In this document: positions 1 through 64,000 of the stretch, one piece after another | Layout of the letters: each line of letters begins with the position of its first letter | Position numbering within the stretch: position 1 is the stretch's first letter | Source of the DNA: an uncultured bacterium | Lineage (GTDB): Bacteria > Omnitrophota > Omnitrophia > Omnitrophales > JACQLI01 | Length of the DNA stretch: 64,000 nucleotides | Assembly: GCA_964372875.1 (NCBI GenBank) | Contig: CAYJTB010000001.1 | Coordinates: forward strand, 27,860 to 91,859 | Direction of reading: 5' to 3' | Program-made: the position numbers and the translations under genes | The notes under the pieces: model-generated | What the model was told of the DNA's origin: nothing | What the model saw: only the letters and a program-made list of their open reading frames with translations | Databases searched by the model: none

Positions 1-1
1 T

Positions 2-268
2 TACCGAAGGATTCCCAAACGCGGGTTCAATCAATTTCCCAGAAAAGAATTTGCGGTGATCAATCTTGATCTTCTCGCAACGCTTGGCGAGAGCGAAATT
101 ACGCCCGAAAAATTGGTCGAACGAGGCATTATCAAAAATTTGAAAAAAGATGTGAAGATTCTTGGCAACGGGGATTTAAAAAAGGCCCTTCACGTAAAGG
201 CGCAGCGTTTTTCCGTCCAAGCCAAACAAAAAATTGAAGCGGCCGGCGGCCAGGCGGTGGTGATTTAA
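2..268 (+). CDS. rplO: 50S ribosomal protein L15, C-terminal part (gene starts upstream of window)
   Basis: Frame of ORF 56..268 is open from base 2: [25 protein letters not shown]...; L15-like sequence, directly upstream of secY. Confidence 0.85.
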
Positions 269-1623
269 TGTTACGAGCCTACGCGAATATTTTTAAAGTC
301 CCTGAGCTTACCCGCAAAGTCCTTTTTACCCTAGCGATCATCGTTGTCTACCGTATCGGGACTTATGTCCCCACCCCGGGAATTGACGGCCATGCCCTTA
401 CCCGGTTTTTTCAGTCGGTCTCCCAAACGCCCGGAGGAACGCTCTTTGGCATTATGGGAATGTTTTCTGGCGGCGCACTTCAAAAAGCCACGATCTTCGC
501 GTTGGGTATTATGCCCTATGTCTCCGCTTCTATTATTCTTCAACTCTTGACCGTCGTTTTTCCTTATTTAGAAAAATTGGCCAAGGAAGGCGAAGAAGGC
601 AGAAAAAAAATCATTCAATACACCCGTTATGGAACGGTGCTGCTTGCGATCATCCAAACTTATTTTATTTCTTTGTGGCTGGAAAATCCTAATGCCTTTC
701 AGGGAACCGTGATTGTACCCAATCCAGGCTGGGGATTCCGGCTGATGACCGTACTTACCTTGACCACCGGCACCGCTTTCATCATGTGGTTAGGCGAGCA
801 GGTGGATCAATATGGAATCGGCAATGGTATGTCCATCATCATCACGGCCGGTATTATTGAATCCATTCCCACCGCGCTTTGGCAGACCTGGGTATTAGTA
901 TCGCCTTTTGACCTTGCCCGGCAGCAGCTGAGTTATTGGAAGCTGGGGCTTTTGATCGGACTTTTTATTTTTACCGTGGTGAGCGTGATTCTTATTATCC
1001 AAGGCGAGAGAAAAATTCCTGTGCAATATGCGAAACAAATTCGGGGAAACCGGGTTTACGGCGGACAATCCACTTATCTTCCTTTGAAAGTGAACCAGGC
1101 CGGAGTGATTCCGATTATCTTTGCCCAGTCCGTGGTGCTTTTTCCGGCCACGATCGCAGGCTTTTTCCCGCACTCCGGAATTTTAAAATCAGCGGCCGGT
1201 CTCCTTGATCCAGGATCCTGGGTTTATACGACAATTTATGCCCTTTTGATTATATTTTTCACGTTCTTTTATACCGCCATTACGTTTAATCCGATTGAAG
1301 TTGCCGATAATCTTCAAAAATTCGGGGGATTCATTCCAGGAATCAGGCCCGGAAAAAATACAGCGGAGTATTTGGATTATGTCATGACCCGGATTGCGGC
1401 AAGCGGTGCGATTTTTCTAGCAGTCATTGCGCTCTTTCCTGAGCTGATTTCGTCGCCCCGGGTTTTGAATGTACCTTTTTTAGTGGCAAGCTTTTTCGGC
1501 GGTACCGGAATGCTTATCATTGTAGGTGTCGTTTTAGACACCATGAAGACGATTGAATCTCAGCTCTTAATGCGTCACTATGAAGGCTTTATTCGAAAAG
1601 GTCGTCTCCGTTCGCGGAGATAA
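268..1623 (+). CDS. secY: preprotein translocase subunit SecY
   Basis: 451-aa multi-TM protein with SecY-like stretches (GIMPYVSASIILQLL, GGTGMLIIVGV); TAATG overlap with rplO; conserved operon position. Confidence 0.97.
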   Translation: MLRAYANIFKVPELTRKVLFTLAIIVVYRIGTYVPTPGIDGHALTRFFQSVSQTPGGTLFGIMGMFSGGALQKATIFALGIMPYVSASIILQLLTVVFPYLEKLAKEGEEGRKKIIQYTRYGTVLLAIIQTYFISLWLENPNAFQGTVIVPNPGWGFRLMTVLTLTTGTAFIMWLGEQVDQYGIGNGMSIIITAGIIESIPTALWQTWVLVSPFDLARQQLSYWKLGLLIGLFIFTVVSVILIIQGERKIPVQYAKQIRGNRVYGGQSTYLPLKVNQAGVIPIIFAQSVVLFPATIAGFFPHSGILKSAAGLLDPGSWVYTTIYALLIIFFTFFYTAITFNPIEVADNLQKFGGFIPGIRPGKNTAEYLDYVMTRIAASGAIFLAVIALFPELISSPRVLNVPFLVASFFGGTGMLIIVGVVLDTMKTIESQLLMRHYEGFIRKGRLRSRR

Positions 1624-1636
1624 TTAGAACCGGCTG

Positions 1637-2293
1637 ATGCGCTTCGTTCTGTTCGGCCCGCCCGGCGCGGGTAAAGGGACGCACGCTCGAATCATGAGTG
1701 AAAAATGGAAGATCCCTCAGCTCGCAACCGGAGATATTTTGCGCCGGCACATCCGTGAGCAAACGGATTTAGGAAAAAAGGCGAAGGCCATTTTGGACCG
1801 GGGGGAACTGGCCCCAGACACGCTGGTCAATGAATTGATGAAAGACCAGCTGGCAAAACCAGAAGCCGGACACGGATTTATTTTAGATGGCTATCCAAGA
1901 ACGCTCGGCCAAGCGGAAACCTTGGATGATATTTTGAAAAGCCGGAATGAGAAGTTGGACGTTGCGCTTTACTTCAAGACCTCTCCGGAAGTGATCGTGG
2001 ATAGGTTAGCAGGCAGAAGGTCCTGCCCGAAGTGCGGTGCGAATTATCACATTCGCAATATTCGTCCCAAGGTGGAAGGCAAATGCGATGTTTGCGGAGC
2101 GGGTCTCATCCAGCGTTCGGATGACCGTCCTGAAACAGTGCAGCACCGGCTCGAAGTTTATGAAAAAGATACGGCGCCGCTTCTTAATTATTACAGGAAA
2201 AGCGGGCTCTTAAAAGAGATCTCGGGAGATCTGGGTGTCTCCCAGCTGCAAGAGGAACTTTCGAAAGTCCTGGCTAAAAAAGATCGCGGTTGA
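1637..2293 (+). CDS. adk: adenylate kinase
   Basis: P-loop GPPGAGKGT; LID with CPKCG...CDVCG zinc knuckle; follows secY. Confidence 0.95.
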   Translation: MRFVLFGPPGAGKGTHARIMSEKWKIPQLATGDILRRHIREQTDLGKKAKAILDRGELAPDTLVNELMKDQLAKPEAGHGFILDGYPRTLGQAETLDDILKSRNEKLDVALYFKTSPEVIVDRLAGRRSCPKCGANYHIRNIRPKVEGKCDVCGAGLIQRSDDRPETVQHRLEVYEKDTAPLLNYYRKSGLLKEISGDLGVSQLQEELSKVLAKKDRG

Positions 2294-3060
2294 TGATTCG
2301 TCTGAAATCGAAACGAGAAATTGAAATCATGGAAAAGGCGGCAATGATCTTGAGAAAAGTGTTTGAAAAATTGCATCCCGAAGTTCACCCCGGCATGAGT
2401 ACGCTGGAACTGGATGAAATTGCGGAGAAGGCTATTCAAGAGGCGGGCGGTAAATCGGCCTTTAAAGGTTACCGCGGGTTTCCTCGCACCCTTTGCGTTT
2501 CTATTAATGAAGAAGTGGTGCACGGCATCCCGTCAAAAAGCCGGTTGCTCAGAGAGGGCGATTTGGTCAGTTTAGATTTAGGCGTTTTTTATCAAGGTTA
2601 TTATGCTGATGCAGCCCGCAGTCTGGTTCTTGGAAAAGGAACGAGCGAGGCGAACCGGCTTGTACAAGTTGCCCGTGAAGCCTTTCTAGCAGGTTTTGAT
2701 GCGGTACAAGCCCCCGGCAAACGCATGGGCGATCTTTCACAGGCCGTCCAAGCGGTCGTTGAAAAAAATGGCTTCGGCGTCGTCCGCGATTATGTGGGGC
2801 ACGGCATTGGTCAAGCGATTCACGAAGAGCCGTCGGTGCCCAATTATGGAAAAGCCGGTCACGGAATTAAAATTGAGACAGGGCTTGTGATTGCGATCGA
2901 ACCGATGGTGACCGCCGGTCATCATGCGGTGGAAACGCTCCAAGACGGCTGGACGGTCGTGACCAAAGACGGCAAATGGGCAAGTCATTATGAAGATACC
3001 GTAGCTTTCACTGAAAAAGGTTTGGTCAACCTGACAGGCCCGGATGAGAGCTGGAATTAA
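2290..3060 (+). CDS. map: type I methionine aminopeptidase
   Basis: 256 aa; MetAP pita-bread motifs (VVHGIP, DLGVFYQGYYADAA, GHGIG, AIEPM); ATGA-type overlap with adk. Confidence 0.95.
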   Translation: MMIRLKSKREIEIMEKAAMILRKVFEKLHPEVHPGMSTLELDEIAEKAIQEAGGKSAFKGYRGFPRTLCVSINEEVVHGIPSKSRLLREGDLVSLDLGVFYQGYYADAARSLVLGKGTSEANRLVQVAREAFLAGFDAVQAPGKRMGDLSQAVQAVVEKNGFGVVRDYVGHGIGQAIHEEPSVPNYGKAGHGIKIETGLVIAIEPMVTAGHHAVETLQDGWTVVTKDGKWASHYEDTVAFTEKGLVNLTGPDESWN

Positions 3061-3279
3061 ATGCCCAAAGAAGAAGCTATTGAAGTTGAAGGAACAGTCC
3101 TTGAGCCGCTGCCCAATGCTATGTTTCGTGTGAAGCTCGACAACGGGCATCTGGTTTTAGCGCATATCTCGGGCAAGATGCGCATGCATTACATTCGAAT
3201 ACTTCAAGGCGATAGGGTGAAGATAGAACTTTCTCCTTACGACTTAACACGAGGCCGGATTACCTTTAGGGTGAAATGA
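3061..3279 (+). CDS. infA: translation initiation factor IF-1
   Basis: 72 aa S1-fold IF-1 ([25 protein letters not shown]...[21 protein letters not shown]). Confidence 0.95.
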
Positions 3280-3280
3280 A

Positions 3281-3394
3281 ATGAAAGTTAGAAGCTCAGT
3301 CAAAAAAATATGTGAGAAGTGCAGGGTCGTACGCCGCCGGGGGACCGTTTATATTATTTGCGAAAACCCCAAACACAAACAGCGGCAAGGATAA
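3281..3394 (+). CDS. rpmJ: 50S ribosomal protein L36
   Basis: Not in ORF track (<60 aa). ATG 3281: [37 protein letters not shown], canonical L36; sits between infA and rpsM. Confidence 0.9.
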
Positions 3395-3413
3395 GGAAGG
3401 ATAAAGAAAAACT

Positions 3414-3803
3414 ATGCCACGTATTCTTGGAGTTGACGTTCCAGCGGAAAAGCGGACCGAAATTGCTTTAACTTATGTTTATGGCATCGGCAATTCACTT
3501 GCGAAGAAAGTACTCGCCTTGGCCAAGATCAATCCCAATAAGCGTGCGAAAGAACTGACGGAAAAAGAAATTTATGAAATCACCAATGTGATCCAGCGCG
3601 CGGGGATTAAGGTCGAAGGCGATGTGCGCCGGGAGACCCAGCAAAACATCCGACGGTTGATTGATATTCGCTCTTACCGGGGCCAGCGCCACATCCGGGG
3701 TTTACCCGCTCGCGGGCAAAGGACTCATACCAATGCGCGGACCCGAAAAGGTCCAAGAAAGACAGTGGGCGGACTGCTTAAAAAGCCACCCGCACCTAAA
3801 TAA
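3414..3803 (+). CDS. rpsM: 30S ribosomal protein S13
   Basis: [10 protein letters not shown]...[27 protein letters not shown]13 signature. Confidence 0.95.
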
Positions 3804-3841
3804 GGTTTCGTTAACGAAAAGGAGAATCATTTTAGAAAGTT

Positions 3842-4216
3842 ATGGCGACCAAGAAAAAGAAAGTTAGAAATATAACCAAAGGCGTGGTTCACATCACAGC
3901 CAGTTTTAACAACACCGTGATTACAGTGACGGATCCCCAAGGCAATGCCATTTGCTGGTCAAGCGCCGGTGCCGCGGGTTTTAAAGGATCTAAAAAGTCG
4001 ACGCCTTTTGCAGCCCAACGGGCTTCTGAGATGGCCGCCAAAAAAGCGATGGAAAACGGTCTAAAGGAAGTTGAAGTTTTTGTGAACGGTCCGGGTTCGG
4101 GACGCGAATCTGCGATCCGGGCTCTGCAAGCCGCGGGGCTCCGGGTAACGGCCATCAAAGATGTGACACCTTTGCCTCACAATGGCTGCCGTCCTCCAAA
4201 GCGGAGGAGAGTCTAA
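3842..4216 (+). CDS. rpsK: 30S ribosomal protein S11
   Basis: [20 protein letters not shown]...[18 protein letters not shown]11 signature. Confidence 0.95.
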
Positions 4217-4842
4217 TGGCTAGGATCGTTCAAACCGTTTGCCGTCTCTGCCGCCGCGAAGGGATGAAATTATTCCTTAAAGGCATTCGCTGCACCGGAG
4301 ACAAATGCGCGATTGAAAGAAGAAACCAGCCTCCCGGACAACACGGCAGGCGCCGTCCCAAACTCTCGGATTACGGTCTGCAGCTTCGTGAAAAACAAAA
4401 GACCAAACGTATTTATGGAATGCTCGAAAAACAATTCCGCGTTTTCTTCGCCAGGGCCACGCGCGCGCCGGGCGCCACGGGCGAGAAGCTGATCGAGCTT
4501 CTGGAAAGAAGGCTGGATAATGTAGTCTACAGGCTTCATTGGGCAAGTTCGCGCCGCGAGGCCCGTCAAACGGTGAATCATAATAATATTTTTGTAAACG
4601 GCCGGGCCGTCAACATCGCATCCTTCATCGTCCGTGCCGGAGATAAGATCCAGGTTCGCAGTACAGAAAAAATGAATAAGCGAATCCGGGGGATTCTCGG
4701 GATGCTTCAAGATCGTCCTAGGGTCGAATGGCTGAAACCGGATGCTCAAGATTTGACGGCTGAAGTCTTAAGGCTCCCAACCAAGGCGGACGCAGCACTG
4801 CCGGTTGAAGAGTCGCTTATTGTGGAATTGTATTCAAAGTAA
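4216..4842 (+). CDS. rpsD: 30S ribosomal protein S4
   Basis: N-terminal CRLCRREG zinc-type region, YGLQLREKQK, S4 RNA-binding domain; TAATG overlap with rpsK. Confidence 0.95.
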   Translation: MARIVQTVCRLCRREGMKLFLKGIRCTGDKCAIERRNQPPGQHGRRRPKLSDYGLQLREKQKTKRIYGMLEKQFRVFFARATRAPGATGEKLIELLERRLDNVVYRLHWASSRREARQTVNHNNIFVNGRAVNIASFIVRAGDKIQVRSTEKMNKRIRGILGMLQDRPRVEWLKPDAQDLTAEVLRLPTKADAALPVEESLIVELYSK

Positions 4843-4886
4843 AGATAAAGCACCTAACATTGTTAGGATTCTAAGGAGGAAATTCA

Positions 4887-5879
4887 ATGGGGATTCGTTG
4901 GAAAACATTTGAAATGCCGAAGCGGCTTGAGACAGAGAAATCGAGTCTCACGCCCACTTACGGAAAATTTATTGCAGAACCTTTTGAACGGGGTTATGGA
5001 ACAACACTGGGAAACGCCTTGAGGCGGATTTTAATTTCTTCCATTGAAGGGGCCGCGGTTACCTCCATCAAGATTGAAGGAATGCTTCACGAATTTTCCA
5101 GCATGGAAGGCGTGTTGGAAGACGGCGCCCAGCTTGTTCTGAATGTAAAGAAATTGATCCTTCGTTATTACGGGAAGGAACCCAAGAAGATTACAATCGA
5201 TGTGAAAAAGACGGGGGAAATCACCGCACGCGATATCGTGGCGGATGAGACCATCGAGATCATCAACCCCGGCCTTCACATTGCGACCCTTACCAAAGAA
5301 GTCCGTTTCTACATGGAAATGGATGTCGAGCGGGGCCGGGGATATGTCCTTGCCGACCGGAATAAAAAAGAGGGCTCTCCTATCGGTGCGATCCCCGTGG
5401 ATTCTGCTTTTTCACCGGTTTTGAAAGTCAATTTTTCAGTAGAAGAAACCCGCGTCGGACAGATCACGGACTACGACCGGTTGATTCTGGAAATCTGGAC
5501 GAACCTGGCGGTTAGTCCTGAAGAAGCGCTTCTCTATGCCTCCAATATCATGCAGCGGCACCTTGACATTTTTGTCAATTACGGCAACCTGCCGCACGAA
5601 GAGGAGGAAGAGGAGGAAGAGGACAAGGAATTTCTGGATATGATCCGCAAGCCCATCAGCGAGCTTGAGTTGTCTGTGCGCAGTGCCAATTGTCTTGAGG
5701 CCGCAAACATTAAGACGATCGGGGATCTTATTCAAAAGGCTGAACCTCAAATGCTCAAGTATAAAAATTTCGGGAAAAAATCTTTAGCGGAAATTACCGC
5801 CATTCTCACGACGATGAATCTTTCGCTCGGAATGAGTATCGAAGAACGGAAGAAAAAGAAAAAAGCCGTAACAGCCTAG
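4887..5879 (+). CDS. rpoA: DNA-directed RNA polymerase alpha subunit
   Basis: NTD (GYGTTLGNALRRILISSIEGAAVTSIKIEG) and CTD (ELELSVRSANCLEAANIKTIGDL); GGAGG RBS; poly-Glu linker HEEEEEEEEDKE. Confidence 0.95.
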   Translation: MGIRWKTFEMPKRLETEKSSLTPTYGKFIAEPFERGYGTTLGNALRRILISSIEGAAVTSIKIEGMLHEFSSMEGVLEDGAQLVLNVKKLILRYYGKEPKKITIDVKKTGEITARDIVADETIEIINPGLHIATLTKEVRFYMEMDVERGRGYVLADRNKKEGSPIGAIPVDSAFSPVLKVNFSVEETRVGQITDYDRLILEIWTNLAVSPEEALLYASNIMQRHLDIFVNYGNLPHEEEEEEEEDKEFLDMIRKPISELELSVRSANCLEAANIKTIGDLIQKAEPQMLKYKNFGKKSLAEITAILTTMNLSLGMSIEERKKKKKAVTA

Positions 5880-5888
5880 GAAAATTTC

Positions 5889-6485
5889 ATGTGGCATCAA
5901 AAAAGACGTAGACGATTAGGAGTCACCACTCCTCACCGCAAGGCAATGTTAAGAAATTTGGTCAGGGGTCTGGCCATGTACCGCCGGATCGAAACCACTT
6001 TGTCCCGCGCCAAGGAGACGTCGCGTTTAGCTGATAAGATGGTCACGATTGCCAAAGAAAACACGTTATCGGCCCGAAGACTCTTGATCCGCAAACTCGG
6101 ATCTCCCGTCGTCGCCAAGATTTTTATCGATGAAATCGCCCCGCGTCTTCAAGGGCGAAACGGCGGTTACACGCGCGTTTTAAAATTGGGTCTTCGCCGG
6201 GGTGACGGCGGCCAGACCGCTTTGGTGGAGTTTTCTGTTCCCATCGAGATCGCCACCAAAGAAGGAAAGCCCAAGAAAGAGAAAAAGTCAAAGCCCGGCA
6301 AAGAAATTGTCGAGAAAGAACAGGCTAAGCCGCGTCCTGAAAAAACGAAAGAAAAAGAAGAAATCAAGGAAGCGAAAAAGCCTGAGAAAAAAGAGACGAA
6401 GCCTGTTGACAAGGAAGAAACACAAAAAAGGGGAGGCTTTCTCTCCAAACTCCGGAAATTTCTGACCGGAGACGAACCTAAATAA
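5889..6485 (+). CDS. rplQ: 50S ribosomal protein L17 with long Lys/Glu-rich C-terminal tail
   Basis: L17 core (HRKAMLRNLVRGL...GGYTRVLKLGLRRGDG); about 80 extra K/E-rich residues at the C-terminus. Confidence 0.9.
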   Translation: MWHQKRRRRLGVTTPHRKAMLRNLVRGLAMYRRIETTLSRAKETSRLADKMVTIAKENTLSARRLLIRKLGSPVVAKIFIDEIAPRLQGRNGGYTRVLKLGLRRGDGGQTALVEFSVPIEIATKEGKPKKEKKSKPGKEIVEKEQAKPRPEKTKEKEEIKEAKKPEKKETKPVDKEETQKRGGFLSKLRKFLTGDEPK

Positions 6486-6521
6486 CCGAGGGCCTTGTTG
6501 ATCCCTCTTCTCGCAGAACCC

Positions 6522-7688
6522 ATGCTGTCCAAACGAATTAGCAAGGTCACGCCGTCTCTTACCCTTTCCATCACGGCTAAAGCCAAGGCCCTCAAGGCGC
6601 AAGGCATCAATGTCATCTCTTTAAGTGCCGGTGAACCTGATTTTGATACCCCTGAATTTATTAAAGAGGCCGCGATTGAAGCACTCAAAAAAGGCGTCAC
6701 AAAATATACGCCTGTGGAAGGCACGCTTGAACTTCGAAAAGCCATTGCCTCCAAACTGAAACGCGATCAGGGTCTTACGTACGGTCCGGACCAAATCGTG
6801 GTCTCAACCGGGGCTAAACACTCCATTTATAATCTCTTCCAAGTCCTCGTCGGTGAGGGTGACGAAGTTCTCATCCCATCGCCTTATTGGCTTAGTTACC
6901 CAGAGATGGTGACTTTGGCGGGCGGGCGCAGCGTTTTTATTGAGGCGGATGAAAAAAACGACTTCAAAATCACCGCCCAGCAGCTGGAAAAGGCCATCAC
7001 TCCTAAGACAAAAATCTTAGTCCTTAATTCACCGTCGAACCCCACGGGCGCGGTTTACCGGAAAAATGAATTGGAAGCCCTGATCCTCGTCCTTTTGAAA
7101 CATCCCCAGGTTTGGATTTTAAGCGACGAGATTTATGAAAAATTAATTTTTAATAACGAGGCCCATGTTTCCATTGCCTCGCTTCATCCCGAGATGGCGA
7201 AGCGGACATTGCTTGTGAATGGTCACAGCAAGGCCTATGCAATGACCGGGTGGAGAATGGGGTATGCCGCCTGCGCTAAAGAAGTTGCCGAGGCTGCGGG
7301 AACACTTCAAAGTCACTCCACTTCCAATGCTACTTCTTTCGCCCAGTCAGGGGCGGTCGTCGCTTTAGACAAAGGGGATGCAGAGGCAAAAAAAATGTGT
7401 CAGGTTTTTGAAAAAAGGCGGGACCTTTTTGTTTCGGAATTAAAAAAGATTCCCAAGCTCAAACCCTTTTCTCCACAAGGCGCTTTTTATCTTTTCGTAA
7501 ATATCGAAGCCACGGGCATGGATTCCATGGTTTTTTCGGAACGCCTTTTAGAAGAGGAGCGGGTGGCTGTCGTTCCCGGAAAAGTTTTCGGCAGTGACCG
7601 CCACATCCGTTTATCTTTTGCCTGCTCCGAAAAGGATATCTTGGAAGCGTCTTCCCGAATCCGTCAATGGCTTGAAAAAAAGGGCTGA
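6522..7688 (+). CDS. pyridoxal-phosphate-dependent aminotransferase, class I (aspartate aminotransferase-like)
   Basis: SAGEPDFDTP, NSPSNPTG, PLP-lysine context NGHSKAYAMTGWRMGY; ATG 6522 preferred over the track's TTG 6495. Confidence 0.85.
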   Translation: MLSKRISKVTPSLTLSITAKAKALKAQGINVISLSAGEPDFDTPEFIKEAAIEALKKGVTKYTPVEGTLELRKAIASKLKRDQGLTYGPDQIVVSTGAKHSIYNLFQVLVGEGDEVLIPSPYWLSYPEMVTLAGGRSVFIEADEKNDFKITAQQLEKAITPKTKILVLNSPSNPTGAVYRKNELEALILVLLKHPQVWILSDEIYEKLIFNNEAHVSIASLHPEMAKRTLLVNGHSKAYAMTGWRMGYAACAKEVAEAAGTLQSHSTSNATSFAQSGAVVALDKGDAEAKKMCQVFEKRRDLFVSELKKIPKLKPFSPQGAFYLFVNIEATGMDSMVFSERLLEEERVAVVPGKVFGSDRHIRLSFACSEKDILEASSRIRQWLEKKG

Positions 7689-7746
7689 ATAGCCCCTTTC
7701 CCCGGTCCCTCATCCTTCACCTGTTATAATCTTCTAGAGATTTACC

Positions 7747-9654
7747 GTGGGCGGGCTTGAAAGGCTTCATGTTGGCCAGACTGTTGAACGAAGCCATTTG
7801 GAGACCCTCCTCCAGAAACTTCGTTACAAGAGGAGAGATTTTGTGTCCGGACCCGGTGAATATGCCGACCGCGGCGCCACTCTCGATATCTATCCTGTAA
7901 GTTACCGCGCTCCCATTCGTCTTAATTTCGATCTCGATACCATCGTTTCGATCCACGATTTTTCTCCCGCCGAAGGCAAGAGCCTCACCCGCTTTGACGA
8001 GGTCCTTCTCGTCCCGCTCTCGGAGCCTTTTGAATCTTCAGCCACCCGGATGCGGCAGCGTTTTCAGGCCTTCGAAGCCCTTACGGAGACGGCCGATCTC
8101 GAGCCGGGCGATTATGTGGTCCATCTCCAGTACGGCATCGCGCGCTACCTCGGAACGAAGAAGATGACGCTGAAGAAAAAGGCGGTCCGCTGCGTTGCCT
8201 TGGAGTTTGCAGATCGTGAAATCCTTTATTTGGATTCCAAAGAACCCTTGGAGCGCTACATCGGGGTTGAAGGAAAAAAACCCCGGCTTACCCGGCTTCA
8301 CTCGAAAGAATGGGAAAAAGCCAAGGCCAAGACACGGCTTGCCGTAGAAAGCGTTGCGCGAGACCTCCTTTCTCTTCAAGCGAAGCGCGAACTCTCCCAC
8401 GGCCAAACCTTTCCTAAAGACAGTGAATGGCAGAGTAAATTCGAAGAAGAGTTTCCTTTTGAAGAAACGGAAGATCAAATCAAGGCCACGGAAGACATCA
8501 AAAAAGATATGGAAGGTGCCAAGCCGATGGATCGTCTTCTTTGCGGCGATGTGGGCTTCGGAAAAACAGAAGTTGCCATGCGCGCCGCCTTCAAGGCCGT
8601 GATGGCCGGAAAACAAGTGGCCTTTTTAGTCCCCACCACGGTGCTTGCCGAGCAGCACGCCCTTGTTTTTAAAGAACGCACCCGGACTTTTCCCATCAAA
8701 ATCGAAGTCCTCTCCCGTTTTCGTTCCCGAAAAAACCAAACCGAGATATTAAAGCAACTCTGGGAAGGAAAAGTGGACGTGATCATCGGCACGCACCGGC
8801 TTTTTTCCTCCGATGTCCAGTTTAAGGACCTAGGTCTTGTCATCATTGATGAAGAACAGCGTTTCGGCGTGGCCCACAAGGAAAAATTAAAAAAGTTAAG
8901 AGAATTGGTGGATGTGCTGACCTTAACGGCAACGCCCATTCCACGCACGCTTTATCTTTCGCTGATGGGGGCGAGGGACATGTCGGTCATTAATACCCCG
9001 CCTCGCACACGACTTCCCATTGAAACTTATGTGATGGAATATGATGATCACAAAATTGCAGAGGCCATCCGCCGGGAGCTGGCGCGGGGCGGCCAAGTGT
9101 ATTTTGTCCACAACCGCGTGGCTTCTCTCCCCAGAGTTTGCGAGCATTTAAAAACCATTCTGCCGAGTGTGCGGTTTGCCGGCGCGCACGGCCAGATGTT
9201 TGCCCACGAACTGGAAAAGGTCATGAAAAATTTTCTCGAGAAAAAAATTGATTGTCTCGTCACCACCAACATTATTGAATCAGGTCTTGATATCCCTAAT
9301 GCCAATACGATCATTGTGAACCGCGCTGACCGGTTTGGTCTTGCGGATCTTTATCAGCTGCGCGGACGGGTAGGGCGGTTTGTGGGTAAGCGGCAGGCTT
9401 ACGCGTATTTTATTATTCCTCGCCATTGGGTCATGACCTTGGATGCCCAAAAAAGATTAGAGGCAATTGAGCGGTTCACGGAACTTGGAGCAGGATTCAA
9501 AATCGCCATGAAAGACCTCGAAATTCGCGGGGCAGGTAATGTTCTGGGCCATGAACAAAGCGGATTTATCTATGCGGTGGGTTTTGACCTGTATTGCCGC
9601 ATGCTCCGCAAGGCCGTGGATGAACTCAAGAACTCTCCCAAAAAGAAGCCGTGA
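7747..9654 (+). CDS. mfd: transcription-repair coupling factor, short form (635 aa)
   Basis: RNAP-interaction domain ([19 protein letters not shown]), SF2 helicase motifs ([26 protein letters not shown]), TRG motif region; only 58 nt separate the GTG start from the upstream gene. Confidence 0.8.
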
Positions 9655-9693
9655 ACATTGAAATCACAAGCATCTACTGGTTATAATGCTCCC

Positions 9694-10662
9694 ATGTTGC
9701 GTCGTCTTGTCCTTACCCTAGGTTTTCTTATTTTAGGCACCCTTCCTGCCTGGGCCCAGAAGCAGCTTGTCGATCGGGTGGCCGCTGTTATCAACGACGA
9801 AGCCATTACCCAAAGCGAGCTAGAGATGTATCTGCGTCCCATTTATGAAGGCCTGAAACAGCAATTTGAAGGCGAAGAATTAATGAACCGCTTGAATGAG
9901 ACCCGGCTTAAACTTCTAAATCAAATGATCGAAGACCGTCTTGTTTTTCAAAAAGCCAAGGCCATGGAACTCAAAGCGGAGGACAGTGAGATTGAAGAAG
10001 AAGTGGATAGGCTCAAAAAGCGCTACCCTTCTGAGGAGGCCTTGGAAAAAGAAATGACGAGTCAGGGTTACAGCATGTCAGGGCTTCGGGAAAATATACG
10101 CCGGCAAATCCTCATTCGTAAACTTCAAGACATCGAAGTAAAGTCCCGCGTTATCGTCTCACCCCGCGAGATTGAAGAATATTACAAGTCGCATATCGGT
10201 GAATTCGAACAAGAATTAAGAATGAAGCTGCTTTCCATCACCATTCGTAAAAGTAAAGAGGCCGAGGAAAAAGGACTTGTGGATGAAGCGGCGAAGAAAA
10301 AAATCGAATCCGTTGAATTCCGGATCCGGAGTGGCGAAGACTTTGAGGATTTGGCCCGTCAATTCTCTGAAGATGCCCATGCAGCCGAGGGCGGCCAAGT
10401 CGGCTGGGTCCGTAAAGGCGAATTTCTTCCCTCCATCGAAAAAGCCCTTCACGAATTAAACCAAGGAGCGATTTCCCCAGTGCTGGAAACCGCGGCGGGT
10501 TACCATCTTTTTAGGGTGGAGGAAAAAGATCCCGGGAAGGTGAGTTCGTTGGAGGAAGTACGGGAGAAAATTCGTTCGGTCCTATTCCGCGAAAAGGCTG
10601 AAAAGCGTTTCAAGGAGTGGATGGAAGAATTAAAGACCCAAGCCTACATCTCGGTCCGGTGA
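9694..10662 (+). CDS. SurA/PrsA-like periplasmic chaperone with parvulin PPIase domain
   Basis: Signal peptide MLRRLVLTLGFLILGTLPAWA; SurA_N-like helical region; PpiC domain (FEDLARQFSED......GG.VGWVRKGEF); ATG 9694 preferred to track start 9658. Confidence 0.75.
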   Translation: MLRRLVLTLGFLILGTLPAWAQKQLVDRVAAVINDEAITQSELEMYLRPIYEGLKQQFEGEELMNRLNETRLKLLNQMIEDRLVFQKAKAMELKAEDSEIEEEVDRLKKRYPSEEALEKEMTSQGYSMSGLRENIRRQILIRKLQDIEVKSRVIVSPREIEEYYKSHIGEFEQELRMKLLSITIRKSKEAEEKGLVDEAAKKKIESVEFRIRSGEDFEDLARQFSEDAHAAEGGQVGWVRKGEFLPSIEKALHELNQGAISPVLETAAGYHLFRVEEKDPGKVSSLEEVREKIRSVLFREKAEKRFKEWMEELKTQAYISVR

Positions 10663-10671
10663 CGCCTGGCC

Positions 10672-11721
10672 GTGTTGCAAAAACCCATCATTGCGATCAC
10701 ACAGGGCGATCCCGGCGGGGTCGGTCCCGAAATCATCGCAAAGTCCCTCCAGCATCCTGAAAATTTTTCCGGCGTTTTTCTTCTTCTGATCGGCACCGCC
10801 GTGGTTTTTGAATTTGTCCAAGAAGAATTTGGCATCAAACTCCCTTTAAATCCCATCCCGACCTTGGATCCCCAATTTTTAAGAGACGATTCGCTTAATT
10901 TTTTGGATGTGACGGAAGAAGCGGGATGGCTTTTAAAAAAACACTCCCTGCCCCAGCCCGATGAAAATAATCTTTTTGATATCGGCAAAGTGTCTGCGAC
11001 TAACGCAGCCATGGCCTTGGCGGCCTTGAAGGCCGGGGCGTACCAGGCAGCCACGGGTCTTGTCAATGGACTTGTCACAGCACCTGTGAATAAAGAAGCC
11101 ATTCGACTTCTCGAGCCCAAATTTGTGGGGCATACGGAATATCTGGCCAGAATCGCCCGCACCAAAGAATTCGCCATGATGTTTCTCAAAGCTAAGGACG
11201 AGAGTTCGGGACCTTTGCGGGTGACACTCGTGACCATTCATGTCCCTTTAAAAAAAGTTTCCCGGCTCGTCACTGAAGATGCCATTTTAGAAAAAATCCG
11301 TCTCACACATCAGTTCTTAAAAACCCGCCTTAAAATCGCCAAGCCCCGAATCGGTGTTTCGGCTTTAAATCCGCACGGTCATGAGACGGGGGACGAAGAG
11401 GAAAGAGTGATTTTTCCGGCCATCAAAAAGGCCCAAGAGGAAAATATCTTGGCAAAGGGTCCGGTTTCAGGCGACCGGATTTTTTACGATGCCTCCAAGG
11501 GAATTTATGATGCGGTTATCTCGATGTATCACGACCAGGCGCTGGCGCCCTTTAAATTGGCGGCCTTTGAAACAGGTGTGAATTTAACGCTGGGGCTTCC
11601 CTATGTGCGCACATCGCCTGACCACGGAACCGCCTTTGATATTGCCTACCAGGGAAATGCCAATCCCAAATCCATACAAGCGGCTCTCGCGTTGGCAATT
11701 CAGCTTGTGAAGGTTCGCTGA
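10672..11721 (+). CDS. pdxA: 4-hydroxythreonine-4-phosphate dehydrogenase
   Basis: IAITQGDPGGVGPEI, GHTEYLA, NPHGHE, MYHDQALAPFK, VRTSPDHGTAFDIA: PdxA family signature. Confidence 0.9.
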   Translation: MLQKPIIAITQGDPGGVGPEIIAKSLQHPENFSGVFLLLIGTAVVFEFVQEEFGIKLPLNPIPTLDPQFLRDDSLNFLDVTEEAGWLLKKHSLPQPDENNLFDIGKVSATNAAMALAALKAGAYQAATGLVNGLVTAPVNKEAIRLLEPKFVGHTEYLARIARTKEFAMMFLKAKDESSGPLRVTLVTIHVPLKKVSRLVTEDAILEKIRLTHQFLKTRLKIAKPRIGVSALNPHGHETGDEEERVIFPAIKKAQEENILAKGPVSGDRIFYDASKGIYDAVISMYHDQALAPFKLAAFETGVNLTLGLPYVRTSPDHGTAFDIAYQGNANPKSIQAALALAIQLVKVR

Positions 11722-11744
11722 TTTATTTAAATTAAAAGAACTCC

Positions 11745-11877
11745 GTCATCCTGAATGAAGCGACACGTCTTCGAGTGCGGCAAAGCCGCGAAGCCGTGAG
11801 GATCTGCCTTGAGATTCTTTCCGCCAAAGGCGGGCCCGCCTCTGGCGGGCGGCCATAGCCCTCGGCCTCAGAATGAC
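11745..11877. repeat. MITE-like palindromic element, variant termini GTCATCCTGAA...CTCAGAATGAC, intergenic copy
   Basis: Terminal inverted repeats plus internal GC hairpins (GGCGGGCCCGCC...GGCGGGCGGCC); lies between the convergent stops of pdxA and the GT2 gene. Confidence 0.6.
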
Positions 11878-11884
11878 AGTTTGG

Positions 11885-13558
11885 TTAGTAAACCCGGGCG
11901 GCCCTTCTCTTTTTATTCTTTCCGCCTTTAGGCGCGACAAAAAATTCCATGTATTGGCCGAGGGCCAGGCGTGTCTGTGCATCGAGCGCAGGGACAGCAC
12001 CGAAGATGGTGGCAATGGCCGGGACAAGAAGCCATTGAAGAGCCAAGAAAATCTTTTCATAGAAGGGGACTTTCTTGGGGCGTTTGGGCAGGAGATAAAA
12101 ACTCAGGATAATCGAAATCACAAGGCTTGCGATAGCCATGTTGCAGATGACACCTGCCACCCGAGGCGCATTAAAGTGGGCGACGGTCAAATTGAATTCG
12201 TAATTGGGAACAAGGGCAGGCGCCCAGCTTAAGATCATCATGATGGGGGTCCAGGTGGCCCACGAGACATTCATCTCAAGAAGACGCAGCGCTCGTTTAA
12301 ATTTAAGCCAAAACGGGATCTCCTGATGCTTCAGCATGCCCCTCACGAGAATAGGAAAATTTTCGACCCCCCATGCCCAGCGTCTTTTTTGCCGGTAAAT
12401 GGATTGGCAGGTTTTCCACAAGTTCTCACCGATTGCCACATCCATCGACAACGTAACATAAAGAGGCTCCACCCGGTAATCGCCGTTAAAAATAAGAAAG
12501 GCCTTCCAGAAAATGGCAGAATCATCGGAAACCAGATCCACCGGCCAGTAACCTACTTCGACAAGCGCCTGAAAGCTCATGCTATGGCTTGAAAAGGTAA
12601 CCAAGTGGTCCGGGTCAGTGACTTCGATCAGCTGAAAATAAGAAGACCCTGTTTCTAACACTTGGGCAAAAGAGGGGGCCTCCCAGAGATTGTTATGATA
12701 AACGGGGATGGGCTGAAAACTGGTCCGGGTCCGTTTGGGATGAATCAAATAATTATAGGTGAGGCAAGAAAAATATTCGGTACTTACGACCGTATCCGAG
12801 TCAAAACAGGAAACCACAATGTGATCGAGCGGAGTCCCGCGCGCCTCGAAAAATTTCTTGGCCCAACGCGCGGCATACGTGGCGTTGGCGCCTTTGACCG
12901 CCGCCTCTCCTGGGAGCCCATCGGGATGAATACAGTTTTCAAAGTGGAGGAAATCTTTCGCGTATTCTTCTTTTAAGACCTCCGCAATACGGACCGCCTC
13001 TTTTCCTCCGCGTTCCTCAATCGCAAGGACCACCACGATGTGGTTTTTGGGATAATTCGTTTGTCTTAAAGCCTCAAGCGTGGGTTCTAAGACACTCAGA
13101 CCTTCCCAGAGATAGGGAATAATCACGAGATGATAGATATCTTTTGGATTGGGAAAATGGATTTTATCATGTTGGAGGCGTTTCAAAGTTGCGAGATGCC
13201 TTTTTTCTGAAAAATGAATTTTCCAACCAAGCTTGGGATCGCGAATCCTTTTTTGTGTCCTCGTTATGGCGCTCTCTAAATGGAGAAAATCTTGCAGCCG
13301 GTCAAACCATTGAGCGGTTCGTTCAATTTCAAGAAGCACATAAGAGAGCACCAAAAAAATGGTGAAATAAACCAGCCGGAAAAGCCAGTAGAGATCGAAA
13401 AGAATAACCGTCACAACCCCGGCGACCGGGGCCAAGATACATACGAGTGTAAAGGAAATAAGAAGACTCCAGCTAAGCACGGCGGGGAGGATTTCCAGGC
13501 CACGCTCCAACCGCCCTTCGTTTTTACCCAGATTGTGGCGGGAATATTCAAATTTCAT
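11885..13558 (-). CDS. processive family-2 glycosyltransferase (cellulose/chitin-synthase-like), multi-TM
   Basis: D,D,D and Q-x-x-RW motifs (CFDSDTV, YRQKRRWAWG), flanking TM helices; ATG 13558 forms an ATGA overlap with the upstream gene's stop, so it is preferred to the track start 13594. Confidence 0.8.
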   Translation of the reverse strand: MKFEYSRHNLGKNEGRLERGLEILPAVLSWSLLISFTLVCILAPVAGVVTVILFDLYWLFRLVYFTIFLVLSYVLLEIERTAQWFDRLQDFLHLESAITRTQKRIRDPKLGWKIHFSEKRHLATLKRLQHDKIHFPNPKDIYHLVIIPYLWEGLSVLEPTLEALRQTNYPKNHIVVVLAIEERGGKEAVRIAEVLKEEYAKDFLHFENCIHPDGLPGEAAVKGANATYAARWAKKFFEARGTPLDHIVVSCFDSDTVVSTEYFSCLTYNYLIHPKRTRTSFQPIPVYHNNLWEAPSFAQVLETGSSYFQLIEVTDPDHLVTFSSHSMSFQALVEVGYWPVDLVSDDSAIFWKAFLIFNGDYRVEPLYVTLSMDVAIGENLWKTCQSIYRQKRRWAWGVENFPILVRGMLKHQEIPFWLKFKRALRLLEMNVSWATWTPIMMILSWAPALVPNYEFNLTVAHFNAPRVAGVICNMAIASLVISIILSFYLLPKRPKKVPFYEKIFLALQWLLVPAIATIFGAVPALDAQTRLALGQYMEFFVAPKGGKNKKRRAARVY

Positions 13559-15036
13559 GGAGAATCCTTGGAGGCCGCGGAGGCGGAAACCCAATCATCT
13601 ACCAACCGGGGAAGAATATTTGCCGGCTCGAAAAGCTGGATCCGTGACAATCGGCGGGTAAGGGGATCCGCAAAATAAACAAACCCCCGTCTTTCATCCA
13701 AAGCAATTTGAGGGACTCTTTTTGAAATTTGGAAGAGAGGAACCGCTTGGCCATTGCCTTCAAAATCCAACACCTTTACCCAGCCGCCTTCTACAAATAA
13801 AAGATAATTGTCATTGTAAAACCAAGTGAGATTAGAAATTTTTTGCTCTCCCTGATAAATTTTTCGGGGGGAAACGCCGGTTTGGAAAAATTCTTTTTCC
13901 GGTTCACGCTCAAAATCGACCAGCCAAAGTTCAGAATCTTTCCGGTAGACAGCCCGCCTGTTGAAAACGGCCGTGACCACTTCCTCCACTCTCTTGTCCA
14001 GGTAATAGGGAAGCCGGTTGGAAAAAAGCTTGCCTTGATCCGACAAGAAAAGAGCAAACGCCTCATGAAGCGGAGTGAAGATAAAAGGCCGGGAGAGAAA
14101 ATAGAAGGAATAGCGTTCCCCCTCGTCAGGACCGAAAATAAGGTGCGCCTTGGCGGCCGTGCCCAATAACGTTTTCCGGATTTCCCCTTTTTCAGTTAAT
14201 TCGAATAAACGTCTTCGGGCATCCATCACAAAAAGTTTGCGTCTGTCCGTGGTATAGCCCCGAATCCCGCCCTGCACATCAAAGAGAGGAAACCGTTCTT
14301 CAAAATCCATTTTTTTGAGGGTATCGCCTTGAAGATAAAAGAGTGCATTTTTTTGAGAGGGGCCCCAACGAAACTTATCGAAGGGTTCCTGGAGACTTCC
14401 AGCAAGCGGAGTCAGTTCCATGGGACTCAGGAATTTCACAAGAAAAGGACGAATGCCTTCTTTTTGTTTCATGAAGGCCACGGCCTTTTCGCCTAAGGGA
14501 TGCATCAGGACTTCTCCCACTGGGAAATCATATTCGCCTGAAAAATTGGGGAAAATAGGCTCGAGTTGATTTCGCTCAGGTTCAAAAAGATAGAGCCCGG
14601 AGACGTGATCGCCTTGAAGGACTACAAGTTTTCTTGTCTGTGCAGCGTGCCAGATTTTTGTGATGGGAAAATCCGTGAGCTTCTCCGAATCAAACTGAGT
14701 GGGGAAGAGCAAAATATTTTCAAAAGAAAGGACCTTATCGGCTTTGACCTCCACTTGTTTTTGCCAAGGATGCATTCCCGGCAGGCTCAAGTGAAGGTTA
14801 TAAAAACCGGATTTAAGATTACGAATGACGACAGGGGTGGTGTCTTTCAAGACCCGGTGATTGAGCTCAACCTGGGCTTGGGAGGGGTGTGAATTAAGGC
14901 TGATCAGGCCGGTGAGGAGAAGCTTGGAATGGCTGGGGCTGAAAATATAGCCCAAGGCATAGAGCACGGTCAAAGGTGCTATCACAAGGTAGGCTACGGT
15001 AAAAACCAAGAAGATTGCTTTACGTAAAATTCCCAT
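13555..15036 (-). CDS. membrane-anchored PEGA-domain protein, function unknown
   Basis: N-terminal TM helix, then PEGA-like beta-sandwich (AQVELNHRVLKDTTPVVIRNLKSGFYNLHLSLPGMHPWQKQVEV); translationally coupled to the GT2 gene. Confidence 0.6.
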   Translation of the reverse strand: MGILRKAIFLVFTVAYLVIAPLTVLYALGYIFSPSHSKLLLTGLISLNSHPSQAQVELNHRVLKDTTPVVIRNLKSGFYNLHLSLPGMHPWQKQVEVKADKVLSFENILLFPTQFDSEKLTDFPITKIWHAAQTRKLVVLQGDHVSGLYLFEPERNQLEPIFPNFSGEYDFPVGEVLMHPLGEKAVAFMKQKEGIRPFLVKFLSPMELTPLAGSLQEPFDKFRWGPSQKNALFYLQGDTLKKMDFEERFPLFDVQGGIRGYTTDRRKLFVMDARRRLFELTEKGEIRKTLLGTAAKAHLIFGPDEGERYSFYFLSRPFIFTPLHEAFALFLSDQGKLFSNRLPYYLDKRVEEVVTAVFNRRAVYRKDSELWLVDFEREPEKEFFQTGVSPRKIYQGEQKISNLTWFYNDNYLLFVEGGWVKVLDFEGNGQAVPLFQISKRVPQIALDERRGFVYFADPLTRRLSRIQLFEPANILPRLVDDWVSASAASKDSP

Positions 15037-15085
15037 GTTGTTCTAACTCCCTATTGGGCCTCATTTTATGCTACTTGGGGGTCAT

Positions 15086-15114
15086 TTGACAAGTTACGTT
15101 CCAGAGGGTATCTT
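15086..15114 (+). promoter_or_regulatory. candidate sigma-70 promoter for the giant ORF
   Basis: TTGACA, 17 nt spacer, TATCTT, about 200 nt upstream of ATG 15316 in a 280-nt divergent intergenic region. Confidence 0.35.
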
Positions 15115-15213
15115 TTGTTACAGTGAAAGAAACTCTTAAGTGAATGTTCCTAAGGGGTTAGCACCTCGACTCTATTGATTTTTTTGGGGTATGCTCGGTG
15201 CTATGGTGAGCGA

Positions 15214-15242
15214 GATTGAAATTGGCGGTGCCAATTTCAATC
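15214..15242. promoter_or_regulatory. 13-bp-stem perfect hairpin/palindrome in the giant-ORF leader
   Basis: GATTGAAATTGGC ggt GCCAATTTCAATC; could be an operator or an RNA hairpin. Confidence 0.5.
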
Positions 15243-15315
15243 GTGTCGAACCATTAGCAACAACTCCAGGGAATTTTTTTACTCTGTAATTCAGACCTTT
15301 AGGAAAGATTAAACT

Positions 15316-18300
15316 ATGACCCTACGCGCGAAAAATTTTTATCTACGCACTGTCGCAGCTTTCACCGCAATCATTTTTTGCTGGAATAGCCTTGCTTGGC
15401 CGCTTCCCGAGGTTGCGGTTCCCCAGGCCGGCAAAACTTTCGATCTCATTCCAAAAGAACTCGGAACCGTCGATGAATACGAACTGCCGGACGCTTCACA
15501 TTCCGCACCCTTTGTCATACATATTCAAGATCTCCACGCAGCACCCGAAGCTCAAGAAAAAATCCTGGACATTCTTAAATTTTTACATTCAAAAAAGAAA
15601 CTTCTCGTAGCGGTCGAAGGAGCCGCCGGAACGCTTCATCCTGAGTATTTAGATTTCTTTCCGCAATACCCGCGTGTCACAAACGCACTCGTTCAAGATT
15701 TGGTAAGTGAGAGCATGCTTACAGGGCCGGCGTTATTCGCATGGGAGAGGTATGAGAGTAAGCCGTCATTGCACCCGTCATTGCGAGGACGTAAGTCCGA
15801 AGCAATCTCAAATCCTAGATTGCTTCGTCGGGCCTTTGGCCCTCCTCACAATGACAATAGCGTCCAATTCATAGGCGTCGAGACGCCGCGTCTTTATCGC
15901 GAAAACCTTAAAGCCTATCGCGATTTTTTCCAGGATGAAGAAAAAAATCAGCAGGATTTGAAATCTTTCCAAACCTCATTGGAATCGGCCCAAACGAAGA
16001 TTTTCAATCCTGATTTGAGGAAATTTGTCCAAGAAGTCCAGAGACGTAAAGATGGAAAGTTTCAATCGGGAAAGGCCTCGCCCGATCTTGCGGCTTACAT
16101 TCGCTTTCTCGCGGATTCAAGCCGAGATCATTTGGGAGTTGATCTAAGAGATAAATTCGAACAGATCCGTTTTCCCAATCTAACCCGCATTCTTTTCTTG
16201 ATGGAATTCGAATCAAAAATCACTGCTCACCAGCGCCGGGTTCTGCATTCTGAAATTGAATCCAAAAAACTTTTTGATGAAATCACACTTCTCGAAACAA
16301 GACTGCGGCAAATACTGGTTAAAAAGCCGGAAGAAACAAAACTTCTTGAGATCCTTGATGATTTCAAGTTGCTTGAGAAGTTATTCCATTTGGAACTGAC
16401 TCGCGAGGAATATTACCAAGTCGTCAACAGGGTTTTGGAAATCAATCCGTCGAATTTACATCAGCGTTTGGCAACCATTGCTGAGATTGCTTCGACCTCG
16501 TCTGAAATGTTGTCTCGCAATGACGCCGATTACGAAACTGCTCTGCGTTTTTACCGCTTAGCCATTCGCAGAGACAAAGCCCTTCTTGAAAATGCCTTGC
16601 GAGAGGCAGCTAAAACGGAGAACTCGTCTCAAGAAAAACCACTCATCGTTCTTGTTACCGGCGGTTTTCACACTTCAGGGGTGAGCGAGCTTCTCAAAGA
16701 AAAGAAAATTCCTTACGCCGTCGTCACGCCTGCCTTAGCAAAAACCAAAGCCAATCAAGACCAATATCACAAACTGATGTCCGGCAAAATGTTCGCCAAA
16801 GAAGCCTCAAGCGCTTCGCCCAAGAATAACAATCTGGTGTGGGCGCAGATTCTTACAGCAAGAGATCGGTACCCGAGCCTCAATTCCGACGAGGATCAGC
16901 AAAAAATATTTTCCCACGCGACTGAAAAGTCCGGCGAGTATTTTCGAAAATTCTATCCCCAAATCTCCGAACCCAAACTGCAAGAACTTTTATCTCGCCC
17001 CGCCGGATTCTTTTCGCAAATCTCCCGTTCCGAATTGCAAAGTAGGAGCCAGATTACGAATTCGGCCATCGATGGCCGAATTGGCGGGAAAAGGGTACTG
17101 CCTTCACGTTTTCCGCGCTCGGAAGTGCGGGCGGTAGAACAGCGATTAGAAGTCAGTGGTCAGAAGACAGAAGGCTGGAGTTCAAAGATAGGAAAAATTA
17201 TCAGGAATGGCAGCGATTTTGGACTATCGAGGGTTTTCCAGCGTAGTCAGGCGAAGAATTATCGAATTCCAAGCCGCTTAGAAAAATCTCGAGGTGAAAG
17301 AATAGAAATCTCTTTAAAGGTTTTCATCGATAGCAGATCGTGGTCTCCTGTGACAATGATCGTTGCTTTAGCTGAAAGAGCGCATTCCAGCACGGCATCA
17401 TCGTCCGGGTCACGGCAGGCCTTTACCTTTGTTTTAGGTTTGACTATCAAAGCTTTCATATGGATCAATGAAATCATTTCTTCAAGCATTTCAGGCGTGA
17501 TCCATTTCTTGAGTTTAGGTTTTTCCAGTGAGCGAAGAAAGTCTTCCAGTAAGGCCGGAGATAAAGCCGCAATGAACTTGTCTTCTTCCAGGGATTCCAG
17601 AATCGAACGGCAAACGCCCGGAAAGGCGAGTCCGCTCACCAGCACATTCACATCAAGAACGACCCGACGCATACCGTTCCTGCCGGGCTTGCTTGACCAG
17701 ATTCAGAAGCTCTTTTCGGCTGAGAGGGTGTTTCTTTCGGCTTTTATCAACTTTGCGGGTCAGAGAACGGAAGCGTTCTCCCCAGGTCTTATGTTCAAGA
17801 CGACGGATCAGGGTAATGCGGTCACGGGATTTCAATTGATTGATCATGCGCTCAATTTGTTGAATGTCTACTTCCACGGCAATCTTAGGCATAGGATTTT
17901 ATCCTCCTCTTCGAATCAGTATAATTTATCGGCCTTGGCGGATCAAAATCAAAACATTTCTTCCGTTAAGCCTTCTAAGCAAAGTTCGACAGAACCGAGC
18001 CGAAGGGCCGCTTCCGGCCCCGAGAGCCGTCAGTCTCCGATCCTAAGCGTCGATAGACCCGGAGGGGCCCGTGGGGAGGTGCGGGCAAAAGAACAGAGGT
18101 CAGAAGTCAGAGAGCAGAGGATAGAGGTCATAAGTCAGAGATCAGAAGGAAAAATTACTTCGAGTGGCGGCGATTTTGGTAGCGTTCGATCAGGTACATC
18201 ACGCCCCAGGCAAGAAATATCAAAACCAAAACAAGAGACACGGTTATCACGTTTTATTTACCCCTTTTCCGAATCTCTTGGGCAAGCCATCCAAGAAATA

Positions 18301-21300
18301 AGAATCATGATGGCTACAATTATAGAGAGAACAGCCTTGGCCTTCAATGAAGTTTTCCAAATGTTTTCGCTCACCACGAGGGCTGCTAATACAAGGCTCA
18401 CCGCCCTCATGATCCCATCAGCAAACAAATTCCGTCTTTTAGATGGAAAAAGGGTTTTCATCTCAATGCTTCAAGCGCCGCAACCTAACACAGGATTAAT
18501 TTTAAGTCAAATATTATTTTTAGAATATGAAATATCCCGCCGCTCGGAGGTGCGGGAATACATCTCGGATTGGACGGTCTCGACCTTGGAAACGAAACAG
18601 CCGGTTTTGGCGGCGGCATTTTCAACGGACGGGAAGATTTTGGCCGCGGGCGCAAGAAACAACGTTCATCTGACCAACGGAGACCTTCGGAAATGGTCCG
18701 TGGAATTTAGGGCCCACCGCAACGAGATTGCAAAACTTATTTCTTTTCAAAGAGGAAACAGGAATTTTTTCGCCACAGCCAGCAGAATCGGCTCGATCAG
18801 CCTATGGAATTCAAACGGCGGGCTGATCCGGCGGCTGGAGCAGCTTAATCCGGAGGATTTCCAACCTGTGTTAGGGTTATCCGTTTCTAAAAATGGAGAT
18901 TGGCTGGCAGCCACGGACATGGATGTAATGAAGATCTACGATCTTACGGGAATGAGTTCCCCTAAAACAATTCCCATCACGGATCAAAGTCGCAATCATT
19001 TCGTTCAATTTTCTCCCGATGGGACGAGCATCGCCTCCACTTATTACGGCGAAATCCGAATCGAGGATATCAAAACCGGAAAACTCCGCGCGAACCTTCA
19101 TCACGAAGCTTCTCTTAAGAAGTCCATGGATACGTCAGCCTTGGCCTTTTCCAAAGGCGATGATGTCGCCGCGGCCTCCACCGACGGAAAAATCAGGATC
19201 TGGAGATGGAAAGGGGAAAGGCAGCCTCAGGTTTTAGATTTTTTGTCACCAGCCCGCGAAGCAAGCCACCTCATCTTTTCACCTAATGGAAAACGTCTCG
19301 CCGCGTCTACGGCAGATCAGATCGAAATATGGAAACTTAATGGAAAAGTGTGGCGTCATGAAGAAACAATCTATCCGCATCTGGACGCCGTGACAGAAAT
19401 TTTATTTTCACCGGATGCAAAACGGTTTATGGCCGCAGGCATTTGGCACGGAAGCGGGAGAGTCCGAATTTGGTCGAAGGAAACGCCGGCAAGGGCCGAA
19501 GTGCGGACCGACGGCATCCCGACAACCTGGTTCCGGATTTTTAACAGGCTGGATAACCTTAACCGGGAAGTGTGGAAACAAAAAGATTTAGACATCATTG
19601 ACCTGACCAACCAATTGGAGAAAAAACTCATCAGCTTATTCGGTTCGCAGCTCCTTTATGGAATCTGGACTTGGAATACTTCAGTTCGGGAAGTACGGTT
19701 TGGCCTTAGGTCGGGGCCTTTAAGTTTTGAATTGACTGCCAACCCGCATCAGGAAATCCCGGAAAGAGAAATTAAAAGGGGATACACGGTAACAATGAAT
19801 GCGATGCTTACTTCCGCTGCGGAAAGTCAGCATGCAAAAAAATGGGGAGACAGCGAACCGGAAGAAAGGGGAGAGACTTTGCTTGAAATTCCTATTGCAG
19901 AGATCGACCGCTCCCAACCTGTTATCTATTTCGGCAGTTTCTATTTTGATACCGACAAGGAAAAGAAAGAAACGATCATCAAACAGGAAATCCTTTTCCT
20001 TCCCGGAGAGGAGAGAAATTATCAAATCTATATTTGGCATAACAACGCCCTTGAAAAAACTACCTTAGAAAAAGAAGGCGGCAGGACCTACGCGGTATGG
20101 AGAACGCCGGAAGCCGAACCTTCCCTTTCGTTTCAATATGTGGCACTGCATGATGCCCAAGGCAAAGACCTGGGCGAAATAAGCCGGCTCATTCTGAAAG
20201 CCGGAAACTCGGAAACTTACAGGAACAACCTTCAATTTCTTTACGGTCCTATTTGGAGAGACGAAACGTCGAGTTTTTCTCATGGTAGCAGAACTTCCGT
20301 AAAACCATCGGTTTTTGAAGACCTTATCTCTGCTGCGCCGGGCAAAAGGATCGCTGCGCTGCTGGGTCTAGCGATTGAATATCAATATGTCCCGGAAGGC
20401 CAAGTATTCAGCCGGATGCTGCTTACCGAATTGGAAAAATTGGAGGGCCTGCCGTACGGACGAATCGCAGCGCTTCGAGAAATTGCGGAAATGAGTCCCG
20501 AGGAAGCCCATGAAAGATTTAAAGATCCCTACGACCAGCCCAGCGCGATCCCGGCCGTCATGACCCTCGTGGCCAGCCTCGCCCCGCGTCTCCTTGAAAG
20601 AATGAAAAATTGGGATCAGGAATTTTATGAAGAGCTAAAAGGGGTCCTGCAAAAACCGGATCTCAAAACTTTATTCGAGGAAGGGGAGGTCAAATTTTAT
20701 GAGGCGGATCATCTCTGGGCCGCTTCAGATAACCGATCTTTTTTCCCTGGTGTTGTCGCCTTTTCAAGGAGTAAAGACCGGCAAATCATCGTCCCAATCT
20801 ATTTCGGCAACGAACCGAAAGATGAAGACGGCAAAGTCTGGTTTAAAATCTTGGACGCCACATCGCTTGGAATCGAGAATTCAAATGCCGCCACTTACCA
20901 AGTCTACGACCACATGCTCGGGGAATTTTATAAAACACTTCATTCAGGGGAAAAACTTTATCGAGAGGGTTGGAGCATCGGCATTCCGGTCGTCCCGGGA
21001 AAGCTGGACCGGGCCGGGTTTATCCAAAAGGGACGGCATGTTCAATTTTTGGAAATGCGAAGGACCCAATCTCTAACGACGGCGACCCGGATCGGCTTGC
21101 CGGAAAATCTTGTCAAGACACAAGGGATTCTTACGGATCTTTTGAGAGAAATGAGTAAACTCGAAATTTATTTTTTTATCAGTAAGACCGGTGCAACCGA
21201 TCGGCGCATGGTGCCTGTGGATAACGTTTATGAATTTTTTTCATCCTATGCGGGGAAAAAAGGCGAGCATTGGAATGAAATCGTAAGTGAGCCCCTTCAA

Positions 21301-24300
21301 TTGACCGTGAGCTCTCCGGGTTTTAAGCGCCAGACGCTTCGGCATGCGCTTCGGATGATGCAGGAAGCGCTTCAACTTACTTATTCTTTCCCCGGCACTT
21401 TGAAAGGAAATGACCCCCACCTTTCTTTTTATCACGATAAATTAATCGAAGAGACCCAACTTTTAAAAACATCGGATCAAACCGGAAAGTGGGCCCATGT
21501 CGAATTCGAAATCGCAAGCAGCCATTTTGAAATGCCGGATCATTGGGATCAGCCCGCCGAAAATTCGCTGCGTCAAAGAATTCAGGCGTTGCGCGAGGCA
21601 TTAGAAATTCCCTTTGTCCTTATGTTAAAAGCACCTTCCGGCGCCAAGGATCCTTATCACATCGAGCCGGTGGGAAACCTTCACCAGCGGCTTCCTTATT
21701 TTGTTCTCAAAGATGATTTCTTGAAAAATCCTCACGATCCGCGTTTTCCCTATTTTTCAAAAGGCGCTCAACTCAGTTTCGGACTTGAAGCACCCATGGA
21801 TTCGGCAAGATTGGAACAAGTTAGAAATATTCTGGTTGCAAGTCTTGAAGGCCGGATGTCGGCAGCTACCCTTAAGCGTGCCATTGAAGTGACGATGCAT
21901 CAGTGGCAAAGAGAAGACTCCTTCTTTTCCGAATCCCGCTCCGAGGCACGCCGTGTGCCTCGAACGCTTGCGGTGCACCCGGTGCGGTTGGCACCGGGTA
22001 CTCCGCTATACCCGGACCGGTCGGGTCCGGGTGTTGCGGTGCAGAGTCATTGGAACTCTGCCCGTTCAGAAGTTCGAACGGAGAAGTCAGAACGTCTAAC
22101 TCGTTCCAATGCAGGCGAATTACTCAAACCGCGCAGATACCTCAAGAATAAAATCTACGGAATTGGGCGCATTACCGCTGTGGAAGGAAAATTCGGGGGA
22201 AAAGATCCTCAAGGCTCCGTCGAGGTCGCTTTTTTAAATAAACACGGATTCGAAGAAACGAAAGAATTTTCCACCTGGTCACTTTTTCAATTGCCGGAGC
22301 AAAATCCCGAAGAAGCTTTCTTTTCCGTTACCAGGCAAGAAATCGAAGATTTCAAGAATCAAAAAAGACAAGGTCAAGCAGCTTATAAAGAAGAAATAGA
22401 TAAAAAACGCATAGCCCAACGGGAGGGCAGGCAATGGATGGAAGCACAAAGCCCCACATTTTCTCTCTACGATTCGCCTTTCAGCGCAAGAGCCGGAAGG
22501 CCCCTGGCCGCAGATTATAGAAAATTGATGCAAGGAATCCAAGACCGGGCACAGGGCGAGTATCACTTGGGCAGCGCCTCCATCGTGGAACGAAAAATTT
22601 TGTTTGAAATGCTGGGCACTCGCCTGATCCCTAAGACGAACCAATCGGAAACCACCCTTCGGATCAACTTAGGCCGGAGAAAAAAGGAATTCGCAGAGAA
22701 ATTGAAAACGATTTTAGATGAAACGGGCGGGCTAAGCGCCCGGGCCGTGAGCGAGGCGGAAGAGAAAATCATGTCTCCCAAAGATAAGTCCCGTGCGCTT
22801 TCAAGCGAATGGCTGAAATTCCGGGATCCTGTTACCGGTAAATTTGCGACCGAAAAAGATATCAAACGCTGGATCCAGAATGCCATTCCGATCGTTGAAA
22901 GAATCTTAGAATATGAAGTAAAACTTCTCAAATTAGAAAAACAAATTCAAATTCATCCGCGGCCTCTTGCGCGATCCGAAGTAAGGGCCGCTGAAAGTTC
23001 TCCCACAAAGAAGGTCGCATTTTTTAACCTCAGGACCGCGGACGATTCATCCATTGTTTTGCCGCAAAGGATGTCCTATCTTCCCGTCGAGCAGCGGTTG
23101 CCTGACTATAGCGCCTGGCGGATTCGAGTGGGAAGGGAATCGGGAAATTTGCACGCATTTTTGAGAGATGTCCTTGGCCCACGCTGGCATTGGAATGTCA
23201 AAGGAGAAACTAAGGCTTATTTTCTTTATAAAAGTCTCCCGAAGAAATTCAAACAATTTATTGGTAAACGCAAACCGCCGACAGGTTTTGATATGGAAGC
23301 GCTTGGACTTTTGGTGGTTAATCGAAGCGACATTTTTTACATTCCGATGGAAGAAACTGTGAATGAATCCGTGGTAACGGTGTTAGACAAAAATGACCGG
23401 GACGCGATCAATGAATTTATAAGCCATCATGCAATGATCCAAACGGTGCCGCAGAATATCCGGATCTTTCCTCCCGTTCGATATGAGAGCGTCAAGTTTG
23501 GATTGGGAGAGGATCCCGTGTCGAGTCCCAAGCCCGGCTCCATCGAAGTTGTTTATCACCCCAGGCTCATGGTCAATGATCTTGGCAAGGCAGATAAAGA
23601 AATTATTTTCGAAACCAGTTTCGACTTAACACAATTAAGGCCCCGGAAAAAGATTACGGCTGAACTTGAGGGAAGATTCTATCAAGAGTTAAAGTCCAGG
23701 CTGCGCAATACTTGGCAGATCCGCATAGGCAACCGGACCGTGGAAATGCCTCGGGCAAAAGATTTGCCGGCTAAAGTTCAAGACGTGGAAGAAATTTTGT
23801 TGCCGGGGAATAACCGTAAAACGGCGTCTTTACATTTCAATGATGCGGTTTCGTTCTATCTCGACGGAATTTTGATGCGCTCCAATGTGCCTGTACCCAA
23901 GGATATTCACGCCTGGATTTTTTGGAAAACACGGATTCGTTTTAACGATCAGGAAATCTCGGTTGAAACGACCGAAGGCAACAATGTATTAACTTATCGA
24001 ACAGATGAAACCGGTGAACATCTGCGGGTCAATGGCGAACCGACAGACAATAGTGTTTTGCAAAACATGATTCGTCAGATGGGCTCCGCTTTTTCAATCT
24101 TGGCCTTTCAGATGGCGCGCGATCCCGAACAAACGGATTATCTTCGCGAATCCGGCAAAGAAACGATTGATGATGAATTCGACCAATGGCTCGGCCGTTC
24201 TGAGGTGCGGGAAGAAGGACAGCCTGCACAAAATGGGAATGGCCACGCTATCCAGAAAAAGCAAAGAGGCCGCGGGTTCAGGACTAAAGAAGAAGCCTTG

Positions 24301-27300
24301 CAAGCCCTTGCCGAAAGACAGGCAAAAGGTCTTTCCAGTGATCCAAAATCCCTTCAAAGGCATTTAGCCGAAGGCGGCAACCCTACTTTGCTCACCTTCA
24401 TTTATCGATGGAATCAAAAGCACCCGGAAGAACCCATTGAAATGAAATTGTTGCCTACCCGAACCCACAAGTACGAATCCAAAGGAGAAATTATTGAAGC
24501 GCTGGAAAAAAGGCGGCTGGAAAAAGGAGAATCAGCCAATTATCGAATGCAATTACGCCTTCATATAGAAGAAGGCGGCGATCGTACATTGTATCAAGCG
24601 GTTCTGCGTTGGAATCATGATCATCCAGAGGATTTGATCAATCTTCCTTTGGATCCCCATGTGGCGCATGGTCAATTGGGAAAATACCAGACCAAACAAG
24701 ACGGCTTGAATACTTTGAGTGAAAGGAAAAAACAAGGTCTGGGAAATTCAACCAGCGATCTCAGGCAAACTAAATCGGATGGGGGGGATTGGCCTCTTCT
24801 TGTTTTTATTCGCCATTGGAATAAGAAGCATCCGAAGGATCGCATTGCGCTGGAGAATGCTGACCAAAACTTCAACCGCCTGAGTCCTGTTGCGGTCTGG
24901 CATTCCCAGACGCAGGATTTCAAGACGACCGATCAAAAAAGAACCGAATGGTGGCGGGCCTTGCAGGAAGAGGCGGATCACGAAGCTGGAAAAAGGCTGG
25001 TCGAGTCTTTTATTCCTTCAGTCAATGAGATTGCCCAAAGGTTAAGCGGGGGGAGAGATTCGCATTATGAAGCGGATTTAATCCAAAACGGAAATATGAT
25101 TGTCCTTGAGACGATCTATCCCGAGCGTAAAGAAGACCAGTGGAATCCGAGCCGCGGGGTTTCCATGACCGAATTTGTCGAGACCCGTTTAAAGAAAGAG
25201 ATGAGGCACCGGACATTGCAAGAGATACGTTCCAGCGGGAGATTTTCCATCGACGAGCCCTACCGTTTTTCCAAAGGCAGAGAAAAGGAATGGCAGGTTC
25301 CCAGTTATGACGCCCAACCGCAGGAAGTCCGAATTAACAACTTGGCTGATGAGAGGGACAAGCAATCGGGCCTTCCCGTGATTTTGTTTGAGGAAAAACA
25401 TCAAATCGCCCGCGAGATCGGAAAATGGTTAATCAAAAAAGGTTTTCTTAAACAGGTCAAGCAGGAAGGGATTCAGAACCTTGCCGTTTCAATGATCGGA
25501 AGCCTGGGAGTGCTCGGATCGGCAGTCAGAGATAAAAGCGATCTTAATTTGATGGTTGTTACCGACGCAAATGAGTCGCAGGCTGAAGCCCTCGCAGAAA
25601 AACTTGCGCAGTGGATCGGGGGCCGATATCACGAGCCGCAGGATTCGGAGCCTATCCGCATCTCCGTAGGAAAAGAAGGTGATTATGAGCAAGCCATAGC
25701 AGACGGAAACGGCTTCATTAGCTTACTTCAAAAACACAAGGTGGGCACAGACCCCATCAAAGGAATTGCAAGCGTTGAAGTGATTGGAATTCCCGACGAA
25801 GACAACTCGTTTTCCGAAGACTCTCTTACCCGGCAAAAAACGCGGGCGGCTTTTCACCTGGCCTTCCAAGATCCCCGGTTAGCCGAGCAGGCAATCAATG
25901 GGATCCTTGTCCTTGAAAATGCCAAGGGGGCCGCAGAGCGTCTTGCCCAAAAATTGCCGAGCGATCAGGAAAACCTTTTCGGTTATTATGAAAAATTTCT
26001 TGCCAAACAAGCCGCCAATCTTCGCAAGTTGCAGGAATCTTCCATTGACTCAAAAGCAAGGGCCGAGGTGCACCCGAATCCGACCGATTCGGGTACTCCT
26101 CAGTCCTCGCCCGATCAGGCGAGGGCCGAGGTGCGTTCTTCTTTGCCGGAGCAACGGGCGGAAAAGAAGTTAGAAACAAGAAAGTTGGAAATTGGAGCAG
26201 GAATCAGCGGGCTTAGCGGCCGCGTTGAAACATCTAATGGGCGTGTTTTTTCCGGAAGTGATCGATTGCCAATAAAGTCAACGAGATCGCCGCAAAAATC
26301 AGAATGGCAAGGACAGCCGTCATTTAGTCTTCCTCCTTTGAGGAGCTTGCCGCAAAAATCAAGCCCAAATAAAAGCATATCACGAGTCCTCCTAGAACGA
26401 CAAGCCGCCATTTCAGGGAGAGTTTTAGGAAAAGCTCTCCTCCCAGAACTCCTGCTAATAGGACCAAAATCACATGCTGAAACAACTTTGCCAGCCAGTC
26501 CCTCCGGGCCGTTGTCAGGAATATACTTTTCACAAAATAAAATATATAGCAATATCAATTCAGAGTTAAGCGATTTTTCCCGCTCCGATGGTTCGACAAG
26601 CTCACCATCGGTCCTGAGCAAGGCCGAAGGCCGCGTCGAACGCGCCGAGGTGCACCCGAATCCGACCGATTCGGGTACTCCTCCGCACTCACGCCCAACC
26701 GGCGTGAGTACTGAGGTGTCCCTGGCGGCGCCGCCAGGGGCTCCTCCGTCCTCGCCTGAACGGGCGAGGGCCGAGGTGCGGGCAAGCGTTGAAGAAATAA
26801 TCAGGAAGCAGATGCTTTCTGGAGATCTGAAGGCCTTTGAAAAGAATTTCGAATCTTACGACCGTGAAAAGGCCTTTGAACTTTTAAATAGCATTTCGAA
26901 AATTGCCAAGGAAATTTCAGAAAGGATCCGCAAAGGAGAAGAAGAACTGATGGTAGCTGCAAACAATGGCCAAAAAATGCAAGAAATCATTGACGCGGCT
27001 AAAATCTTGGAAAATTTCCCAAATGATAAACAAATACATGGTGTCCACCTATCAGCTATTATAAATTTACAGGAAATCTTCAATCTTACACCAAAAGCAT
27101 TGCCAAGATATCGCAATCTCTTAGAAGCTATTGTTAAACACGCGTCAAAAAAAGAACAACCTCACCAGGCAGCAGCTGAAATTATCGAGAGCTTTGAAGG
27201 AGAACAGCACGCTGATTCCCAACAAGATCAATTTCAAAGGAACGAAGCACTGGAATTTTTAACCCTAGATCTGGATGAAAAAGTTTTTAAAGAAACAGTA

Positions 27301-28719
27301 ATAAAAAATCATTTTCTGACCGCGCTTCATCATTTCATTTGGGAACACAGCGACTTTGAAGATGCGAAGAATTTAGCCAGAGAACTCGGTAACTTGAGCC
27401 TAATCAGTTCTTTGTTGGGTGAGCCCCTCAGTAAAAGACAGGCCGCTTTTTATAAGCGCGCACTTTTGAGCTCTGACCGCACGCAGCAGAAGATCGCGCT
27501 TGGCTTCTTCGAGACTTTCCCTGATCTTGAAAAAATGGACTGGAAAGAGGAAGTCGTTGGTAAACTTAAAGAAATCGTAATGGATGAATCCGAAGATTCT
27601 GAATTTAGAAAATATGCCTTTGAAGCGTTGACAAACAATATTCTTCTTATAGAGCCAGCCTTTTTGGCGCCTTATTTTAAAGAGCCGCGCAGCCAACGGT
27701 TTCGAATCATTTCTTCGGATAAAAAAGGCGCTCGGATTTTATTTTCGGTTCTTCAGAAGAAATTTGGGTCGCCTTTAAAGGACCCGCCCCTTTTTAAAAA
27801 AAGTTCCGAGTCCATCATTTTATCAGGAGAATTTACGACAGGTCTGAGAAATGCTGCCATGTTGATCCGATTTGTAAGGCAGGCCTACGGCCGGGAGATA
27901 TCCTTTGATGAGTCCCGCGGCTTGCTTAAAGAGATGAAAAAGAAACAAGACAGATCCCGGCGTTCCGAAATACGGAGTGAAAGCTTGGATTCGACGTGGG
28001 AGTTGAGGGAGGATGCGAACAAAGGAAAGCTTGCGGAACTTGGAAAACAATTTGCGCCGATGATTGAGAGTCTTTGGAAACGCTCCGAGGTCAGGCACAG
28101 GCTTGCGACGGACGGATTTTTGAATCTTTCAAAGCTGATTGAAATTCCCAAAGCCGAAGCGGCTGAACCTGCGATTGTAGCTGCGCTTTTGATCCGTGCA
28201 GAACAATCCCAAACCGGAACGCCGGCTTTGGACAAACATTTGCAAGTGTGGCAGTCGCGCATGGGAATCAGTTCGGTTGCTAAAGAAAATGAAGTCGTAA
28301 TCCTCTTAGAAGGTGCGGCGTTTAAACTCGGACTCTTGGCTGCGATCGACGGAATTAGCCCGGCAGCTCCGAAGATCGGCGTTGTGGCGCCCAAGGCTTA
28401 CCATTCTTTAGTGGAAGAAGTCAGAAGCGGTCTTAGAACCGGGCAAGAACTGATCGAAGGGGAGAAGCTTCCCGAAATTTTAAATCAAATTGCTCAGATG
28501 AAACAGAAGCCAAGCCGCTTAACGATTTGGGCTTCGAAGGAAGACTCGTTCTTAACAGCAGCGTTCATCAAACGTTTTCTTAAAGATCCAAACCTGAATG
28601 TAGAAGTAAAGACCGTGACGCAGCGCGATCTTGACCGCGCCAACGCGTCTCACCCCGGCTTTGCGGAACGTATCAAGAACTTCCTCGCCGCCGTCAAATC
28701 CCTCAGCATTTCCGCTTAA
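15316..28719 (+). CDS. giant modular ORF, 4,467 codons, function unknown
   Basis: Single uninterrupted frame; AGGAAAG RBS; N-terminal TM helix; protein-like composition in most modules; junction peptide conserved with synonymous codon variation. Caveat: three segments look non-coding on this strand. Confidence 0.7.
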   Translation: MTLRAKNFYLRTVAAFTAIIFCWNSLAWPLPEVAVPQAGKTFDLIPKELGTVDEYELPDASHSAPFVIHIQDLHAAPEAQEKILDILKFLHSKKKLLVAVEGAAGTLHPEYLDFFPQYPRVTNALVQDLVSESMLTGPALFAWERYESKPSLHPSLRGRKSEAISNPRLLRRAFGPPHNDNSVQFIGVETPRLYRENLKAYRDFFQDEEKNQQDLKSFQTSLESAQTKIFNPDLRKFVQEVQRRKDGKFQSGKASPDLAAYIRFLADSSRDHLGVDLRDKFEQIRFPNLTRILFLMEFESKITAHQRRVLHSEIESKKLFDEITLLETRLRQILVKKPEETKLLEILDDFKLLEKLFHLELTREEYYQVVNRVLEINPSNLHQRLATIAEIASTSSEMLSRNDADYETALRFYRLAIRRDKALLENALREAAKTENSSQEKPLIVLVTGGFHTSGVSELLKEKKIPYAVVTPALAKTKANQDQYHKLMSGKMFAKEASSASPKNNNLVWAQILTARDRYPSLNSDEDQQKIFSHATEKSGEYFRKFYPQISEPKLQELLSRPAGFFSQISRSELQSRSQITNSAIDGRIGGKRVLPSRFPRSEVRAVEQRLEVSGQKTEGWSSKIGKIIRNGSDFGLSRVFQRSQAKNYRIPSRLEKSRGERIEISLKVFIDSRSWSPVTMIVALAERAHSSTASSSGSRQAFTFVLGLTIKAFIWINEIISSSISGVIHFLSLGFSSERRKSSSKAGDKAAMNLSSSRDSRIERQTPGKASPLTSTFTSRTTRRIPFLPGLLDQIQKLFSAERVFLSAFINFAGQRTEAFSPGLMFKTTDQGNAVTGFQLIDHALNLLNVYFHGNLRHRILSSSSNQYNLSALADQNQNISSVKPSKQSSTEPSRRAASGPESRQSPILSVDRPGGARGEVRAKEQRSEVREQRIEVISQRSEGKITSSGGDFGSVRSGTSRPRQEISKPKQETRLSRFIYPFSESLGQAIQEIRIMMATIIERTALAFNEVFQMFSLTTRAANTRLTALMIPSANKFRLLDGKRVFISMLQAPQPNTGLILSQILFLEYEISRRSEVREYISDWTVSTLETKQPVLAAAFSTDGKILAAGARNNVHLTNGDLRKWSVEFRAHRNEIAKLISFQRGNRNFFATASRIGSISLWNSNGGLIRRLEQLNPEDFQPVLGLSVSKNGDWLAATDMDVMKIYDLTGMSSPKTIPITDQSRNHFVQFSPDGTSIASTYYGEIRIEDIKTGKLRANLHHEASLKKSMDTSALAFSKGDDVAAASTDGKIRIWRWKGERQPQVLDFLSPAREASHLIFSPNGKRLAASTADQIEIWKLNGKVWRHEETIYPHLDAVTEILFSPDAKRFMAAGIWHGSGRVRIWSKETPARAEVRTDGIPTTWFRIFNRLDNLNREVWKQKDLDIIDLTNQLEKKLISLFGSQLLYGIWTWNTSVREVRFGLRSGPLSFELTANPHQEIPEREIKRGYTVTMNAMLTSAAESQHAKKWGDSEPEERGETLLEIPIAEIDRSQPVIYFGSFYFDTDKEKKETIIKQEILFLPGEERNYQIYIWHNNALEKTTLEKEGGRTYAVWRTPEAEPSLSFQYVALHDAQGKDLGEISRLILKAGNSETYRNNLQFLYGPIWRDETSSFSHGSRTSVKPSVFEDLISAAPGKRIAALLGLAIEYQYVPEGQVFSRMLLTELEKLEGLPYGRIAALREIAEMSPEEAHERFKDPYDQPSAIPAVMTLVASLAPRLLERMKNWDQEFYEELKGVLQKPDLKTLFEEGEVKFYEADHLWAASDNRSFFPGVVAFSRSKDRQIIVPIYFGNEPKDEDGKVWFKILDATSLGIENSNAATYQVYDHMLGEFYKTLHSGEKLYREGWSIGIPVVPGKLDRAGFIQKGRHVQFLEMRRTQSLTTATRIGLPENLVKTQGILTDLLREMSKLEIYFFISKTGATDRRMVPVDNVYEFFSSYAGKKGEHWNEIVSEPLQLTVSSPGFKRQTLRHALRMMQEALQLTYSFPGTLKGNDPHLSFYHDKLIEETQLLKTSDQTGKWAHVEFEIASSHFEMPDHWDQPAENSLRQRIQALREALEIPFVLMLKAPSGAKDPYHIEPVGNLHQRLPYFVLKDDFLKNPHDPRFPYFSKGAQLSFGLEAPMDSARLEQVRNILVASLEGRMSAATLKRAIEVTMHQWQREDSFFSESRSEARRVPRTLAVHPVRLAPGTPLYPDRSGPGVAVQSHWNSARSEVRTEKSERLTRSNAGELLKPRRYLKNKIYGIGRITAVEGKFGGKDPQGSVEVAFLNKHGFEETKEFSTWSLFQLPEQNPEEAFFSVTRQEIEDFKNQKRQGQAAYKEEIDKKRIAQREGRQWMEAQSPTFSLYDSPFSARAGRPLAADYRKLMQGIQDRAQGEYHLGSASIVERKILFEMLGTRLIPKTNQSETTLRINLGRRKKEFAEKLKTILDETGGLSARAVSEAEEKIMSPKDKSRALSSEWLKFRDPVTGKFATEKDIKRWIQNAIPIVERILEYEVKLLKLEKQIQIHPRPLARSEVRAAESSPTKKVAFFNLRTADDSSIVLPQRMSYLPVEQRLPDYSAWRIRVGRESGNLHAFLRDVLGPRWHWNVKGETKAYFLYKSLPKKFKQFIGKRKPPTGFDMEALGLLVVNRSDIFYIPMEETVNESVVTVLDKNDRDAINEFISHHAMIQTVPQNIRIFPPVRYESVKFGLGEDPVSSPKPGSIEVVYHPRLMVNDLGKADKEIIFETSFDLTQLRPRKKITAELEGRFYQELKSRLRNTWQIRIGNRTVEMPRAKDLPAKVQDVEEILLPGNNRKTASLHFNDAVSFYLDGILMRSNVPVPKDIHAWIFWKTRIRFNDQEISVETTEGNNVLTYRTDETGEHLRVNGEPTDNSVLQNMIRQMGSAFSILAFQMARDPEQTDYLRESGKETIDDEFDQWLGRSEVREEGQPAQNGNGHAIQKKQRGRGFRTKEEALQALAERQAKGLSSDPKSLQRHLAEGGNPTLLTFIYRWNQKHPEEPIEMKLLPTRTHKYESKGEIIEALEKRRLEKGESANYRMQLRLHIEEGGDRTLYQAVLRWNHDHPEDLINLPLDPHVAHGQLGKYQTKQDGLNTLSERKKQGLGNSTSDLRQTKSDGGDWPLLVFIRHWNKKHPKDRIALENADQNFNRLSPVAVWHSQTQDFKTTDQKRTEWWRALQEEADHEAGKRLVESFIPSVNEIAQRLSGGRDSHYEADLIQNGNMIVLETIYPERKEDQWNPSRGVSMTEFVETRLKKEMRHRTLQEIRSSGRFSIDEPYRFSKGREKEWQVPSYDAQPQEVRINNLADERDKQSGLPVILFEEKHQIAREIGKWLIKKGFLKQVKQEGIQNLAVSMIGSLGVLGSAVRDKSDLNLMVVTDANESQAEALAEKLAQWIGGRYHEPQDSEPIRISVGKEGDYEQAIADGNGFISLLQKHKVGTDPIKGIASVEVIGIPDEDNSFSEDSLTRQKTRAAFHLAFQDPRLAEQAINGILVLENAKGAAERLAQKLPSDQENLFGYYEKFLAKQAANLRKLQESSIDSKARAEVHPNPTDSGTPQSSPDQARAEVRSSLPEQRAEKKLETRKLEIGAGISGLSGRVETSNGRVFSGSDRLPIKSTRSPQKSEWQGQPSFSLPPLRSLPQKSSPNKSISRVLLERQAAISGRVLGKALLPELLLIGPKSHAETTLPASPSGPLSGIYFSQNKIYSNINSELSDFSRSDGSTSSPSVLSKAEGRVERAEVHPNPTDSGTPPHSRPTGVSTEVSLAAPPGAPPSSPERARAEVRASVEEIIRKQMLSGDLKAFEKNFESYDREKAFELLNSISKIAKEISERIRKGEEELMVAANNGQKMQEIIDAAKILENFPNDKQIHGVHLSAIINLQEIFNLTPKALPRYRNLLEAIVKHASKKEQPHQAAAEIIESFEGEQHADSQQDQFQRNEALEFLTLDLDEKVFKETVIKNHFLTALHHFIWEHSDFEDAKNLARELGNLSLISSLLGEPLSKRQAAFYKRALLSSDRTQQKIALGFFETFPDLEKMDWKEEVVGKLKEIVMDESEDSEFRKYAFEALTNNILLIEPAFLAPYFKEPRSQRFRIISSDKKGARILFSVLQKKFGSPLKDPPLFKKSSESIILSGEFTTGLRNAAMLIRFVRQAYGREISFDESRGLLKEMKKKQDRSRRSEIRSESLDSTWELREDANKGKLAELGKQFAPMIESLWKRSEVRHRLATDGFLNLSKLIEIPKAEAAEPAIVAALLIRAEQSQTGTPALDKHLQVWQSRMGISSVAKENEVVILLEGAAFKLGLLAAIDGISPAAPKIGVVAPKAYHSLVEEVRSGLRTGQELIEGEKLPEILNQIAQMKQKPSRLTIWASKEDSFLTAAFIKRFLKDPNLNVEVKTVTQRDLDRANASHPGFAERIKNFLAAVKSLSISA
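15765..15855. mobile_element. MITE-like element inserted in-frame in the giant ORF
   Basis: GTCATTGCACCC GTCATTGCGAGG...AAGCAATC..GATTGCTTCG...CCTCACAATGAC; translated SLRGRKSEAISNPRLLRRAFGPPHND. Confidence 0.6.
16475..16524. repeat. possible degenerate/short copy of the same MITE family
   Basis: CCATTGCTGAGATTGCTTCG...TCTCGCAATGAC, translated ...MLSRND; left terminus is weak. Confidence 0.3.
17059..17082. repeat. 24-bp perfect palindrome
   Basis: AATTCGGCCATC|GATGGCCGAATT, 34 nt upstream of the first RSEVR junction. Confidence 0.9.
17259..17672 (-). CDS. PIN-domain ribonuclease toxin (PIN_3/VapC-like)
   Basis: VVLDVNVLVSGL..., CRDPDDDAVLECALSAKATIIVTGDHDLL: acidic PIN residues in the canonical order; 20-nt overlap with the upstream small gene. 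Confidence 0.9.
   Translation of the reverse strand: MRRVVLDVNVLVSGLAFPGVCRSILESLEEDKFIAALSPALLEDFLRSLEKPKLKKWITPEMLEEMISLIHMKALIVKPKTKVKACRDPDDDAVLECALSAKATIIVTGDHDLLSMKTFKEISILSPRDFSKRLGIR
17653..17892 (-). CDS. putative antitoxin of the PIN toxin
   Basis: 79-aa basic protein directly upstream of and overlapping the PIN gene; strong RBS; family not recognised. Confidence 0.6.
   Translation of the reverse strand: MPKIAVEVDIQQIERMINQLKSRDRITLIRRLEHKTWGERFRSLTRKVDKSRKKHPLSRKELLNLVKQARQERYASGRS
18070..18556 (-). mobile_element. antisense cassette 2: junction, 3'-flank repeat, small membrane protein
   Basis: Same build as cassette 1; bounded by junctions at 18070 and 18541; minus-strand TTGACT -35-like box upstream of ATG 18461. 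Confidence 0.4.
18258..18461 (-). CDS. small two-TM membrane protein (paralog of 26324..26533)
   Basis: 67 aa with two hydrophobic helices. Shares MK(T/S)(L/I)F...RR..(F/L)A...LVL.A.V...SLK pattern with the other cassette protein. Confidence 0.5.
   Translation of the reverse strand: MKTLFPSKRRNLFADGIMRAVSLVLAALVVSENIWKTSLKAKAVLSIIVAIMILISWMACPRDSEKG
18556..19491 (+). other. WD40-type beta-propeller module of the giant ORF
   Basis: Repeated units such as FSTDGKILAAG, ATASRIGSISLWN, FSPDGTSIAS, ASTDGKIRIWRW, FSPNGKRLAAS..IEIWK, FSPDAKRFMAAG..RVRIWS. Confidence 0.8.
21937..22080. repeat. in-ORF array of GC-rich hairpins at a module junction (copy a)
   Basis: CGAGGCAC/GTGCCTCG; CCCGGTGC/GCACCGGG; ACCCGGACC/GGTCCGGGT; CAGAGT/ACTCTG; CCGTTC/GAACGG; flanked by RSEAR and RSEVR codons. 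Confidence 0.65.
24274..24857 (+). repeat. three tandem ~65-aa protein repeats inside the giant ORF
   Basis: GFRTKEEALQALAERQAKGL...GGNPTLLTFIYRWNQKHPEEPI / KYESKGEIIEALEKRRLEKG...GGDRTLYQAVLRWNHDHPEDLI / KYQTKQDGLNTLSERKKQGL...GGDWPLLVFIRHWNKKHPKDRI. Confidence 0.6.
25060..25230 (+). other. sigma-70 region-2-like stretch in the giant ORF
   Basis: EADLIQNGNMIVLETIYPERKEDQWNPSRGVSMTEFVETRLKKEM resembles DLIQEGNIGLMKAV..FDP.RG..FSTYA.WWIR. Confidence 0.35.
25483..25575 (+). other. nucleotidyltransferase (Pol-beta/MNT-like) motif in the giant ORF
   Basis: SMIGSLGVLGSAVRDKSDLNLMVVTD matches the G-S-x(n)-G...D-x-D minimal NTase pattern. Confidence 0.45.
26059..26136. repeat. in-ORF hairpin element (copy b)
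   Basis: AGGGCCGAGGTGCAC CCGAATC cgacc GATTCGG GTACTCCT...CCTCGCC cgatca GGCGAGG GCCGAGGTGCGT; 39 bp (26062-26100) are repeated perfectly at 26644-26682. Confidence 0.7.
26324..26533 (-). CDS. small two-TM membrane protein (paralog of 18258..18461)
   Basis: 69 aa, GTG start, two hydrophobic helices, acidic C-terminus (SSSKEED); A/T-rich TATATT box upstream on the minus strand. Confidence 0.5.
   Translation of the reverse strand: MKSIFLTTARRDWLAKLFQHVILVLLAGVLGGELFLKLSLKWRLVVLGGLVICFYLGLIFAASSSKEED
26641..26781. repeat. in-ORF hairpin element (copy c, expanded to four hairpins)
   Basis: CCCGAATC/GATTCGGG; ACTCACGCC/GGCGTGAGT; CCCTGGCGG/CCGCCAGGG; CCTCGCC/GGCGAGG. Confidence 0.7.
26782..27960 (+). 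other. alpha-helical (HEAT/ARM-like) module of the giant ORF
   Basis: Helix-rich composition with a recurrent ~40-aa helical periodicity; judged by eye only. Confidence 0.3.
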
Positions 28720-28737
28720 TCTTGTTTCAAACCACGT

Positions 28738-28766
28738 TTGACAAACATGCCAAATTGTATTACACT
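28738..28766 (+). promoter_or_regulatory. candidate sigma-70 promoter of vapBC
   Basis: TTGACA, 17 nt spacer, TACACT; ACGGAGG RBS precedes ATG 28808. Confidence 0.5.
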
Positions 28767-28807
28767 TTACCGATCGATAAGTTAATCGTATGACAACGGA
28801 GGCTTGA

Positions 28808-29017
28808 ATGACACGAGTGACAGTTTCCCCAAAATATCAAATCGTGATCCCTAAAGAAATTAGGGAAAAGTTGGATATTCGGTGCGGACAGAAGATGGCC
28901 GTCGTAACAAGAGGGGAATGGATTATGCTGGTTCCCGATCTGCCTTTGAAACATTATCGGGGGTTTTTGAAAGGTGTGAGTTCAGAGGGGGTTCGTGACC
29001 GAAGGGACCGGTTTTGA
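28808..29017 (+). CDS. vapB: AbrB/SpoVT-type antitoxin
   Basis: MTRVTVSPKYQIVIPKEIREKLDIRCGQKMAVV: looped-hinge-helix AbrB fold motif; 4-nt overlap with the PIN gene. Confidence 0.85.
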   Translation: MTRVTVSPKYQIVIPKEIREKLDIRCGQKMAVVTRGEWIMLVPDLPLKHYRGFLKGVSSEGVRDRRDRF

Positions 29018-29391
29018 CGGTCATCGATTCAAGCGGTTGGATTGAGTTTTTTAGCGAAGGTCCACTTGCCTCCCATTATGAAAAGCATTTGGGGTCTTTG
29101 TCTGAGATTGTCGTTCCTACCATTGTGCTTTATGAAGTCTACAAGAAATATAAGAGAGAAAGCGGAGAGCAAGGCGCTTTGACCGCGGTGTTTCATATGC
29201 AAAAGTGCCGGATCGTACCTTTAACAGAAGAATTGAGTTTGGAGGCGGCGGATTTAAGCCTTCAATACGGACTTGCCATGGCCGATGCGATTGTTTATGC
29301 GTCGGCACTTCAGGAAAAAGCAAAGTTAATCACCAGCGATAAAGCCTTAAAAAATCTGCCTCAAGTGGTTTACTACAGTAAATCGTCCTAA
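29014..29391 (+). CDS. vapC: PIN-domain toxin
   Basis: MTVIDSSGWIEFF..., LSLEAADLS...MADAIVYASA...LITSD: PIN acidic residues. Confidence 0.85.
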   Translation: MTVIDSSGWIEFFSEGPLASHYEKHLGSLSEIVVPTIVLYEVYKKYKRESGEQGALTAVFHMQKCRIVPLTEELSLEAADLSLQYGLAMADAIVYASALQEKAKLITSDKALKNLPQVVYYSKSS

Positions 29392-29397
29392 GATTCC

Positions 29398-30312
29398 TTG
29401 AGTTCCACGCAAATCGCCCTTCTTAAAAAATACGGTCTTGAAGTCCGTGGATTTCGCGGCCAGCATCTTTTGGTCGATCCCAACATTCAACGAAAGATCG
29501 TGGAGTTAGTCGCTCCCAAACCAGGTGAGTGGATCGTTGAGATCGGGCCGGGCCTGGGTGCGCTCACGACTGAGATTTTGGCGGACGGCGCGTCGGTCCT
29601 TGCGATTGAAAAAGACAAACGCTTCTGCGAGATCCTGGAAGGGGAGTTCGGCATCGATTACAAAGGAAAACTCCTGATCGAAAATGCGGATGTTCTCAAG
29701 ACGGATTTAAAAAAATTACTCAAATCGTCGTTACGAGCCCCAAAGAGGCGAAGCAACCTAAGCACGAAGACTGCTTCGGCGCCGCCTCGCAATGACCGGA
29801 TCAAAGTCATCTCGAACCTTCCTTACTATATAACTTCACCTGTGCTTTTCTGGCTGATCTCCAATCGTGCATCTGTGGAAAAAGCGGTTTTGATGATGCA
29901 GGCTGAAGTCGCGGACCGTTTGCTCGCCCAGCCGGGAGATAAAGATTATAGCCGGCTTACCTTGGGAGTCCGGTATTACGCCGAAGTCCACCGTGCTTTT
30001 GAAGTTTCCCGCAATTGTTTTACTCCGAGGCCCGATGTCGATTCAACGGTCGTGACGATCGATTTTCACCCGCCGTCCGCATTCCCAAAAGGAATCGACG
30101 AGGCATTTCTTTTCCATCTCATTCAAGTAGCCTTCGGTGCCCGGCGAAAAACCCTACTCAATCGTCTTACGCAAGATTCAAAAGTAGGTCGCCCTCGTTC
30201 CCAGCTCTTAGAAATTTTTCACAAGCTCGGCATCCCCGAAATGGCCCGCGCTGAAGAGCTCCTCCTCAAAGACTTCATCTCATTGACCGAATTTCTTCAA
30301 CCTAAACATTAA
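29398..30312 (+). CDS. rsmA: 16S rRNA (adenine1518/1519-N6)-dimethyltransferase, carrying an in-frame repeat insertion
   Basis: GQHLLVDPNI, VEIGPGLGALT SAM motif, SNLPYYITSP; TTG start. Confidence 0.9.
   Translation: MSSTQIALLKKYGLEVRGFRGQHLLVDPNIQRKIVELVAPKPGEWIVEIGPGLGALTTEILADGASVLAIEKDKRFCEILEGEFGIDYKGKLLIENADVLKTDLKKLLKSSLRAPKRRSNLSTKTASAPPRNDRIKVISNLPYYITSPVLFWLISNRASVEKAVLMMQAEVADRLLAQPGDKDYSRLTLGVRYYAEVHRAFEVSRNCFTPRPDVDSTVVTIDFHPPSAFPKGIDEAFLFHLIQVAFGARRKTLLNRLTQDSKVGRPRSQLLEIFHKLGIPEMARAEELLLKDFISLTEFLQPKH
29727..29796. mobile_element. MITE-like element in-frame in rsmA
   Basis: GTCGTTACGAG...GAAGCAACC..CTGCTTCGG...CCTCGCAATGAC, translated SSLRAPKRRSNLSTKTASAPPRND, placed just before the NLPY motif. 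Confidence 0.6.
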
Positions 30313-30328
30313 AATTCATTATCCGGAA

Positions 30329-30425
30329 GGACACGAGTCTCGTCGTCACTCGTAACGCCCCTGCGAGACAGTCCCCTTCTATATTGTTTCTTTTCAAGGA
30401 TCGGGGCAAGTCCCCGTGGGACGTC
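30329..30425 (+). repeat. structured intergenic repeat, copy R1 (left half of the ~180-bp unit)
   Basis: GGACACGAGTCTCGTCG.CACTCG.AACG.CCCTGCGAGACAGTCCCCTTCTATATTGTTTCTTTTCAAGGATCGGG is near-identical to the reverse complement of 32770-32847. Confidence 0.8.
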
Positions 30426-30548
30426 CTCGTTCGTGCGTCCGGCCTCGTTCTCCGCCAAAACGCGTGGCGGATCCCTGCCCACTCGGCCTTCCGAACGCGC
30501 CTCGACTGGTCCTTCCGCTGATCGTAACCTAGCAGAATCCCCAAGCCT

Positions 30549-30690
30549 GAGACGGTCCCCTTCATTAATTTTTATTTTCAAGGATCGGGACAGCCCCCTT
30601 GTGGGGCGGCGTAGCGGCCGTTACGGAAAAATCCGGAAAAGATTTTTCCGTAGGCCCACGAGTGAGGGCGACTCCTTGTCCGTTTCTATC
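30549..30690 (+). repeat. structured intergenic repeat, copy R2
   Basis: GTCCCCTTCATTAATTTTTATTTTCAAGGATCGGGACAGCCCCCTTGTGGGGCGGCG...CGGAAAAATC cggaaaa GATTTTTCCG...CCTTGTCCGTTTC; matches the reverse complements of 32488-32574 and 32671-32770. Confidence 0.8.
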
Positions 30691-30735
30691 TTGTCGCCTG
30701 AACGTTCGGCGAAGGCTGTGGGGATTCTCCCTGCG

Positions 30736-30765
30736 TTGACAATAAGAATTGCGGCATGCTACGAT
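30736..30765 (+). promoter_or_regulatory. candidate promoter immediately upstream of gatC (possibly leaderless)
   Basis: TTGACA, 18 nt spacer, TACGAT; the -10 box ends 8 nt before ATG 30773 and there is no SD. Confidence 0.3.
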
Positions 30766-30772
30766 CCTTGGC

Positions 30773-31057
30773 ATGTCGTTTGAAATCGAGCAAATTGCGG
30801 AACTTGCAAGACTCAGTCTGAAGCCTGAAGAAAAGGCCAAGTTAAAGAAGGATCTGGAATCGATCCTCGCCTATATGGCGCAGTTGAAAGCCGTTCCGAC
30901 GGACGATGTAGAGCCCACAAGTCACGTCCTTAATCTGGAAAATGTCTTCCGGGAAGATGAAATTAAGCCTTCCGATATCCGCGAAGATGTCCTCAAGTAT
31001 GCCCCTCACCGAGAAGGAAGTTTCTTCAAGGTCCCCAAGGTCATTGATCAGGAATAA
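30773..31057 (+). CDS. gatC: Asp/Glu-tRNA amidotransferase subunit C
   Basis: MSFEIEQIAELARLSLKPEEKAKLKKDLESILAYMAQL...VEPTSHV...REDE: GatC signature; ATG 30773 preferred to the track start 30749. Confidence 0.9.
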   Translation: MSFEIEQIAELARLSLKPEEKAKLKKDLESILAYMAQLKAVPTDDVEPTSHVLNLENVFREDEIKPSDIREDVLKYAPHREGSFFKVPKVIDQE

Positions 31058-32475
31058 TGTCTGATTTCAGACTCACTTTAAAAGAAGCGATCGGTTTCTC
31101 TCAAAAAAACGGGGCGGAGCCGCTTATCCAAGGTCTTTCTAAGCGGGTCCAAGACGTAGATGGAAAAATAAATGCCTATATCCGTTTTGACCCGTCAAAA
31201 ATCGAGCGGGCCAAAAATCAGGGGCTGCTCCACGGCGTTCCTATTTCTATCAAAGACAATATTTGTACGCGTGGGTGGGAGACAACATGCGCGTCAAAAA
31301 TTTTGTACGGATATACCCCTCCTTATGACGCGGCGGTGATCGAAAAATTGCGGGCTGCGGGCGCCACAATTTTTGGTAAATGCAACATGGATGAATTTGC
31401 TTTTGGCTCCTCCAATGAAACCTCGACTTTCGGTCCCGTCCACAATCCTTGGGATTTGGAAAGGGTGCCGGGCGGTTCAAGCGGCGGATCGGCGGCAAGC
31501 GTTGCGGCGGATGAGGCCTTTGCAGCGCTTGGATCTGACACCGGCGGATCGATCAGGCTTCCTGCCGCATTCTGCGGAGTTGTAGGATTCAAACCCACGT
31601 ATGGAAGAGTCTCGCGTTACGGCCTCGTCGCCTTTGGTTCAAGCTTTGACCAGATCGGTCCCATTACAAAAACCGTTGAAGACTCGGCTATCTTAATGAA
31701 TATTTTGGCGGGTTACGATGAACGCGATTCAACCTCTGCAAATATTCCGGTTCCTGATTACATCCAAGCATTAAAGCGGGGAGTTAAAGACCTAAAGATC
31801 GGAATGCCTAAAGAATTTTTTGTCAAAGGTATGGACCCGGAGATTGAAAAGGCAGTGCGCAAAGCGGGGAAAGTTTATGAAAAGATGGGTGCAACGATCA
31901 AAGAAGTAAGTCTGCCGCACACGGAGCATTCGGTCGCTGCCTATTACATTGTAGCCGTAGCTGAGGCAAGTTCCAATCTCGGCCGTTATGACGGCGTCGA
32001 ATATGGACTCCGGGCAAGTGAGAATAATTTGCGTGATATGTATTTTGAGACGCGCGATCAAGGGTTTGGCCAGGAATCGAAGCGGCGAATTCTTTTGGGC
32101 ACGTTTGTACTCTCAGCCGGTTATTACGATGCATATTATAGGAAAGGCCAAAAGGTAAGGACTTTGATCCGGCAAGATTATGAGAAGGCGTTTAAAGAAA
32201 TCGACGTTCTCTTGACTCCTGTTTCGCCGTCGCCTCCTTTTAAACTAGGCGAAAAATTAACCGATCCGCTTACGATGTATCTTTCAGATATTTTTACGAT
32301 CTCTGTGAATCTGGCAGGAGTCCCGGCCATCGTCCTTCCGTGCGGTTTCACAAAATCCAATCTTCCGATTGGAATGCAGCTTATCGCGCCGGCTTTTGCC
32401 GAAGAGACTCTCTTTCAAGCTGCATCTGGCTACGAACAGGAAACCCAATGGTTCAAACGCAAACCGAAAATTTAA
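31057..32475 (+). CDS. gatA: Asp/Glu-tRNA amidotransferase subunit A
   Basis: Amidase signature GGSSGGSAASVAA...GSDTGGSIRLPAAFCG; TAATG overlap with gatC. Confidence 0.95.
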   Translation: MSDFRLTLKEAIGFSQKNGAEPLIQGLSKRVQDVDGKINAYIRFDPSKIERAKNQGLLHGVPISIKDNICTRGWETTCASKILYGYTPPYDAAVIEKLRAAGATIFGKCNMDEFAFGSSNETSTFGPVHNPWDLERVPGGSSGGSAASVAADEAFAALGSDTGGSIRLPAAFCGVVGFKPTYGRVSRYGLVAFGSSFDQIGPITKTVEDSAILMNILAGYDERDSTSANIPVPDYIQALKRGVKDLKIGMPKEFFVKGMDPEIEKAVRKAGKVYEKMGATIKEVSLPHTEHSVAAYYIVAVAEASSNLGRYDGVEYGLRASENNLRDMYFETRDQGFGQESKRRILLGTFVLSAGYYDAYYRKGQKVRTLIRQDYEKAFKEIDVLLTPVSPSPPFKLGEKLTDPLTMYLSDIFTISVNLAGVPAIVLPCGFTKSNLPIGMQLIAPAFAEETLFQAASGYEQETQWFKRKPKI

Positions 32476-32487
32476 TGCCAAAGAGCA

Positions 32488-32574
32488 GAATCTCCGCCCC
32501 ACAAGGGGGCTGTCCCGATCCTTCAAAAGAAACATTAATGAAGGGGACCGCCTGCGTCGGACGTTCGGCCGGCG
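32488..32574 (-). repeat. structured intergenic repeat, copy R3 (inverted)
   Basis: CCGCCCCACAAGGGGGCTGTCCCGATCCTTCAAAAGAAACATTAATGAAGGGGAC is the reverse complement of the R2 core. Confidence 0.8.
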
Positions 32575-32670
32575 CATGAACGGGTGAGGAAATCAAAAGG
32601 TGATCATTCCAAATGAACGTGAACAGATAAGGAAACAGTAATAATCTGGGAAGATGCACACAGGTATGAA

Positions 32671-32847
32671 GATCGAAACGGACAAGGTGCCGGCCTCACT
32701 CGACGGGCCTTCGGAAAAATCTATTCCGGATTTTTCCGAGACGGCCCAACGCCGCCCCACAAGGGGGCTGTCCCGATCCTTGAAAAGAAACAATATAGAA
32801 GGGGACTGTCTCGCAGGGACGTTGCGAGTGGCGACGAGACTTGTGCC
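32671..32847 (-). repeat. structured intergenic repeat, copy R4 (inverted, full-length ~177 bp)
   Basis: Its reverse complement joins the R1 left half to the R2 right half, which defines the full unit. Confidence 0.8.
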
Positions 32848-32865
32848 TGCAGCGGATGGAAATTA

Positions 32866-34287
32866 ATGGAAACAGTCATTGGATTAGAAGTTCACGTTCA
32901 GCTGAAAACGAAATCGAAATTATTCTGCGGATGCCCCAACGCATTTGGCGCGGAGCCCAACCGCAATACATGTCCTGTCTGTATGGGTCTGCCGGGCTCG
33001 CTGCCGGTACTGAATCGGGAAGCCTTGCGCTTTGCGGTTAAGATCGGTCTGGCGCTTAATTGCCAAGTGGCGGACCGCCTCAAATTCGACCGGAAAAATT
33101 ATTTTTACCCTGACCTACCCAAGGCTTATCAAATTTCTCAATTCGATATGCCGGTCAATTCCACGGGCTTTCTTATGGTGGAAACTTCCAAAGATCTTAA
33201 GAAAATAGAAATCACACGCGCGCATTTGGAAGAAGATGCCGGAAAACTTTTGCACGAAGGAATCAAAGACGGAAGCCTTGTTGATTACAACCGCGCCGGT
33301 GTTCCCTTGCTCGAGATTGTTTCTGAGCCCGACCTTCGTTCGCCCGAAGATGCTTATGATTACCTCGCCACTCTCAAAGCTATCCTCCAATATCTGGAAG
33401 TAAGTGATTGCGATATGGAAAAGGGGAGTCTACGCTGCGACGCCAATATTTCCGTAAGAAAAGAAGGCGACCCGAAGCTTGGAACGAAAGTTGAAATTAA
33501 AAATATGAATTCCTTCCGCGCGGTTCAAAAAGCCGCTGAATATGAAATCAGCCGCCAAATCAAAGTGTTGGAAGAGGGCGGAAAGCTCGTGCAGGAGACG
33601 CGGCTTTGGAATGAGGCCAAAGGCCAAACCTTTTCCATGCGTTCCAAGGAATTTGCTCACGATTATCGATATTTTCCTGAGCCCGATCTTGTGCCCTTCA
33701 CGATTTCCCGCAGCGAAGTTGAAGAGGCACAAAAAACCATGCCCGAACTGCCGGTCGACCGGGCAAAACGGCTCATGCAGGAATATCAGCTCACAGAAAA
33801 AGATGCATTGAGGCTCGTGCAAGATAAAAAATTGGTGGAATATTATGAGACTTGTCTTAAAACAAAGGCCAATCCCAAACTTGTGAGTAACTGGATTTTA
33901 AGTGAACTCCTGGGTCACCTAAATCAAAAAGCTCTGGGGATTGAGGCTTCTCCAGTTTCACCCGCAGCCCTCGCCGGACTTGTGCAACTCATTGAGAACA
34001 ACACCATCAGCGGTAAGATTGCCAAAGATGTGCTTCCTGAAATGATTGAAACAGGGAAATCCGCAGAAGTGATCGTCAAAGAAAAAGGTCTCGTGCAAGT
34101 GACCGATGTGAAATTTTTGGAAGAAGCAGTCCAGCGTATTATCCAAGCCAATCCCAAATCTGTGGAGGATTACCGGTCCGGAAAAAAACAAGCCTTGGGT
34201 TTTTTGGTGGGCCAGATTATGAAAGAGACTCAAGGCAAGGCCAATCCTAAGATGGTCAATGAAATCCTGGAAAGGAAACTGTCGTGA
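32866..34287 (+). CDS. gatB: Asp/Glu-tRNA amidotransferase subunit B
   Basis: METVIGLEVHVQL.TKSKLFCGC...CPVCMGLPG.LPVLN, YFYPDLPK.YQISQ: GatB signature. Confidence 0.95.
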   Translation: METVIGLEVHVQLKTKSKLFCGCPNAFGAEPNRNTCPVCMGLPGSLPVLNREALRFAVKIGLALNCQVADRLKFDRKNYFYPDLPKAYQISQFDMPVNSTGFLMVETSKDLKKIEITRAHLEEDAGKLLHEGIKDGSLVDYNRAGVPLLEIVSEPDLRSPEDAYDYLATLKAILQYLEVSDCDMEKGSLRCDANISVRKEGDPKLGTKVEIKNMNSFRAVQKAAEYEISRQIKVLEEGGKLVQETRLWNEAKGQTFSMRSKEFAHDYRYFPEPDLVPFTISRSEVEEAQKTMPELPVDRAKRLMQEYQLTEKDALRLVQDKKLVEYYETCLKTKANPKLVSNWILSELLGHLNQKALGIEASPVSPAALAGLVQLIENNTISGKIAKDVLPEMIETGKSAEVIVKEKGLVQVTDVKFLEEAVQRIIQANPKSVEDYRSGKKQALGFLVGQIMKETQGKANPKMVNEILERKLS

Positions 34288-34297
34288 CGGGATCATT

Positions 34298-35362
34298 ATG
34301 TTAACCCTCGGCATCGAGACCTCCTGCGATGAAACCTCCTGCGCGGTTTTAAAAAATGGCGATGAGATTCTTTCCAATATTGTTTCCTCGAGCCTTGCCC
34401 AACACACACCCTTTGGGGGAGTCGTTCCCGAGATTGCGTCGCGTCACTGTCTGGAACAAATTGATTTAGTTTTTGAAACCGCGCTCGAAAAGGCCGGCGT
34501 TTCAAAAAAAGATTTGGATTTAGTCGCGGTAACCCAAGGCCCCGGGCTGGTGGGTTCGCTTCTGGTCGGACTTTCTTTTGCCAAGGCGTTGGCCTATCAG
34601 CTTAAAATCCCTTTGATTGGGGTCAATCATTTAGAAGGACATCTTGCAGCGAATTTTATTGGAAAGCCGCTTCCGAAATCTTTCATTGGTTTGATTGTCT
34701 CGGGCGGCCACACAGAACTTACTTATCACCGGAACGGCGCCATAAAAATTCTTGGATCTACGGTGGACGACGCTGTGGGTGAGGCGTATGACAAGTCAGC
34801 GAAACTTCTCGGCCTGGGTTATCCCGGCGGTCCGGTCATGGATAAGTTGGCGCAAAAGGGAAATCCCAAGGCCTTCCGGTTCACGCGGCCCAAGCAAAAA
34901 GGACGATTTGATTTTAGTTTCAGCGGAATTAAAACAGCGGTATCTGTCATTGTGAGGGCGCAAAGCGCCCGAAGCAATCTGACGCCAGTGGCGTCAGGGC
35001 TTCGTCCCGCCCCCGTTGGGGGCAGTCCTCGCAATGACCATCAGTTTGTCAACGATCTCTGCGCCAGTTTTCAGGAGACGGTAGTGCGCTGGCTTGTGGA
35101 AAAAACCATCGCCGCCTGCAGGAATAAAAAAGTAAGCGATGTGGTTGTGGGCGGGGGAGTAAGCGCCAATACAAGACTCCGTGAACTTCTTCCCCAAGAA
35201 GCCAAGCTTTATCATATCAATGTTTGGTTTCCTCCGTTTTCGCTGACCATTGATAATGCGGCAATGATCGCAAGGCGAGGCTTTGAACTTTACCAGAAAG
35301 GAAAACGAACGGATTTCAAAATTTCAGCCCGTCCCAGTTTTCCCATAGGAGAGGCAAAATGA
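34298..35362 (+). CDS. tsaD: tRNA N6-adenosine threonylcarbamoyltransferase, carrying an in-frame repeat insertion
   Basis: MLTLGIETSCDETS, GVNHLEGHL, FSFSGIKTA, GGVSAN: TsaD/Kae1 motifs; ATG 34298 preferred to the track start 34259. Confidence 0.92.
   Translation: MLTLGIETSCDETSCAVLKNGDEILSNIVSSSLAQHTPFGGVVPEIASRHCLEQIDLVFETALEKAGVSKKDLDLVAVTQGPGLVGSLLVGLSFAKALAYQLKIPLIGVNHLEGHLAANFIGKPLPKSFIGLIVSGGHTELTYHRNGAIKILGSTVDDAVGEAYDKSAKLLGLGYPGGPVMDKLAQKGNPKAFRFTRPKQKGRFDFSFSGIKTAVSVIVRAQSARSNLTPVASGLRPAPVGGSPRNDHQFVNDLCASFQETVVRWLVEKTIAACRNKKVSDVVVGGGVSANTRLRELLPQEAKLYHINVWFPPFSLTIDNAAMIARRGFELYQKGKRTDFKISARPSFPIGEAK
34946..35038. mobile_element. MITE-like element in-frame in tsaD (93 bp, 31 codons)
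   Basis: GTCATTGTGAGG...GAAGCAATC...CCTCGCAATGAC with hairpins GGGCGC/GCGCCC, TGACGCC/GGCGTCA, GCCCCC/GGGGGC; translated VIVRAQSARSNLTPVASGLRPAPVGGSPRND between FSFSGIKTA and the ..LCASFQE helix. Confidence 0.7.
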
Positions 35363-35808
35363 ATTGGTTCAGTTCCCAAGACACCCTTATGATCACAAGA
35401 CTTTTTCTTGCGACATTTCTTGCGAGCTTTATTGGGATCGAGCGGGAAATCCACGGTAAAGTAGCCGGATTTAGAACACATGCCCTAGTATCGCTGGGCT
35501 CCGCCCTCATCATGCTTGTTTCCATTGATCTTTCGGAGGCGTATCGTGGAGTGGTGGATGTGGACCCTTCAAGGATTGCGGCACAAGTCGTAAGTGGTAT
35601 CGGATTTTTGGGAGCAGGCGCTATTATCCGGTTTCGAACGGGGATCACCGGGCTCACGACAGCGGCCAGTCTGTGGGTCGCGGCCGGGGTGGGTCTTGCC
35701 TGCGGCGCCGGATTTTTCAAACCGGCTTTCGTTGCCACACTCTTCGCCCTTTTGGTTTTAGCCCTTTTTGGGACCTTAGGCAGGTGGCTTGGTTGGAAAG
35801 ACGTATGA
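35359..35808 (+). CDS. MgtC/SapB family membrane protein
   Basis: LATFLASFIGIEREIHGK.AGFRTHALVSLGSAL...AQVVSGIGFLGAGAI: MgtC N-terminal domain signature. Confidence 0.85.
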   Translation: MNWFSSQDTLMITRLFLATFLASFIGIEREIHGKVAGFRTHALVSLGSALIMLVSIDLSEAYRGVVDVDPSRIAAQVVSGIGFLGAGAIIRFRTGITGLTTAASLWVAAGVGLACGAGFFKPAFVATLFALLVLALFGTLGRWLGWKDV

Positions 35809-36692
35809 CACTCACACAAGAAACTATCGGAAAAATTTTAAAAGAGGTCGAATCGCGCAAAATTTCCAGCCAGAAGGCGTTTGGGAAATTACAAAATCTC
35901 GCTTACGAAACTTTTTCATTCGCCAGGATGGATCATCACCGTACTCTGCGCAAAGGTTTTCCGGAGGCGATCTACACACCCGGTAAAACGATTCCTCAAC
36001 TGGAAAAAATTTTCCGTTCGATCCAAAAATCAGGACAAAAGCTGATCGCGACGCGCTTGGAGGAGAGTGTTTATAAAACACTCAGGAAAAAATTCCCCGG
36101 TCTTCGCTATTCAAAGGAAGCAAGGATTGGGTATTTCTCATCCGTCATTGCGAGAAGCACCAACGGTGCGACGAAGCAATCCCGACCAGAGATTGCTTCG
36201 TCCCTTCCTACGGAAGGGACGGTTAAAGGAATCCTCTTTAGCCCTGACGCCAGTGGCAACAGGACTTCGGCTTTGTCTGGAACGCCGCCTCGCAATGACA
36301 GAGAGAAATCCATTGCGATTCTCACCGCTGGCACGAGCGATCTTCCGGTTGCGGAAGAGGCGGCCATTACGCTTGAATTAATAGGAAAGAAAGTTGTCCG
36401 GATTTATGACTGCGGTGTCGCGGGCCTGCACCGGCTTTTGGATCAAGTCTCAACATTACAAGAAGTCAAAGCCGTGATCTGCGTTGCGGGAATGGAAGGC
36501 GCACTTCCGAGTGTGGTCGCTGGCTTGATCAGTAAACCTATCATTGCAGTTCCGACCAGTGTGGGTTACGGCGCAAGCTTCAAAGGTCTTGCGGCGCTTC
36601 TTACCATGCTCAATTCCTGCGCTCAAGGTGTAGCCTGCGTCAATATTGATAACGGATTCGGCGCCGCCTGCTTTGCCGCGTCTATTGCCTAA
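35805..36692 (+). CDS. larB: LarB-like protein (PurE/AIR-carboxylase fold; pyridinium-3,5-biscarboxylic acid mononucleotide synthase family), carrying an in-frame repeat insertion
   Basis: N-terminal domain ..ARMDHHRTLRKGFPEAIY.PGKT; C-terminal IAILTAGTSDLPVAEEAA...CVAGMEGALPSVVAGL...IAVPTSVGYG; ATGA overlap with the MgtC stop sets the start at 35805. Confidence 0.75.
   Translation: MTLTQETIGKILKEVESRKISSQKAFGKLQNLAYETFSFARMDHHRTLRKGFPEAIYTPGKTIPQLEKIFRSIQKSGQKLIATRLEESVYKTLRKKFPGLRYSKEARIGYFSSVIARSTNGATKQSRPEIASSLPTEGTVKGILFSPDASGNRTSALSGTPPRNDREKSIAILTAGTSDLPVAEEAAITLELIGKKVVRIYDCGVAGLHRLLDQVSTLQEVKAVICVAGMEGALPSVVAGLISKPIIAVPTSVGYGASFKGLAALLTMLNSCAQGVACVNIDNGFGAACFAASIA
36144..36299. mobile_element. 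MITE-like element(s) in-frame in larB (156 bp, 52 codons; possibly two fused units)
   Basis: GTCATTGCGAGA...CGAAGCAATC ccgaccaga GATTGCTTCG, TCCCTTCC/GGAAGGGA ... CCTCGCAATGAC; lies in the linker between the two LarB domains. Confidence 0.7.
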
Positions 36693-36701
36693 TTCCACTT
36701 G

Positions 36702-37649
36702 ATGAGAATCGCAGTTTTTCACTGTCCAGCCGGCGCGACAGGCGAAGGAATCCTCCAGGCTTTTTTCGATGCAAGTCTTCCTGTCTCCTTCCTCAAAAAA
36801 GAACTCAAAAAAAATAAAATCGACAAAAAAATCCAGGCCCTTGTCCGCCAGGTTTCGCGCCAATTAGGGGAAGCGGGAATCGGGGGTAAACAGGCTTTGG
36901 GTTCTCTGATTTCAATAGCTGCCGTCGCAAACGCCCTTCGTTATTTCAAAATTGAGAAGTGTTTTCTAAGAAACCTCGCAATTGGAAAGAAAGGAAATCC
37001 CAACACACTCAAACTCCTTCGGGGTTTTCTTACCCACCGCCTAAACATAAATAAAGAATTGGTGACACCCTCAGGTGCCTCGGTCCTTGCAGCCTTCTGT
37101 GAAAAAGAAGATGCAATTCCCTCAATGAGGCTGGAGGCTTTAGGTGAAGGCCCGGACGGACTACGAATCAGTATGGGAGAGACGGTCAAGCCGTACCGGC
37201 GGGAACGGATTTTACTTGTTGAGACTAATATTGATGATATGAATCCGCAAGGCTTCGAACTTCTTTACGCCCGGCTTTTCGAAGCGGGTGCTTTAGACGT
37301 TTGGGTCCAGACGATTTTAATGAAGAAGATGCGGCCCGCCTTCAAACTCTCGGTTCTTTGTGAGCATACAAAACAGGGGGAAATTGCCGAAGTTATCTTT
37401 AAAGAAACCACCTCACTGGGCGTGCGATTTCTTGAACTGGACCGCTTCAGCCTGGAGCGTAAGATCGTCCCGGTCAAAACGAAATGGGGAAAGGTGCGAG
37501 TTAAAATTGCAGAACTGGAAGGCCGAAAGATGATGAGTCCTGAATATGATGATTTGAAACGGATTTCTCAAAAGACAAAACTTCCTTTTCGTGAAGTCTA
37601 TGCTAAGGTAAAAAACCAGATATGCTCGTCACCTTTATCCAAAATTTAA
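36702..37649 (+). CDS. larC: LarC-like (DUF111) nickel-insertion protein, short form
   Basis: C-terminal DUF111 pattern: LLVETNIDDMNPQ..E.L...L...GALDVW.....MKK.RPA.KLSVLC......I...IF.ETTSLGVR; divergent N-terminus. Confidence 0.65.
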   Translation: MRIAVFHCPAGATGEGILQAFFDASLPVSFLKKELKKNKIDKKIQALVRQVSRQLGEAGIGGKQALGSLISIAAVANALRYFKIEKCFLRNLAIGKKGNPNTLKLLRGFLTHRLNINKELVTPSGASVLAAFCEKEDAIPSMRLEALGEGPDGLRISMGETVKPYRRERILLVETNIDDMNPQGFELLYARLFEAGALDVWVQTILMKKMRPAFKLSVLCEHTKQGEIAEVIFKETTSLGVRFLELDRFSLERKIVPVKTKWGKVRVKIAELEGRKMMSPEYDDLKRISQKTKLPFREVYAKVKNQICSSPLSKI

Positions 37650-38368
37650 TCGCGCTTTTAAGCGCAGGGCTTGGCGCACTGCTCGCCATTAGCTTTGGCG
37701 TGTCCCACCGGAATTTGTGTGCCCTTATCAGTTTCGCAGCCGGAACCCTTTTTGCTACGACTCTTTTTCATATTATTCCCGAGGCTGCTTCATCTCTTCC
37801 GATGCTTGCCATCCTTATTGCATTAGGATCGGGGTATGGGTTTTTTTATTTTTTGAGCCGCTTTGTCTTTCACGTGTGCCCCGCCTGCGCGGCGTCACAT
37901 TTTGATGAACAGACAGCCACTAAATTTCGCAGCATTGCACTTCTTTTGGCAACTGCATTGGGGATTCATTGTGTCTTCGATGGGGTAGCCATTGCGTTGG
38001 GAGAGGAGTTAGCGAACAAGGCTAATTGGTCTATCTTTCTTACGATCACCATCCATAAATTTCCGGAGGGCCTTGCCCTCACAGCCCTTTTAATGAAGTC
38101 GGGATTTAACCGCGCAAGGTCGCTTTTTGTTACCTTTGTCCTTGAAACTTTGACCTTGCTGGGGTGGGTTTTAGGCACGTTTTTAATGCAAGATCTATCC
38201 TTAGGAAGCTGGTTTTACTTGATCCTTTTGCACATCGGAGGGGGATTTATCTACCTGGCCCTTCACGCCCTCATTAATGAAAGCAAAGAGCATTCGCCTA
38301 GCTACATCCTCTTCTTTTTCCTGCTTGGGGTTGGCCTTATCGGCCTGACCAATTTCATACCCTCCTAA
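37622..38368 (+). CDS. ZIP-family divalent-metal transporter
   Basis: 8-TM profile, HKFPEGLA motif, HxxPE (FHIIPEA). Confidence 0.8.
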   Translation: MLVTFIQNLIALLSAGLGALLAISFGVSHRNLCALISFAAGTLFATTLFHIIPEAASSLPMLAILIALGSGYGFFYFLSRFVFHVCPACAASHFDEQTATKFRSIALLLATALGIHCVFDGVAIALGEELANKANWSIFLTITIHKFPEGLALTALLMKSGFNRARSLFVTFVLETLTLLGWVLGTFLMQDLSLGSWFYLILLHIGGGFIYLALHALINESKEHSPSYILFFFLLGVGLIGLTNFIPS

Positions 38369-38555
38369 ACCGCCCAAAAGTAAGCTCAAAAAAACCTTTC
38401 GTTTTAGACTCTTTTTAAAGCTGCTATCTAATGCTAAGGATCGTTCAGTCCTGGCATAATAGGCTAGCCAACATTCCTTTGTATTCCGTAATTACTAAAT
38501 GTATAGTTAAAGTGATTATTAAGAATTTAATTAGTTAAATGAAAACGAGGAAGAC

Positions 38556-40496
38556 ATGAAGATAAAAATCGAAGGTTCAACTAATAAGCTTGTAAAGGTG
38601 ATCAGCATTTTCCTGTCTTTATCTTTGATTTTCTGGGTTTCGGTCCCGGTTTCTTTTGCTGGTTCACCGTTTGAGGCTCCTGAGACTGACCCAAATTCCA
38701 CCACTCCTACGATTGACATTGAAAATCCTGAAAATCCTCCCGCGGAAGAAGAATTTCCCGACCCGGCAGCTTTGGGATCCGACCAAGAGACCACCGAAGA
38801 ATTTGTAGCGACAGAGGAAGGAACCCCTTTGTCTGACCCCATTTTTCTTGATGATCCTCAGGACCAAGCCCTTCTCGATGCATTGATTGACGCCGGTGCA
38901 GACCAAGCGACGATCGACGCTTTTCTGACAAGCGTTGAAGTAGAAAACACAGTAGCGCTGCCGGATGAAGAAACGAATCCCAATGAGGACCCTTTTTTGA
39001 TGGGTCAAACGGAGGAATCCATAGAGGGTACAGCGTTTGAAGATCCTGCCCTTACCGGTCCGAGTAATGAAGCGGCAGAAAATGTAGATCTTGAAGCGGA
39101 AACAAGTGACCCAGAAATGATTGAGATGGCGACCTTGGAGGGAGAAGAGGAAGTTCTCCAGAATATGTCGGAAGAAAATTCAACGGAGGAAACCGTCATC
39201 CCGGAAGAAACTACAGACCCGGAGGCTGAAGTCATAGAAGACCCCACGAATACTGAAGAGGCGTTGGATCTTGAGGCGCTCCAGTTGGAACTTGAACAGC
39301 AATTGCAGATAGAAAACCCTGATTGGACTCCGGAGCAGATTACACAACAGGCCGAAGAAATCATTAGTTCAATCTTTGGTGAAGAAACGGTGAGTGAAGA
39401 AGCCCAAGCGGTGGAAGAAGACTTCGATATGGCGGCATTTGAAGAACAGCTTCATGATCCAAATTTTGATTTAACCTCTGAGGAAATTGACGGAATCCTC
39501 ACTTACTTTAATAGCAATGGAGAAGAGGGGGAGCTTTCAGAAAAACAATGGCTTGTTTTAGAGGAAATTTTTAGTGGCAAGACCAAAAGTACTGAAACGG
39601 AAACTACAGAAACTACCGAAGAAGACCCTCTACCGAAAGTTATGGAGACACCCACCGAAACCATTGAAGAAGATTCCATGAAAACGGTGGAGACAACCAC
39701 CGAAACCACGAGTGAAGAAACCACAAATAATGAAGACGCATCTTTAAATGACTTTCTTGAGCAACTCAATAGCCGGTCAAATAACTCGGATTTCACTTCT
39801 GACCAAGCAGCGGCAAATGCCGCAGCGGCCAACGCAGGTGGTGGCGGAAGCACCGGCGGAGGATCCAGTTCAGACAGTTCTTCTTATGGCGGAGGCGCGC
39901 GTCTCTCAAGCATGGGAACCATGCCCAATGTTTCCCAATGGGGCTCTGCCGTCATCCCCGTTTCACTTGTGAACAGAATTTCAGGGCTTAGAGAAATGCT
40001 CAGTCGCATTAAATCCGGCCAGATGGATTTGCTCAGCCAATTTAATAGAGAAATCTACGCCTTGGTCTCACTTTTCAAAAGCCAAGGCCTGATGGTTCCC
40101 GAAGAAATTCTGAACCTTATCAGAGAAGCTCAAAGCGTTCAGGTAAGTGAAGGCATTCGAGTCGAAAATAAAAGTAAAAATGTTGAATTCAAAAGGACTT
40201 CCATCGTTGTTGATCAAGTCGAACAATCTGAAATTTCAGAACAAGCACCAACCGAGCGAACAATGGTCCAGGCCGAGCAGCAACAAGTCTCAAATGAGAC
40301 TGGGACGGAAGATGATTTTGAAGTGAGCGATCAAGTGAGCGATCGTATTCAAGAAGCTGAACATATTCAAGTCGCGGTAAACCTGGCTGAAAAAAATAAT
40401 ATGATCATTTCCCGTGTCGCAAACACTCACTTGGTGGTTACTCCTGTGGTCACACCGGTTTTCTCCCAGCAGCCACCGGCAGGGCAGACGAACTAA
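38556..40496 (+). CDS. secreted, extremely acidic low-complexity protein, unknown function
   Basis: Signal peptide ...FWVSVPVSFAGSP; about 400 aa rich in E/T/D/P; Gly/Ser tract; more ordinary C-terminal ~200 aa; AGGAAG RBS. Confidence 0.6.
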   Translation: MKIKIEGSTNKLVKVISIFLSLSLIFWVSVPVSFAGSPFEAPETDPNSTTPTIDIENPENPPAEEEFPDPAALGSDQETTEEFVATEEGTPLSDPIFLDDPQDQALLDALIDAGADQATIDAFLTSVEVENTVALPDEETNPNEDPFLMGQTEESIEGTAFEDPALTGPSNEAAENVDLEAETSDPEMIEMATLEGEEEVLQNMSEENSTEETVIPEETTDPEAEVIEDPTNTEEALDLEALQLELEQQLQIENPDWTPEQITQQAEEIISSIFGEETVSEEAQAVEEDFDMAAFEEQLHDPNFDLTSEEIDGILTYFNSNGEEGELSEKQWLVLEEIFSGKTKSTETETTETTEEDPLPKVMETPTETIEEDSMKTVETTTETTSEETTNNEDASLNDFLEQLNSRSNNSDFTSDQAAANAAAANAGGGGSTGGGSSSDSSSYGGGARLSSMGTMPNVSQWGSAVIPVSLVNRISGLREMLSRIKSGQMDLLSQFNREIYALVSLFKSQGLMVPEEILNLIREAQSVQVSEGIRVENKSKNVEFKRTSIVVDQVEQSEISEQAPTERTMVQAEQQQVSNETGTEDDFEVSDQVSDRIQEAEHIQVAVNLAEKNNMIISRVANTHLVVTPVVTPVFSQQPPAGQTN

Positions 40497-40500
40497 GTCT

Positions 40501-40529
40501 TTGACACCTTTTAGGGCAGTCGTTACAAT
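40501..40529 (+). promoter_or_regulatory. near-consensus sigma-70 promoter abutting hisG (probably a leaderless mRNA)
   Basis: TTGACA, 17 nt spacer, TACAAT; the -10 box ends 8 nt before ATG 40538 and there is no SD. Confidence 0.5.
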
Positions 40530-40537
40530 CCTGCCCT

Positions 40538-41413
40538 ATGCCCCATAAACTCAAACTTGCACTCCCTAAAGGAAGCCTCGAAGAAGCCACTTATGTTTTG
40601 ATGCGTAAGGCGGGCTTTAATACCAGCGTTTCAAGCCGTTCTTATTTTCCTACGATTGATGATCCGGAACTCGAGGTGGTTTTGTACCGGCCGCAGGAAA
40701 TGCCCCGTTATGTAGAAGATGGGGTGGTGGATGCCGGTCTCACAGGCCACGATTGGGTCGTTGAAAATAATTCCAAAGTCCTCGAACTGTGCGAACTCAC
40801 TTATTCCAAAAGAACCAAAAACCCCGTGCGCTGGGTTTTGGCTGTACACGAGGATTCTCCTTATAAAAATGTCAAAGACCTTCAAGGTAAAAAAATTGCC
40901 ACCGAGCTCGTCAAGGTCACCGAGAGTTATCTCAAAAAACACAAAGTAAAAGCCGAGGTGGAATTCTCCTGGGGTGCCACCGAAGTGAAGCCCCCGAAAC
41001 TGGCCGATGCCATTGTGGAAGCCACGGAAACCGGTTCGAGTCTGCGGGCCAATCACTTAAAAATTATCGATACGGTTCTTGTCTCCACCACGCAATTTAT
41101 TGCGAACAAAAAAAGTTATGCCGATCCCTTCAAGCGCAGAAAGATGGATAATATTATCCTTCTCTTAAAAGGCGCCATCCTTGCGCAGGACAAAGTCGGG
41201 CTCAAAATGAACGTGTCGAAAAAAGATTTGCAGAAAATCCTGAAGATTCTACCCGCAATGAAAAAGCCAACGATTTCCAATCTTTCGGACGATAATTGGT
41301 ATGATGTGGAAACAATTACCGATGAGTCTGTGGTGCGCGAGCTGATTCCGGAACTTAAGAAAGCGGGCGCCACCGGGATTATTGAATATCCGCTGAATAA
41401 AGTTATTCCGTAA
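40538..41413 (+). CDS. hisG: ATP phosphoribosyltransferase, long form
   Basis: [24 protein letters not shown]-terminal regulatory domain present (291 aa). Confidence 0.9.
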
Positions 41414-41422
41414 CTATGAATT

Positions 41423-41461
41423 GTCATTGCTTCGCCCGCTTAAACGCGGGCTCGTCATGAC
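41423..41461. repeat. mini palindromic element related to the MITE termini
   Basis: GTCATTGC ttc GCCCGC ttaaac GCGGGC tc GTCATGAC, just after the hisG stop. Confidence 0.4.
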
Positions 41462-41482
41462 GATACAGATAGAGGAGGCCCA

Positions 41483-41581
41483 ATGCCCTGGCCGAAAAAA
41501 CAACGTAAGCGAAAGATGAATAAACATAAGCGGAAAAAGAAACTCCGCAGGCACCGGCATAAGAAAAAGTCCTGGTCGTAA
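41483..41581 (+). CDS. 32-aa highly basic protein, ribosomal bS22 (AURKAIP1-like) candidate
   Basis: Not in ORF track. AGAGGAGG RBS 5 nt upstream; MPWPKKQRKRKMNKHKRKKKLRRHRHKKKSWS resembles mycobacterial bS22 (..[20 protein letters not shown]..). Confidence 0.55.
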   Translation: MPWPKKQRKRKMNKHKRKKKLRRHRHKKKSWS

Positions 41582-41587
41582 ATAGTT

Positions 41588-42457
41588 TTGACGCTTGATT
41601 CACCTGCTAAGCTGAATCTGTTTTTGCGTGTCTTAGGAAAGCGAAAAGACGGTTACCACGAGCTGGTAACCGTCTTTCATCGCATCTCCTTAAGGGATAC
41701 GCTCACCCTCAAAAGAAGATCCCAAGAAGGAATCCGGATTCTTTGTTCTGCCCCGCGGGTCCCCCTCCAAGATAATTTGATTGCACGCGCCTTCCATCTG
41801 CTTAAGAAAAAATATCCTTTTCCGGGCGGAGTGAATGTCCGCCTCGTAAAACGAATCCCCATGGGCGGAGGCCTTGGCGGAGGGTCCAGCAACGCGGCAA
41901 CTTTTCTCTTAGGTATGAACCGACTTTCTCGCCTCAGGCTTACTCAAAAACAACTTATGCAGTTGGGCGGCGAACTGGGTTCCGACGTCCCTTTTTTTGT
42001 CAGCGGCATGCGGCATGCGCTGGGGTTAGGACGGGGAGAGAAAATCCGTCTTCTTCCTTATAAGGAGAAGTTCTGGTTTCTTCTCTTCCCAAGCGCCCAA
42101 GGTCTTTCTACCGCTAAAGTTTACGCACAACTACGCTTACAGCGTCCCGCACCTTCCTTGACACATGCAATACGTGATGCTAAACTCACTCCCACTTTTT
42201 CGGAAAATGGGAATTTGGTTCGGCCCGAAAAATGGTTAGCCAACGACTTAACGGAGAGCGCAGATCGAATCAAACCTTCCCTAGGGAAGACGCGAGAAAG
42301 ATTAAGTGGCTTACACCTTGGAGTTTGTCAAATGTCCGGAAGCGGCCCCACTTTATTTATGATGTTCCGTTCTAGAGCGAAAGCTCGACAAGCCCGCCTT
42401 TCGATTCGAAAACGTCTTAAAAAAGTCCAAGGCATTTTTCTCTGTCATTCTTTTTAA
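41588..42457 (+). CDS. ispE: 4-diphosphocytidyl-2-C-methyl-D-erythritol kinase
   Basis: PAKLNLFLRVLGKR.DGYHEL, GHMP motif PMGGGLGGGSSNAA; TTG start. Confidence 0.9.
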   Translation: MTLDSPAKLNLFLRVLGKRKDGYHELVTVFHRISLRDTLTLKRRSQEGIRILCSAPRVPLQDNLIARAFHLLKKKYPFPGGVNVRLVKRIPMGGGLGGGSSNAATFLLGMNRLSRLRLTQKQLMQLGGELGSDVPFFVSGMRHALGLGRGEKIRLLPYKEKFWFLLFPSAQGLSTAKVYAQLRLQRPAPSLTHAIRDAKLTPTFSENGNLVRPEKWLANDLTESADRIKPSLGKTRERLSGLHLGVCQMSGSGPTLFMMFRSRAKARQARLSIRKRLKKVQGIFLCHSF

Positions 42458-42460
42458 GCT

Positions 42461-42874
42461 ATGAAAATCACCGAAGTCCGAATATTTCCTAAAGAGGGTC
42501 CGGATAAAAAATTGCGGGCCTTTGCCACAATTACCTTTGAAGATTGCTTTGTCGTCCGGGACATCAAAATCATCGAAGGGAATAAGGGTTATTTTGTGGC
42601 CATGCCTTCCCGCCGGGTGAAAGAACCTTGCTCCAAATGCGGGCACCGGAATGTGATCCGCTCGTTTTATTGCAATCAGTGCGGGGCAAAGCTTGTGGTC
42701 CCGCCTGTCCGCAATATGGATGCCGAGGCCCTTCAGGCGGAGCATAAAGATGTGGCCCATCCGATTACAGTGGAATGCCGCGAATATATCCAGCAAGCCG
42801 TTCTTGAGGCTTATCAAAAAGAAAAGGATAAGCTCTACACATCCTCGTCTCCGGGGCAGCAGCCTCATCCCTAA
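42461..42874 (+). CDS. spoVG: SpoVG-family protein with an inserted CxxC...CxxC zinc ribbon
   Basis: MKITEVRIFP....KLRAFATITFEDCFVVRDIKIIEG.KGYFVAMPSRR and ...DVAHPIT.ECREYIQQAVLEAY flank CSKCGHRNVIRSFYCNQCG. Confidence 0.85.
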   Translation: MKITEVRIFPKEGPDKKLRAFATITFEDCFVVRDIKIIEGNKGYFVAMPSRRVKEPCSKCGHRNVIRSFYCNQCGAKLVVPPVRNMDAEALQAEHKDVAHPITVECREYIQQAVLEAYQKEKDKLYTSSSPGQQPHP

Positions 42875-42909
42875 TTTTGGTTTGTCATTTCAAACCCGAA
42901 TCAAAATTT

Positions 42910-42980
42910 TGCCCGATGGTGAAATGGTATCACACCGCCCTTTGGAGGCGAGGTTCCTGGTTCGAGTCCAGGTCGGGCAG
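42910..42980 (+). tRNA. tRNA-Gln (anticodon UUG)
   Basis: Hand-folded cloverleaf: acceptor TGCCCGA/TCGGGCA (U1-A72) with discriminator G73, as in bacterial tRNA-Gln; D stem GTGA/TCAC; anticodon loop CTTTGGA; T arm CCTGG TTCGAGT CCAGG; CCA not encoded. Confidence 0.8.
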
Positions 42981-43027
42981 AACTTCGACTCGCTTCGCTC
43001 GCTCAGTCCAAGGAAGATAGAAAATAA

Positions 43028-44140
43028 ATGATAATCCCCCTCGTTGATCTTAAAGCGCAATACGATTCCATCAAAAATGAAATCCAAGAAGCCATTTCCC
43101 GGGTTTTGGAAACAAGCCAATTTATTCTTGGAACCGAGGTGGAAAAATTTGAAGAAGAGTTTGCTTGCTACCTGGGTGTGCGCTATGCCATCGGAATCAA
43201 TTCAGGCACTAACGCAATTTATCTCGCACTTCTTGCTTTGGGGATCAAGCCGGGCGATGAAGTCATCACGGTTTCCCAGACTTTTATTGCAACCGTCGAC
43301 GCCATTTATTGGACCGGTGCCCGCCCGGTATTGGTGGATATTGATGAAGCAACCTTTACCATGGATCCCAAAAAATTTGAGGCGGCGATCACCCAAAAAA
43401 CCAAGGCGGTGATTCCTGTTCACCTCTACGGCCATCCGGCGGATATGGACCAGGTCCTAGCCGTCGCTAAGAAGCACAACCTTTGGGTCATTGAAGATGC
43501 CTGCCAGGCCCACGGAGCTCTCTATAAAGGAAAACGCGTCGGCGGTTTGGGGCACGCCGCTTGTTTTAGTTTTTATCCGGGAAAAAATTTGGGGGCCTAC
43601 GGCGAAGGCGGTGCCGTTACTACCAACGATGAAAAACTCGCAATCCTTATTAAGAAACTAAGAAATCACGGAGGCCTTAAGAAGTATTCACATGAAATCC
43701 CGGGTTTTAATGCGCGCCTGGAAGGAATCCAAGGGGCGATCCTCCGGGTCAAGCTTCCTTATTTGGACCGGTGGAATGACCTGAGACGACAACATGCAAG
43801 CGAATACGAAAAAAGTCTTCAGGGGTTGGGAATTAAATTTCCCTCCGAGGCTTCTTATGCGCGAAGTATTTTTCATGTGTATGTGATCCGCGCACCGCAA
43901 CGAGATTCTTTAAATGATCATCTGAATGAACAGGGAATCGGTTGTGCGATTCATTACCCCATCCCCAATCACTTGCTTCCCTGTTTTCAATCGTTAGGTT
44001 ACCGTCTAGGGGATTTGCCGGTGACGGAAAAAATTTCCAAAGAAGTTCTGTCACTTCCTTTGTTCCCGGAATTAAAAAAAGAACAAATTGAGGAAGTAGC
44101 CGGCCAGGTCCGTAACTTTCTTTCCACCCCCGTTTGTTAG
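43028..44140 (+). CDS. DegT/DnrJ/EryC1/StrS-family sugar aminotransferase
   Basis: [12 protein letters not shown]; FE.EFA.Y.G..YA.G.NSGT.A..LAL; [16 protein letters not shown] (PLP-lysine context). Confidence 0.9.
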
Positions 44141-45144
44141 AACCTCTTTCAATTCTTGGAATAGGCAGCGTTCCTTTTTCTCAAAATAAAAATTCCTGCA
44201 AAGAAATCTTTGAGAACTGGGACATTCCCTTCTGGCCTCAGTATCCCCGGCGAACCCTTCGGGAAAACCTTGTCTTTCAGTTCCTCAGTTCTTTTCCCGG
44301 CCTCGCCGTTTCAGATAAAAGCGCAACTTTTAATAAAGAAGAATTTTTGGCGGGGGAGGTAACCTACCGCAAGGCGCTGGAGCAGGCATTGACCCAAAAG
44401 GATCCCCTATCTTTTGAGCCGCCTTCTGATTGGGCGCTCGGATACGCCCAAATGAAAGAGCTTTTAGCCCAAAGCCTTTCTTCTCAACCTATCGTTAAGC
44501 TTCAAATCACAAGCCCGGCCACCGTTTGGTGCGCCTTTTTTAAAACCCGAGTTAACGATTTTGCCTCTAGGGTGTGGAAGATCCTGAACCTAACATTAAT
44601 AGCCTCAGGTCTTAGCCAAATCCGCCGGGTTTTGTCTTTGGATAAAACACCCCTTATTTTCATCGATGAACCTCTTCGTCAAAACGAAACCGGCTATTTG
44701 CAAGAAATGGTTCAGACTTTTAAAAACGAAAAGGCGTTGGTGGGACTTCATCTTTGTTCGAATCAGGATTGGAGCGGGTATGAAAAGTTAGAGTTTGACG
44801 TATTTCACTTTGACCTCACGATCTATAAGGAGCTTTCTTTAAAGCTAAAGGATTTCCTTCGCCAATTGCTCCACCGAAAAGGGTGGCTTGCCTGGGGGAT
44901 TATGCCCGCTACAGCTATTGAGGCTTCTTCAGTCACGAGCTCCACCCAAAATCTATTAATGTGGGCCAAGAAGATCGCGGCACCCGATTTAAGCGTTGAA
45001 CAAATCCTTGACCAATCACTTTTGGCTCCCTCCTGCGGCCTGGGAACGCTGACTTTTGAGCAAGAAGAATCAATCTTCCGTCAACTCCGAGCGCTTTCAC
45101 GGGAGTTAAAGCATTTAAGAAGTCACCTTACAGAAGAAAATTAG
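44134..45144 (+). CDS. hypothetical protein
   Basis: 336-aa ORF with protein-like composition; overlaps the DegT gene end by 7 nt; no motif recognised. Confidence 0.5.
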
Positions 45145-45153
45145 AAATCAGCC

Positions 45154-45181
45154 TTGACACTACAAAACCTGCTTGTATACT
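45154..45181 (+). promoter_or_regulatory. candidate sigma-70 promoter
   Basis: TTGACA, 16 nt spacer, TATACT, about 110 nt upstream of ATG 45292. Confidence 0.45.
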
Positions 45182-45291
45182 TTCAATAGTTATTGCGACG
45201 AGTGGAGTTAGCACTTCTTCAGATCTCATTAAAGTTAAAAGCACAAGAGCCGAAAATTAAAAAACAAGTTGCATACCATAAGGAGGAAGGA

Positions 45292-45726
45292 ATGAGAAGG
45301 CATATCCTGTCGTTGGGCGTTTTGTTTTTCGTGATTGTTGGATTTTCCGTAACTGCAGCACCGACGACGTCGCTTGCACAATCTGGAGCACCTACCGAAG
45401 AATGGAGCCAAGGCCAATTTGCCCTTTGGGTGGTTAAGGCTGCCGGTGCGATCAGCAAGCTTCCTCCTGCCGCAACCGGATCAGACGCTATCGTCTTTCT
45501 GACCAAGCTGGGAGTTATTCCTGAAGATGGCTGGAAGAAAGACGGAAAAATAACCAAAGAGTTTCTATTAAGCTTACTAGGGGATGACTCGGAAGGTGCC
45601 GAAGGTCTCAGCTTCGATGACTTGATTCAAAGACTCCAAGATCAGGTTAATACGCTTGTTACTCAATGGAACGAAGGATATTTTAGCGGGTCAACAGATA
45701 CAGCGGCTTCTTCGATTACTCCCTAA
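45292..45726 (+). CDS. secreted hypothetical protein
   Basis: AAGGAGGA RBS; signal peptide MRRHILSLGVLFFVIVGFSVTAAPTTSLA; ATG 45292 preferred to the track start 45193. Confidence 0.6.
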   Translation: MRRHILSLGVLFFVIVGFSVTAAPTTSLAQSGAPTEEWSQGQFALWVVKAAGAISKLPPAATGSDAIVFLTKLGVIPEDGWKKDGKITKEFLLSLLGDDSEGAEGLSFDDLIQRLQDQVNTLVTQWNEGYFSGSTDTAASSITP

Positions 45727-45795
45727 TACCATTGACGCTATCTTACTCTTAATATTCAATAAATTTGAGACTAACGCTTAACCTTAAAGAGGTGA

Positions 45796-47214
45796 ATGAT
45801 GAAAAAGCATGAGCTAAAAGCGAATTGGGCGGTGGGGAGTTTAATAGTCTTTTTTGCATTCTTATTGTCACTGACACCCCTTTCCTCCGCAGATGAGGGA
45901 GCAGCGACAGAAGCTAGCTCTGGGAATATGTGGTCAAGGATGAAAAATAGTTTGTCTAATCTCGGCTCCGGACTGCCGAACATATTTTCAGAGCTTTCCC
46001 CTGCAGATGTGGGAGTGAAGCCGAGAATCAAACCTCATTTCAGTTTTACCCAAGGTTTTAATTCCAATGCAAACTTAGGCCAAAAGCAAGCAGACGCTGC
46101 ATGGAAGGCCCGCATGGCTCCAGGGATTACTATTTCCATCCCATCCGGGAAGCTTTACACGGAAATGGATTACACGTACGGTCTTTCTACCACACAGGGA
46201 AGACGTACTTCTGATACGGTCAATACGCATAATTTGAATGCCTTAGCCCGGTATGACCTGAGTGAAGAGACGATTGTGGGATTAGGAAATAACCTGCAAA
46301 TCAGTGAATTGCCCGGTCAGGCTGGAAAAACCTTTTGGCTAGACACGGCCACGGGCCAGATCTCCCATCGACTTTCACCTAAATTGTTAGGGACGTTAAC
46401 CGATACGTTCCAGTGGTACAAAGATTCCATCAAGACTACGCCTTTCCGTGTAGGTGGAGGTGACGCTTTCAGAAACAAAGAGTTCAGAAATACCTATTAC
46501 GACAATGGCGTCGGTGCAGACCTCGCTTATGATGCTCTAGAAGACCTCACTGTAGGCCCTGCTTTTAGATGGAATATTCGTGAATATGTGGATTCGGAGG
46601 GAAAAAGTTACTGGCAAATCCTGCCTGCCACAACCGCCAATTATAAGCTTGGGCCCAAAACAACGGTAAACGGTAATGTGGGATGGGCTTATAGAAGATT
46701 TAACGATAAAACGAGTACCACTGTCGGATCTTCCACGTCTGAAATTGTTTACGGAGCCGGTGTTAGCCATCTTTTGGGTACGAAGTTTATTTGGTCGGTT
46801 GGTTATGCGAAGACCCTTCAAGATACCTTTGACACTAATTTCATCTTTCGCGACCGGCCGGGCTCAAGCGCAACAGAAATGGATGATTTGGACCGTCAGT
46901 TCCGAGCGCTTATATCTCATCGTCTTAACACGAATGCCATTTATCGCTTTACAGAACGGCATAGTGTCGATGCGTTTGCAGATGCATCTTTTGTGCACGG
47001 CCATGAAGATGACAACGTGATCCAACGTCAAAAGAGTCATGAAAAAACAATGCAAGTCGGAGCGGGGTATAGCTACCGGGTAAACCGCTATATTACCCTC
47101 GATATCCATTACGCTTTTGGGAGGCGTTTTACAGCGGACAATAACGAAGCTGTTGGGGCACGTAACGAATACACCTTCCATAAGGTAACAGGCGGCGTAA
47201 ACCTAACAGTCTAG
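45796..47214 (+). CDS. putative outer-membrane beta-barrel protein of the polysaccharide locus
   Basis: Signal peptide; alternating amphipathic beta-strand pattern; aromatic-rich C-terminus (..YTFHKVTGGVNLTV); directly upstream of the export gene. Confidence 0.55.
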   Translation: MMKKHELKANWAVGSLIVFFAFLLSLTPLSSADEGAATEASSGNMWSRMKNSLSNLGSGLPNIFSELSPADVGVKPRIKPHFSFTQGFNSNANLGQKQADAAWKARMAPGITISIPSGKLYTEMDYTYGLSTTQGRRTSDTVNTHNLNALARYDLSEETIVGLGNNLQISELPGQAGKTFWLDTATGQISHRLSPKLLGTLTDTFQWYKDSIKTTPFRVGGGDAFRNKEFRNTYYDNGVGADLAYDALEDLTVGPAFRWNIREYVDSEGKSYWQILPATTANYKLGPKTTVNGNVGWAYRRFNDKTSTTVGSSTSEIVYGAGVSHLLGTKFIWSVGYAKTLQDTFDTNFIFRDRPGSSATEMDDLDRQFRALISHRLNTNAIYRFTERHSVDAFADASFVHGHEDDNVIQRQKSHEKTMQVGAGYSYRVNRYITLDIHYAFGRRFTADNNEAVGARNEYTFHKVTGGVNLTV

Positions 47215-47282
47215 TCGTTCACCACGCTTCTCAATCCTCAAGAGGAGTTGATGAAGCAGGCATTACCATCCTCTCTTTTGAA

Positions 47283-48173
47283 GTGAGCGGGTTTAAGATT
47301 AAATTTCTCCTCAGTGTAATCTCGTTACTGGTGATTGTCCCCAGTGTCGTTATATCTGCGCCCAAGCAAGATAATTACATTATCGGCCGGGACGACGTTT
47401 TAGATATTACGGTCTGGCAATCCCCCGACCTGACCAAATCCGTTACGGTCCTTTCAGACGGCACCATTGAATATCCTATTCTTGGCGTTCTACCTGCCGA
47501 AGGAACCACTCCCGCAGCTCTCGCAAAAGCAATCAGTGATAAACTTGCGCAAGGATACGTTAAAGAACCCAGGGTAAACGTTGCGGTTAAAGAATATAAC
47601 AGCAAAAAGATCCTGGTCTTTGGCGAAGTTGCGAAACCGGGTCTTTATAAACTTAAGGGTGAAGTGCCGGTTCTCGAATTACTTTTTATGGTGGGAGGTG
47701 CTAACATGACTGCCAAGCGGATGACCATCATTCGTCCTCCGGCCGGTAATAGTGAAAAATCGGCAACGCCCGTTGCTTTTGGAGGTGAAGAAGCCAATGT
47801 AAATACGACTTCCATTGAAATTGATTTAATCTCCCTGTTATCCAAGGGAAATCTTTCTCAGAATGTATTCATTAGGCCGGGGGATACCGTTTACGTTTCG
47901 TCAGGGACAGGGCAACGTTTTTATGTCCTGGGTCAAGTGATGAATCCAGGCCCCTACGAGTGGAGTCAGGATATTACCGTTTTGGAAGCCATTAAAGCGG
48001 CGGGTGGGGTGAAGGAAAAAGGCGCACCTAACCGGATTAAAGTCAGAAAAACTTTCAATGGACAGAAAGAGGATATCAAAGTGAATGTTTTAGAGATTAT
48101 GAAGGGGAAGAAAAAAGATGATGTCGTGATTAAGCCCGGTGACACAATCATTGTCCCCGAAAGCTGGGTATGA
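47283..48173 (+). CDS. polysaccharide export protein (Wza/Poly_export plus SLBB domains)
   Basis: YIIGRDDVLDITVWQSPDL...G.I.YP.LG; SLBB-like GEVAKPGLYKL and GQVMNPGPYEW; GTG start. Confidence 0.8.
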   Translation: MSGFKIKFLLSVISLLVIVPSVVISAPKQDNYIIGRDDVLDITVWQSPDLTKSVTVLSDGTIEYPILGVLPAEGTTPAALAKAISDKLAQGYVKEPRVNVAVKEYNSKKILVFGEVAKPGLYKLKGEVPVLELLFMVGGANMTAKRMTIIRPPAGNSEKSATPVAFGGEEANVNTTSIEIDLISLLSKGNLSQNVFIRPGDTVYVSSGTGQRFYVLGQVMNPGPYEWSQDITVLEAIKAAGGVKEKGAPNRIKVRKTFNGQKEDIKVNVLEIMKGKKKDDVVIKPGDTIIVPESWV

Positions 48174-50368
48174 CGGAAAGTAAACGTCCGCCCTACGCGG
48201 TCAACCGGCATCAAGATCTGCCCGTTGAATCCCTGAATCTCGAGGCCGGAATCCAGCCTTATCTCCACATTCTCAGAAATAGAAAAGGCGTCATCGCGGC
48301 ATGCGTTTTTACTACGCTTCTTATCGCCTTTGTCGCTAATATAACGCAGCGGCCTGTTTATCAGGCGGCGACAGAACTTCTTTTAGAGCCTAAAGAATCC
48401 AAAGACGCCCTCACGAGCGATTCCAATAAATCGACCCTTATGCAAGACCCTACGCTCATGATGACGCAATTTAGACTGATACGAAGCCGTCCTCTGGCGG
48501 AGCGAGTATTGGAGAAGGTGCAAAAACCAGAAAATCGGGAATCTTTGTTGTCTTCTTTTGGCGTTAAAGCCGGAGGAAAACGTCAAGACGGCGGCATTTT
48601 TTCAGAAAAGGAAAAGCAAAATTTAATCGGACGCATCCAGACATCATTGGCGGGAGCCCAACCAGACCGGAATGTGCGTCTCATTAAAATCTTATCGACA
48701 GGCTATCAGCCGCAAGTCGTTGCCTTGGTCTCCCATGCTGCGAGCGAGGCCTACATCGAACTCAATCATAAATCCAACATGGAATCGTTCCGGCAAAGTT
48801 TTATGATGATTTCACAGAATCTCGCGGAGGTGCGCGAAAAGATAAAAACGGGGGAGCTCGCCTTTCAAAAAATTGATTCTGAAGTAAAACTTTTGGAAGC
48901 ATTGAAAATTTACGGCGAAAGACACCCGCTCGTCATTCAATTACAGAACGATATTCCCCAACTGGCCCGAAGACTTAAAAGGGAAATTCAGAGTCTAGAA
49001 TCCATTCAAGTAGGACAAAGAAAAGACTTAACGACGCTTTTAACGGTTCCCAACACCAAATTAGAAGATCTCCAAAAAATCGAAACGGATCTTTATAACC
49101 TTAAACCCATCTTGGAGCAAGAAGTGACAAGTCAGAAAGAGATGTATAACTCCATCTTTCGAAAACTTCAAGAAGTGGGTGTTTCGGGCGGAGGAAGTGT
49201 TTGGGTAGATGCCGAGATTGTGGAACCGGCTTCCGCACCATCAAGCCCGATTCGCCCCAATAAAAAATTAAACTTGATTCTTGGTTTCTTCACCGGTATT
49301 GCCTTGGGAATTGGGTTGGCCTTCTTCCAAGAATACTTAGACAGCAGCGTGCGAAGCTTAGAAGACGTTCGCGGTTACCTTAAACTCTTTCCTCTGGGCA
49401 TGGTTCCTTTTGTACAGTTTAACGTTGTCCAAAAAAACGGGGGAGCAAAAACCGAGGATGAAATTGCCATGAATAGAATGAGATCTCCCCGGACTTTTTG
49501 GCTTGCGAACGATTCCGATATTCCCTTATATGTAGCTGAGGCCTACCGGATTATTCGGGCAAATTTGGCATTCGGTTCAATTGACTCTACCTTAAAAATT
49601 TTGCAAGTTACGAGCGCTGTCAAAGGTGAGGGTAAAACCACCACCACCGCAAATCTTGCCGTCAGTTTAGCACTCGCTGGGGAAAAAATTTTAATTGTTG
49701 ACGCGGATATGAGGCGTCCTGCGCTTCACAGGATTTTGGATTTGGAGGGGGTCGAGGAAGGCTTAAGCGATGCGTTGACTCATGAAAAATCCTGGGAATC
49801 GTTCGTGATGCCGACCGCCACACCCAATCTTTTCTTCTTGAGTGCAGGCTCCATCCCGCCCAATCCAGCCGAACTTCTTTCGTCGCGCAGAATGAAAGCG
49901 TTTATGGAAGAACTGACCCAGCATTTTGATCGTGTGATTATTGATTCGCCGCCTGTAATTTCAGTGGCCGATGCCGCCGTGATTGCTTCACAAGTGGACG
50001 GCACCATTCTTGTGTCACGTGCCGGATTTGTCCCTCGCCATTTGTGCCTGCAGGCGAAATCAGCGATCGAATCAGTCAACGGCAGGATTGTGGGATGCGT
50101 CCTCAATAGTGTTCACTCCGCTCACCTGCCTTACTATTATCACCAGTACTATCATGAGTATGGGCGTTATGATGAGGATAAAACCAACGCTTCCAAAAAC
50201 GACACTGACGAAGAGCCGGTGCTCAAAGAACCTTCAACCACACTGGATAAATTGAAAGTCCTCAAAGAGCCTTTGCTTATTTTGCTTTCCTCCGGCTGGG
50301 CCCGGCTAGGCGAGCAATTCAAAAAGGGTCAGCCGAAGAAGGAGTCAAAATCATCTGTTGGCGCTTAG
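48170..50368 (+). CDS. polysaccharide co-polymerase / BY-kinase (Wzc/GumC-like)
   Basis: Wzz-like N-terminal domain with 2 TM helices and a coiled coil; Walker A VTSAVKGEGKTTTTANLA, A' LIVDADMRRP, B VIIDSPPV; Tyr cluster LPYYYHQYYHEYGRY. Confidence 0.85.
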   Translation: MTESKRPPYAVNRHQDLPVESLNLEAGIQPYLHILRNRKGVIAACVFTTLLIAFVANITQRPVYQAATELLLEPKESKDALTSDSNKSTLMQDPTLMMTQFRLIRSRPLAERVLEKVQKPENRESLLSSFGVKAGGKRQDGGIFSEKEKQNLIGRIQTSLAGAQPDRNVRLIKILSTGYQPQVVALVSHAASEAYIELNHKSNMESFRQSFMMISQNLAEVREKIKTGELAFQKIDSEVKLLEALKIYGERHPLVIQLQNDIPQLARRLKREIQSLESIQVGQRKDLTTLLTVPNTKLEDLQKIETDLYNLKPILEQEVTSQKEMYNSIFRKLQEVGVSGGGSVWVDAEIVEPASAPSSPIRPNKKLNLILGFFTGIALGIGLAFFQEYLDSSVRSLEDVRGYLKLFPLGMVPFVQFNVVQKNGGAKTEDEIAMNRMRSPRTFWLANDSDIPLYVAEAYRIIRANLAFGSIDSTLKILQVTSAVKGEGKTTTTANLAVSLALAGEKILIVDADMRRPALHRILDLEGVEEGLSDALTHEKSWESFVMPTATPNLFFLSAGSIPPNPAELLSSRRMKAFMEELTQHFDRVIIDSPPVISVADAAVIASQVDGTILVSRAGFVPRHLCLQAKSAIESVNGRIVGCVLNSVHSAHLPYYYHQYYHEYGRYDEDKTNASKNDTDEEPVLKEPSTTLDKLKVLKEPLLILLSSGWARLGEQFKKGQPKKESKSSVGA

Positions 50369-52595
50369 CGAAGTTGAAGTTAAAGAAAAGTCTTCTTTCC
50401 GTTCCTTCCTGAATTTTTTTCTCCCGGGCGCTGCCTCCCTTTTTTTAATTTTTTCTCCCTGGCTTTACGGCCTGCGTCACTTGCCGGATAAGCTCTTTGC
50501 CCAAACCCTCATTTTTGCATTATCTTCAGCCACTTTTCCGTTTCTAAAATGGAAAAATGTCCTCAACCGGGGCAGCCGTAAACTTGATCGTTGGGTTTTT
50601 GCCTCGCTAGCCCTTGGATTTTGCTACATCCTTATTTCTGTGATTCCTTCTTTGAGTTTTCTGGCCTTTCTACAGTTGGCAGGGTGCGTTTCTCTTTACG
50701 TATTGATTCGCTCGGCCTCTACTCAAGAAAAAGAGTTTCTTTTTTTTCTAAGTTCAATCGTATTTTGCGGGGTCTTTTATGCGGCCTATGGGCTTTTTCA
50801 ATATTACGGATTTTTACCCCACCCTTATTGGTTCGAAGGGTGGTTTTTGGCGTCTCGCTTTATTAACGGCGGACATTTCGGGGTCTTCCTCCTTACCCCT
50901 TTTTTTATGGCAGGTTCTTTAATGCTTTCCACCCGAAAACTATTCCTACGCGGCGTGCTTGCGCTGTCGCTCCTCGTGATGGGCTGGGCCTTTTTGCTTA
51001 CGCATTCCAGGGCCCCGTGGCTCGTTCTGGCCTTCGGAAGCTGTTTTTTTCTTTGGGTTCTAAAACGAAACCATCTTTTATCTCGAAAAGAAATCCTTGG
51101 GGTTTCTTTTTTCCTGGGAACCTCCTTGGGACTCATGGTTCTTTCCGGAGGAATGAAGGAAATTGTTTCCCGCTTTGGACAGATGTGGGGCAAGACTTCC
51201 GTGATCTTTGATCCTCATGCCTCGGGCCAATTCTATACGGTATTTTACCGTTTGAGACTTTGGCAGGAATCTTTGGCAGCCATTCTTGCAAGACCTTGGG
51301 GTTGGGGCCTTGGAACTTTTGAAAATATCTTTCCCCAATTTCGTACGCACTCTGACCGTTTCCGTATCGATTACGCGCATAACGAAATACTTCAGATCGG
51401 AGTCGACCTGGGAATCATCGGCCTTCTTTTTTTAGCAGGTTTTCTTATTTATTATTTCAAGAGGATGGGAAATTTTTTGAGAAGTCCCGTTCCTTCACGT
51501 TCCTATAAAATTTATGCCGCAGGACTCATGACAGCAGTGGCAAGTCTTTTTCTCGTGAGCCAAGTGGATTTTCCGCTGCGAGTTTATGCCAATAGCTTCT
51601 TTTTCGCAGCCGTTTTGGCTTTGTCTTCTTCGCTCTTTGGTCTTTTGCCTCCCCATTCAAAATCCGAACGTGAGATGCCCGTTTTTTTTCAACCCCTTTT
51701 GCGCATCGGACTTCCGGCCCTCTTGGCAGTGTTGACATTTTTTTCGGCAAGGGAATATCTGGCTCAGACCTATTATTCTAAGGCAATCGAGTTAGACAAA
51801 AATTTTGAATGGTCCAAGGCCTTAACGGAATATGAGCGCGCCGTAGGGCTCTCACCACTCCGCTCAGAATATTACGAAGGCTTAGGCGGTCTTCTTCAAA
51901 AAAAAGAAACACTTTCATTTAACCGTAAGGAAAAAAAGAGGTGGGGAGAGCGTGCGCTTTGGGCATACGAAGAAGCGGTCAAAAGAAATCCTTATCAAGC
52001 GTTTAGCCACTACAGGCTTGCATTGATTTATCAAAACAAAGGTAATCCCGAAGAAGCCAAAAAGCAGTTTAAGAAAGCCATTTCCTTAGAGCCTCTTAAC
52101 GCGGCTTACGTCTCTGAATATGGCCTCTTTGCCCTTAAAAATAAATGGAAACAACAAGGTCTTTGGGCGTTCGAAAAATACACGCAAATTCCCTTCAAAG
52201 AAAATGCCCGGTTTACCACAATTCCGGAACTCTTGGAAGCCGTCTATCCCTACACGACCGAATATCTGGATTTAACAAGGATGATTCCGAACACGGCCGA
52301 CGGCCACTATCAATTAGGGACCTTTTTAGGAACCAAAGGGCGCTGGGAGTCTGCGGATCAAGAATTGGAAAAGGCCATCAAAGCGGCGAAGAGACAGGGC
52401 GGCCCATTTTCTGAATATTGGACCGGAACGGCAAAACCCGTTGCTAATTTTTACTTCTCCCAAAATCGTTTAGACCAAGCACAAAAGCTGTATCAAGAAG
52501 CCGTGAAAAAAAATCCGCACGACACGGAATCTATAAACCAACTGCAGCAAATTGAACAGATGAAAAAACCCTCTGTCCCGCAGGTTACCTTATGA
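50358..52595 (+). CDS. O-antigen ligase/polymerase-like (Wzy_C) membrane protein fused to TPR repeats
   Basis: More than 10 TM helices, LTHSRAPWL and YAHNEILQIGVDLGIIG motifs; C-terminal TPR units (..AIELDKNFEWSKAL.EYERAV.L.P..). Confidence 0.7.
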   Translation: MALSEVEVKEKSSFRSFLNFFLPGAASLFLIFSPWLYGLRHLPDKLFAQTLIFALSSATFPFLKWKNVLNRGSRKLDRWVFASLALGFCYILISVIPSLSFLAFLQLAGCVSLYVLIRSASTQEKEFLFFLSSIVFCGVFYAAYGLFQYYGFLPHPYWFEGWFLASRFINGGHFGVFLLTPFFMAGSLMLSTRKLFLRGVLALSLLVMGWAFLLTHSRAPWLVLAFGSCFFLWVLKRNHLLSRKEILGVSFFLGTSLGLMVLSGGMKEIVSRFGQMWGKTSVIFDPHASGQFYTVFYRLRLWQESLAAILARPWGWGLGTFENIFPQFRTHSDRFRIDYAHNEILQIGVDLGIIGLLFLAGFLIYYFKRMGNFLRSPVPSRSYKIYAAGLMTAVASLFLVSQVDFPLRVYANSFFFAAVLALSSSLFGLLPPHSKSEREMPVFFQPLLRIGLPALLAVLTFFSAREYLAQTYYSKAIELDKNFEWSKALTEYERAVGLSPLRSEYYEGLGGLLQKKETLSFNRKEKKRWGERALWAYEEAVKRNPYQAFSHYRLALIYQNKGNPEEAKKQFKKAISLEPLNAAYVSEYGLFALKNKWKQQGLWAFEKYTQIPFKENARFTTIPELLEAVYPYTTEYLDLTRMIPNTADGHYQLGTFLGTKGRWESADQELEKAIKAAKRQGGPFSEYWTGTAKPVANFYFSQNRLDQAQKLYQEAVKKNPHDTESINQLQQIEQMKKPSVPQVTL

Positions 52596-53926
52596 CCCTG
52601 TTAGGACCCGAAATCAAAATTTTTCTTATCCTTTTAGGAGCGGTTTATTTTTCCATCTGTTTTCTAAACGTGAGTCTGGGTTTGGCTTTTCTGTCTCTTG
52701 CCATGATTTTTTCTCCCGAGCTGCCGATTGCGAGTGTAGGTCTGCGGACTTTGACGATCCGGATCGAAGATATTTTAATTCCTATTTTACTTTTGGCATG
52801 GCTTGCCCGCCGGGCCGTTAAAAGAGACCGAGAACTTTTGACACCGACCCCCATCAATAAGCTCATTTTTTTTATTTTATCCATGAACGTTATCTCCACG
52901 ATTTGGGGGATTATCCACGGTGGCTACATCTTCCAATTGTCTTCTCTTTTTTATTTTCTTAAGACCGTCGAGTTTTTTGTTATTTTCTTTTTGGTAGTCA
53001 ATTATGTAAGAACCCCCCGCCAAATCAAATTTTTTCTCTTCTTTGCCCTGCTTACGGTTACCATGTTGAGTATTTATGCTCTGACCACCGTCCCTAACAA
53101 CGAAATCTTTTCTGATCACCGTGTGACCGCGCCCTTTGAGGGAACCCCTGAGCCTGCTTCCATCGGCGGCTACATGGCGTTCCTTCTTTTGATCATTGTT
53201 TGCTTGTTTTTATATGAATCGAGACCTCCGATGAAATGGTTGTACGGCACTCTCGGTGTAGTTACCTTTGTTCCTTTTCTCTTTACGCTGAACCGGACCT
53301 CTTATATTGCTTTCGCAATCGGCCTCATTTATGTCGCCGTGACCGCAAGAAAGAAATGGTTTTCTATTTTTCTGGCCCTATTTTTGCTGACGTCTCCTTT
53401 GTGGGTCCCGGACTCCATTAAACAAAGAATTGCCTATACCTGGGAAGATGCGGTGAATCCTGGCAGGGAATGGGGCGTGGACCAATCGACCCAGGAGAGA
53501 ATCACTACTTACAAAAAAATGTGGCACACTTTGAAGTACAGTCCTATTATTGGATGCGGCCTCGGTTCTTACGATTTTCTCGACAGCCAATATGCCCGCA
53601 CGCTCCACGAAATCGGACTGGTCGGACTTGGGCTGTGGCTGTGGCTTTTTCTGAGACTTTTTCGAATCGGCCGCTGGCTTTTCAAAAATCTTCCGGACGG
53701 TATAATGAAAGGAATAGCCCTGGGATACAGCGCCGGCGTGATCGGAATCCTAATGCATGGTTTTGGCGCGATCACTTTTTATATTGTGAGAATCATGGAA
53801 CCATTCTGGTTTGTGAGCGGATTGATCCTGTCTCTTTATATGATTACGGCTTCCCAGATGAACGAGCAAGCAGAGGAGACAGAGGCTGAAGAAAAACCCG
53901 AACTTCCTCAGTCGGTGTCGGTATGA
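52592..53926 (+). CDS. O-antigen ligase/polymerase-like (Wzy_C) membrane protein
   Basis: Multi-TM; LNRTSYIAFAIG and ARTLHEIGLVGLGLWL motifs. Confidence 0.65.
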   Translation: MTLLGPEIKIFLILLGAVYFSICFLNVSLGLAFLSLAMIFSPELPIASVGLRTLTIRIEDILIPILLLAWLARRAVKRDRELLTPTPINKLIFFILSMNVISTIWGIIHGGYIFQLSSLFYFLKTVEFFVIFFLVVNYVRTPRQIKFFLFFALLTVTMLSIYALTTVPNNEIFSDHRVTAPFEGTPEPASIGGYMAFLLLIIVCLFLYESRPPMKWLYGTLGVVTFVPFLFTLNRTSYIAFAIGLIYVAVTARKKWFSIFLALFLLTSPLWVPDSIKQRIAYTWEDAVNPGREWGVDQSTQERITTYKKMWHTLKYSPIIGCGLGSYDFLDSQYARTLHEIGLVGLGLWLWLFLRLFRIGRWLFKNLPDGIMKGIALGYSAGVIGILMHGFGAITFYIVRIMEPFWFVSGLILSLYMITASQMNEQAEETEAEEKPELPQSVSV

Positions 53927-55140
53927 AGCTTGGAAAATGGCAAGCCGCACTTTTTATTTTTGCCGCGGCTCTTTTAGTTCGTTTGGCCATGATCGGCGTT
54001 TGGTATCACACCGGCCAGGATCAGCGGATGATTGCCTCGGACGGCTTTGGTTATTATGAAATCGCGCAAAATTTAGCCGAAGGGCAAGGGTTTAAACTCG
54101 AAGGAAAACCCACCCTCCGGCGGGTTCCTCTTTATCCTCTTTTCATTGCCTTAACAGATAAAGGACTTTCTTTTCCCAAGGGGGTTCAAGCGGCTCAAGC
54201 CTTTTTGGGGGCGATGAGCTGCGTCGTGATTTTCTTCCTGGGCCGTGAACTCTGGAATGAGAAAGTGGGTTGGATCGCCTCGCTCCTTTACGCCCTCGAT
54301 TATTTGGCCATCAGACAGGTTGCTTCCGTGATGCCGGAGATTCTTTTTGTTTTTCTGCTTCTCGGAAGCGTGTGGCTTATGGTTCGATCTCAAAACCGGT
54401 GCCGTATTTTTCCCGATATGGTCGTTTCGGGCATCCTGGCCGGTTTGGCGGTGCTCACGAAAGAAGTGATGGTTTTCTATTTTATTCTTTTGGGAGCTTG
54501 GTTTTTTTGGGGTTTCAAAAAGCAGGCGGCCGGCGTTTTTCTTCTGGGCTTTTTTCTTGCAATCACGCCTTGGGTGGTTCGGAATCGTGTCGTTTTTGGC
54601 CAATGGGGGTTGGTGATGGCTAACGCCGGCCACATGCTCTATTTGGGCAATAACCCGCTTATTTCAAGCCGGTTCGTAGGGGAAGAGTGGGATTACAACG
54701 GTGACAGCGGATTCCCTCAAAACGACCCCTCCATGCCGCGTTTGTTTACTCCGGAGGCGGACCATTATCTTTCGAAAAAAAGTTTGGTATTTATCCGGAA
54801 TCACCCGAAGCGGTTTTTCCAGCTTACTAAAGACAAAATCATCCGGTTCTGGTTTCCTTTTTACCTCGGTTCCCCGCCCCTGGGAAAAGTTCTTACCCTT
54901 TTAACTTATCTCTCTGTTTTCATCTTGGGTTGGATGGGTATCTTTAAGTCCGTCCCGCGGTGGAAAGAGATGGTCCCCATGGTGGGACCTATTATTTATT
55001 TAGCATCGGTTTATGCAGTCACCATCTCCGGCATCCGTTATCGCTACCCGGCCATGCCGTTTTTAACCCTGTTTGCGGCTTACATGCTCCGCCGGCTCTG
55101 GGAAAGCCGGGTGAAAAAAGTTTCTCTCGTGAGCGTATGA
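53923..55140 (+). CDS. GT39/ArnT-like (PMT_2) membrane glycosyltransferase
   Basis: N-terminal ..SDGFGYYEIAQNLAEGQGF.. loop typical of ArnT/PMT_2; multi-TM. Confidence 0.65.
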   Translation: MKLGKWQAALFIFAAALLVRLAMIGVWYHTGQDQRMIASDGFGYYEIAQNLAEGQGFKLEGKPTLRRVPLYPLFIALTDKGLSFPKGVQAAQAFLGAMSCVVIFFLGRELWNEKVGWIASLLYALDYLAIRQVASVMPEILFVFLLLGSVWLMVRSQNRCRIFPDMVVSGILAGLAVLTKEVMVFYFILLGAWFFWGFKKQAAGVFLLGFFLAITPWVVRNRVVFGQWGLVMANAGHMLYLGNNPLISSRFVGEEWDYNGDSGFPQNDPSMPRLFTPEADHYLSKKSLVFIRNHPKRFFQLTKDKIIRFWFPFYLGSPPLGKVLTLLTYLSVFILGWMGIFKSVPRWKEMVPMVGPIIYLASVYAVTISGIRYRYPAMPFLTLFAAYMLRRLWESRVKKVSLVSV

Positions 55141-56180
55141 TTCGAATTGCCTTAGTAGGTTATGGTCACTGGGGGCCCAATTATCTGCGTAATCTCCAAT
55201 TTTTGGAAGGAGTCGAAGTGACAGTCGTTTGTGATAAAGATCCCTCCGCACTTCAAAGATCGAACAAAGGTTTCCCTCATGTAAAGACCTTAAGTGATTT
55301 CAATCTCATTTTGCGCGATCCTAAGATTGATGCAGTGATCATTACCACGCCGGCAAATACTCATTACGAACTGACAAAAAAGTCCCTCCAGGCGGGTAAG
55401 CACACGCTTGTGGAGAAACCACTTTCCCTGAATGTCGAAGAAGGTAAAGAACTTGTTGCGCTTTCTGAAGAAATTAAAAAAATCCTGATGGTGGGGCACA
55501 CCTTTCTCTACAACCCGGCAGTTCGAAAAATGAAGGAATATTTGGATAAGGGAATCCTCGGAAAAATATATTACCTCCAAGCCGCTCGCACGCATTTGGG
55601 ACTCATCCGCAGCGACGTAAGCGCTGTCTGGGATTTGGCGCCTCATGACATTTCTATCTTTTCTTATCTTCTGGACAAGTGGCCCACAAGGGTTTCAGCG
55701 ATCGGCACGTGTCACTTGAATCCTCAATTGGAAGACGTCGCCTTCCTTAATTACTTTTATGACAATAACATCTTAGGCAATATCCATATCAGCTGGGTGG
55801 ACTCCAACAAATCAAGGCAGGTGGCGGTGATCGGGAGCAAGGCGAGGATTGTTTTTGATGACCTCAACTCGCTGGAACGGCTGCGGATTTTTGAAAAGGG
55901 GGTCAGTATCGACAAGCCTTACGCCAATTTTGGCGAGTTCCAGCTGCTTCTGCGTGACGGTGATATCATCAGTCCCAAGGTAGATGCGGAAGAACCGCTC
56001 AAAAGTGTTTGCCTCGAATTTATCGATTGCATTCAAACGGGCCGGAAACCTTTGACTGATGGTGCCAACGGCCTTGGTGTGGTGCGTGCGATGTGCGCAG
56101 CGCAGGATTCCATCAAGCGGGGCGGGGAGCCGGTAGAAATTCTTTATGACGATGTTATTCTTGCGGGAAAAAGATCCTAA
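55137..56180 (+). CDS. Gfo/Idh/MocA-family NAD(P)-dependent sugar oxidoreductase
   Basis: MIRIALVGYGHWG Rossmann start, EKPL motif (VEKPLS); ATGA overlap with the upstream stop sets the start at 55137. Confidence 0.85.
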   Translation: MIRIALVGYGHWGPNYLRNLQFLEGVEVTVVCDKDPSALQRSNKGFPHVKTLSDFNLILRDPKIDAVIITTPANTHYELTKKSLQAGKHTLVEKPLSLNVEEGKELVALSEEIKKILMVGHTFLYNPAVRKMKEYLDKGILGKIYYLQAARTHLGLIRSDVSAVWDLAPHDISIFSYLLDKWPTRVSAIGTCHLNPQLEDVAFLNYFYDNNILGNIHISWVDSNKSRQVAVIGSKARIVFDDLNSLERLRIFEKGVSIDKPYANFGEFQLLLRDGDIISPKVDAEEPLKSVCLEFIDCIQTGRKPLTDGANGLGVVRAMCAAQDSIKRGGEPVEILYDDVILAGKRS

Positions 56181-56186
56181 TTTTTC

Positions 56187-57293
56187 ATGAAAGCTCTTGT
56201 AACAGGCGGGGCAGGGTTGATCGGTTCGCACCTTGTCGATCTGGCGATTGAAAAAGGGTACGAAGTCCATATTCTTGATAACGTAGAATCTCAAACTCAC
56301 CCCCACGGCAAACCGGCCTGGATTCATCCTGGCGCCCGTTATATTGAAGGAGACATCCGGAACGACTCCGATTTAAAACAGGCGCTCCAAGGCGTGGAAT
56401 ATGTTTTTCATCAATGCGCCTTCGGAGGTTTCACGGAAGAAACTTCAAAGTATTTCGACGTCAACGTCTTGGGAACCTCGCGGCTTTTTGAATGCATCGC
56501 GGCCAACCGATCCCCAGTTAAAAAAATTGTGGTGGCTTCAAGTCAGGCAGTTTACGGAGAAGGCGCTTATTCCTGCGAAAAACACGGACTCCAGTTTCCC
56601 GCGCAGAGGACGACAGAAAATTTGCAGAATAAAAACTGGGAACTCTGCTGTGCCGATTGCAACGGTCTCCTTCGTTCCGCTTTGACTTCGGAAGAAAAGG
56701 TTTGTGCCGGCCAAACTCCTTATGCGCTCTCCAAAGAATTTGAGGAAAGGCTCGCGCTCTCTTACGGCAGAAGGCTGGGGATTCCCGTGGTGGCGTTGCG
56801 CTACGGCGTAACTTACGGTCCGCGGCAGTCGGTTTTCAATCCCTACACCGGCGTCGTTTCTATTTTCTCGACGCAGCTTCTCAATAACCTCTCCCCCCTC
56901 ATTTACGAAGACGGCCGGCAGACCCGCGATTTTATTTTTGTGGGAGACGTGGCCCGCGCCAACCTTTTTGTGATGGAAAACACATCCGCCGATGGCCAAG
57001 TGTTTAACGTGGGAACAGGAAAGCCAACGGGGATCGCGAGTCTTGCGCGCATGCTGGCTGAGATCTACAAAAAATCGATGGAGCCCGAGATCTGTGGAAA
57101 ATTCCGCCAAGGAGACGTCCGTCATTTAGTCCTTGATCCCTCCAAATTAAGAAAACTTGGCTTTTTCGCACAAACGTCTTTGTCTGAGGGCTTATCCCAT
57201 TTTGCCCAGTGGATCGGGTCCCAAGGAAAGGTCGAAGAATATTTTTCCAAGGCCTACGAGCGCCTTAAAGAACATCGCATCGTATGCGATTAA
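56187..57293 (+). CDS. NAD-dependent nucleotide-sugar epimerase/dehydratase (extended SDR)
   Basis: ALVTGGAGLIGSHL; catalytic YALSK; about 40-aa Cys-containing insertion (CEKHG...CCADCNG). Confidence 0.85.
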   Translation: MKALVTGGAGLIGSHLVDLAIEKGYEVHILDNVESQTHPHGKPAWIHPGARYIEGDIRNDSDLKQALQGVEYVFHQCAFGGFTEETSKYFDVNVLGTSRLFECIAANRSPVKKIVVASSQAVYGEGAYSCEKHGLQFPAQRTTENLQNKNWELCCADCNGLLRSALTSEEKVCAGQTPYALSKEFEERLALSYGRRLGIPVVALRYGVTYGPRQSVFNPYTGVVSIFSTQLLNNLSPLIYEDGRQTRDFIFVGDVARANLFVMENTSADGQVFNVGTGKPTGIASLARMLAEIYKKSMEPEICGKFRQGDVRHLVLDPSKLRKLGFFAQTSLSEGLSHFAQWIGSQGKVEEYFSKAYERLKEHRIVCD

Positions 57294-58876
57294 AAAAATT
57301 CGATCTTTTTTGGGTAGGATCCCTCTTTCTGATTTATTTTCTTTATTGGATTCCAATGATTCATTTCCAACCCTTCCTTTCGACAGGCGATATAGGAAGG
57401 GACCTTTATGCTTTTGAATCCGTTCTTCATGGACTCCGTCCTTGCCGCGATTATTGGTGGCAATACGGACCGCTCATGCTGCTTTACTACGCCTTTTGGT
57501 TTCTTGTAGGAGGGATCAATTTGCTGAGTGTGCGTATCGGGCTGGCTGGGATCTATCTTCTTTGCGGTCTTTTTAGTTATGCCTCGCTCCGGCTTTTTAC
57601 TTCTGCACCCACGGCCTGGCTTGCCTCTCTGGGTTTTTTAAATTTTTCTATGGGGTGGACTTTTAACCACATCGGAGCGGTACCTTTTTTATTGGCATCC
57701 GTTTTTTGTCTCTGGAAGTTTTTTCTCACGCAAAATCTCCGTTGGCCTTATCTAGGGGTCCTTAGTTTGGTGCTCACAGCACTCGTGAAGACCAGTATCG
57801 GCATACCTTGTTTTTTTGCTTTTTATCTTTCTCTTTTAATTTATAACGAATTTCTAGGGCCCAAGCTGAACGCCCGCCCTCCGCTTGCCCGGAAACACTT
57901 TATTCTTCTTCCACTTCTTTTCGCCGTGCCGGTGGCCGGAGTTTATATCTTCATGTATTGGGGACTCACTTCCCGCGAGTTACAGCAATGCCTTACGCTT
58001 GGTCCGCAATATCGACGAACATTGTCTACGCCTTGGATGAACGTTAAACATCTCATCCTTCGCTTTACGGTCTGGGAACGAATCCGTTTGTGGAGCCTAG
58101 GGGCGTTTACTCTTTTGTTAATCCTTGCCGGTCTGGGATTCAGAAAAAGAAAACTCGAGAGCCTCCAACAAGACGCTGCTCTTGCCGCAGGGATATCTCT
58201 TGTCTTCTATGCCCTGGCCAGTTCGGCCGAATATGTCATGATGGGAGAGGTGATTTACCGGTTTGATTTTTGGTTCTTTCCTGTATTGATCTTGGTCCTA
58301 GGATTTTTGGCGGAACGGGCCAGCAGTCTTTTCCCCCGGCCATGGAAAATTGCTTTTGGCGCTTTGATTTTTGTAGCCCTCGCAGGTCTTCCTTTTTGGA
58401 GGGTGAAAGAAGCTTTAGCAGAGAGAATCCCAGACCGTTATTTGGATTTGCCGAGGGGGAAGGTCTACGTTGGCGGTCCTCTCGTTTCTCTTCAAACGAT
58501 CAAAGAGGGTGCCCAGTTTCTGAGGGAGAATTCTAGGAAAGATCAAAGTTTTTTGGCGATTCCCTATGAGCCCCTTTATGGTTTTCTATCTGAGCGCCGG
58601 CACGCCCTCCCGGAAATGATTTTCATGGTTCATATGCAGATTCAGGAGGATGACGAGGAAAAATGGATCACCCAAATGGAGGCCAACGAAGTCCCTTGGG
58701 TCCTCATCTCCAACCGATATCGATCTGAAGAAGCGGGGATCGGTGAGTTTGGAAAGACCCATTGCCGGAAACTGGCGGCTTATATTTTTGACCATTACCG
58801 AGAGGTCAAAACCCTCGGTCCGTGGGGGTCTGACCCTGACAAAACCCACGCGATTAAGCTTTTGAAGAGAGCCTAA
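57284..58876 (+). CDS. multi-TM membrane protein, possible glycosyltransferase (GT-C-like)
   Basis: About 12 predicted TM helices plus a soluble C-terminal domain; locus context. Confidence 0.45.
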   Translation: MRLKKFDLFWVGSLFLIYFLYWIPMIHFQPFLSTGDIGRDLYAFESVLHGLRPCRDYWWQYGPLMLLYYAFWFLVGGINLLSVRIGLAGIYLLCGLFSYASLRLFTSAPTAWLASLGFLNFSMGWTFNHIGAVPFLLASVFCLWKFFLTQNLRWPYLGVLSLVLTALVKTSIGIPCFFAFYLSLLIYNEFLGPKLNARPPLARKHFILLPLLFAVPVAGVYIFMYWGLTSRELQQCLTLGPQYRRTLSTPWMNVKHLILRFTVWERIRLWSLGAFTLLLILAGLGFRKRKLESLQQDAALAAGISLVFYALASSAEYVMMGEVIYRFDFWFFPVLILVLGFLAERASSLFPRPWKIAFGALIFVALAGLPFWRVKEALAERIPDRYLDLPRGKVYVGGPLVSLQTIKEGAQFLRENSRKDQSFLAIPYEPLYGFLSERRHALPEMIFMVHMQIQEDDEEKWITQMEANEVPWVLISNRYRSEEAGIGEFGKTHCRKLAAYIFDHYREVKTLGPWGSDPDKTHAIKLLKRA

Positions 58877-58903
58877 AAGGTGTGCTAAGATACCCCGATT
58901 TCA

Positions 58904-59608
58904 ATGAAGGTAACCCTCTTAATCCCCATTATTAACGAGCTTCAGGGCATGAAGGAAATCCTGCCCCGTATCCAAAAAGACTGGGTGGATGAGATCATCG
59001 TTGTGGATGGCGGTTCCACCGACGGAGGTTATGAATATGCGAAAGAGCACAGCCATATCATCACCCTCAAACAAAAATCCAGAGGCCTTTTTAACTCTTA
59101 TGTGGAAGGTGCGGGAATCGCCCTAGGAGATGTCATCATTACGTTTAGTCCCGATGGCAATTCGGTACCTGAGCGAATTCCGGACTTAGTTCGCAAGATC
59201 GAAGAAGGTTACGACATGGTCATCGTTTCCCGCTATTACCAAGGGGCTAAAAGCGAAGACGACAATTTTATCACCGCTTTCGGAAATTGGTTTTTTACCC
59301 AAACGATCAATCTTCTTTTTCGCGGCCGCTATACTGATTCTCTCGTTATTTTTCGCGCTTGGCGTAAAGACTTGCTCGAAAAGTTGAATATCAACGGGAT
59401 CCCGCAAACTGGTTTTGAACCTACGATGAGTATTCGTTGTGCAAAAAACCATTTAAAGGTTGCAGAAATCCCAGGCGATGAGCCCGACCGGATTGATGGG
59501 CTGGGGAAGGTCAATCATTTTTACGCCGGTTTATCCATTCTTTCCTGCATCACCAAAGAGTTTTTTTCAAACCAGTATCAGAATCATTATGAATATGTTC
59601 AAAAATAA
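58904..59608 (+). CDS. family-2 glycosyltransferase
   Basis: VTLLIPIINE...IIVVDGGSTDG...TFSPDGN: GT-A DxD-type fold motifs. Confidence 0.85.
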   Translation: MKVTLLIPIINELQGMKEILPRIQKDWVDEIIVVDGGSTDGGYEYAKEHSHIITLKQKSRGLFNSYVEGAGIALGDVIITFSPDGNSVPERIPDLVRKIEEGYDMVIVSRYYQGAKSEDDNFITAFGNWFFTQTINLLFRGRYTDSLVIFRAWRKDLLEKLNINGIPQTGFEPTMSIRCAKNHLKVAEIPGDEPDRIDGLGKVNHFYAGLSILSCITKEFFSNQYQNHYEYVQK

Positions 59609-60569
59609 AAAGGTTCTTGTGGCGGGTGGGACCGGGCTGATGGGAGTTCCCCTCGTTGAACTCTTAGTCGAGCAAGGAGCCAAGGTTAGAATCGCTTCTT
59701 TGGACGATGTCTCACGCGCCCATCCCGAAGCAGAATTTATTCATATCGATCTGAAAAACATAGAAAATTGTCTTAAGGTTTGCGACGGGATGGATTTTGT
59801 TTTTAATCTCCTAGGGGTGAAGGGTTCCCCTGCCGCCACGGCCTCTAAACCCGCCAGTTTTTTTGTCCCAACCATTTTGATGGCGACCAATTTGATGGAA
59901 GCGGCAAGAGTCAAGGAGGTAGACGGCTTTCTGGGGTGCAGTTCGATCTGTGTTTATGCGCCGGACGAAGTTCTCTATGAAGATAACGCCTGGAAAGGAT
60001 TTCCTTCCGAAAAAGATAAGTTTGCAGGCTGGGCCAAACGGATGGGGGAACTCCAAGCCGAGGCCTTCAAGATCCAATACGGATGGGACCGGATCGCCAT
60101 CGTGCGTCCTGCGAACACCTACGGTCCTTACGATAGTTTCGCCAAAGAAAGTGCTATGGTCGTTCCCTCTCTCATCCGGCGTGCAGTCGATGGAGAAAAT
60201 CCTTTGCGGATTTGGGGAGACGGTTCGGCCGTTAGAGATTTTATCCACGCAAAAGATGTTGCTCGCGGAATGATTTTCGCGGCGGAAAAAATGATCGGTA
60301 AGCCCATCAACTTAGGCAGCGGGACCCGGGTTACGATTAAAGAGTTGGTCGATTTGATTGTGAGTAATCTCGATGTGAAACCTGAAATTATTTGGGACAC
60401 GGCCCAGCCCACGGGAGATCAATGCCGAGTGATGGATATTTCAAGGGCCCGATCGATCGGTTTTGAACCCCAGATATCGCTCAAAGAGGGGATTCGGGAA
60501 GTCATGGAGTGGTACAAAACAAACAAGACTCATGTGAACAATCGTTATGATGTCTTTGTCTCAAGATAG
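59589..60569 (+). CDS. NAD-dependent epimerase/reductase (GDP-L-fucose-synthase-like extended SDR)
   Basis: KVLVAGGTGLMG; YxxxK (GWAKRMGE); ATG 59589 preferred to the track start 59460. Confidence 0.8.
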   Translation: MNMFKNKKVLVAGGTGLMGVPLVELLVEQGAKVRIASLDDVSRAHPEAEFIHIDLKNIENCLKVCDGMDFVFNLLGVKGSPAATASKPASFFVPTILMATNLMEAARVKEVDGFLGCSSICVYAPDEVLYEDNAWKGFPSEKDKFAGWAKRMGELQAEAFKIQYGWDRIAIVRPANTYGPYDSFAKESAMVVPSLIRRAVDGENPLRIWGDGSAVRDFIHAKDVARGMIFAAEKMIGKPINLGSGTRVTIKELVDLIVSNLDVKPEIIWDTAQPTGDQCRVMDISRARSIGFEPQISLKEGIREVMEWYKTNKTHVNNRYDVFVSR

Positions 60570-60581
60570 AAAGGAATAAAA

Positions 60582-61115
60582 ATGAAAAAAGCTGTGATCA
60601 TCACAGGAAAACTTGTTCAGGACCACGAATTTATTTACCCGTACTACCGTTTACAAGAAGAGGGTTACGAGGTGGACGTTGCCATCCGTGGAAAAGAGAC
60701 GGTACAAGGCCAAATCGGCGTCCGCGTCGTTCCCACCAAGGATATTTCTGATTTAAGCGTGGAAGATTTTGATTTGCTGGTGATCCCCGGCGGCGCCAAG
60801 GCCTTGGAATATTTAAGGCAGGATCAGGAAATTCTCAAATTCATTGCGGACTTCTACCGCGCCGGCAAGGTGATCTCAAGCGTCTGTCACGGCGCCCAGC
60901 TTCTGATCTCCGCCAAGATTGTGAAAGGCAAAAAGATCTCCGGCTACTACAGCATTAAAGACGATATTGAGAACGCAGGTGCAACGTATGTGGACGCGCC
61001 GGTCGTGGTGGATGACCGGATCGTAACTTCCCCTCATTATAAATATCTGGGTCCTTGGATGAAGGAAACGATCGCACAAGTAGAACAAGCGAGTCTTGCC
61101 CGAGTCGGCCGTTAA
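60582..61115 (+). CDS. DJ-1/PfpI-family protein
   Basis: DLLVIPGG...; nucleophile elbow SSVCHGAQLLISA. Confidence 0.85.
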   Translation: MKKAVIITGKLVQDHEFIYPYYRLQEEGYEVDVAIRGKETVQGQIGVRVVPTKDISDLSVEDFDLLVIPGGAKALEYLRQDQEILKFIADFYRAGKVISSVCHGAQLLISAKIVKGKKISGYYSIKDDIENAGATYVDAPVVVDDRIVTSPHYKYLGPWMKETIAQVEQASLARVGR

Positions 61116-61764
61116 AACGCGCAAAGCTGTCATTTTCGATTTTGACGGAACGCTGGCCATGACCATGGAAGATAATTTCAAGGCGTGGCAGTCCGCCATG
61201 TCGGAATATGGAATTAAGATCAAACCCGAAGATTATTATCCTCTCGAAGGCGCCAAGGTGAATGAAGTCGCGGGAAAAATTTTTGCTCAATACGGCATCC
61301 AAGGCGTGAAGGAAGAGGAAGTGGTGAAGAAAAAGGAAAAGCATTACCTTGAAAATTACCATTTCCAGTTTTATCCCGGCGTTGAGACCTTAATCGAAAG
61401 ACTCCGTTCGCGTCATGTTCCCCTGGCGCTTGTGACGGCAGGCCTCCGGAGCCGGCTCGACCACTCCGTTCCCAAAACTTTCCTCCAACAATTTGATGTG
61501 ATGATCACAGGAGACGAGACCAAGCAAGGCAAGCCTTCGCCCGAGCCTTACCGGAAGGCTATGGAAAAACTCCATTTAAAACCTGAGAATTGTGTCGTGG
61601 TGGAGAATGCGCCGCTCGGGATCCAATCGGCGAAAAGGGCGGGCGCTTACTGCATTGCGCTTTGCACCACTTTGAGTAACGGTTATTTAAATGAGGCGGA
61701 CGAGGTCTTAGATTCCTTCGAAGATCTTCAAAATTCAGACAACATCAAAAAGTTTCTCCAATAA
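61096..61764 (+). CDS. HAD-superfamily hydrolase (beta-phosphoglucomutase-like subfamily IA)
   Basis: Motif I VIFDFDGTLA, motif II LVTAG, motif III/IV KPSPEPY...VVENAPLGIQSA; start codon uncertain. Confidence 0.8.
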   Translation: MPESAVKTRKAVIFDFDGTLAMTMEDNFKAWQSAMSEYGIKIKPEDYYPLEGAKVNEVAGKIFAQYGIQGVKEEEVVKKKEKHYLENYHFQFYPGVETLIERLRSRHVPLALVTAGLRSRLDHSVPKTFLQQFDVMITGDETKQGKPSPEPYRKAMEKLHLKPENCVVVENAPLGIQSAKRAGAYCIALCTTLSNGYLNEADEVLDSFEDLQNSDNIKKFLQ

Positions 61765-62459
61765 TGGGTATCGACGCTAATTTACAAAATGTCGTGGTTC
61801 ATAAACCGTGGGGTTATGAATATTTGGTTTATCAAAACGACAAGGTCGCGATTTGGTATTTGAGAATTAATTCCGGGGAAGCCACGTCGCTTCATTGTCA
61901 CCCTAGAAAAAAAACAGGTCTTATCCTTCTCTCGGGCGAGGCCGTGGTGTCTTTTCTCAATGATTCCATGACGATGAAAGCCCCCTCCAAACTGATGCTC
62001 CGCCCCGGGCTTTTTCATTCTACCAAGGGAAATTGTCCGGAGGGGATTGGGATTTTAGAACTTGAATCACCTGTAGATAAAGAAGACCTGGTGAGATTTG
62101 AGGATGATTACGGGCGCGAAGGCAAGGCCTATGAAGGACCGGATAAAATGTCGCCTTTGCCGGATCACTTTATTCGTTTCCAAAATCCCGAAGACGGAAA
62201 GACCCGGGAATACCGTATGGATAACCAAGTGATTCGGGTTGAGAAGTTGACGAATCTTTCTCATCTTTCCCAAAAGCCGGCTGAGACAATTATCGCCGTT
62301 TTGGACGGCGGCTTGGTCAGTAAAACAGGCGAGCCGATCACTACACCCGGAGATGTAGGGACTTTTGCCAGTCTCATCCGTCTGTCGCAAGCCTTTGAAG
62401 CGCCGGAGGGGATTTTACTTTTGACGCTGGAAAATACAAAACCCGAAGATTTAAAATGA
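61764..62459 (+). CDS. cupin-domain protein (type II mannose-6-phosphate-isomerase-like)
   Basis: KPWGYEYLV....VAIWYLRINSGEATSLHCHPRKKTGLILLSGEAVV. Confidence 0.7.
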   Translation: MGIDANLQNVVVHKPWGYEYLVYQNDKVAIWYLRINSGEATSLHCHPRKKTGLILLSGEAVVSFLNDSMTMKAPSKLMLRPGLFHSTKGNCPEGIGILELESPVDKEDLVRFEDDYGREGKAYEGPDKMSPLPDHFIRFQNPEDGKTREYRMDNQVIRVEKLTNLSHLSQKPAETIIAVLDGGLVSKTGEPITTPGDVGTFASLIRLSQAFEAPEGILLLTLENTKPEDLK

Positions 62460-63379
62460 CCGAAACGCTCACGAGTCCGAAGGGACGCTCCGCTTCTTTA
62501 GGCCTTATTCCCGGCCTCGCTAAAAAATTTCCTCGCCAGAAGACGCTCGAGATGTTCCAAAAAATCTGCATCAACCGCGCGTTTGAAATCGAAGTGGCAG
62601 CACTTTATCCCAAAGGGATCATGAAGATTCCCGTTTATCTTTCGCTGGGACAGGAACAAATTCCGGCTGCAATCTCCACCGTCAAAAAAGATTTCCTGAT
62701 CTTCGCCCAACACCGGTGCCATTCCTATTACCTTTCTTTTGGGGGAGATATGAGAAGACTTGCGGATGAACTGCTGGGCCGCGAAACGGGCTGCGCGCGC
62801 GGAATGGGCGGCTCGGCCTCTATTCATGATCCCTCCATCGGCATGTTTGGCCATAGCGGACTCATGGGCGATCAGGTTCCTGTCGCTGTGGGTGCGGCAC
62901 TGGGTTCCGGAAAACCTGTGTTAACCGTGGTAGGAGATGCCTCAGGTGAAGAAGACTATGTTTATGGCGCCATGGGTTATGCGGTCACAAAAAAACTTCC
63001 CCTTCTTATGATCTGTGAGGACAACAATCTTTCCATCCTTACTCCGATTTCAACGCGCAGATCCTGGAGCTTGGTGGATGTTGCCCGGTCCCTTGGTATG
63101 GAGTCCGTTGATATCACGGACGACCCGTGGCTCGTTGCGCATTACACGGAACAATTTTTAGGAAAACTCCCCGCATTTATTAATATCCGTACGTGCCGCA
63201 ATCTTTGGCATGCCGGCCCGGGAACCGACGGTCCGCCGGAGTGGAACCGGTTTGAACTCATCAAAGAAGAAATGAAAAACCTCGGCCTTGAGGCTGAAGC
63301 AGAGCAGATCGAAAATGAGGCCGTCCAAAAAGTGAAGAAAATATGGGAAGAACGGTTGCCGAAACCATCCAAGCCATAA
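62456..63379 (+). CDS. thiamine-diphosphate-dependent dehydrogenase E1 component, alpha subunit
   Basis: TPP-binding motif GDASGEEDYVYGAMGYAVTKKLPLLMICEDNN. Confidence 0.8.
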   Translation: MTETLTSPKGRSASLGLIPGLAKKFPRQKTLEMFQKICINRAFEIEVAALYPKGIMKIPVYLSLGQEQIPAAISTVKKDFLIFAQHRCHSYYLSFGGDMRRLADELLGRETGCARGMGGSASIHDPSIGMFGHSGLMGDQVPVAVGAALGSGKPVLTVVGDASGEEDYVYGAMGYAVTKKLPLLMICEDNNLSILTPISTRRSWSLVDVARSLGMESVDITDDPWLVAHYTEQFLGKLPAFINIRTCRNLWHAGPGTDGPPEWNRFELIKEEMKNLGLEAEAEQIENEAVQKVKKIWEERLPKPSKP

Positions 63380-64000
63380 CGAGAAAACATCTCGTTGAAA
63401 ACCAGGGCCTTCTTTTCGGCCAGTGTGTGACCGCAGTCGGTTGGATCGGCGGTACCGTCCCTCAGATGACTGAAGAAGAGGGGATTGTGGAACTTTCCAT
63501 GTCCGATGTGGCCGGACCCGGGATTGCGGTGGGTGCGGCACTTGCCGGCAGGCGGCCCATTTATGTGATCCGTTATCAAGGCTTCATGTGGTACAACGCT
63601 TCACCGATCGTCAATTACGCCGCCAAATCCAAAGAAATGTGGGGCGTGCCGTGCCCTATTTTTGTACGTGCCCTTGCCATGGAAGGCGGGATGGGTCCGG
63701 TAGCCTCTGGGGCTCATCACAGTATGGTGATGCGGATGCCGGGAATTCCGATTGTTGCGCCCATGACACCGGGAGAATGGACCGAGGCCTGGGACTGGTT
63801 TATGACGCATGACGACCCCATGTATGTGAGCGAGCATCGCCGCAGTTTTACTATCAATGATGAAATGGAACCCGCTCTTCACCCGCAGGCTGACATCACG
63901 ATCTTCGGAATCAGTGCAGGCCGGCTGAATGCCATTGAAGCAGTGAAGCAACTCGCCACTCAAGGAATCACTTGCGACCTCATTCATCTTGCATGGCTCA
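63343..64000 (+). CDS. E1 component beta subunit / transketolase-like pyrimidine-binding protein (runs off the window)
   Basis: Not in ORF track (no stop in window). ATG 63343: MGRTVAETIQAITRKHLVENQGLLFGQCV...ELSMSDVAGPGIAVGAALAGRRPIYVIRYQGFMWY...; overlaps the alpha subunit gene by 37 nt. Confidence 0.75.
   Translation, partial: MGRTVAETIQAITRKHLVENQGLLFGQCVTAVGWIGGTVPQMTEEEGIVELSMSDVAGPGIAVGAALAGRRPIYVIRYQGFMWYNASPIVNYAAKSKEMWGVPCPIFVRALAMEGGMGPVASGAHHSMVMRMPGIPIVAPMTPGEWTEAWDWFMTHDDPMYVSEHRRSFTINDEMEPALHPQADITIFGISAGRLNAIEAVKQLATQGITCDLIHLAWL

Follow-up and report, generated by a model that had tools for sequence, protein, structure and literature searches.

A sigma-70 domain 2 joined to helical repeats and a nucleotidyltransferase-like domain within a long open reading frame of Omnitrophota

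Results

Overall organization of the locus

We analyzed a window of 64,000 nt (the whole stretch of DNA under study) from an Omnitrophota chromosome. GatA identities of 81% and 78% place the window in this phylum. A single, very long open reading frame (ORF) encloses a module of three helical repeats, a sigma-70 domain 2 and a nucleotidyltransferase (NTase)-like domain. For the positions of all features see Table 1. The N-terminus of the ORF product is signal- or anchor-like and is followed by a conserved N-terminal domain, whose profile gave no match in the PDB. A WD40 propeller is found at residues ~1064–1376.

Table 1. Features of the host ORF and of the module (nucleotide positions in the window; residue numbers refer to the host ORF)
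Feature	Position	Strand	Remarks
Host ORF	15316–28719	+	4467 aa, 13.4 kb; encloses the module
R-S-E-V-R junction motif	24196–24210	+	directly 5' of the module
Lead-in	24211–24279	+	EEGQPAQNGNGHAIQKKQRGRG...; basic, probably disordered; low pLDDT at the start of the model
Repeat 1 core	24280–24414	+	three-helix unit, signature Y/F..K.....L..R....L......GG[DN]..L
Repeat 2 core	24472–24615	+	same repeat family
Repeat 3 core	24685–24822	+	same repeat family
Sigma-70 domain 2 (regions 1.2–2.4)	24940–25230	+	residues 3209–3305
Region 2.2-like motif	25075–25095	+	DLIQNGN, residues 3254–3260
Linker	25231–25353	+	low model confidence; conserved S-[IL]-[DN]-x-P patch (SIDEP at 25246–25260)
Pol-beta-fold NTase-like domain	25354–26031	+	residues 3347–3572, ~215 aa
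Lys3361	25396–25398	+	key residue, invariant
Gly3395-Ser3396	25498–25503	+	key residues
Asp3409	25540–25542	+	key residue
Asn3411	25546–25548	+	key residue
Glu3488	25777–25779	+	key residue
R-A-E-V-H / R-A-E-V-R junction	26059–26135	+	3' of the module; R[SA]EV[RH] copy at 26059–26073

The initial annotation had delimited the module at 24211–26058 (residues 2966–3581). These coordinates hold; they mark a stretch between two R[SA]EV[RH] motifs, however, and not a separate gene. The stretch has good in-frame coding potential as a single ORF and lacks an in-frame ATG over a run of about 77 codons. Since it has no start codon of its own, the module is made within the 4467-residue product. As a unit of a long, concatenated ORF, the region is equivalent to one gene. 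In independent genomes (P0004, P0029, P0034 and P0053), too, a single ORF joins this N-terminal domain to the module; the gene of P0053 is complete on a 317-kb contig. Relatives have clear signal peptides. A fusion of the downstream KsgA to the module-bearing ORF in relatives, hinted at by an IMG name, had no BLAST support.

The frame of the host ORF has the best coding potential throughout, except at about 17116–18500 and about 26060–26700. Two stretches, 17116–18540 and 26059–26766, look non-coding in this frame, with genes on the other strand. Nevertheless, they contain no stop codon in the ORF frame, compared with 26 and 9.8 expected (0 of 2000 shuffles), whereas each of the other five frames has 2 to 35 stops. 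An antisense PIN gene lies inside the host ORF and a VapBC-like pair is located nearby (28808–29391).

Junction motif and palindromic elements

The R[SA]EV[RH] motif occurs 14 times in the host ORF and bounds the module on either side. The downstream junction is split by a 63-nt, in-frame element with two hairpins, flanked by the direct repeat GCCGAGGTGC. Overall, palindromic elements of 63 and 126 nt are found in frame at junctions on the downstream side of the module. We considered whether R-S-E-V-R is a mere in-frame Shine-Dalgarno sequence (GGAGGTG). As the sole explanation this was rejected, because at least four sites (22063, 22972, 27961 and 28081) spell the motif with other codons, e.g. 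TCAGAAGTTCGA and TCCGAAGTAAGG, and no start codon follows at a proper distance.

Rickettsia palindromic elements are reportedly selfish DNA residing in frame in coding genes. The elements found here are likewise structured palindromes in frame within an ORF, a likeness that concerns the surroundings of the module only. In contrast to the Rickettsia elements, their position coincides precisely with the R-A-E-V-R coding core, a 10-nt direct repeat of which flanks them. Speculatively, cleavage at the flanking R[SA]EV[RH] motifs might free the module post-translationally.

Helical repeats

Three tandem repeats had been noticed at 24274–24857, and the comparison of their sequences bears this out: pairwise local scores are 78–122, compared with ~23 ± 4.5 for shuffled sequences (z = 13–21, 0 of 500 shuffles). 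For each repeat three helices are predicted (pLDDT >90), and the motif W-N-x-x-H-P ends the repeats at residues 3032, 3099 and 3168. The family comprises 160 copies in 34 proteins, with a maximum of 36 copies in one protein. Its members are mostly basic, with a mean net charge of +2.4 per 44 residues.

Profile comparisons detected no link to any known DNA-binding family, and a search of the PDB with the repeat profile yielded nothing below an E-value of 0.24. The initial annotation had called the repeats nucleic-acid-binding-like; such binding is neither established nor excluded. A Pfam match of repeat 1 to Arm-DNA-bind_4 (E = 2.8e-4) was found in only 1 of 59 repeat copies and was discarded as coincidence of a short motif. 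We also asked whether the GG[DN] repeats derive by degeneration from the ordinary helix-turn-helix (HTH) units of stand-alone relatives and rejected this (hhalign probability 1.3%). The repeats are small, mostly basic three-helix units of a family that is absent from curated libraries.

Sigma-70 domain 2

The segment following the repeats, at first described as sigma region-2-like, is a genuine sigma-70 domain 2 by fold and sequence profile. It is remote from the curated families: the best NCBIfam sigma match scored 17.2 bits (range 15–17), compared with curated cut-offs of 241–343, and no match to Pfam Sigma70_r2 is listed for the ORF. Searches of the ORF against Pfam and NCBIfam detected neither domain 3 nor domain 4 (Sigma70_r4). 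Behind domain 2 the chain takes up an NTase fold.

In true sigma factors region 2.2, with the core-binding signature D-L-I-Q-E-G-N, makes contact with RNA polymerase at the beta-prime clamp helices. The corresponding motif, DLIQNGN here, has a weaker consensus across the family, with Gly in 25 and Asn in only 20 of 43 copies. In E. coli sigma-70 the residues for -10 melting and recognition are Tyr430, Trp433, Trp434, Gln437 and Thr440. In an alignment by eye to the E. coli sequence, the positions of Trp433, Trp434, Gln437 and Thr440 are occupied by Thr, Arg, Lys and Arg. None of these four positions is conserved family-wide; the Tyr430 position alone stays aromatic (35 of 41 copies).

The module thus shares domain 2 with sigma-F, SigB, RpoS and the domain-2-only gp55 of phage T4. 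It differs from this family by the absence of domains 3 and 4, by the loss of the -10 melting and recognition residues, and by the repeats in front of domain 2 and the NTase fold behind it, all within proteins of 0.7–7 kaa.

NTase-like domain

A flexible linker of ~40–60 residues connects the sigma domain to a divergent domain with the alpha-beta core fold of Pol-beta nucleotidyltransferases. The initial annotation had read a GS...DxD motif here. The fold is confirmed, but there is no DxD: the motif reads G3395-S3396-x12-D3409-L-N3411-L-M-V-V-T-D, and Asn is the family norm. The hG[GS] loop is kept (Gly3395 in 39 and Ser3396 in 38 of 45 copies). The carboxylate pair [DE]-h-[DE]-h, in contrast, is absent; Asn3411 is matched by Asn in most copies (39 of 46) and by Glu in only 2, and several copies have also lost the first Asp (TPLRL, SAAYL, SCLSL). 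The position of Glu3488, on a predicted strand, is occupied by Glu in 38 and by Asp in 4 of 47 copies. Approximately 20 polar positions, comprising the G-S loop, the invariant Lys and Glu, Arg, His and Asn residues, are conserved among copies that are 25–40% identical.

Nearest neighbors in the Pol-beta superfamily are minimal NTases (MNT, ANT/KNTase), protein nucleotidylyltransferases of the GlnE/GlnD/DUF294 type, GrpB and TUTases. Shared features are the core fold and the G-S loop, 12 residues after which S-D opens the next strand. The conserved acidic residue (Glu3488) on a later strand is a candidate for the third carboxylate, which in these enzymes lies on a neighboring strand close to the first two in space. 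Unlike active Pol-beta enzymes with Asp-x-Asp/Glu, the domain carries Asp-x-Asn. As a rule, exchange of Asp for Asn at the second metal ligand cripples two-metal catalysis, and the domain may lack activity. Searches of NCBIfam with this family gave only scattered matches with E >0.01.

Distribution of the module

The order of repeats, sigma domain 2 and NTase-like domain and their spacing are conserved in 49 protein clusters, which suggests that sigma domain 2 and the NTase-like domain work together. The proteins are mostly 1–7 kaa long and contain one to three modules, usually at the C-terminus. Of the module matches that carry an organism name, nine out of ten belong to Omnitrophota. Stand-alone genes, which the initial annotation had proposed to look for, do exist, with products of 736 residues and more; they carry arrays of four to seven ordinary HTH units in front, in place of multiple repeats.

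These relatives were found only by an exhaustive HMMER scan. A word-indexed homology search with the module or the family alignment as query returned nothing, and a module scan of species-representative genomes retrieved no relative. The same was true for a viral structure library and viral contigs, and PADLOC and PHROGs gave no meaningful match. Neither the repeats nor the NTase-like domain belong to any family of Pfam, NCBIfam, PADLOC or PHROG, and a literature search found no description of a fusion of sigma domain 2 with an NTase. The initial division into three kinds of domain is largely correct. The domain combination had been called unrecognised, which is a fair description.

Discussion

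Based on the domain structure we tentatively propose, as a reading we consider quite possible, that the tripartite unit encoded by the region binds DNA or RNA polymerase and that its nucleotidyltransferase part is atypical or inactive. The sigma domain would dock onto RNA polymerase and would not act as a promoter-opening sigma factor, because the DLIQxGN motif of region 2.2 is kept while the residues of regions 2.3 and 2.4 that melt and read the -10 element are lost. Binding of DNA or RNA could be provided by the helical repeats here and, in the short stand-alone proteins, by the HTH arrays. For the NTase-like domain we envisage nucleotide binding, at the polymerase or on nucleic acid, with transfer as a further possibility; in another version it would be a non-catalytic nucleotide-binding domain.

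Several observations speak against this proposal. The docking proposal draws on textbook knowledge of region 2.2, a motif with a weaker consensus in this family (Gly in 25 and Asn in 20 of 43 copies), and the repeats have no detectable link to a DNA-binding family. The conserved exchange of the second metal ligand may leave the NTase-like domain inactive. In addition, the signal- or anchor-like N-terminus and the signal peptides of the relatives would place the rest of the protein outside the cytoplasm, which fits poorly with action on the RNA polymerase of the cell itself.

The N-terminus and the great length of the proteins would be accommodated if the module were a catalytically dead scaffold in long surface or effector proteins of Omnitrophota, with both domains exapted for protein-protein interaction or structure and no role in transcription or nucleotide transfer. 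Most giant proteins of this phylum have been read as membrane-anchored or extracellular (10.1101/2023.11.21.568195; 10.64898/2026.06.07.730766). The conserved Asp-x-Asn and the copies that have lost the first Asp as well point in the same direction. Conservation of ~20 polar positions at this low identity, however, is what one typically sees at a ligand-binding or active site, and the constant order and distance relative to sigma domain 2 speak for joint action of the two domains. We regard this alternative as rather unlikely, though worth keeping in mind.

A little less probable still is a true, though unusual, sigma factor conferring promoter specificity, whose domain 2 would bind core polymerase and DNA while the repeats, or the HTH arrays of stand-alone relatives, stand in for domain 4 in promoter recognition and the NTase-like domain forms a regulatory or sensor appendage. 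The undetected domains 3 and 4, the exchanged tryptophans, Gln and Thr in our by-eye alignment and profile scores far under the curated cut-offs argue against it, as do the N-terminal instead of C-terminal position of the HTH elements and burial in an exported-looking protein of 4467 residues, unlike any sigma factor.

Two other explanations are very improbable. The 13.4-kb frame could be a gene fusion made by chance or by the assembly, untranslated as such, and the region an ordinary separate gene. The two non-coding-like stretches with their opposite-strand genes would agree with this, but the ORF frame is stop-free across both, the module lacks its own ATG start, and independent genomes unite N-terminal domain and module as well. 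An anti-phage or nucleotide-signalling enzyme (CD-NTase/CBASS-like, or an MNT-like toxin-antitoxin component), the analogy drawn initially, is largely refuted: CD-NTases, MNT antitoxins and HalB share the Pol-beta fold and toxin-antitoxin genes are near, but no defence model matches and there is no operon with effector or partner genes.

The host ORF resembles the giant proteins of the same phylum (West-Roberts et al. 2023, 10.1101/2023.11.21.568195; 10.64898/2026.06.07.730766) in its great length, in the unrelated domains strung together, in the signal- or anchor-like N-terminus and in the long ORFs neighboring its relatives. With 4467 residues it is smaller than the size classes of the two papers (≥10 or ≥30 kaa, the former being the cut-off of 10.64898/2026.06.07.730766). 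Sigma domains, nucleotidyltransferases, the junction motif and antisense genes within ORFs are unmentioned in both.

The docking proposal can be extended to the entire ORF, which would then be a stop-free chain of former genes, i.e. a polyprotein, with the polymerase-docking unit inside it nucleotidylating a target. We consider this joint reading improbable. Processing would take place at the conserved R-[SA]-E-[VL]-R junction, perhaps through cleavage by the conserved N-terminal domain, and the DNA of the junction would also be a landing site for in-frame palindromic elements and opposite-strand gene cassettes. The sigma/NTase unit would act as a self-contained factor that docks via the beta-prime clamp helices and then nucleotidylates its target. 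The polymerase could be the cell's own, e.g. for tethering the giant protein during its synthesis to the polymerase that transcribes its very long gene, or, after export, that of a host or prey cell.

Omnitrophota are an uncultured phylum whose members may be predators or parasites. In a sigma factor, RNA polymerase is gripped by domain 2. The hard-wired connection of this domain to an NTase fold in dozens of very long proteins points to a hitherto unknown action on transcription or on nucleic acids. The module also defines two families absent from curated libraries, the three-helix repeat with GG[DN] and the NTase-like domain with Asp-x-Asn. The junction motif together with the stop-free, non-coding-like inserts bears on how long ORFs are built and kept open. 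For the long proteins of Omnitrophota, otherwise almost wholly uncharacterised, the module offers a concrete, expressible unit of 620 residues for biochemistry.

Genomic context and boundaries of the module

The module is enclosed entirely by a giant open reading frame (ORF), which is adjoined by the housekeeping genes for SecY, Mfd, SurA, PdxA, KsgA, GatA and GatB. Since GatA shares 81% and 78% identity with uncultured Omnitrophota genomes and 63–69% with many others of the phylum, we assign the window to an Omnitrophota chromosome. According to a codon-usage score trained on the window's other genes and compared across frames, the ORF's own frame scores best nearly throughout, whole module included, with the exception of two stretches (about 17116–18500 and about 26060–26700). 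The module occupies the exact interval between two copies of a junction motif (aa 2961 and aa 3582). It has no in-frame ATG for ~77 codons and must therefore be translated within the long ORF.

The interval separating the giant ORF from ksgA contains an antitoxin gene of the MazE/AbrB type (69 aa, Pfam MazE_antitoxin) and, directly downstream of this gene, a 125-aa ORF, putatively PIN/VapC toxin-like in appearance. Four copies of an intergenic repeat (~45–70 nt) flank gatA and probably form a small family of palindromic or mobile repeats. Another element, CGCCGCCTCGCAATGAC..., occurs twice and reads ...APPRND... in frame. Similar ...RND... peptides are found in the N-terminal domain of the giant ORF (aa about 150–180) and in proteins encoded at related loci of Omnitrophota (L004), which suggests repeats inserted in frame into coding genes.

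Table. Coordinates of the giant ORF and associated features
Feature	Nucleotides	Residues (aa)	Strand or frame	Remarks
Giant ORF	15316–28719		+	4467 aa
Signal/anchor-like N-terminus and domain of about 500 aa	15316–17115	1–600	giant ORF	
Junction motif, first seven copies	17116, 18070, 18097, 18541, 19492, 22063, 22972	601, 919, 928, 1076, 1393, 2250, 2553	giant ORF frame	
Junction motif, last seven copies	24196, 26059, 26122, 26641, 26767, 27961, 28081	2961, 3582, 3603, 3776, 3818, 4216, 4256	giant ORF frame	
First stretch	17116–18540		giant ORF (+)	poor coding potential in ORF frame (codon-usage score)
Direct repeats, about 105 nt	17121–17225, 18075–18182			flank first stretch
PIN-domain gene	17262–17672		opposite strand	Pfam PIN_3, E 8e-18
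Partner ORF	17656–17892			79 aa
Small ORF, first stretch	18261–18461		−	67 aa, two-helix membrane-protein-like
Module	24211–26058		giant ORF	
Second stretch	26059–26780		giant ORF (+)	non-coding-like but stop-free (codon-usage score)
Palindromic element, 63 nt	26062–26124		in frame	2 strong hairpins, z −3.7
Small ORF, second stretch	26327–26533		−	69 aa, two-helix membrane-protein-like
Palindromic element, 126 nt	26644–26769		in frame	4 strong hairpins, z −7.1, −97.5 kcal/mol
Antitoxin gene and 125-aa ORF	28808–29391			
CGCCGCCTCGCAATGAC... element	29780–29815, 36283–36318			first copy within ksgA
Intergenic repeat around gatA	30365–30408, 30549–30592, 32494–32565, 32752–32823			two in each orientation
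Neighbourhood of homologue P0053	1–26584 of locus L033 (ENA contig k141_2363561)			two flanking long ORFs, >3082 aa and >1780 aa

Relatives and domain architecture

An exhaustive HMMER scan of 1.84 billion representative proteins (E ≤ 1e-3) yielded only 49 relatives of the module, nearly all of 1–7 kaa. Nine of the ten organism-named matches belong to Candidatus Omnitrophota; the tenth, P0007, is labelled as a deltaproteobacterial MAG. At source they are called, among other things, "helix-turn-helix domain-containing protein" or "sigma-70 family RNA polymerase sigma factor, partial", and some of the names reflect further enzymes fused to them. Nearly all relatives share one order: repeat(s), sigma domain 2, a linker of about 60 aa and the nucleotidyltransferase (NTase)-like domain. 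Sigma domain 2 and the NTase-like domain start at a constant distance from each other (about 160–170 aa), and one protein (P0001) contains three such modules. The module typically closes its protein at the C-terminus: past the NTase-like domain, 29 of 47 copies have at most 260 aa left, and about 16 (some of them fragments) at most 60 aa. It also occurs as a stand-alone gene. In P0032 (736 aa), complete on its contig, a single GG[DN] repeat precedes sigma domain 2 and the NTase-like domain, with four ordinary HTH units in front; at locus L031 the parts are split between two genes that overlap by 50 nt, one of 422 aa with seven HTH units and one of 545 aa bearing the remainder. Homologue P0012 has an intein splicing domain near its N-terminus (aa 93–466; Pfam Intein_splicing, E 8.5e-24).

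Four homologues (P0004, P0029, P0034 and P0053) carry both the module and the N-terminal domain of the giant ORF (aa about 10–492), so the joining of the two in one ORF is conserved across genomes. P0006 and P0010 also possess the N-terminal domain, with the module only partly detected in the sequences at hand. These six proteins and those of loci L003, L004 and L011 are long Omnitrophota proteins with this domain at the N-terminus. Its invariant residues are H74 (IQDAHAN), E101 (VEGA), R419 and G449-G450-x-H452. Searches of Pfam and the PDB gave no match for it; the residue pattern presumably recalls the TraB/Tiki/ChaN superfamily. The closest full-length relative with the same N-terminal domain and module, P0053, is a complete gene of 3527 aa on a 317-kb contig, amid other long ORFs. 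As it sits between two of these, neither with a Pfam match, the long ORFs are arranged in tandem in this genome.

Helical repeats

The three tandem repeats claimed in the initial annotation are borne out by pairwise local scores of 78–122 vs. about 23 ± 4.5 for shuffled sequences (z 13–21, 0 of 500 shuffles). A repeat HMM, seeded with these three units and iterated on homologues, detected 160 copies across 34 proteins, a single protein containing as many as 36. The core spans about 45 aa at a period of 56–67 aa and follows the consensus Y-P-T-K-E-S-x-x-x-A-L-x-x-R ... L ... G-G-D-x-x-L-L-x-A-x-R-R-F-G; in the window and its closest relatives the repeats terminate with W-N-x-x-H-P in place of R-F-G-I. 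AlphaFold predicted three helices for each repeat (pLDDT above 90). The core carries a mean charge of +2.4 per 44 aa and is positive in 75% of the copies. No Pfam family matched the unit, and the best match among PDB sequences reached only E 0.24. Given these findings, nucleic-acid binding by the repeats is plausible. Kinship with the ordinary HTH units of some homologues was ruled out (hhalign probability 1.3%).

Sigma domain 2

Searched alone, the sigma-like segment of the window gave weak NCBIfam matches to SigB, sigma-32 and WhiG (E 3e-3 to 1e-2) and a match to a sigma factor in the PDB (E 0.8). A profile built from 24 homologous segments matched sigma-F (1l0o_C, E 2.7e-8) and sigma-K (3.3e-8) best, followed by SigA, FliA, SigI and RpoS down to 1e-4, and each of these matches spanned regions 1.2–2.4. 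We consider this profile evidence decisive for the predicted sigma domain 2, in agreement with the earlier reading as a sigma-70 region-2-like segment. Curated-family searches detected neither domain 3 nor domain 4 of sigma factors in the ORF.

Sigma factors contact the beta-prime clamp helices mainly through region 2.2 and use regions 2.3/2.4 to melt and recognise the −10 element. Residues were compared by an alignment by eye to what we take to be the E. coli sigma-70 sequence and numbering. The region 2.2 signature is retained (DLIQNGN vs. DLIQEGN in E. coli). W433, W434, Q437 and T440 of region 2.3/2.4 are replaced by T, R, K and R, and these positions are not conserved among the family copies.

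NTase-like domain

The motif of this domain reads G3395-S3396-L-G-V-L-G-S-A-V-R-D-K-S-D3409-L-N3411-L-M-V-V-T-D3417. Of the GS...DxD pattern originally noted, the GS part thus holds and the DxD part does not, being D3409-L-N3411. Across 46–47 copies the first ligand position is Asp in 31 and Asn in 8, the second Asn in 39 and Glu in 2, and E3488 is Glu in 38 and Asp in 4; K3361 is kept in 45 of 45. Further strongly conserved positions are G3398, G3401, A3403, G3452-K3453, Y3457, G3477 and G3483 as well as R3510, H3514, N3528, E3534-S3535 and G3538. The large number of polar residues conserved speaks for a genuine ligand or active site. The Asp to Asn change at the second ligand argues that two-metal catalysis is weak, altered or absent.

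Junction motif and stop-free stretches

The frame of the giant ORF contains 14 copies of R-[SAG]-E-[VI]-[RH], located at module boundaries. The R[SA]EVR form is absent from every other frame or gene of the 64-kb window; beyond the ORF frame, loose variants with I for V number only five, and four of these lie in a different frame or on the opposite strand. Because the codons vary synonymously (GAG/GAA; GTG/GTT/GTA/GTC; CGG/CGA/AGG), the motif seems to be constrained at the level of the peptide. R-S-E-L-R or a close variant is found four times in P0053, three times in P0004 and twice in P0045 (expected about 0.15); together with L004 and L011 these are the closest relatives with enrichment. The motif directly follows the N-terminal domain in the window, P0004, P0053, L004 and L011, and in L004 a twin-arginine-like signal (S-R-R-T-F-L-Q) lies ten residues past it. 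It may mark junctions or be a site of processing.

Both stretches of poor codon usage have zero stops in the ORF frame vs. 26 (first) and 9.8 (second) expected (0 of 2000 shuffles stop-free), and 2–35 in each of the other five frames. The first contains, antisense, a bona fide PIN-domain toxin gene with its upstream partner, and each of its flanking direct repeats opens with an RSEVR-coding core. The small antisense ORFs, one per stretch, show weak mutual similarity (31% identity over 45 aa, E 5e-4 in a single comparison). Each palindromic element lies between copies of a 10-nt direct repeat, GCCGAGGTGC; this repeat is the core of the R-A-E-V-R coding sequence and looks like a target-site duplication. 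The pattern fits a chain of former genes held in one frame and putatively processed at the motif.

Proposed function

The domain identities, their order, their conservation and their taxonomic range are established here. We propose that the module docks on RNA polymerase, where the repeats or HTH arrays would bind nucleic acid and the NTase-like domain would bind or transfer a nucleotide. We favour docking because region 2.2 is kept and the region 2.3/2.4 residues are lost. Hardest to reconcile with any cytoplasmic role are the signal/anchor-like N-terminus of the giant ORF and the clear signal peptides in relatives; a dead scaffold in an exported protein, with about one chance in four, is the alternative these would favour. 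Slightly less probable is a true domain-2-only sigma factor like gp55, a reading that the lost region 2.3/2.4 residues speak against. A defence enzyme, as in the anti-phage analogy drawn initially, is very improbable, since PADLOC and PHROGs searches were empty and neither an operon partner nor viral relatives were found.

Two studies of Omnitrophota giant proteins described concatenated multi-domain ORFs and suggested proteolytic processing (10.1101/2023.11.21.568195; 10.64898/2026.06.07.730766); neither mentions sigma domains, nucleotidyltransferases, the junction motif or antisense genes. Full-text literature searches for the domain combination returned nothing relevant. The module is real and conserved. 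Its parts fall within known superfamilies; undescribed are the family of repeats, that of the Asp-x-Asn NTase-like domains, and the fixed arrangement in which both are fused to sigma domain 2. The potential significance of the module is increased by the junction motif and by the inserts free of stops.

Follow-up and report, generated by a model that had tools for sequence, protein, structure and literature searches.

The window analysed here, a 64-kb stretch of Omnitrophota DNA, contains eight units of one repeat, seven of which are located inside four protein genes: a giant ORF (15316-28719), rsmA (29398-30312), tsaD (34298-35362) and larB (35805-36692). This intragenic share of 7/8 compares with 13% at most elsewhere. 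The products of the three named genes match the profiles of their families (RsmA, TIGR00755, 2e-69; TsaD, TIGR03723, 8e-117; LarB, NF033503, 2e-80). Each unit consists of a head, (C/T)GTCATTGCGAG, followed by a variable small hairpin and a box, CGAAGCAATC. With at most one mismatch, GTCATTGCGAG was matched 8 times in the window against 0.82 expected and CGAAGCAATC 19 times against 7.1 expected, counts that were reached in 0/100 shuffles in either case. Two units in inverted orientation constitute an element of 70-160 bp that folds as one branched hairpin. The elements in the window are mostly such inverted dimers, three in all, accompanied by one composite and two solo units.

The dimer in the giant ORF, at 15777-15855, is complete, with a left unit at 15777-15807 (+) and an inverted right unit at 15818-15855 (-), and is read as PSLRGRKSEAISNPRLLRRAFGPPHND. 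The folding energy of its single-stranded DNA is -23.2 kcal/mol (z = -7.6 vs shuffles). A partial duplicate of the element head, 12 nt in length (CCGTCATTGCAC), is located directly 5' of the dimer at 15765-15776 (+), and was taken into the copy when the first-pass annotation set its limits at 15765-15855. The same ORF holds a decayed solo unit at 16485-16524 (-), read as EIASTSSEMLSRND, the folding of which is no better than that of shuffles (z = +0.6). Both copies in the giant ORF are probably insertions, as judged from family membership only. In rsmA, a decayed dimer at 29727-29796 is read as SSLRAPKRRSNLSTKTASAPPRND, six residues ahead of the NLPY motif; its fold is not far better than shuffles (z = -1.1). 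The dimer in tsaD, 93 bp at 34946-35038, is read as VIVRAQSARSNLTPVASGLRPAPVGGSPRND, has the central hairpin CTGACGCCAGTGGCGTCAG and folds at -33.7 kcal/mol (z = -7.0). The element in larB is a composite of 156 bp (36144-36299), the first part of which is formed by a left unit (36144-36181) and a truncated inverted unit (approximately 36191-36220), while the second partial element comprises a tsaD-type central module (36244-36257) and a right terminus (36289-36299). Its RNA fold reaches -76.7 kcal/mol (z = -7.1). An exact 14-mer module is common to the tsaD and larB copies (0.18 expected by chance), and in a relative, L207, where 10 units occur in 14.9 kb, two identical 52-nt units occupy two loci; both observations count in favour of copying that was probably recent.

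The palindromic repeat family described in the first-pass annotation is found at every coding site listed there, to which the solo unit at 16485-16524 had to be added. Folding far better than that of shuffles was obtained for the giant-ORF dimer and the tsaD and larB copies, but not for the rsmA copy or the solo unit. Two intergenic stretches had been regarded as variants of the family. One of them (given as 41423-41461) is indeed a solo unit of the family at 41425-41461 (-), just after hisG, in the collapsed form GTCATGACGAG-hairpin-CGAAGCAATGAC (fold z = -2.6). The other, GTCATCCTGAA...CTCAGAATGAC at 11745-11877 between convergent genes, has the head/tail layout of the main family yet is a separate repeat (GTCATCCTGA...TCAGAATGAC; fold z = -3.1).

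A unit starts with the tag (C/T)GTC and ATTGC; next comes a G/A-rich internal loop (GAG...CGAA) that encloses an apical hairpin of variable sequence, and GCAAT and C complete the unit. Among 446 units, C or T precedes GTC in 402 (90%), and the tags of the window copies are CCGTC, TCGTC, CTGTC and CCGTC. ATTGC...GCAAT, a stem starting A-T, is present in every unit; its five Watson-Crick pairs are succeeded by purine-rich GAG/CGAA mismatches around a segment of 5-45 nt. This apical segment is hairpin-prone, a stem of at least 5 being observed in 25% vs 5% of shuffles. After GCAAT, CCAG is found in the commonest class and CTC, CTG or CCC in the window. The loci examined contain 151 dimers of 73-195 bp, in which YY stands ahead of GTCAT and RR behind ATGAC. 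Exact units were found in Bradyrhizobium, Sphingomonas, Chloroflexota, Patescibacteria, Cyanobacteria, Bacteroidota, Planctomycetota and others, and because more than 10 phyla are represented, the family is not lineage-specific.

Within the genes the reading frame is kept, as had been proposed, and all five right termini (5/5) are read as (R/H)-N-D. One of the other frames of the right terminus gives TGA, which had also been claimed correctly; the last one, L-A-M-T, contains no stop and serves as the reading frame in some relatives. RND is a preferred frame and not a compulsory one, exceeding the other open frame by 19 to 2, in counts that are not independent events.

Comparison with relatives demonstrates that the segments in rsmA, tsaD and larB are additions. 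Six syntenic genomes have the common order giant ORF - rsmA - gatCAB - tsaD - mgtC - larB - larC, in which the giant ORF is not at that position in L206 and the upstream region of L207 lies outside the comparison. In L003 and L205 all three sites (rsmA, tsaD and larB) are empty, while L001, L206 and L207 have copies or remnants at some of the three; the syntenic orthologues without the segments are 75-80% identical. The rsmA segment is absent from the RsmA of L003 and L205 and from B. subtilis KsgA (6ifs), the tsaD segment from L003, L205 and T. maritima TsaD (6nak), and the larB segment from L001, L003, L205, L206 and L. plantarum LarB (7mj0). As the first-pass annotation had stated, the segments are situated in the RsmA loop before NLPY and between FSFSGIKTA and the next helix of TsaD, while that of LarB occupies the linker between its two domains. 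In the AlphaFold model of TsaD, the insert is a coil at residues 226-247, with average pLDDT values of 55 and 69 for blocks 231-240 and 241-250 against a model mean of 93. Likewise, LarB displays a coil at residues 112-163 (pLDDT approximately 50) between two confident domains. Since orthologues and solved structures lack the segments and the models show low-confidence coils, the segments are in-frame insertions and not ancestral loops. Every alignment column without variation is preserved in the window proteins, and the inserts appear from the models to add floppy loops to otherwise intact enzymes. The earlier description of the host genes as essential was overstated: of those named, only tsaD is usually essential, in contrast to rsmA and larB.

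Loop length varies among 120 TsaD and 120 LarB homologues, and the diagnostic peptides of the family have a patchy distribution in either set. A neighbour-joining tree of 119 TsaD requires at least 13 gains or losses. Loop length that varies in many lineages would also be compatible with segments that were ancestral variable loops, chance low-complexity sequence or assembly artefacts. That reading is nevertheless refuted by the occurrence of the same nucleotide motifs, far above chance, in four unrelated genes, by the insert-free orthologues and structures, and by the presence of the tsaD insert in independent JGI and ENA assemblies, and practically no credence is given to it. It should be noted that same-loop insertions in relatives could partly represent one old insertion followed by divergence, instead of repeated hits.

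A partner gene was identified outside the window. At locus L065, a GIY-YIG ORF of 96 aa fills the interval from a left unit to a right one; its single-domain product has PF01541 as its sole match (6e-18). Among the best 80 metagenomic relatives of this ORF, a unit is present upstream in 67/80, an inverted unit downstream in 67/80 and both in 55/80, counts that include contigs which stop before a flank could be seen. The protein has at least 7,985 relatives, 95-99 aa in length, distributed over many phyla, and its best PDB match, UPF0213 protein 1zg2, scores only 3.6e-4. No GIY-YIG gene is present within the 64-kb window. Because of the repeat-GIY-YIG gene-repeat layout at the 55 metagenomic loci, the window copies are regarded as gene-less derivatives.

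The "MITE-like" label of the first-pass annotation implies a different origin. A classical MITE would have arisen by deletion from an insertion sequence and would depend for its movement on a DDE transposase with the 11-bp terminal inverted repeats as its recognition sites. The repeats GTCATTGCGAG / CTCGCAATGAC, the small size of the elements and their high copy number are all compatible with it. However, direct repeats of 2-5 nt occur only at chance level around the 151 dimers, which is to say that no target-site duplication is seen; no transposase was found near the window copies and no transposase family recurs in 120 repeat-holding loci, the gene between the arms being that of a GIY-YIG nuclease. 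The label is thus abandoned, and such an origin is considered highly improbable. A REPIN-type doublet, moved by RAYT or an IS200/IS605 Y1 transposase acting on single-stranded hairpins, would explain the conserved unpaired 5' tag of the hairpin, the inverted dimer and the missing target-site duplication, which are REPIN features (PMC3733652). As far as REPINs and RAYTs (Bertels and Rainey 2011) are described in PMC3733652, the inverted doublet of a tagged hairpin is likewise the replicating unit and target-site duplication is likewise missing, whereas their tag is GTAG and their enzyme a Y1 tyrosine transposase, in place of CGTC/TGTC and GIY-YIG here. Movement of this type is quite improbable, given that no Y1 transposase ORF recurs near units at the 120 genome loci, that GIY-YIG is the recurrent neighbour, and that CGTC-tagged REPs have no dedicated transposase (PMC3733652).

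It is also conceivable that intragenic copies are retained for function, as recognition sites of a single-strand nuclease limiting allele replacement by transformation, as strong mRNA hairpins pacing translation from one domain to the next, or as useful peptides. Copies persist in orthologues that are 65-78% identical, the RND frame is favoured, the mRNA structure in larB is very stable, and in Neisseria the NTS/Ssn pair modulates transformation (PMC11893778). Nonetheless, close relatives are entirely without the segments, the frame counts carry less weight than independent events would, and copies decay and collapse, as in the poorly folding rsmA copy and the remnant SLRGND in P0129. The same protein loops in relatives hold at least four unrelated repeat families, which points to tolerance of the site and not to a specific function. 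Retention for function is accordingly judged unlikely.

One of the closest known systems is the superfamily of CGTC-tagged REPs, to which RPE-4 and RPE-6 of Rickettsia belong, as does Neisseria dRS3/NTS (PMC3733652, PMC11893778; see also Ogata et al. 2000, as cited in PMC3733652). Dimers of these REPs that lie in frame within genes are on record for Rickettsia and for further species (Di Nocera et al. 2013, PMC3733652). Common to both are the 5' tag CGTC or TGTC, a stem starting AT, a short pyrimidine-rich tail after the stem (CCA in their consensus), mostly inverted dimers with variable spacers, no known dedicated transposase, and in-frame positions in housekeeping genes, where approximately 20-50 residues end in ...ND (DSRFRGND in Rickettsia, PRND here) or ...AMT. 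Unlike their stem of 8-9 bp with a loop of 4-5 nt, the units here have a stem of 5 bp (ATTGC/GCAAT), a G/A-rich internal loop and a variable apical hairpin; the Omnitrophota host and the predominance of intragenic units in the window are further differences. The parallel with Rickettsia palindromic elements that had been drawn earlier probably holds, in that in-frame insertion and fold-compatible placement are both seen and translation is predicted. The accompanying statement that the repeat family is different is probably valid for RPE-1 and too broad for the CGTC-tagged REPs, with which the tag, the AT stem start, the dimer and the ...AATGAC end (-ND) are shared. RPE-1 (Ogata et al. 2000, 2002), to the extent that it is portrayed in PMC10969869, is similarly a palindromic element of approximately 100-150 bp, in-frame in unrelated genes at fold-compatible sites; its sequence is probably unrelated, and no GIY-YIG partner is known for it.

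The partner gene finds its counterpart in the Ssn nucleases of the cd10448 clade, which bind hairpins of this kind in single-stranded form and cut the DNA immediately upstream, on one strand only, and the genes of which are flanked by repeats (Chenal et al. 2025, PMC11893778). In both systems a small single-domain GIY-YIG gene lies between two inverted copies of a hairpin repeat whose head is CGTCAT and whose tail is ...AATC-YNB. Gene-less repeats are scattered by the hundred through genomes, and many phyla are involved. The protein is of approximately 100 aa in each and is here a predicted nuclease. In contrast, 2% of NTS are intragenic in N. meningitidis (PMC11893778), against most of the units here, and the published Ssn-related motif, HGTCWYN(0-2)YYVSBRHN(0-5)WNVSBRGN(0-2)RNCYNB, is matched 0 times in the window; it is likewise not matched by consensus units, although the canonical NTS passes.

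Our favoured explanation, held with fairly good confidence, is that the window elements are gene-less copies of a widespread selfish hairpin repeat, the full-length form of which carries the 96-aa GIY-YIG gene, and that loop insertions keeping the frame survived. Insertion, frame, placement, family identity, the association with the GIY-YIG gene and the lack of target-site duplication are directly supported by the results above. In the full-length element the gene occupies the spacer between two units, in an Ssn-like layout, and copies would have been spread by the nuclease acting in trans on single-stranded hairpins. To our knowledge, DNA cutting has been demonstrated for Ssn enzymes and transposition has not. 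In this Omnitrophota lineage, copies would have landed in protein genes, where the survivors would be those insertions that kept the frame, avoided the one TGA frame and were placed in permissive surface loops or linkers. They are predicted to be translated as disordered, mostly hydrophilic peptides in the order ...SLRG or VIAR..., KQS or RSN, IAS or LLR, ...RND, which probably have no function of their own. Subsequently, substitutions may have eroded the copies, as may internal deletions with end points in the repeated ATTGC/GCAAT boxes.

In-frame palindromic repeats in genes were already known from Rickettsia. The host phylum Omnitrophota, the high intragenic share and the several repeat families in the same protein loops of relatives are new. 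More tentatively, repeat-GIY-YIG-repeat might itself be an autonomous mobile element of a kind unrecognised so far, in which a tiny nuclease spreads the hairpin ends and gene-less dimers across more than 10 phyla. If this were true, in-frame "palindromic elements" in proteins, including some Rickettsia RPEs, would be its footprints, and the surface loops of housekeeping enzymes would be its main safe harbour in compact genomes.

The segments within rsmA, tsaD and larB are insertions. The names of homologous proteins assign the window to Candidatus Omnitrophota. The identities of RsmA, TsaD and LarB were confirmed by Pfam and NCBIfam, and the gene order giant ORF, rsmA, gatCAB, tsaD, mgtC, larB, larC is common to six syntenic genomes, the window included (the giant ORF was not found at that position in relative L206, and L207 was compared without its upstream region). 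In the window, rsmA carries a decayed dimer of two inverted units, tsaD a dimer and larB a composite element. The relatives L003 and L205 are empty at all three sites, which bears out the in-frame insertion proposed in the first-pass annotation. Relative L001 contains a hybrid insert in rsmA with the ...TGCAATGAC end kept, an insert of the same family at the same site in tsaD, and none in larB. A possible remnant (SSLR...) in rsmA and a remnant (VIAS...PRND) in tsaD are present in L206, again with none in larB. L207 (GCA_974707675.1, a related Omnitrophota contig) has a collapsed solo unit in tsaD and a full dimer in larB, its rsmA site not being covered. Among 120 TsaD and 120 LarB homologues, loop lengths vary and peptides of the window family are scattered among insert-free proteins, as the types VIARS..TKQS..EIAS..PRND and SLRG..RRSN..LLR..RND and, rarely, RHCE..DCF..LAMT. 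A neighbour-joining tree of TsaD (119 sequences, loop excluded) gives at least 13 insert gains or losses, a rough figure from a noisy tree. No counterpart of the segments was found in the solved structures of T. maritima TsaD, B. subtilis KsgA and L. plantarum LarB. An intron-like or intein-like reading was rejected, as the segments measure 70-156 bp and have neither an Rfam intron match nor intein motifs. The giant ORF and rsmA are separated by a PIN-domain ORF (29014-29391), at a place where relatives have small antitoxin-like ORFs.

The repeat itself, reported previously from inspection, withstood counting. The terminus GTCATTGCGAG, with at most one mismatch, occurs 8 times in the window against 0.82 expected, a number reached by no shuffle, and for the inner box CGAAGCAATC there are 19 occurrences where 7.1 would be expected. 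When a unit was called wherever the two boxes lay no more than 45 nt apart, eight units were obtained: two inverted units at 15777-15855 and a previously unlisted solo unit at 16485-16524 in the giant ORF, two units at 29727-29796 in rsmA, the left unit (34946-34979) of the 34946-35038 dimer in tsaD, the left unit opening the composite element 36144-36299 in larB, and an intergenic solo unit at 41425-41461. The right half of the tsaD dimer failed this search, its inner box having decayed. As for the two intergenic variants proposed earlier, the one at 41423-41461 is this solo unit and belongs to the family, while the element at 11745-11877 represents another family, alike in layout and different in its boxes (GTCATCCTGA...TCAGAATGAC). 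Folding is far better than in shuffled sequences (z about -7) for the giant-ORF dimer and for the elements in tsaD and larB; by the same comparison, the copy in rsmA and the solo unit of the giant ORF are decayed. Across the whole window at gathering thresholds, Rfam detected tRNA-Gln alone, and the elements are covered by no known RNA family. A 12-nt partial duplicate of the head (CCGTCATTGCAC) abuts the 5' side of the giant-ORF dimer at 15765-15776. The giant ORF, of 4467 aa, also contains a WD40 region (residues 1064-1376) and densely packed short inverted repeats at 21800-22120 and 26056-26753, the latter probably a reflection of internal coding repeats. The interval from hisG to the GHMP kinase gene contains a very basic 32-aa ORF (MPWPKKQRKRKMNKHKRKKKLRRHRHKKKSWS, 41484-41582); it has no Pfam match, a gene of 32 aa is called at the matching place in L206, and it resembles the tiny bS22-type ribosomal proteins.

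The order of parts in a unit is (C/T)GTC, ATTGC, GAG(ga), variable apical hairpin, (ga)CGAA, GCAAT, C. T or C precedes GTC in 90% of 446 units, in which the tail beyond GCAAT consists of C and two variable bases. Self-complementarity of the apical segment exceeds that of shuffles in a simple stem count, used because this segment spans 5 to 45 nt. Dimers range from 73 to 195 bp. In a scan with one genome per species, the repeat was found in at least 120 stretches; among the matches listed are several Bradyrhizobium species, Sphingomonas, Rhodospirillales, a Rickettsiales MAG, Gammaproteobacteria, Chloroflexota, Patescibacteria, Zixibacteria, Bacteroidota, Cyanobacteria, Planctomycetota, Desulfobacterota, Helicobacter rodentium and Sporomusa. 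With this spread the family is not new, nor is it confined to one lineage, and the reading of it as private to this lineage is abandoned. A literature search with the element sequence strings returned primer coincidences alone. In six loci of other phyla (L006, L011, L067, L081, L095 and L102), units are organised in arrays or nested in one another, and the spacers of some dimers are long and structured, reaching 195 bp. Among short units, the commonest contains GCGAAGC, a very stable DNA mini-hairpin.

It should be noted that the element had been regarded as MITE-like. The selfish, palindromic and in-frame character implied by that comparison, and by the comparison with Rickettsia palindromic elements (RPE), stands; the classical MITE assignment does not, as no target-site duplication was found at the dimer flanks, which read YY|...|RR. 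The palindrome extends into the flanks weakly above control (1.1 vs 0.6 nt), reflecting this YY/RR preference. All-against-all clustering of ORFs from 120 loci revealed no recurrent transposase, the clusters comprising ABC transporters, short-chain dehydrogenases, histidine kinases and EF-Tu/EF-G alone. The evidence points instead to a GIY-YIG nuclease. Ssn proteins, a family of single-domain GIY-YIG nucleases described in 2025, bind NTS, the Neisseria hairpin repeat (CGTCATTCCCGCGMAVGCGGGAATCYRG), in single-stranded form and cleave immediately upstream of the hairpin; copies of the repeat usually border the nuclease genes (PMC11893778). When the loci were searched with a profile, a 96-aa GIY-YIG ORF was found in a Planctomycetota contig (L065), where it occupies exactly the interval bounded by a left unit and an inverted right unit of the window family. 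The protein has PF01541 as its sole match and 474 relatives in metagenome contigs. Among the best 80 of these, a unit lies within 150 nt upstream in 67 and an inverted unit downstream in 67, with both present in 55. Relatives of 95-99 aa number at least 7,985, in many phyla. NCBIfam assigned no family to the GIY-YIG proteins, the published degenerate Ssn-related motif gave no match to the window family, and no GIY-YIG gene was found within the 64-kb window. Since units flank the nuclease gene on both sides, the short dimers are read as versions of a repeat-nuclease-repeat element that lack the gene. In L001, two identical tandem 104-aa GIY-YIG ORFs (16305-17077) were also observed just ahead of the intact tRNA-Gln(ttg), on its upstream side, each preceded by a copy of the tRNA 5' part; the orthologous place in the window (42909-42981) holds the intact tRNA alone. 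This looks like a small GIY-YIG element duplicating the tRNA 5' half, and its protein belongs to a subfamily other than the L065 type.

The features of CGTC-tagged REPs match the window repeat, stem length excepted (Di Nocera et al., PMC3733652). CGTC-1 and CGTC-4 are equated in that paper with Rickettsia RPE-6 and RPE-4, and intragenic peptides tabulated there, such as SFLRKQES...DSRFRGND and VIPAKAGI...IPAFAGMT (PMC3733652), share head and tail with the window-insert peptides. Seven of the eight window units are intragenic, compared with at most 13% in long open frames in other genomes and 2% of NTS in N. meningitidis (PMC11893778). This high share is the Rickettsia pattern in another phylum and with another repeat class. 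The intragenic copies are in frame and located in permissive loops. All three frames of the left half are open, as are two of the right half (...ARND and ...LAMT), the third containing the TGA noted earlier. All five intragenic right termini are read as (R/H)-N-D, as had been claimed. In relatives, RND was used 19 times and LAMT twice, counts of non-independent events, and the excess is consistent with the more hydrophilic reading being preferred.

AlphaFold modelling agrees with the predicted loop or linker placement. The inserts of TsaD and LarB appear as low-confidence coil in models that are confident elsewhere: TsaD has a mean pLDDT of 93, with coil at 226-247 (10-residue block averages of 55 at 231-240 and 69 at 241-250), and LarB a mean of 81.5, with residues 112-163 at about 50. 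The window proteins retain every alignment-invariant column, and the insert-bearing genes therefore look functional. In relatives, the TsaD and LarB loops also accommodate peptides derived from at least four further repeat families (P0007, P0011, P0019, P0026, P0033, P0052, P0131, P0142 and others): VGAxL...APT, like the GTAG REPs in PMC3733652, LTPTLSP...GERVRVRG, RHSE...(F)AQDD, and VIPAEAGIQ...FGND, which is canonical NTS-like. The presence of several families in the same loops argues for tolerant sites rather than targeting by one element.

An exact 14-mer module is common to the tsaD and larB copies. Within 14.9 kb, L207 contains 10 units, two of which, each of 52 nt (5795-5846 and 7915-7966), are identical; several of the 10 lie inside coding sequence or overlap it. 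The shared module and the identical units show that copies within genomes are related by descent. Further L207 copies (9853-9913 and 12515-12577) abut the starts of Zip and GHMP kinase genes, both 30-35 residues longer than their orthologues. Spread would involve single-stranded hairpins handled by a GIY-YIG nuclease in trans, any insertion breaking frame or fold presumably being purged. Copies then probably decay by substitutions and by deletion between the repeated ATTGC/GCAAT boxes. Solo hairpins in collapsed form are left first, as at 41425-41461 in the window and in L207 tsaD, and in the end remnants like SLRGND in the homologue P0129.

The case leaves current understanding standing. If the reading holds, a putative Ssn-type GIY-YIG nuclease becomes the candidate enzyme for in-frame palindromic insertions, an oddity since 2000 seen mainly in Rickettsia, which would now extend to a free-living or episymbiotic candidate phylum. 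Ssn specificities would also be wider, as the published motif leaves out one or more large repeat classes shared across phyla, a point relevant to mining these enzymes as single-strand DNA tools. Length variation of TsaD, LarB and RsmA in uncultured bacteria is often repeat-derived and should not be taken as functional divergence.

Follow-up and report, generated by a model that had tools for sequence, protein, structure and literature searches.

The 64-kb window, the whole stretch of Omnitrophota DNA that was analyzed here, contains a gatCAB operon with two unusually long spacers, in a neighborhood that encodes MazE, PIN, RsmA, GatCAB, TsaD, MgtC, and LarB-like proteins. The rsmA/ksgA gene (29398-30312, plus strand; 16S rRNA dimethyladenosine transferase, Pfam RrnaAD, E 4e-50) lies upstream of the first spacer and is followed by gatC (30773-31057, plus strand; Pfam GatC, E 2e-24), gatA (31057-32475, plus strand; Pfam Amidase, E 2e-156), whose homologues are GatA proteins of Candidatus Omnitrophica/Omnitrophota, and gatB (32866-34287, plus strand; Pfam GatB_N, E 1e-125, and GatB_Yqey). 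As had been proposed, the spacers are long: 460 nt from the rsmA stop (30312) to the gatC ATG (30773), and 390 nt from the gatA stop (32475) to the gatB ATG (32866), so that gatB now begins 390 nt 3' of gatA. A predicted sigma-70-like promoter (30736-30765, plus strand; TTGACA, 18 nt, TG-n-TACGAT, with 10 of 12 consensus matches) lies downstream of the repeats in the first spacer, with 7 nt between it and the gatC ATG, which suggests that the gatC mRNA is probably leaderless. The same motif precedes gatC in seven related loci (L004, L005, L009, L010, L011, L015, and L017). The idea that the repeats split the gatCAB operon thus holds for the downstream spacer only, since the upstream repeats precede this conserved promoter.

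The original prediction placed four repeat segments around gatC and gatA, and pairwise matches within the window, far above chance, locate them where it had put them. Two pairs are direct, one upstream of gatC (30365-30408 versus 30549-30592, 84%) and one downstream of gatA (32494-32565 versus 32752-32823, 85%), and three are inverted: 30332-30408 versus 32769-32845 (94%), 30550-30609 versus 32494-32553 (93%), and 30549-30692 versus 32669-32812 (76% ungapped, 87.6% gapped). A 12-mer from the repeat core matches the window 5 times versus 0.37 times expected from shuffles, and a 28-mer matches 3 times versus 0.00. Both of the hairpins described earlier, GCCCC-cttgt-GGGGC and CGGAAAAATC/GATTTTTCCG, were found. 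The fourth segment is exactly the left part of the first joined to the right part of the second, with perfect inverted matches of 47 nt (32772-32818 to 30359-30405) and 38 nt (32749-32786 to 30575-30612). The description of these segments as four units of ~180 bp is, however, better replaced by one of two modular elements of ~400 nt, each with two nested inserts of 52-54 nt, here called b. The only direct repeats detected within the spacers are these b copies, spaced at 184 and 258 nt rather than arrayed head to tail.

Each spacer holds one copy of a modular element with the order a-c-link-d-mid-x, ~400-500 nt in length when complete, and the two copies in the window lie in opposite orientations. 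Copy 1 (30313-30735, plus strand), whose modules were mapped by BLAST and nhmmer against L013, L002, L010, and L004, reads a (about 30318-30370, a terminal motif placed by motif alignment), b1, c (30423-30554), b2, d (30609-30692), and x (30693-30735), with mid absent. Copy 2 (32476-32865, minus strand) reads, on its own strand, a (32860-32807), b4, d (32752-32669), mid (about 32668-32581), and x together with b3 (32580-32476), with c absent. Copies of the element at an sdh locus match copy 2 by nhmmer with E values of 3e-33 to 3.5e-47, and 278 nt of copy 2 are colinear, at 80%, with the 582-nt sdhA|sdhB spacer of L002.

The b sequence is a separate, smaller insert, and its four copies in the window sit at differing module boundaries. 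An alignment of five b copies defines b1 (30371-30422, plus strand) as a 52-nt double hairpin, with a GTCCC..GGGGC stem and then GTCCC-cgt-GGGAC; the homologous a|c junction is without b in L013, L002, and L004. The 54-nt double hairpin b2 (30555-30608, plus strand) consists of GTCCC..GGGAC and then GCCCC-cttgt-GGGGC, while b3 (32495-32548, minus strand), also a 54-nt double hairpin, lies between CCGCC direct repeats at a site that is empty in L013, reading GCACAATCTCCGCCTGCGTCGG there versus ATCTCCGCC, b, and then CCGCCTGCGTCGG in the window. The remaining copy, b4 (32753-32806, minus strand), is a chimera inside which the 47-nt and 38-nt exact inverted matches overlap, with an a-proximal part indistinguishable from b1 and a d-proximal part indistinguishable from b2. 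Of two metagenomic contigs with the element at the sdh junction, one contains b and the other cleanly lacks it, and L002 differs from L013 by a 51-nt indel at b with a GGCG/CCGCC direct repeat on either side.

The terminal motif TTCTCATCCGCTGCAGG-ACA-AGTCTCGTCGCC is found in 9 of 10 aligned element ends. In L013 the ~33-nt a motif is present at both ends in inverted orientation, its right-hand copy being clear in L002 too, and in these complete sdh-locus copies it would constitute a terminal inverted repeat. L013 contains a second inverted pair, x'/x (28 nt, 82%), and in each window copy a is confined to the gatCA-distal end, with x at the proximal end. AAAATTTAA precedes the gatA|gatB insertion and GGAAATTAA follows it, versus a single AAAATTTAA in the uninterrupted L007, and b3 has CCGCC on both sides versus one copy in L013, but both duplications are short and ambiguous and could stem from microhomology or from selection for TAATG. 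The family may share an insertion-site target, with AAATTTAA/TAATG as a candidate.

Members of this family occupy three types of junction: rsmA|gatC, gatA|gatB, and sdhA|sdhB. Element modules fill the sdhA|sdhB spacer of L002, and the same modules are found in the orthologous 497-nt spacer of L013/L014. After gatA, family members are present in L004, L009, L010, L011, L020, and the window, reading in reverse in the window, L010, and L020 and forward in L004 and L009. In L004, the closest relative (95% GatA identity), the downstream copy is oriented like the upstream copy and opposite to the downstream copy of the window, and both copies in L010 carry common lineage-specific hairpin changes. 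Rearranged versions of the element occur in closer relatives (85-95% GatA identity), while relatives at 81-82% have tight operons from which it is absent. In L007/L008 and L015/L016 gatB overlaps gatA and the rsmA|gatC spacers are short, which supports the proposal that insertions have inflated junctions that are normally short or overlapping; the rsmA|gatC spacer of L009 is empty, at 51 nt. Unrelated long palindromes lie at the gatA|gatB junction in L005/6, L017-19, and L012. The copies have undergone rearrangement, through internal deletions, inversions, and sequence exchange with one another.

All copies in the window, two of the element and four of b, fall within 2.6 kb adjoining gatCA, with no further repeat copies elsewhere in the 64 kb, and about 90 kb of sequence from relatives yielded no copies outside the gat and sdh junctions. 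An exact-pattern scan for the b core in GTDB genomes yielded a single genuine additional locus (L002) plus a chance match (L001) that showed no further similarity, and the same scan of JGI metagenomes returned a chance match only (L003). A scan of viral contigs for the d hairpin gave no match. Copy number is apparently low within the sequence at hand. The window also holds a second, unrelated palindromic repeat family that is inserted in frame in genes, suggesting that this genome tolerates such elements; our literature search found no descriptions of Omnitrophota repeats or of the core sequence of this second family. A scan of 39 window ORFs, covering both flanks except for a giant ORF (15316-28719), detected no recombinase, integrase, or transposase, and we know of no cognate transposase or autonomous parent of the element.

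Comparison with the uninterrupted L007/L008 junction identifies, in the window, a relic of the ancestral gatB start (32448-32579, plus strand). Its ATG lies 28 nt inside the 3' end of gatA, as in L007, and now begins an ORF of 43 codons that extends into copy 2. A second in-frame ATG of this ORF (32475) overlaps the gatA stop as TAATG. At the other end of copy 2, a 70-codon ORF (32654-32866, plus strand) ends in a TAA that overlaps the gatB ATG, again as TAATG, and is a candidate for delivering ribosomes to gatB.

Long open frames in the element could suggest a protein, but a conserved protein is ruled out by four results. Substitutions between the L013 and L002 elements fall evenly on the three codon positions (33/30/34) versus 7/3/42 in the flanking sdhA, the positive control; their indels (1, 16, 51, 4, 1, 2, and 1 nt) shift the frame; an identical stretch of ~65 nt lies in different frames of the two "ORFs"; and 1.84 billion representative proteins, searched exhaustively by HMMER with the 156-aa open frame of the first spacer, gave 0 matches. 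To catch spurious ORFs called on other copies, both spacers were also combined into a six-frame chimeric "protein" query, which returned nothing at E<=1, a design that random word matches probably swamped. The element is small (390-582 nt), non-coding, and without a transposase of its own. A T-box, riboswitch, or other known RNA is also ruled out, because Rfam 15 at the gathering score matched only a tRNA-Gln in the window, and an E-value search (E<=5) of both spacers gave two chance miRNA matches, at 18.7 and 15 bits versus gathering scores of 75 and 95. A role as an intrinsic terminator was rejected as well, with 8 terminator-like sites versus 7.6 in shuffles and hairpins without U-tracts.

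What stands of the earlier suggestion of structured RNAs or terminators is the structure itself. The hairpins give more stable folds than shuffled sequence on either strand (z -3.0 and -2.9), pairing in hairpin d is kept through three double changes, and the second hairpin of b has compensatory changes. The element diverges by 19.6% between the sdh loci versus 35% at sdhA third positions, and module d is ~87% identical between the window and L010, whose gatA third positions are 52% different. This below-synonymous divergence, with the pairing of hairpin d, points to some constraint on the element, which would be unexpected for a purely neutral relic.

We moderately favor the explanation that each spacer holds a non-coding, non-autonomous palindromic element that has been colonizing gene junctions in a sub-lineage of Omnitrophota, with the inverted bracket around gatCA as a by-product, and the best reading of the element is as a new MITE/BOX/MIRU-like intergenic repeat family. 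It would have arrived by a transposition-like insertion at an AT-rich stop/start junction. Homologous recombination would later have exchanged sequence between the window copies, as suggested by b at the same two module boundaries in both and by the b1/b2 chimera b4, and the element may persist because it does little harm. A gatCAB transcript initiated at the gatC promoter would exclude copy 1, and copy 2 would be transcribed by read-through, with gatB probably re-coupled through the small element ORFs that run from TAATG on the gatA stop to TAATG on the gatB start. The bracket itself would then reflect two independent orientations rather than a functional device. Points against this explanation are the small number of copies, which lie only beside gatCA in the window, the lack of a known transposase or autonomous parent, the short and ambiguous duplications, and the signs of constraint on the element. 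The original prediction had named an ordinary intergenic repeat with no orientation rule as the case that would speak against it, and this is largely what was found, the family also filling sdhA|sdhB spacers elsewhere.

Several known families share parts of this description. The pneumococcal BOX and neisserial Correia/NEMIS elements are non-coding, hairpin-rich, and modular, have terminal inverted repeats and no transposase of their own, and lie between co-directional genes with which they are co-transcribed, in either orientation, at a length of about 100-300 nt. Reviews that deal with such repeats include PMC10969869, PMC3184786, and PMC3049150. The element described here resembles them in its non-coding, hairpin-rich, transposase-less character, in its putative terminal inverted repeats, in its position between co-directional genes in either orientation, in its predicted co-transcription, and in a gain and loss of modules in the style of boxA-boxB-boxC. 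It differs in being larger (400-580 nt), in its apparently low copy number within the available sequence, in having no sequence similarity to either family, in carrying a second, nested hairpin element, and in its host, an uncultivated Omnitrophota lineage. MIRUs are tandem arrays of 46-101-bp units; like them, the element lies between operon genes, and it has candidate ORFs that overlap neighboring stop and start codons in full in L013 and in part elsewhere, but it is a single composite of 390-582 nt with strong hairpins and no such tandem units, and its coupling, as predicted from sequence, is incomplete in the window. REP and REPIN sequences are imperfect palindromes of 20-40 nt, present in high copy and associated with a RAYT transposase. 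The b insert is, as in REP/BIME/REPIN, a GC-rich imperfect palindrome pair nested among repeats in both orientations, but it is a 52-54-nt double hairpin without the REP head tetranucleotide or REPIN doublets, and a RAYT (Y1) transposase was not found among the window ORFs scanned.

An alternative that we consider unlikely is that the element is a MIRU-like junction specialist whose open frame, from the upstream stop to the downstream start, is selected for openness and not for a peptide. Ribosomes crossing the insert would open up its hairpins, escape Rho polarity, and start again on the downstream gene. There is a precedent in MIRUs, which lie in operons and have an ORF that overlaps the adjacent stop and start codons (ATGA/TAATG) and keeps translation coupled (PMC12548453). 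A full ORF of this kind is present in L013, where a 166-codon frame runs from TAA|ATG at the sdhA stop to ATGA on the sdhB start, and partial ones are present in L002, L004, and both window copies. The L002 ORF (181 codons) begins with TAATG on the sdhA stop but ends 37 nt short of sdhB; in L004 a stop-free frame extends from the ancestral gatB ATG to the contig end; and in L005 and L011 ORFs run from the ancestral gatB ATG to TAATG on gatB. Copy 1 of the window stays open for 156 codons that begin directly behind the rsmA stop and reach +8 of the gatC ATG, yet it has no ATG (the first start is a GTG at 30433) and, with the gatC promoter downstream of it, has no need of coupling. Copy 2 has ORFs that start with TAATG on gatA and end with TAATG on gatB, but here the bridge is broken into two ORFs with a 74-nt gap between them. 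None of 300 shuffles reproduced the zero-stop frames of copy 1 or of L013, and full-length ORFs are kept in L002 and L013 despite frame-shifting indels; against this, the copies are homologous and their open frames are not independent observations. It is similarly doubtful that the element represents an undescribed class of mobile element that would target stop/start junctions and bring its own "translational bridge" of 150-180 codons.

We regard as rather improbable a cis-acting RNA module of benefit to the host, in which co-transcribed hairpin clusters act on the mRNA. Such a module could be a 3' stabilizer of gatCA, an RNase III or RNase E site, or a partial attenuator that uncouples gatB; with read-through from rsmA, the inverted copies could also pair over ~220 nt, and RNase III could then excise the gatCA transcript, as in 16S rRNA. 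The folding on both strands, the compensatory changes in hairpin d and the second b hairpin, and the conservation above that of synonymous sites are all consistent with a function in RNA, and RNase III or RNase E is known to cleave co-transcribed Correia and ERIC elements (PMC10969869). The unrelated palindromes at the gatA|gatB junctions of other relatives hint that a hairpin is tolerated or favored there. However, a strand-specific RNA cannot be required, given that the window and its 95% relative carry the downstream copy in opposite orientations, and close relatives manage without any insert. The long-range duplex would need read-through from rsmA, because gatC has its own promoter downstream of copy 1, and the lack of an Rfam match and of a convincing intrinsic terminator (8 found, 7.6 expected) also weighs against the module.

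The original prediction of a composite or invertible segment, with the inverted copies as switch arms that flip gatCA and its promoter by programmed or other recombination, is very improbable: the gatC promoter does lie inside the bracket, as a gene segment and promoter lie between inverted repeats in hin, fimS, and shufflons, perfect matches of 47, 38, and 30 nt in the arms are enough for RecA-type recombination, and b at the same boundaries in the window copies and the common hairpin changes in L010 imply that arm exchange occurs, but in all recovered orthologous contigs with rsmA and/or gatB, gatCA points the same way as these genes, no invertase or recombinase was found in the ORFs scanned, the arms are hundreds of nucleotides of degenerate mosaic rather than short defined sites, the closest relative (L004) lacks the inverted arrangement, and inverting an essential housekeeping gene pair offers no evident benefit.

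If these spacers hold a colonizing palindromic repeat, as we favor, they should be annotated neither as regulatory leaders nor as small genes, although gene callers place spurious ORFs of 134-181 aa in them. In close relatives, contigs break off within the repeats, which suggests that the repeats break short-read assemblies and fragment Omnitrophota MAGs at such junctions. The locus itself offers a case in which one precise junction, between the gatA stop and the gatB start, has been repeatedly colonized by palindromic DNA, an overlapping gene pair appears to have been pulled apart and then re-coupled, and there is evidence for sequence exchange between inverted copies beside essential genes. 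Should the open frames also serve as translational bridges, a hairpin-filled insert of 400-580 nt would be tolerated in essential operons (gatCAB and sdhAB) without polarity, the conservation of the element above the synonymous rate would be accounted for, and the MIRU strategy would extend, at a roughly ten-fold larger scale, to a distant uncultivated phylum, which would point to a general recipe for the survival of selfish DNA within operons.

The rsmA (29398-30312), gatC (30773-31057), gatA (31057-32475) and gatB (32866-34287) genes of the window, all assigned by Pfam, lie in a gene string that is almost entirely co-directional and tightly packed except for spacers of 460 nt between rsmA and gatC (spacer 1) and 390 nt between gatA and gatB (spacer 2). 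The best homologues of the encoded GatA are 95% to about 67% identical, and those that are named are GatA of Candidatus Omnitrophica/Omnitrophota. The original prediction had seen four related repeat segments (R1-R4) around gatC-gatA, a feature that is real and was correctly seen but partly misread. A repeat finder reproduced every repeat relation that had been listed: direct pairs at 30365-30408/30549-30592 and 32494-32565/32752-32823, and inverted pairs at 30332-30408/32769-32845 (94%), 30549-30692/32669-32812, and 30550-30609/32494-32553 (93%). The named hairpins are present, and on both strands the fold of the full unit is about 3 SD more stable than folds of shuffled sequence. Two patterns of the conserved core matched the window 5 and 3 times, well above chance (0.37 and 0.00 expected), and pattern search, repeat search, and nhmmer found no further copies of the element in the 64 kb.

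Scanning GTDB genomes for the core pattern recovered contig CAYJQR010000125.1 (L002; a Planctomycetia MAG according to its database label), where the same modules occupy a 582-nt spacer between sdhA and sdhB. A search with a spurious 181-aa ORF from this spacer returned one further locus, the orthologous 497-nt sdhA-sdhB spacer of a groundwater metagenome (L013/L014). Judged by the genome, metagenome, viral-contig, and protein scans, members of the family are rare in public sequence data. All-against-all BLAST and nhmmer resolve all copies into one modular element, best represented by L013 with the module order x'-a-c-link-d-mid-x-a', in which the ~33-nt motif a is inverted at both ends. The module order of spacer 1 is a-[b]-c-[b]-d-x, forward, and that of spacer 2, read on the minus strand, is a-[b]-d-mid-x with one additional b within x. 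Spacer 2 and L002 align colinearly along 278 nt at 80% identity, including the R3-R4 interval. By this parse the window holds two element copies rather than four, and R1-R4 are the parts surrounding four copies of b.

The nested b is a separate double hairpin of 52-54 nt that is present in L002 and corresponds to a clean 51-nt gap in L013; CCGCC flanks b3 on each side in the window and occurs once in L013. Both sdh copies lack b at the a/c and link/d boundaries, as does L004, a gat-locus relative, at a/c, and L010, another, has none beside d. The observation that R4 equals the left part of R1 plus the right part of R2 is accounted for by a chimeric b in R4, in which a 47-nt exact match to b1 and a 38-nt exact match to b2 share 15 nt. 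This b is either a product of b1 and b2 recombination minus module c or a product of exchange between the two element copies. Lineage-specific features, namely the positions of b in the window and a hairpin variant in L010, are common to the two copies of a genome and indicate exchange between copies.

Twelve orthologous gat contigs were fetched, and they show both empty and occupied junctions (percentages are GatA identity to the window). In L007/L008 (81%) and L015/L016 (82%), the gatB start ATG lies 28 nt inside gatA, and the rsmA-gatC spacer is 35 nt in L007/L008 and 129 nt in L015. L009 (88%) has an empty 51-nt rsmA-gatC spacer and an a terminus directly 3' of gatA, L011 (85%) has a 118-nt mini-version retaining only the termini, and L004 (95%), L010 (87%), and L020 (86%) contain large rearranged family members. 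The ancestral gatB ATG is still present in the window at 32448, where it opens a 43-codon ORF entering the element, and the junction sequence AAAATTTAA is repeated as GGAAATTAA immediately 5' of the current gatB ATG, which may be a target duplication. The direction of change is insertion, and the different loci carry members of one family. Hairpin DNA has landed repeatedly at the gatA-gatB junction, where other relatives carry unrelated long palindromes: an 88-nt hairpin of tandem GGAAGTTACAG-like units in L005/L006 (L005 11459-11561) and an 89-nt spacer with a nested inverted repeat, recognized by eye, in L017-L019 (L017 4166-4254). The insert of L012 (11420-11535), which is at least 116 nt long, is unrelated. 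In the closest relatives, contigs break off within the repeats or shortly after them (L004 at its contig end, 11706; L009 at 2402; L010 at 1 and 2416; L020 at 2116), and several of these short-read contigs are only 2-2.6 kb, approximately gatCA with flanks.

We consider it probable that the element belongs to a family of palindromic repeats of the same kind as MITE, BOX, and Correia elements, non-autonomous and with b as a nested REP-like hairpin. The element would have inserted at AT-rich stop/start junctions, and its copies would later have undergone deletion, inversion, and mutual exchange. Its tolerance would be explained by the separate promoter of gatC and by re-initiation at gatB; we infer the mode of mobilization, read-through transcription of copy 2, and translational re-coupling of gatB. 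A strong promoter, TTGACA-18-TG-n-TACGAT (30736-30765), ends 7 nt 5' of the gatC ATG and is conserved in all relatives inspected. Copy 1 therefore lies upstream of the operon promoter, and the proposed splitting of the gatCAB operon holds for copy 2 only. The distance from promoter to ATG would imply that gatC mRNA is leaderless in the window (30736-30775), L004, L005, L009, L010, and L017; in L011 and L015, the same promoter is followed by a leader of ~30 nt that contains an AAGGAG Shine-Dalgarno sequence.

One gene-strand frame is unusually open in the element copies. In spacer 1 (30313-30783), it begins at the codon following the TAA stop of rsmA and continues for 156 codons, without an ATG and across the entire element, ending at +8 of the gatC ATG, 8 nt inside gatC. 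It spans 166 codons from TAA/ATG to ATGA in L013 and 181 codons from TAATG in L002; in L004 the frame from the ancestral gatB ATG is stop-free to the contig end, and spacer 2 has ORFs starting with TAATG on gatA and ending with TAATG on gatB. None of 300 shuffles gave a zero-stop frame for spacer 1 or L013. Conserved proteins are ruled out by codon-position, indel, frame, and homology evidence. Substitutions between the L013 and L002 elements fall 33/30/34 by codon position versus 7/3/42 in the adjacent sdhA, indels are 1, 16, 51, 4, 1, 2, and 1 nt, and ~65 identical nucleotides are read in different frames in the two ORFs. The spacer 1 frame had no match among 1.84 billion representative proteins, and the element is non-coding.

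These junction-spanning frames resemble the arrangement described for MIRU (PMC12548453), and an element specialized as a bridging ORF, a reading that overlaps with the palindromic repeat family, is the one explanation proposed for the 156-codon frame. Because the copies are homologous and the frames are read from sequence, we keep it as a hypothesis, and a rather unlikely one. The hairpins are conserved: pairing in d is retained across three double substitutions between the window and sdh copies and L010, and the second hairpin of b has one double substitution. Divergence of the element is below that of neutral sites, at 19.6% between L013 and L002 versus 35% at sdhA third positions, and d is ~87% identical between the window and L010, whose gatA third positions differ by 52%. 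A module for RNA processing or stability that benefits the host seems improbable to us; Rfam searches for a known structured RNA found no family. An invertible or composite segment carrying gatCA is very improbable, as all relative contigs that include rsmA, gatB, or both carry gatCA in the same direction as those genes and give no sign of its inversion, and no recombinase, integrase, or transposase was found among 39 ORFs scanned from secY to the polysaccharide genes, the giant ORF at 15316-28719 excepted. The downstream element is forward in L004 and L009, and the window, L010, and L020 have it in reverse, so the inverted bracket is not conserved.

Other repeats occur nearby. A second palindromic family, GTCATTGCGAG...CTCGCAATGAC, unrelated to the element, has 8 arm matches (0.8 expected) and lies in frame within the giant ORF, rsmA, tsaD, and a LarB-like AIRC gene (15777-15855, 16514-16524, 29786-29796, 34946-35038, and 36144-36299). 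It accounts for 22-46 extra residues (signatures include VIARS..TKQS and ..PPRND) that are absent from the L007 orthologues, and it is also found in L006 tsaD and L004 rsmA. Its behaviour resembles that of the Rickettsia palindromic elements, with housekeeping genes of Omnitrophota as the sites in this case. The giant ORF itself (4467 aa) has near-identical internal repeats (26062-26135 versus 26644-26780), and the genes that occupy its place in relatives differ widely in length (2567 aa in L007, 1939 aa in L012, and at least 3453 aa in L004). Between it and rsmA (28808-29391), a toxin-antitoxin cassette is swapped at one locus: the window and L004 have a MazE-PIN pair, L005/L006 have a Phd-ParE pair (L005 8155-8708), and L007 has nothing (8811-8826). 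Two neighbouring Wzy_C (O-antigen ligase-like) genes have, close to their starts, three copies of a 34-nt T-rich repeat (50396-50463 and 52688-52721) that match the reference copy at 68-71% identity and are probably paralogous coding sequence.

At the gat locus, Omnitrophota MAG assemblies are probably broken up by the repeats. The more interesting reading, if true, is that the element may be built to survive inside operons.
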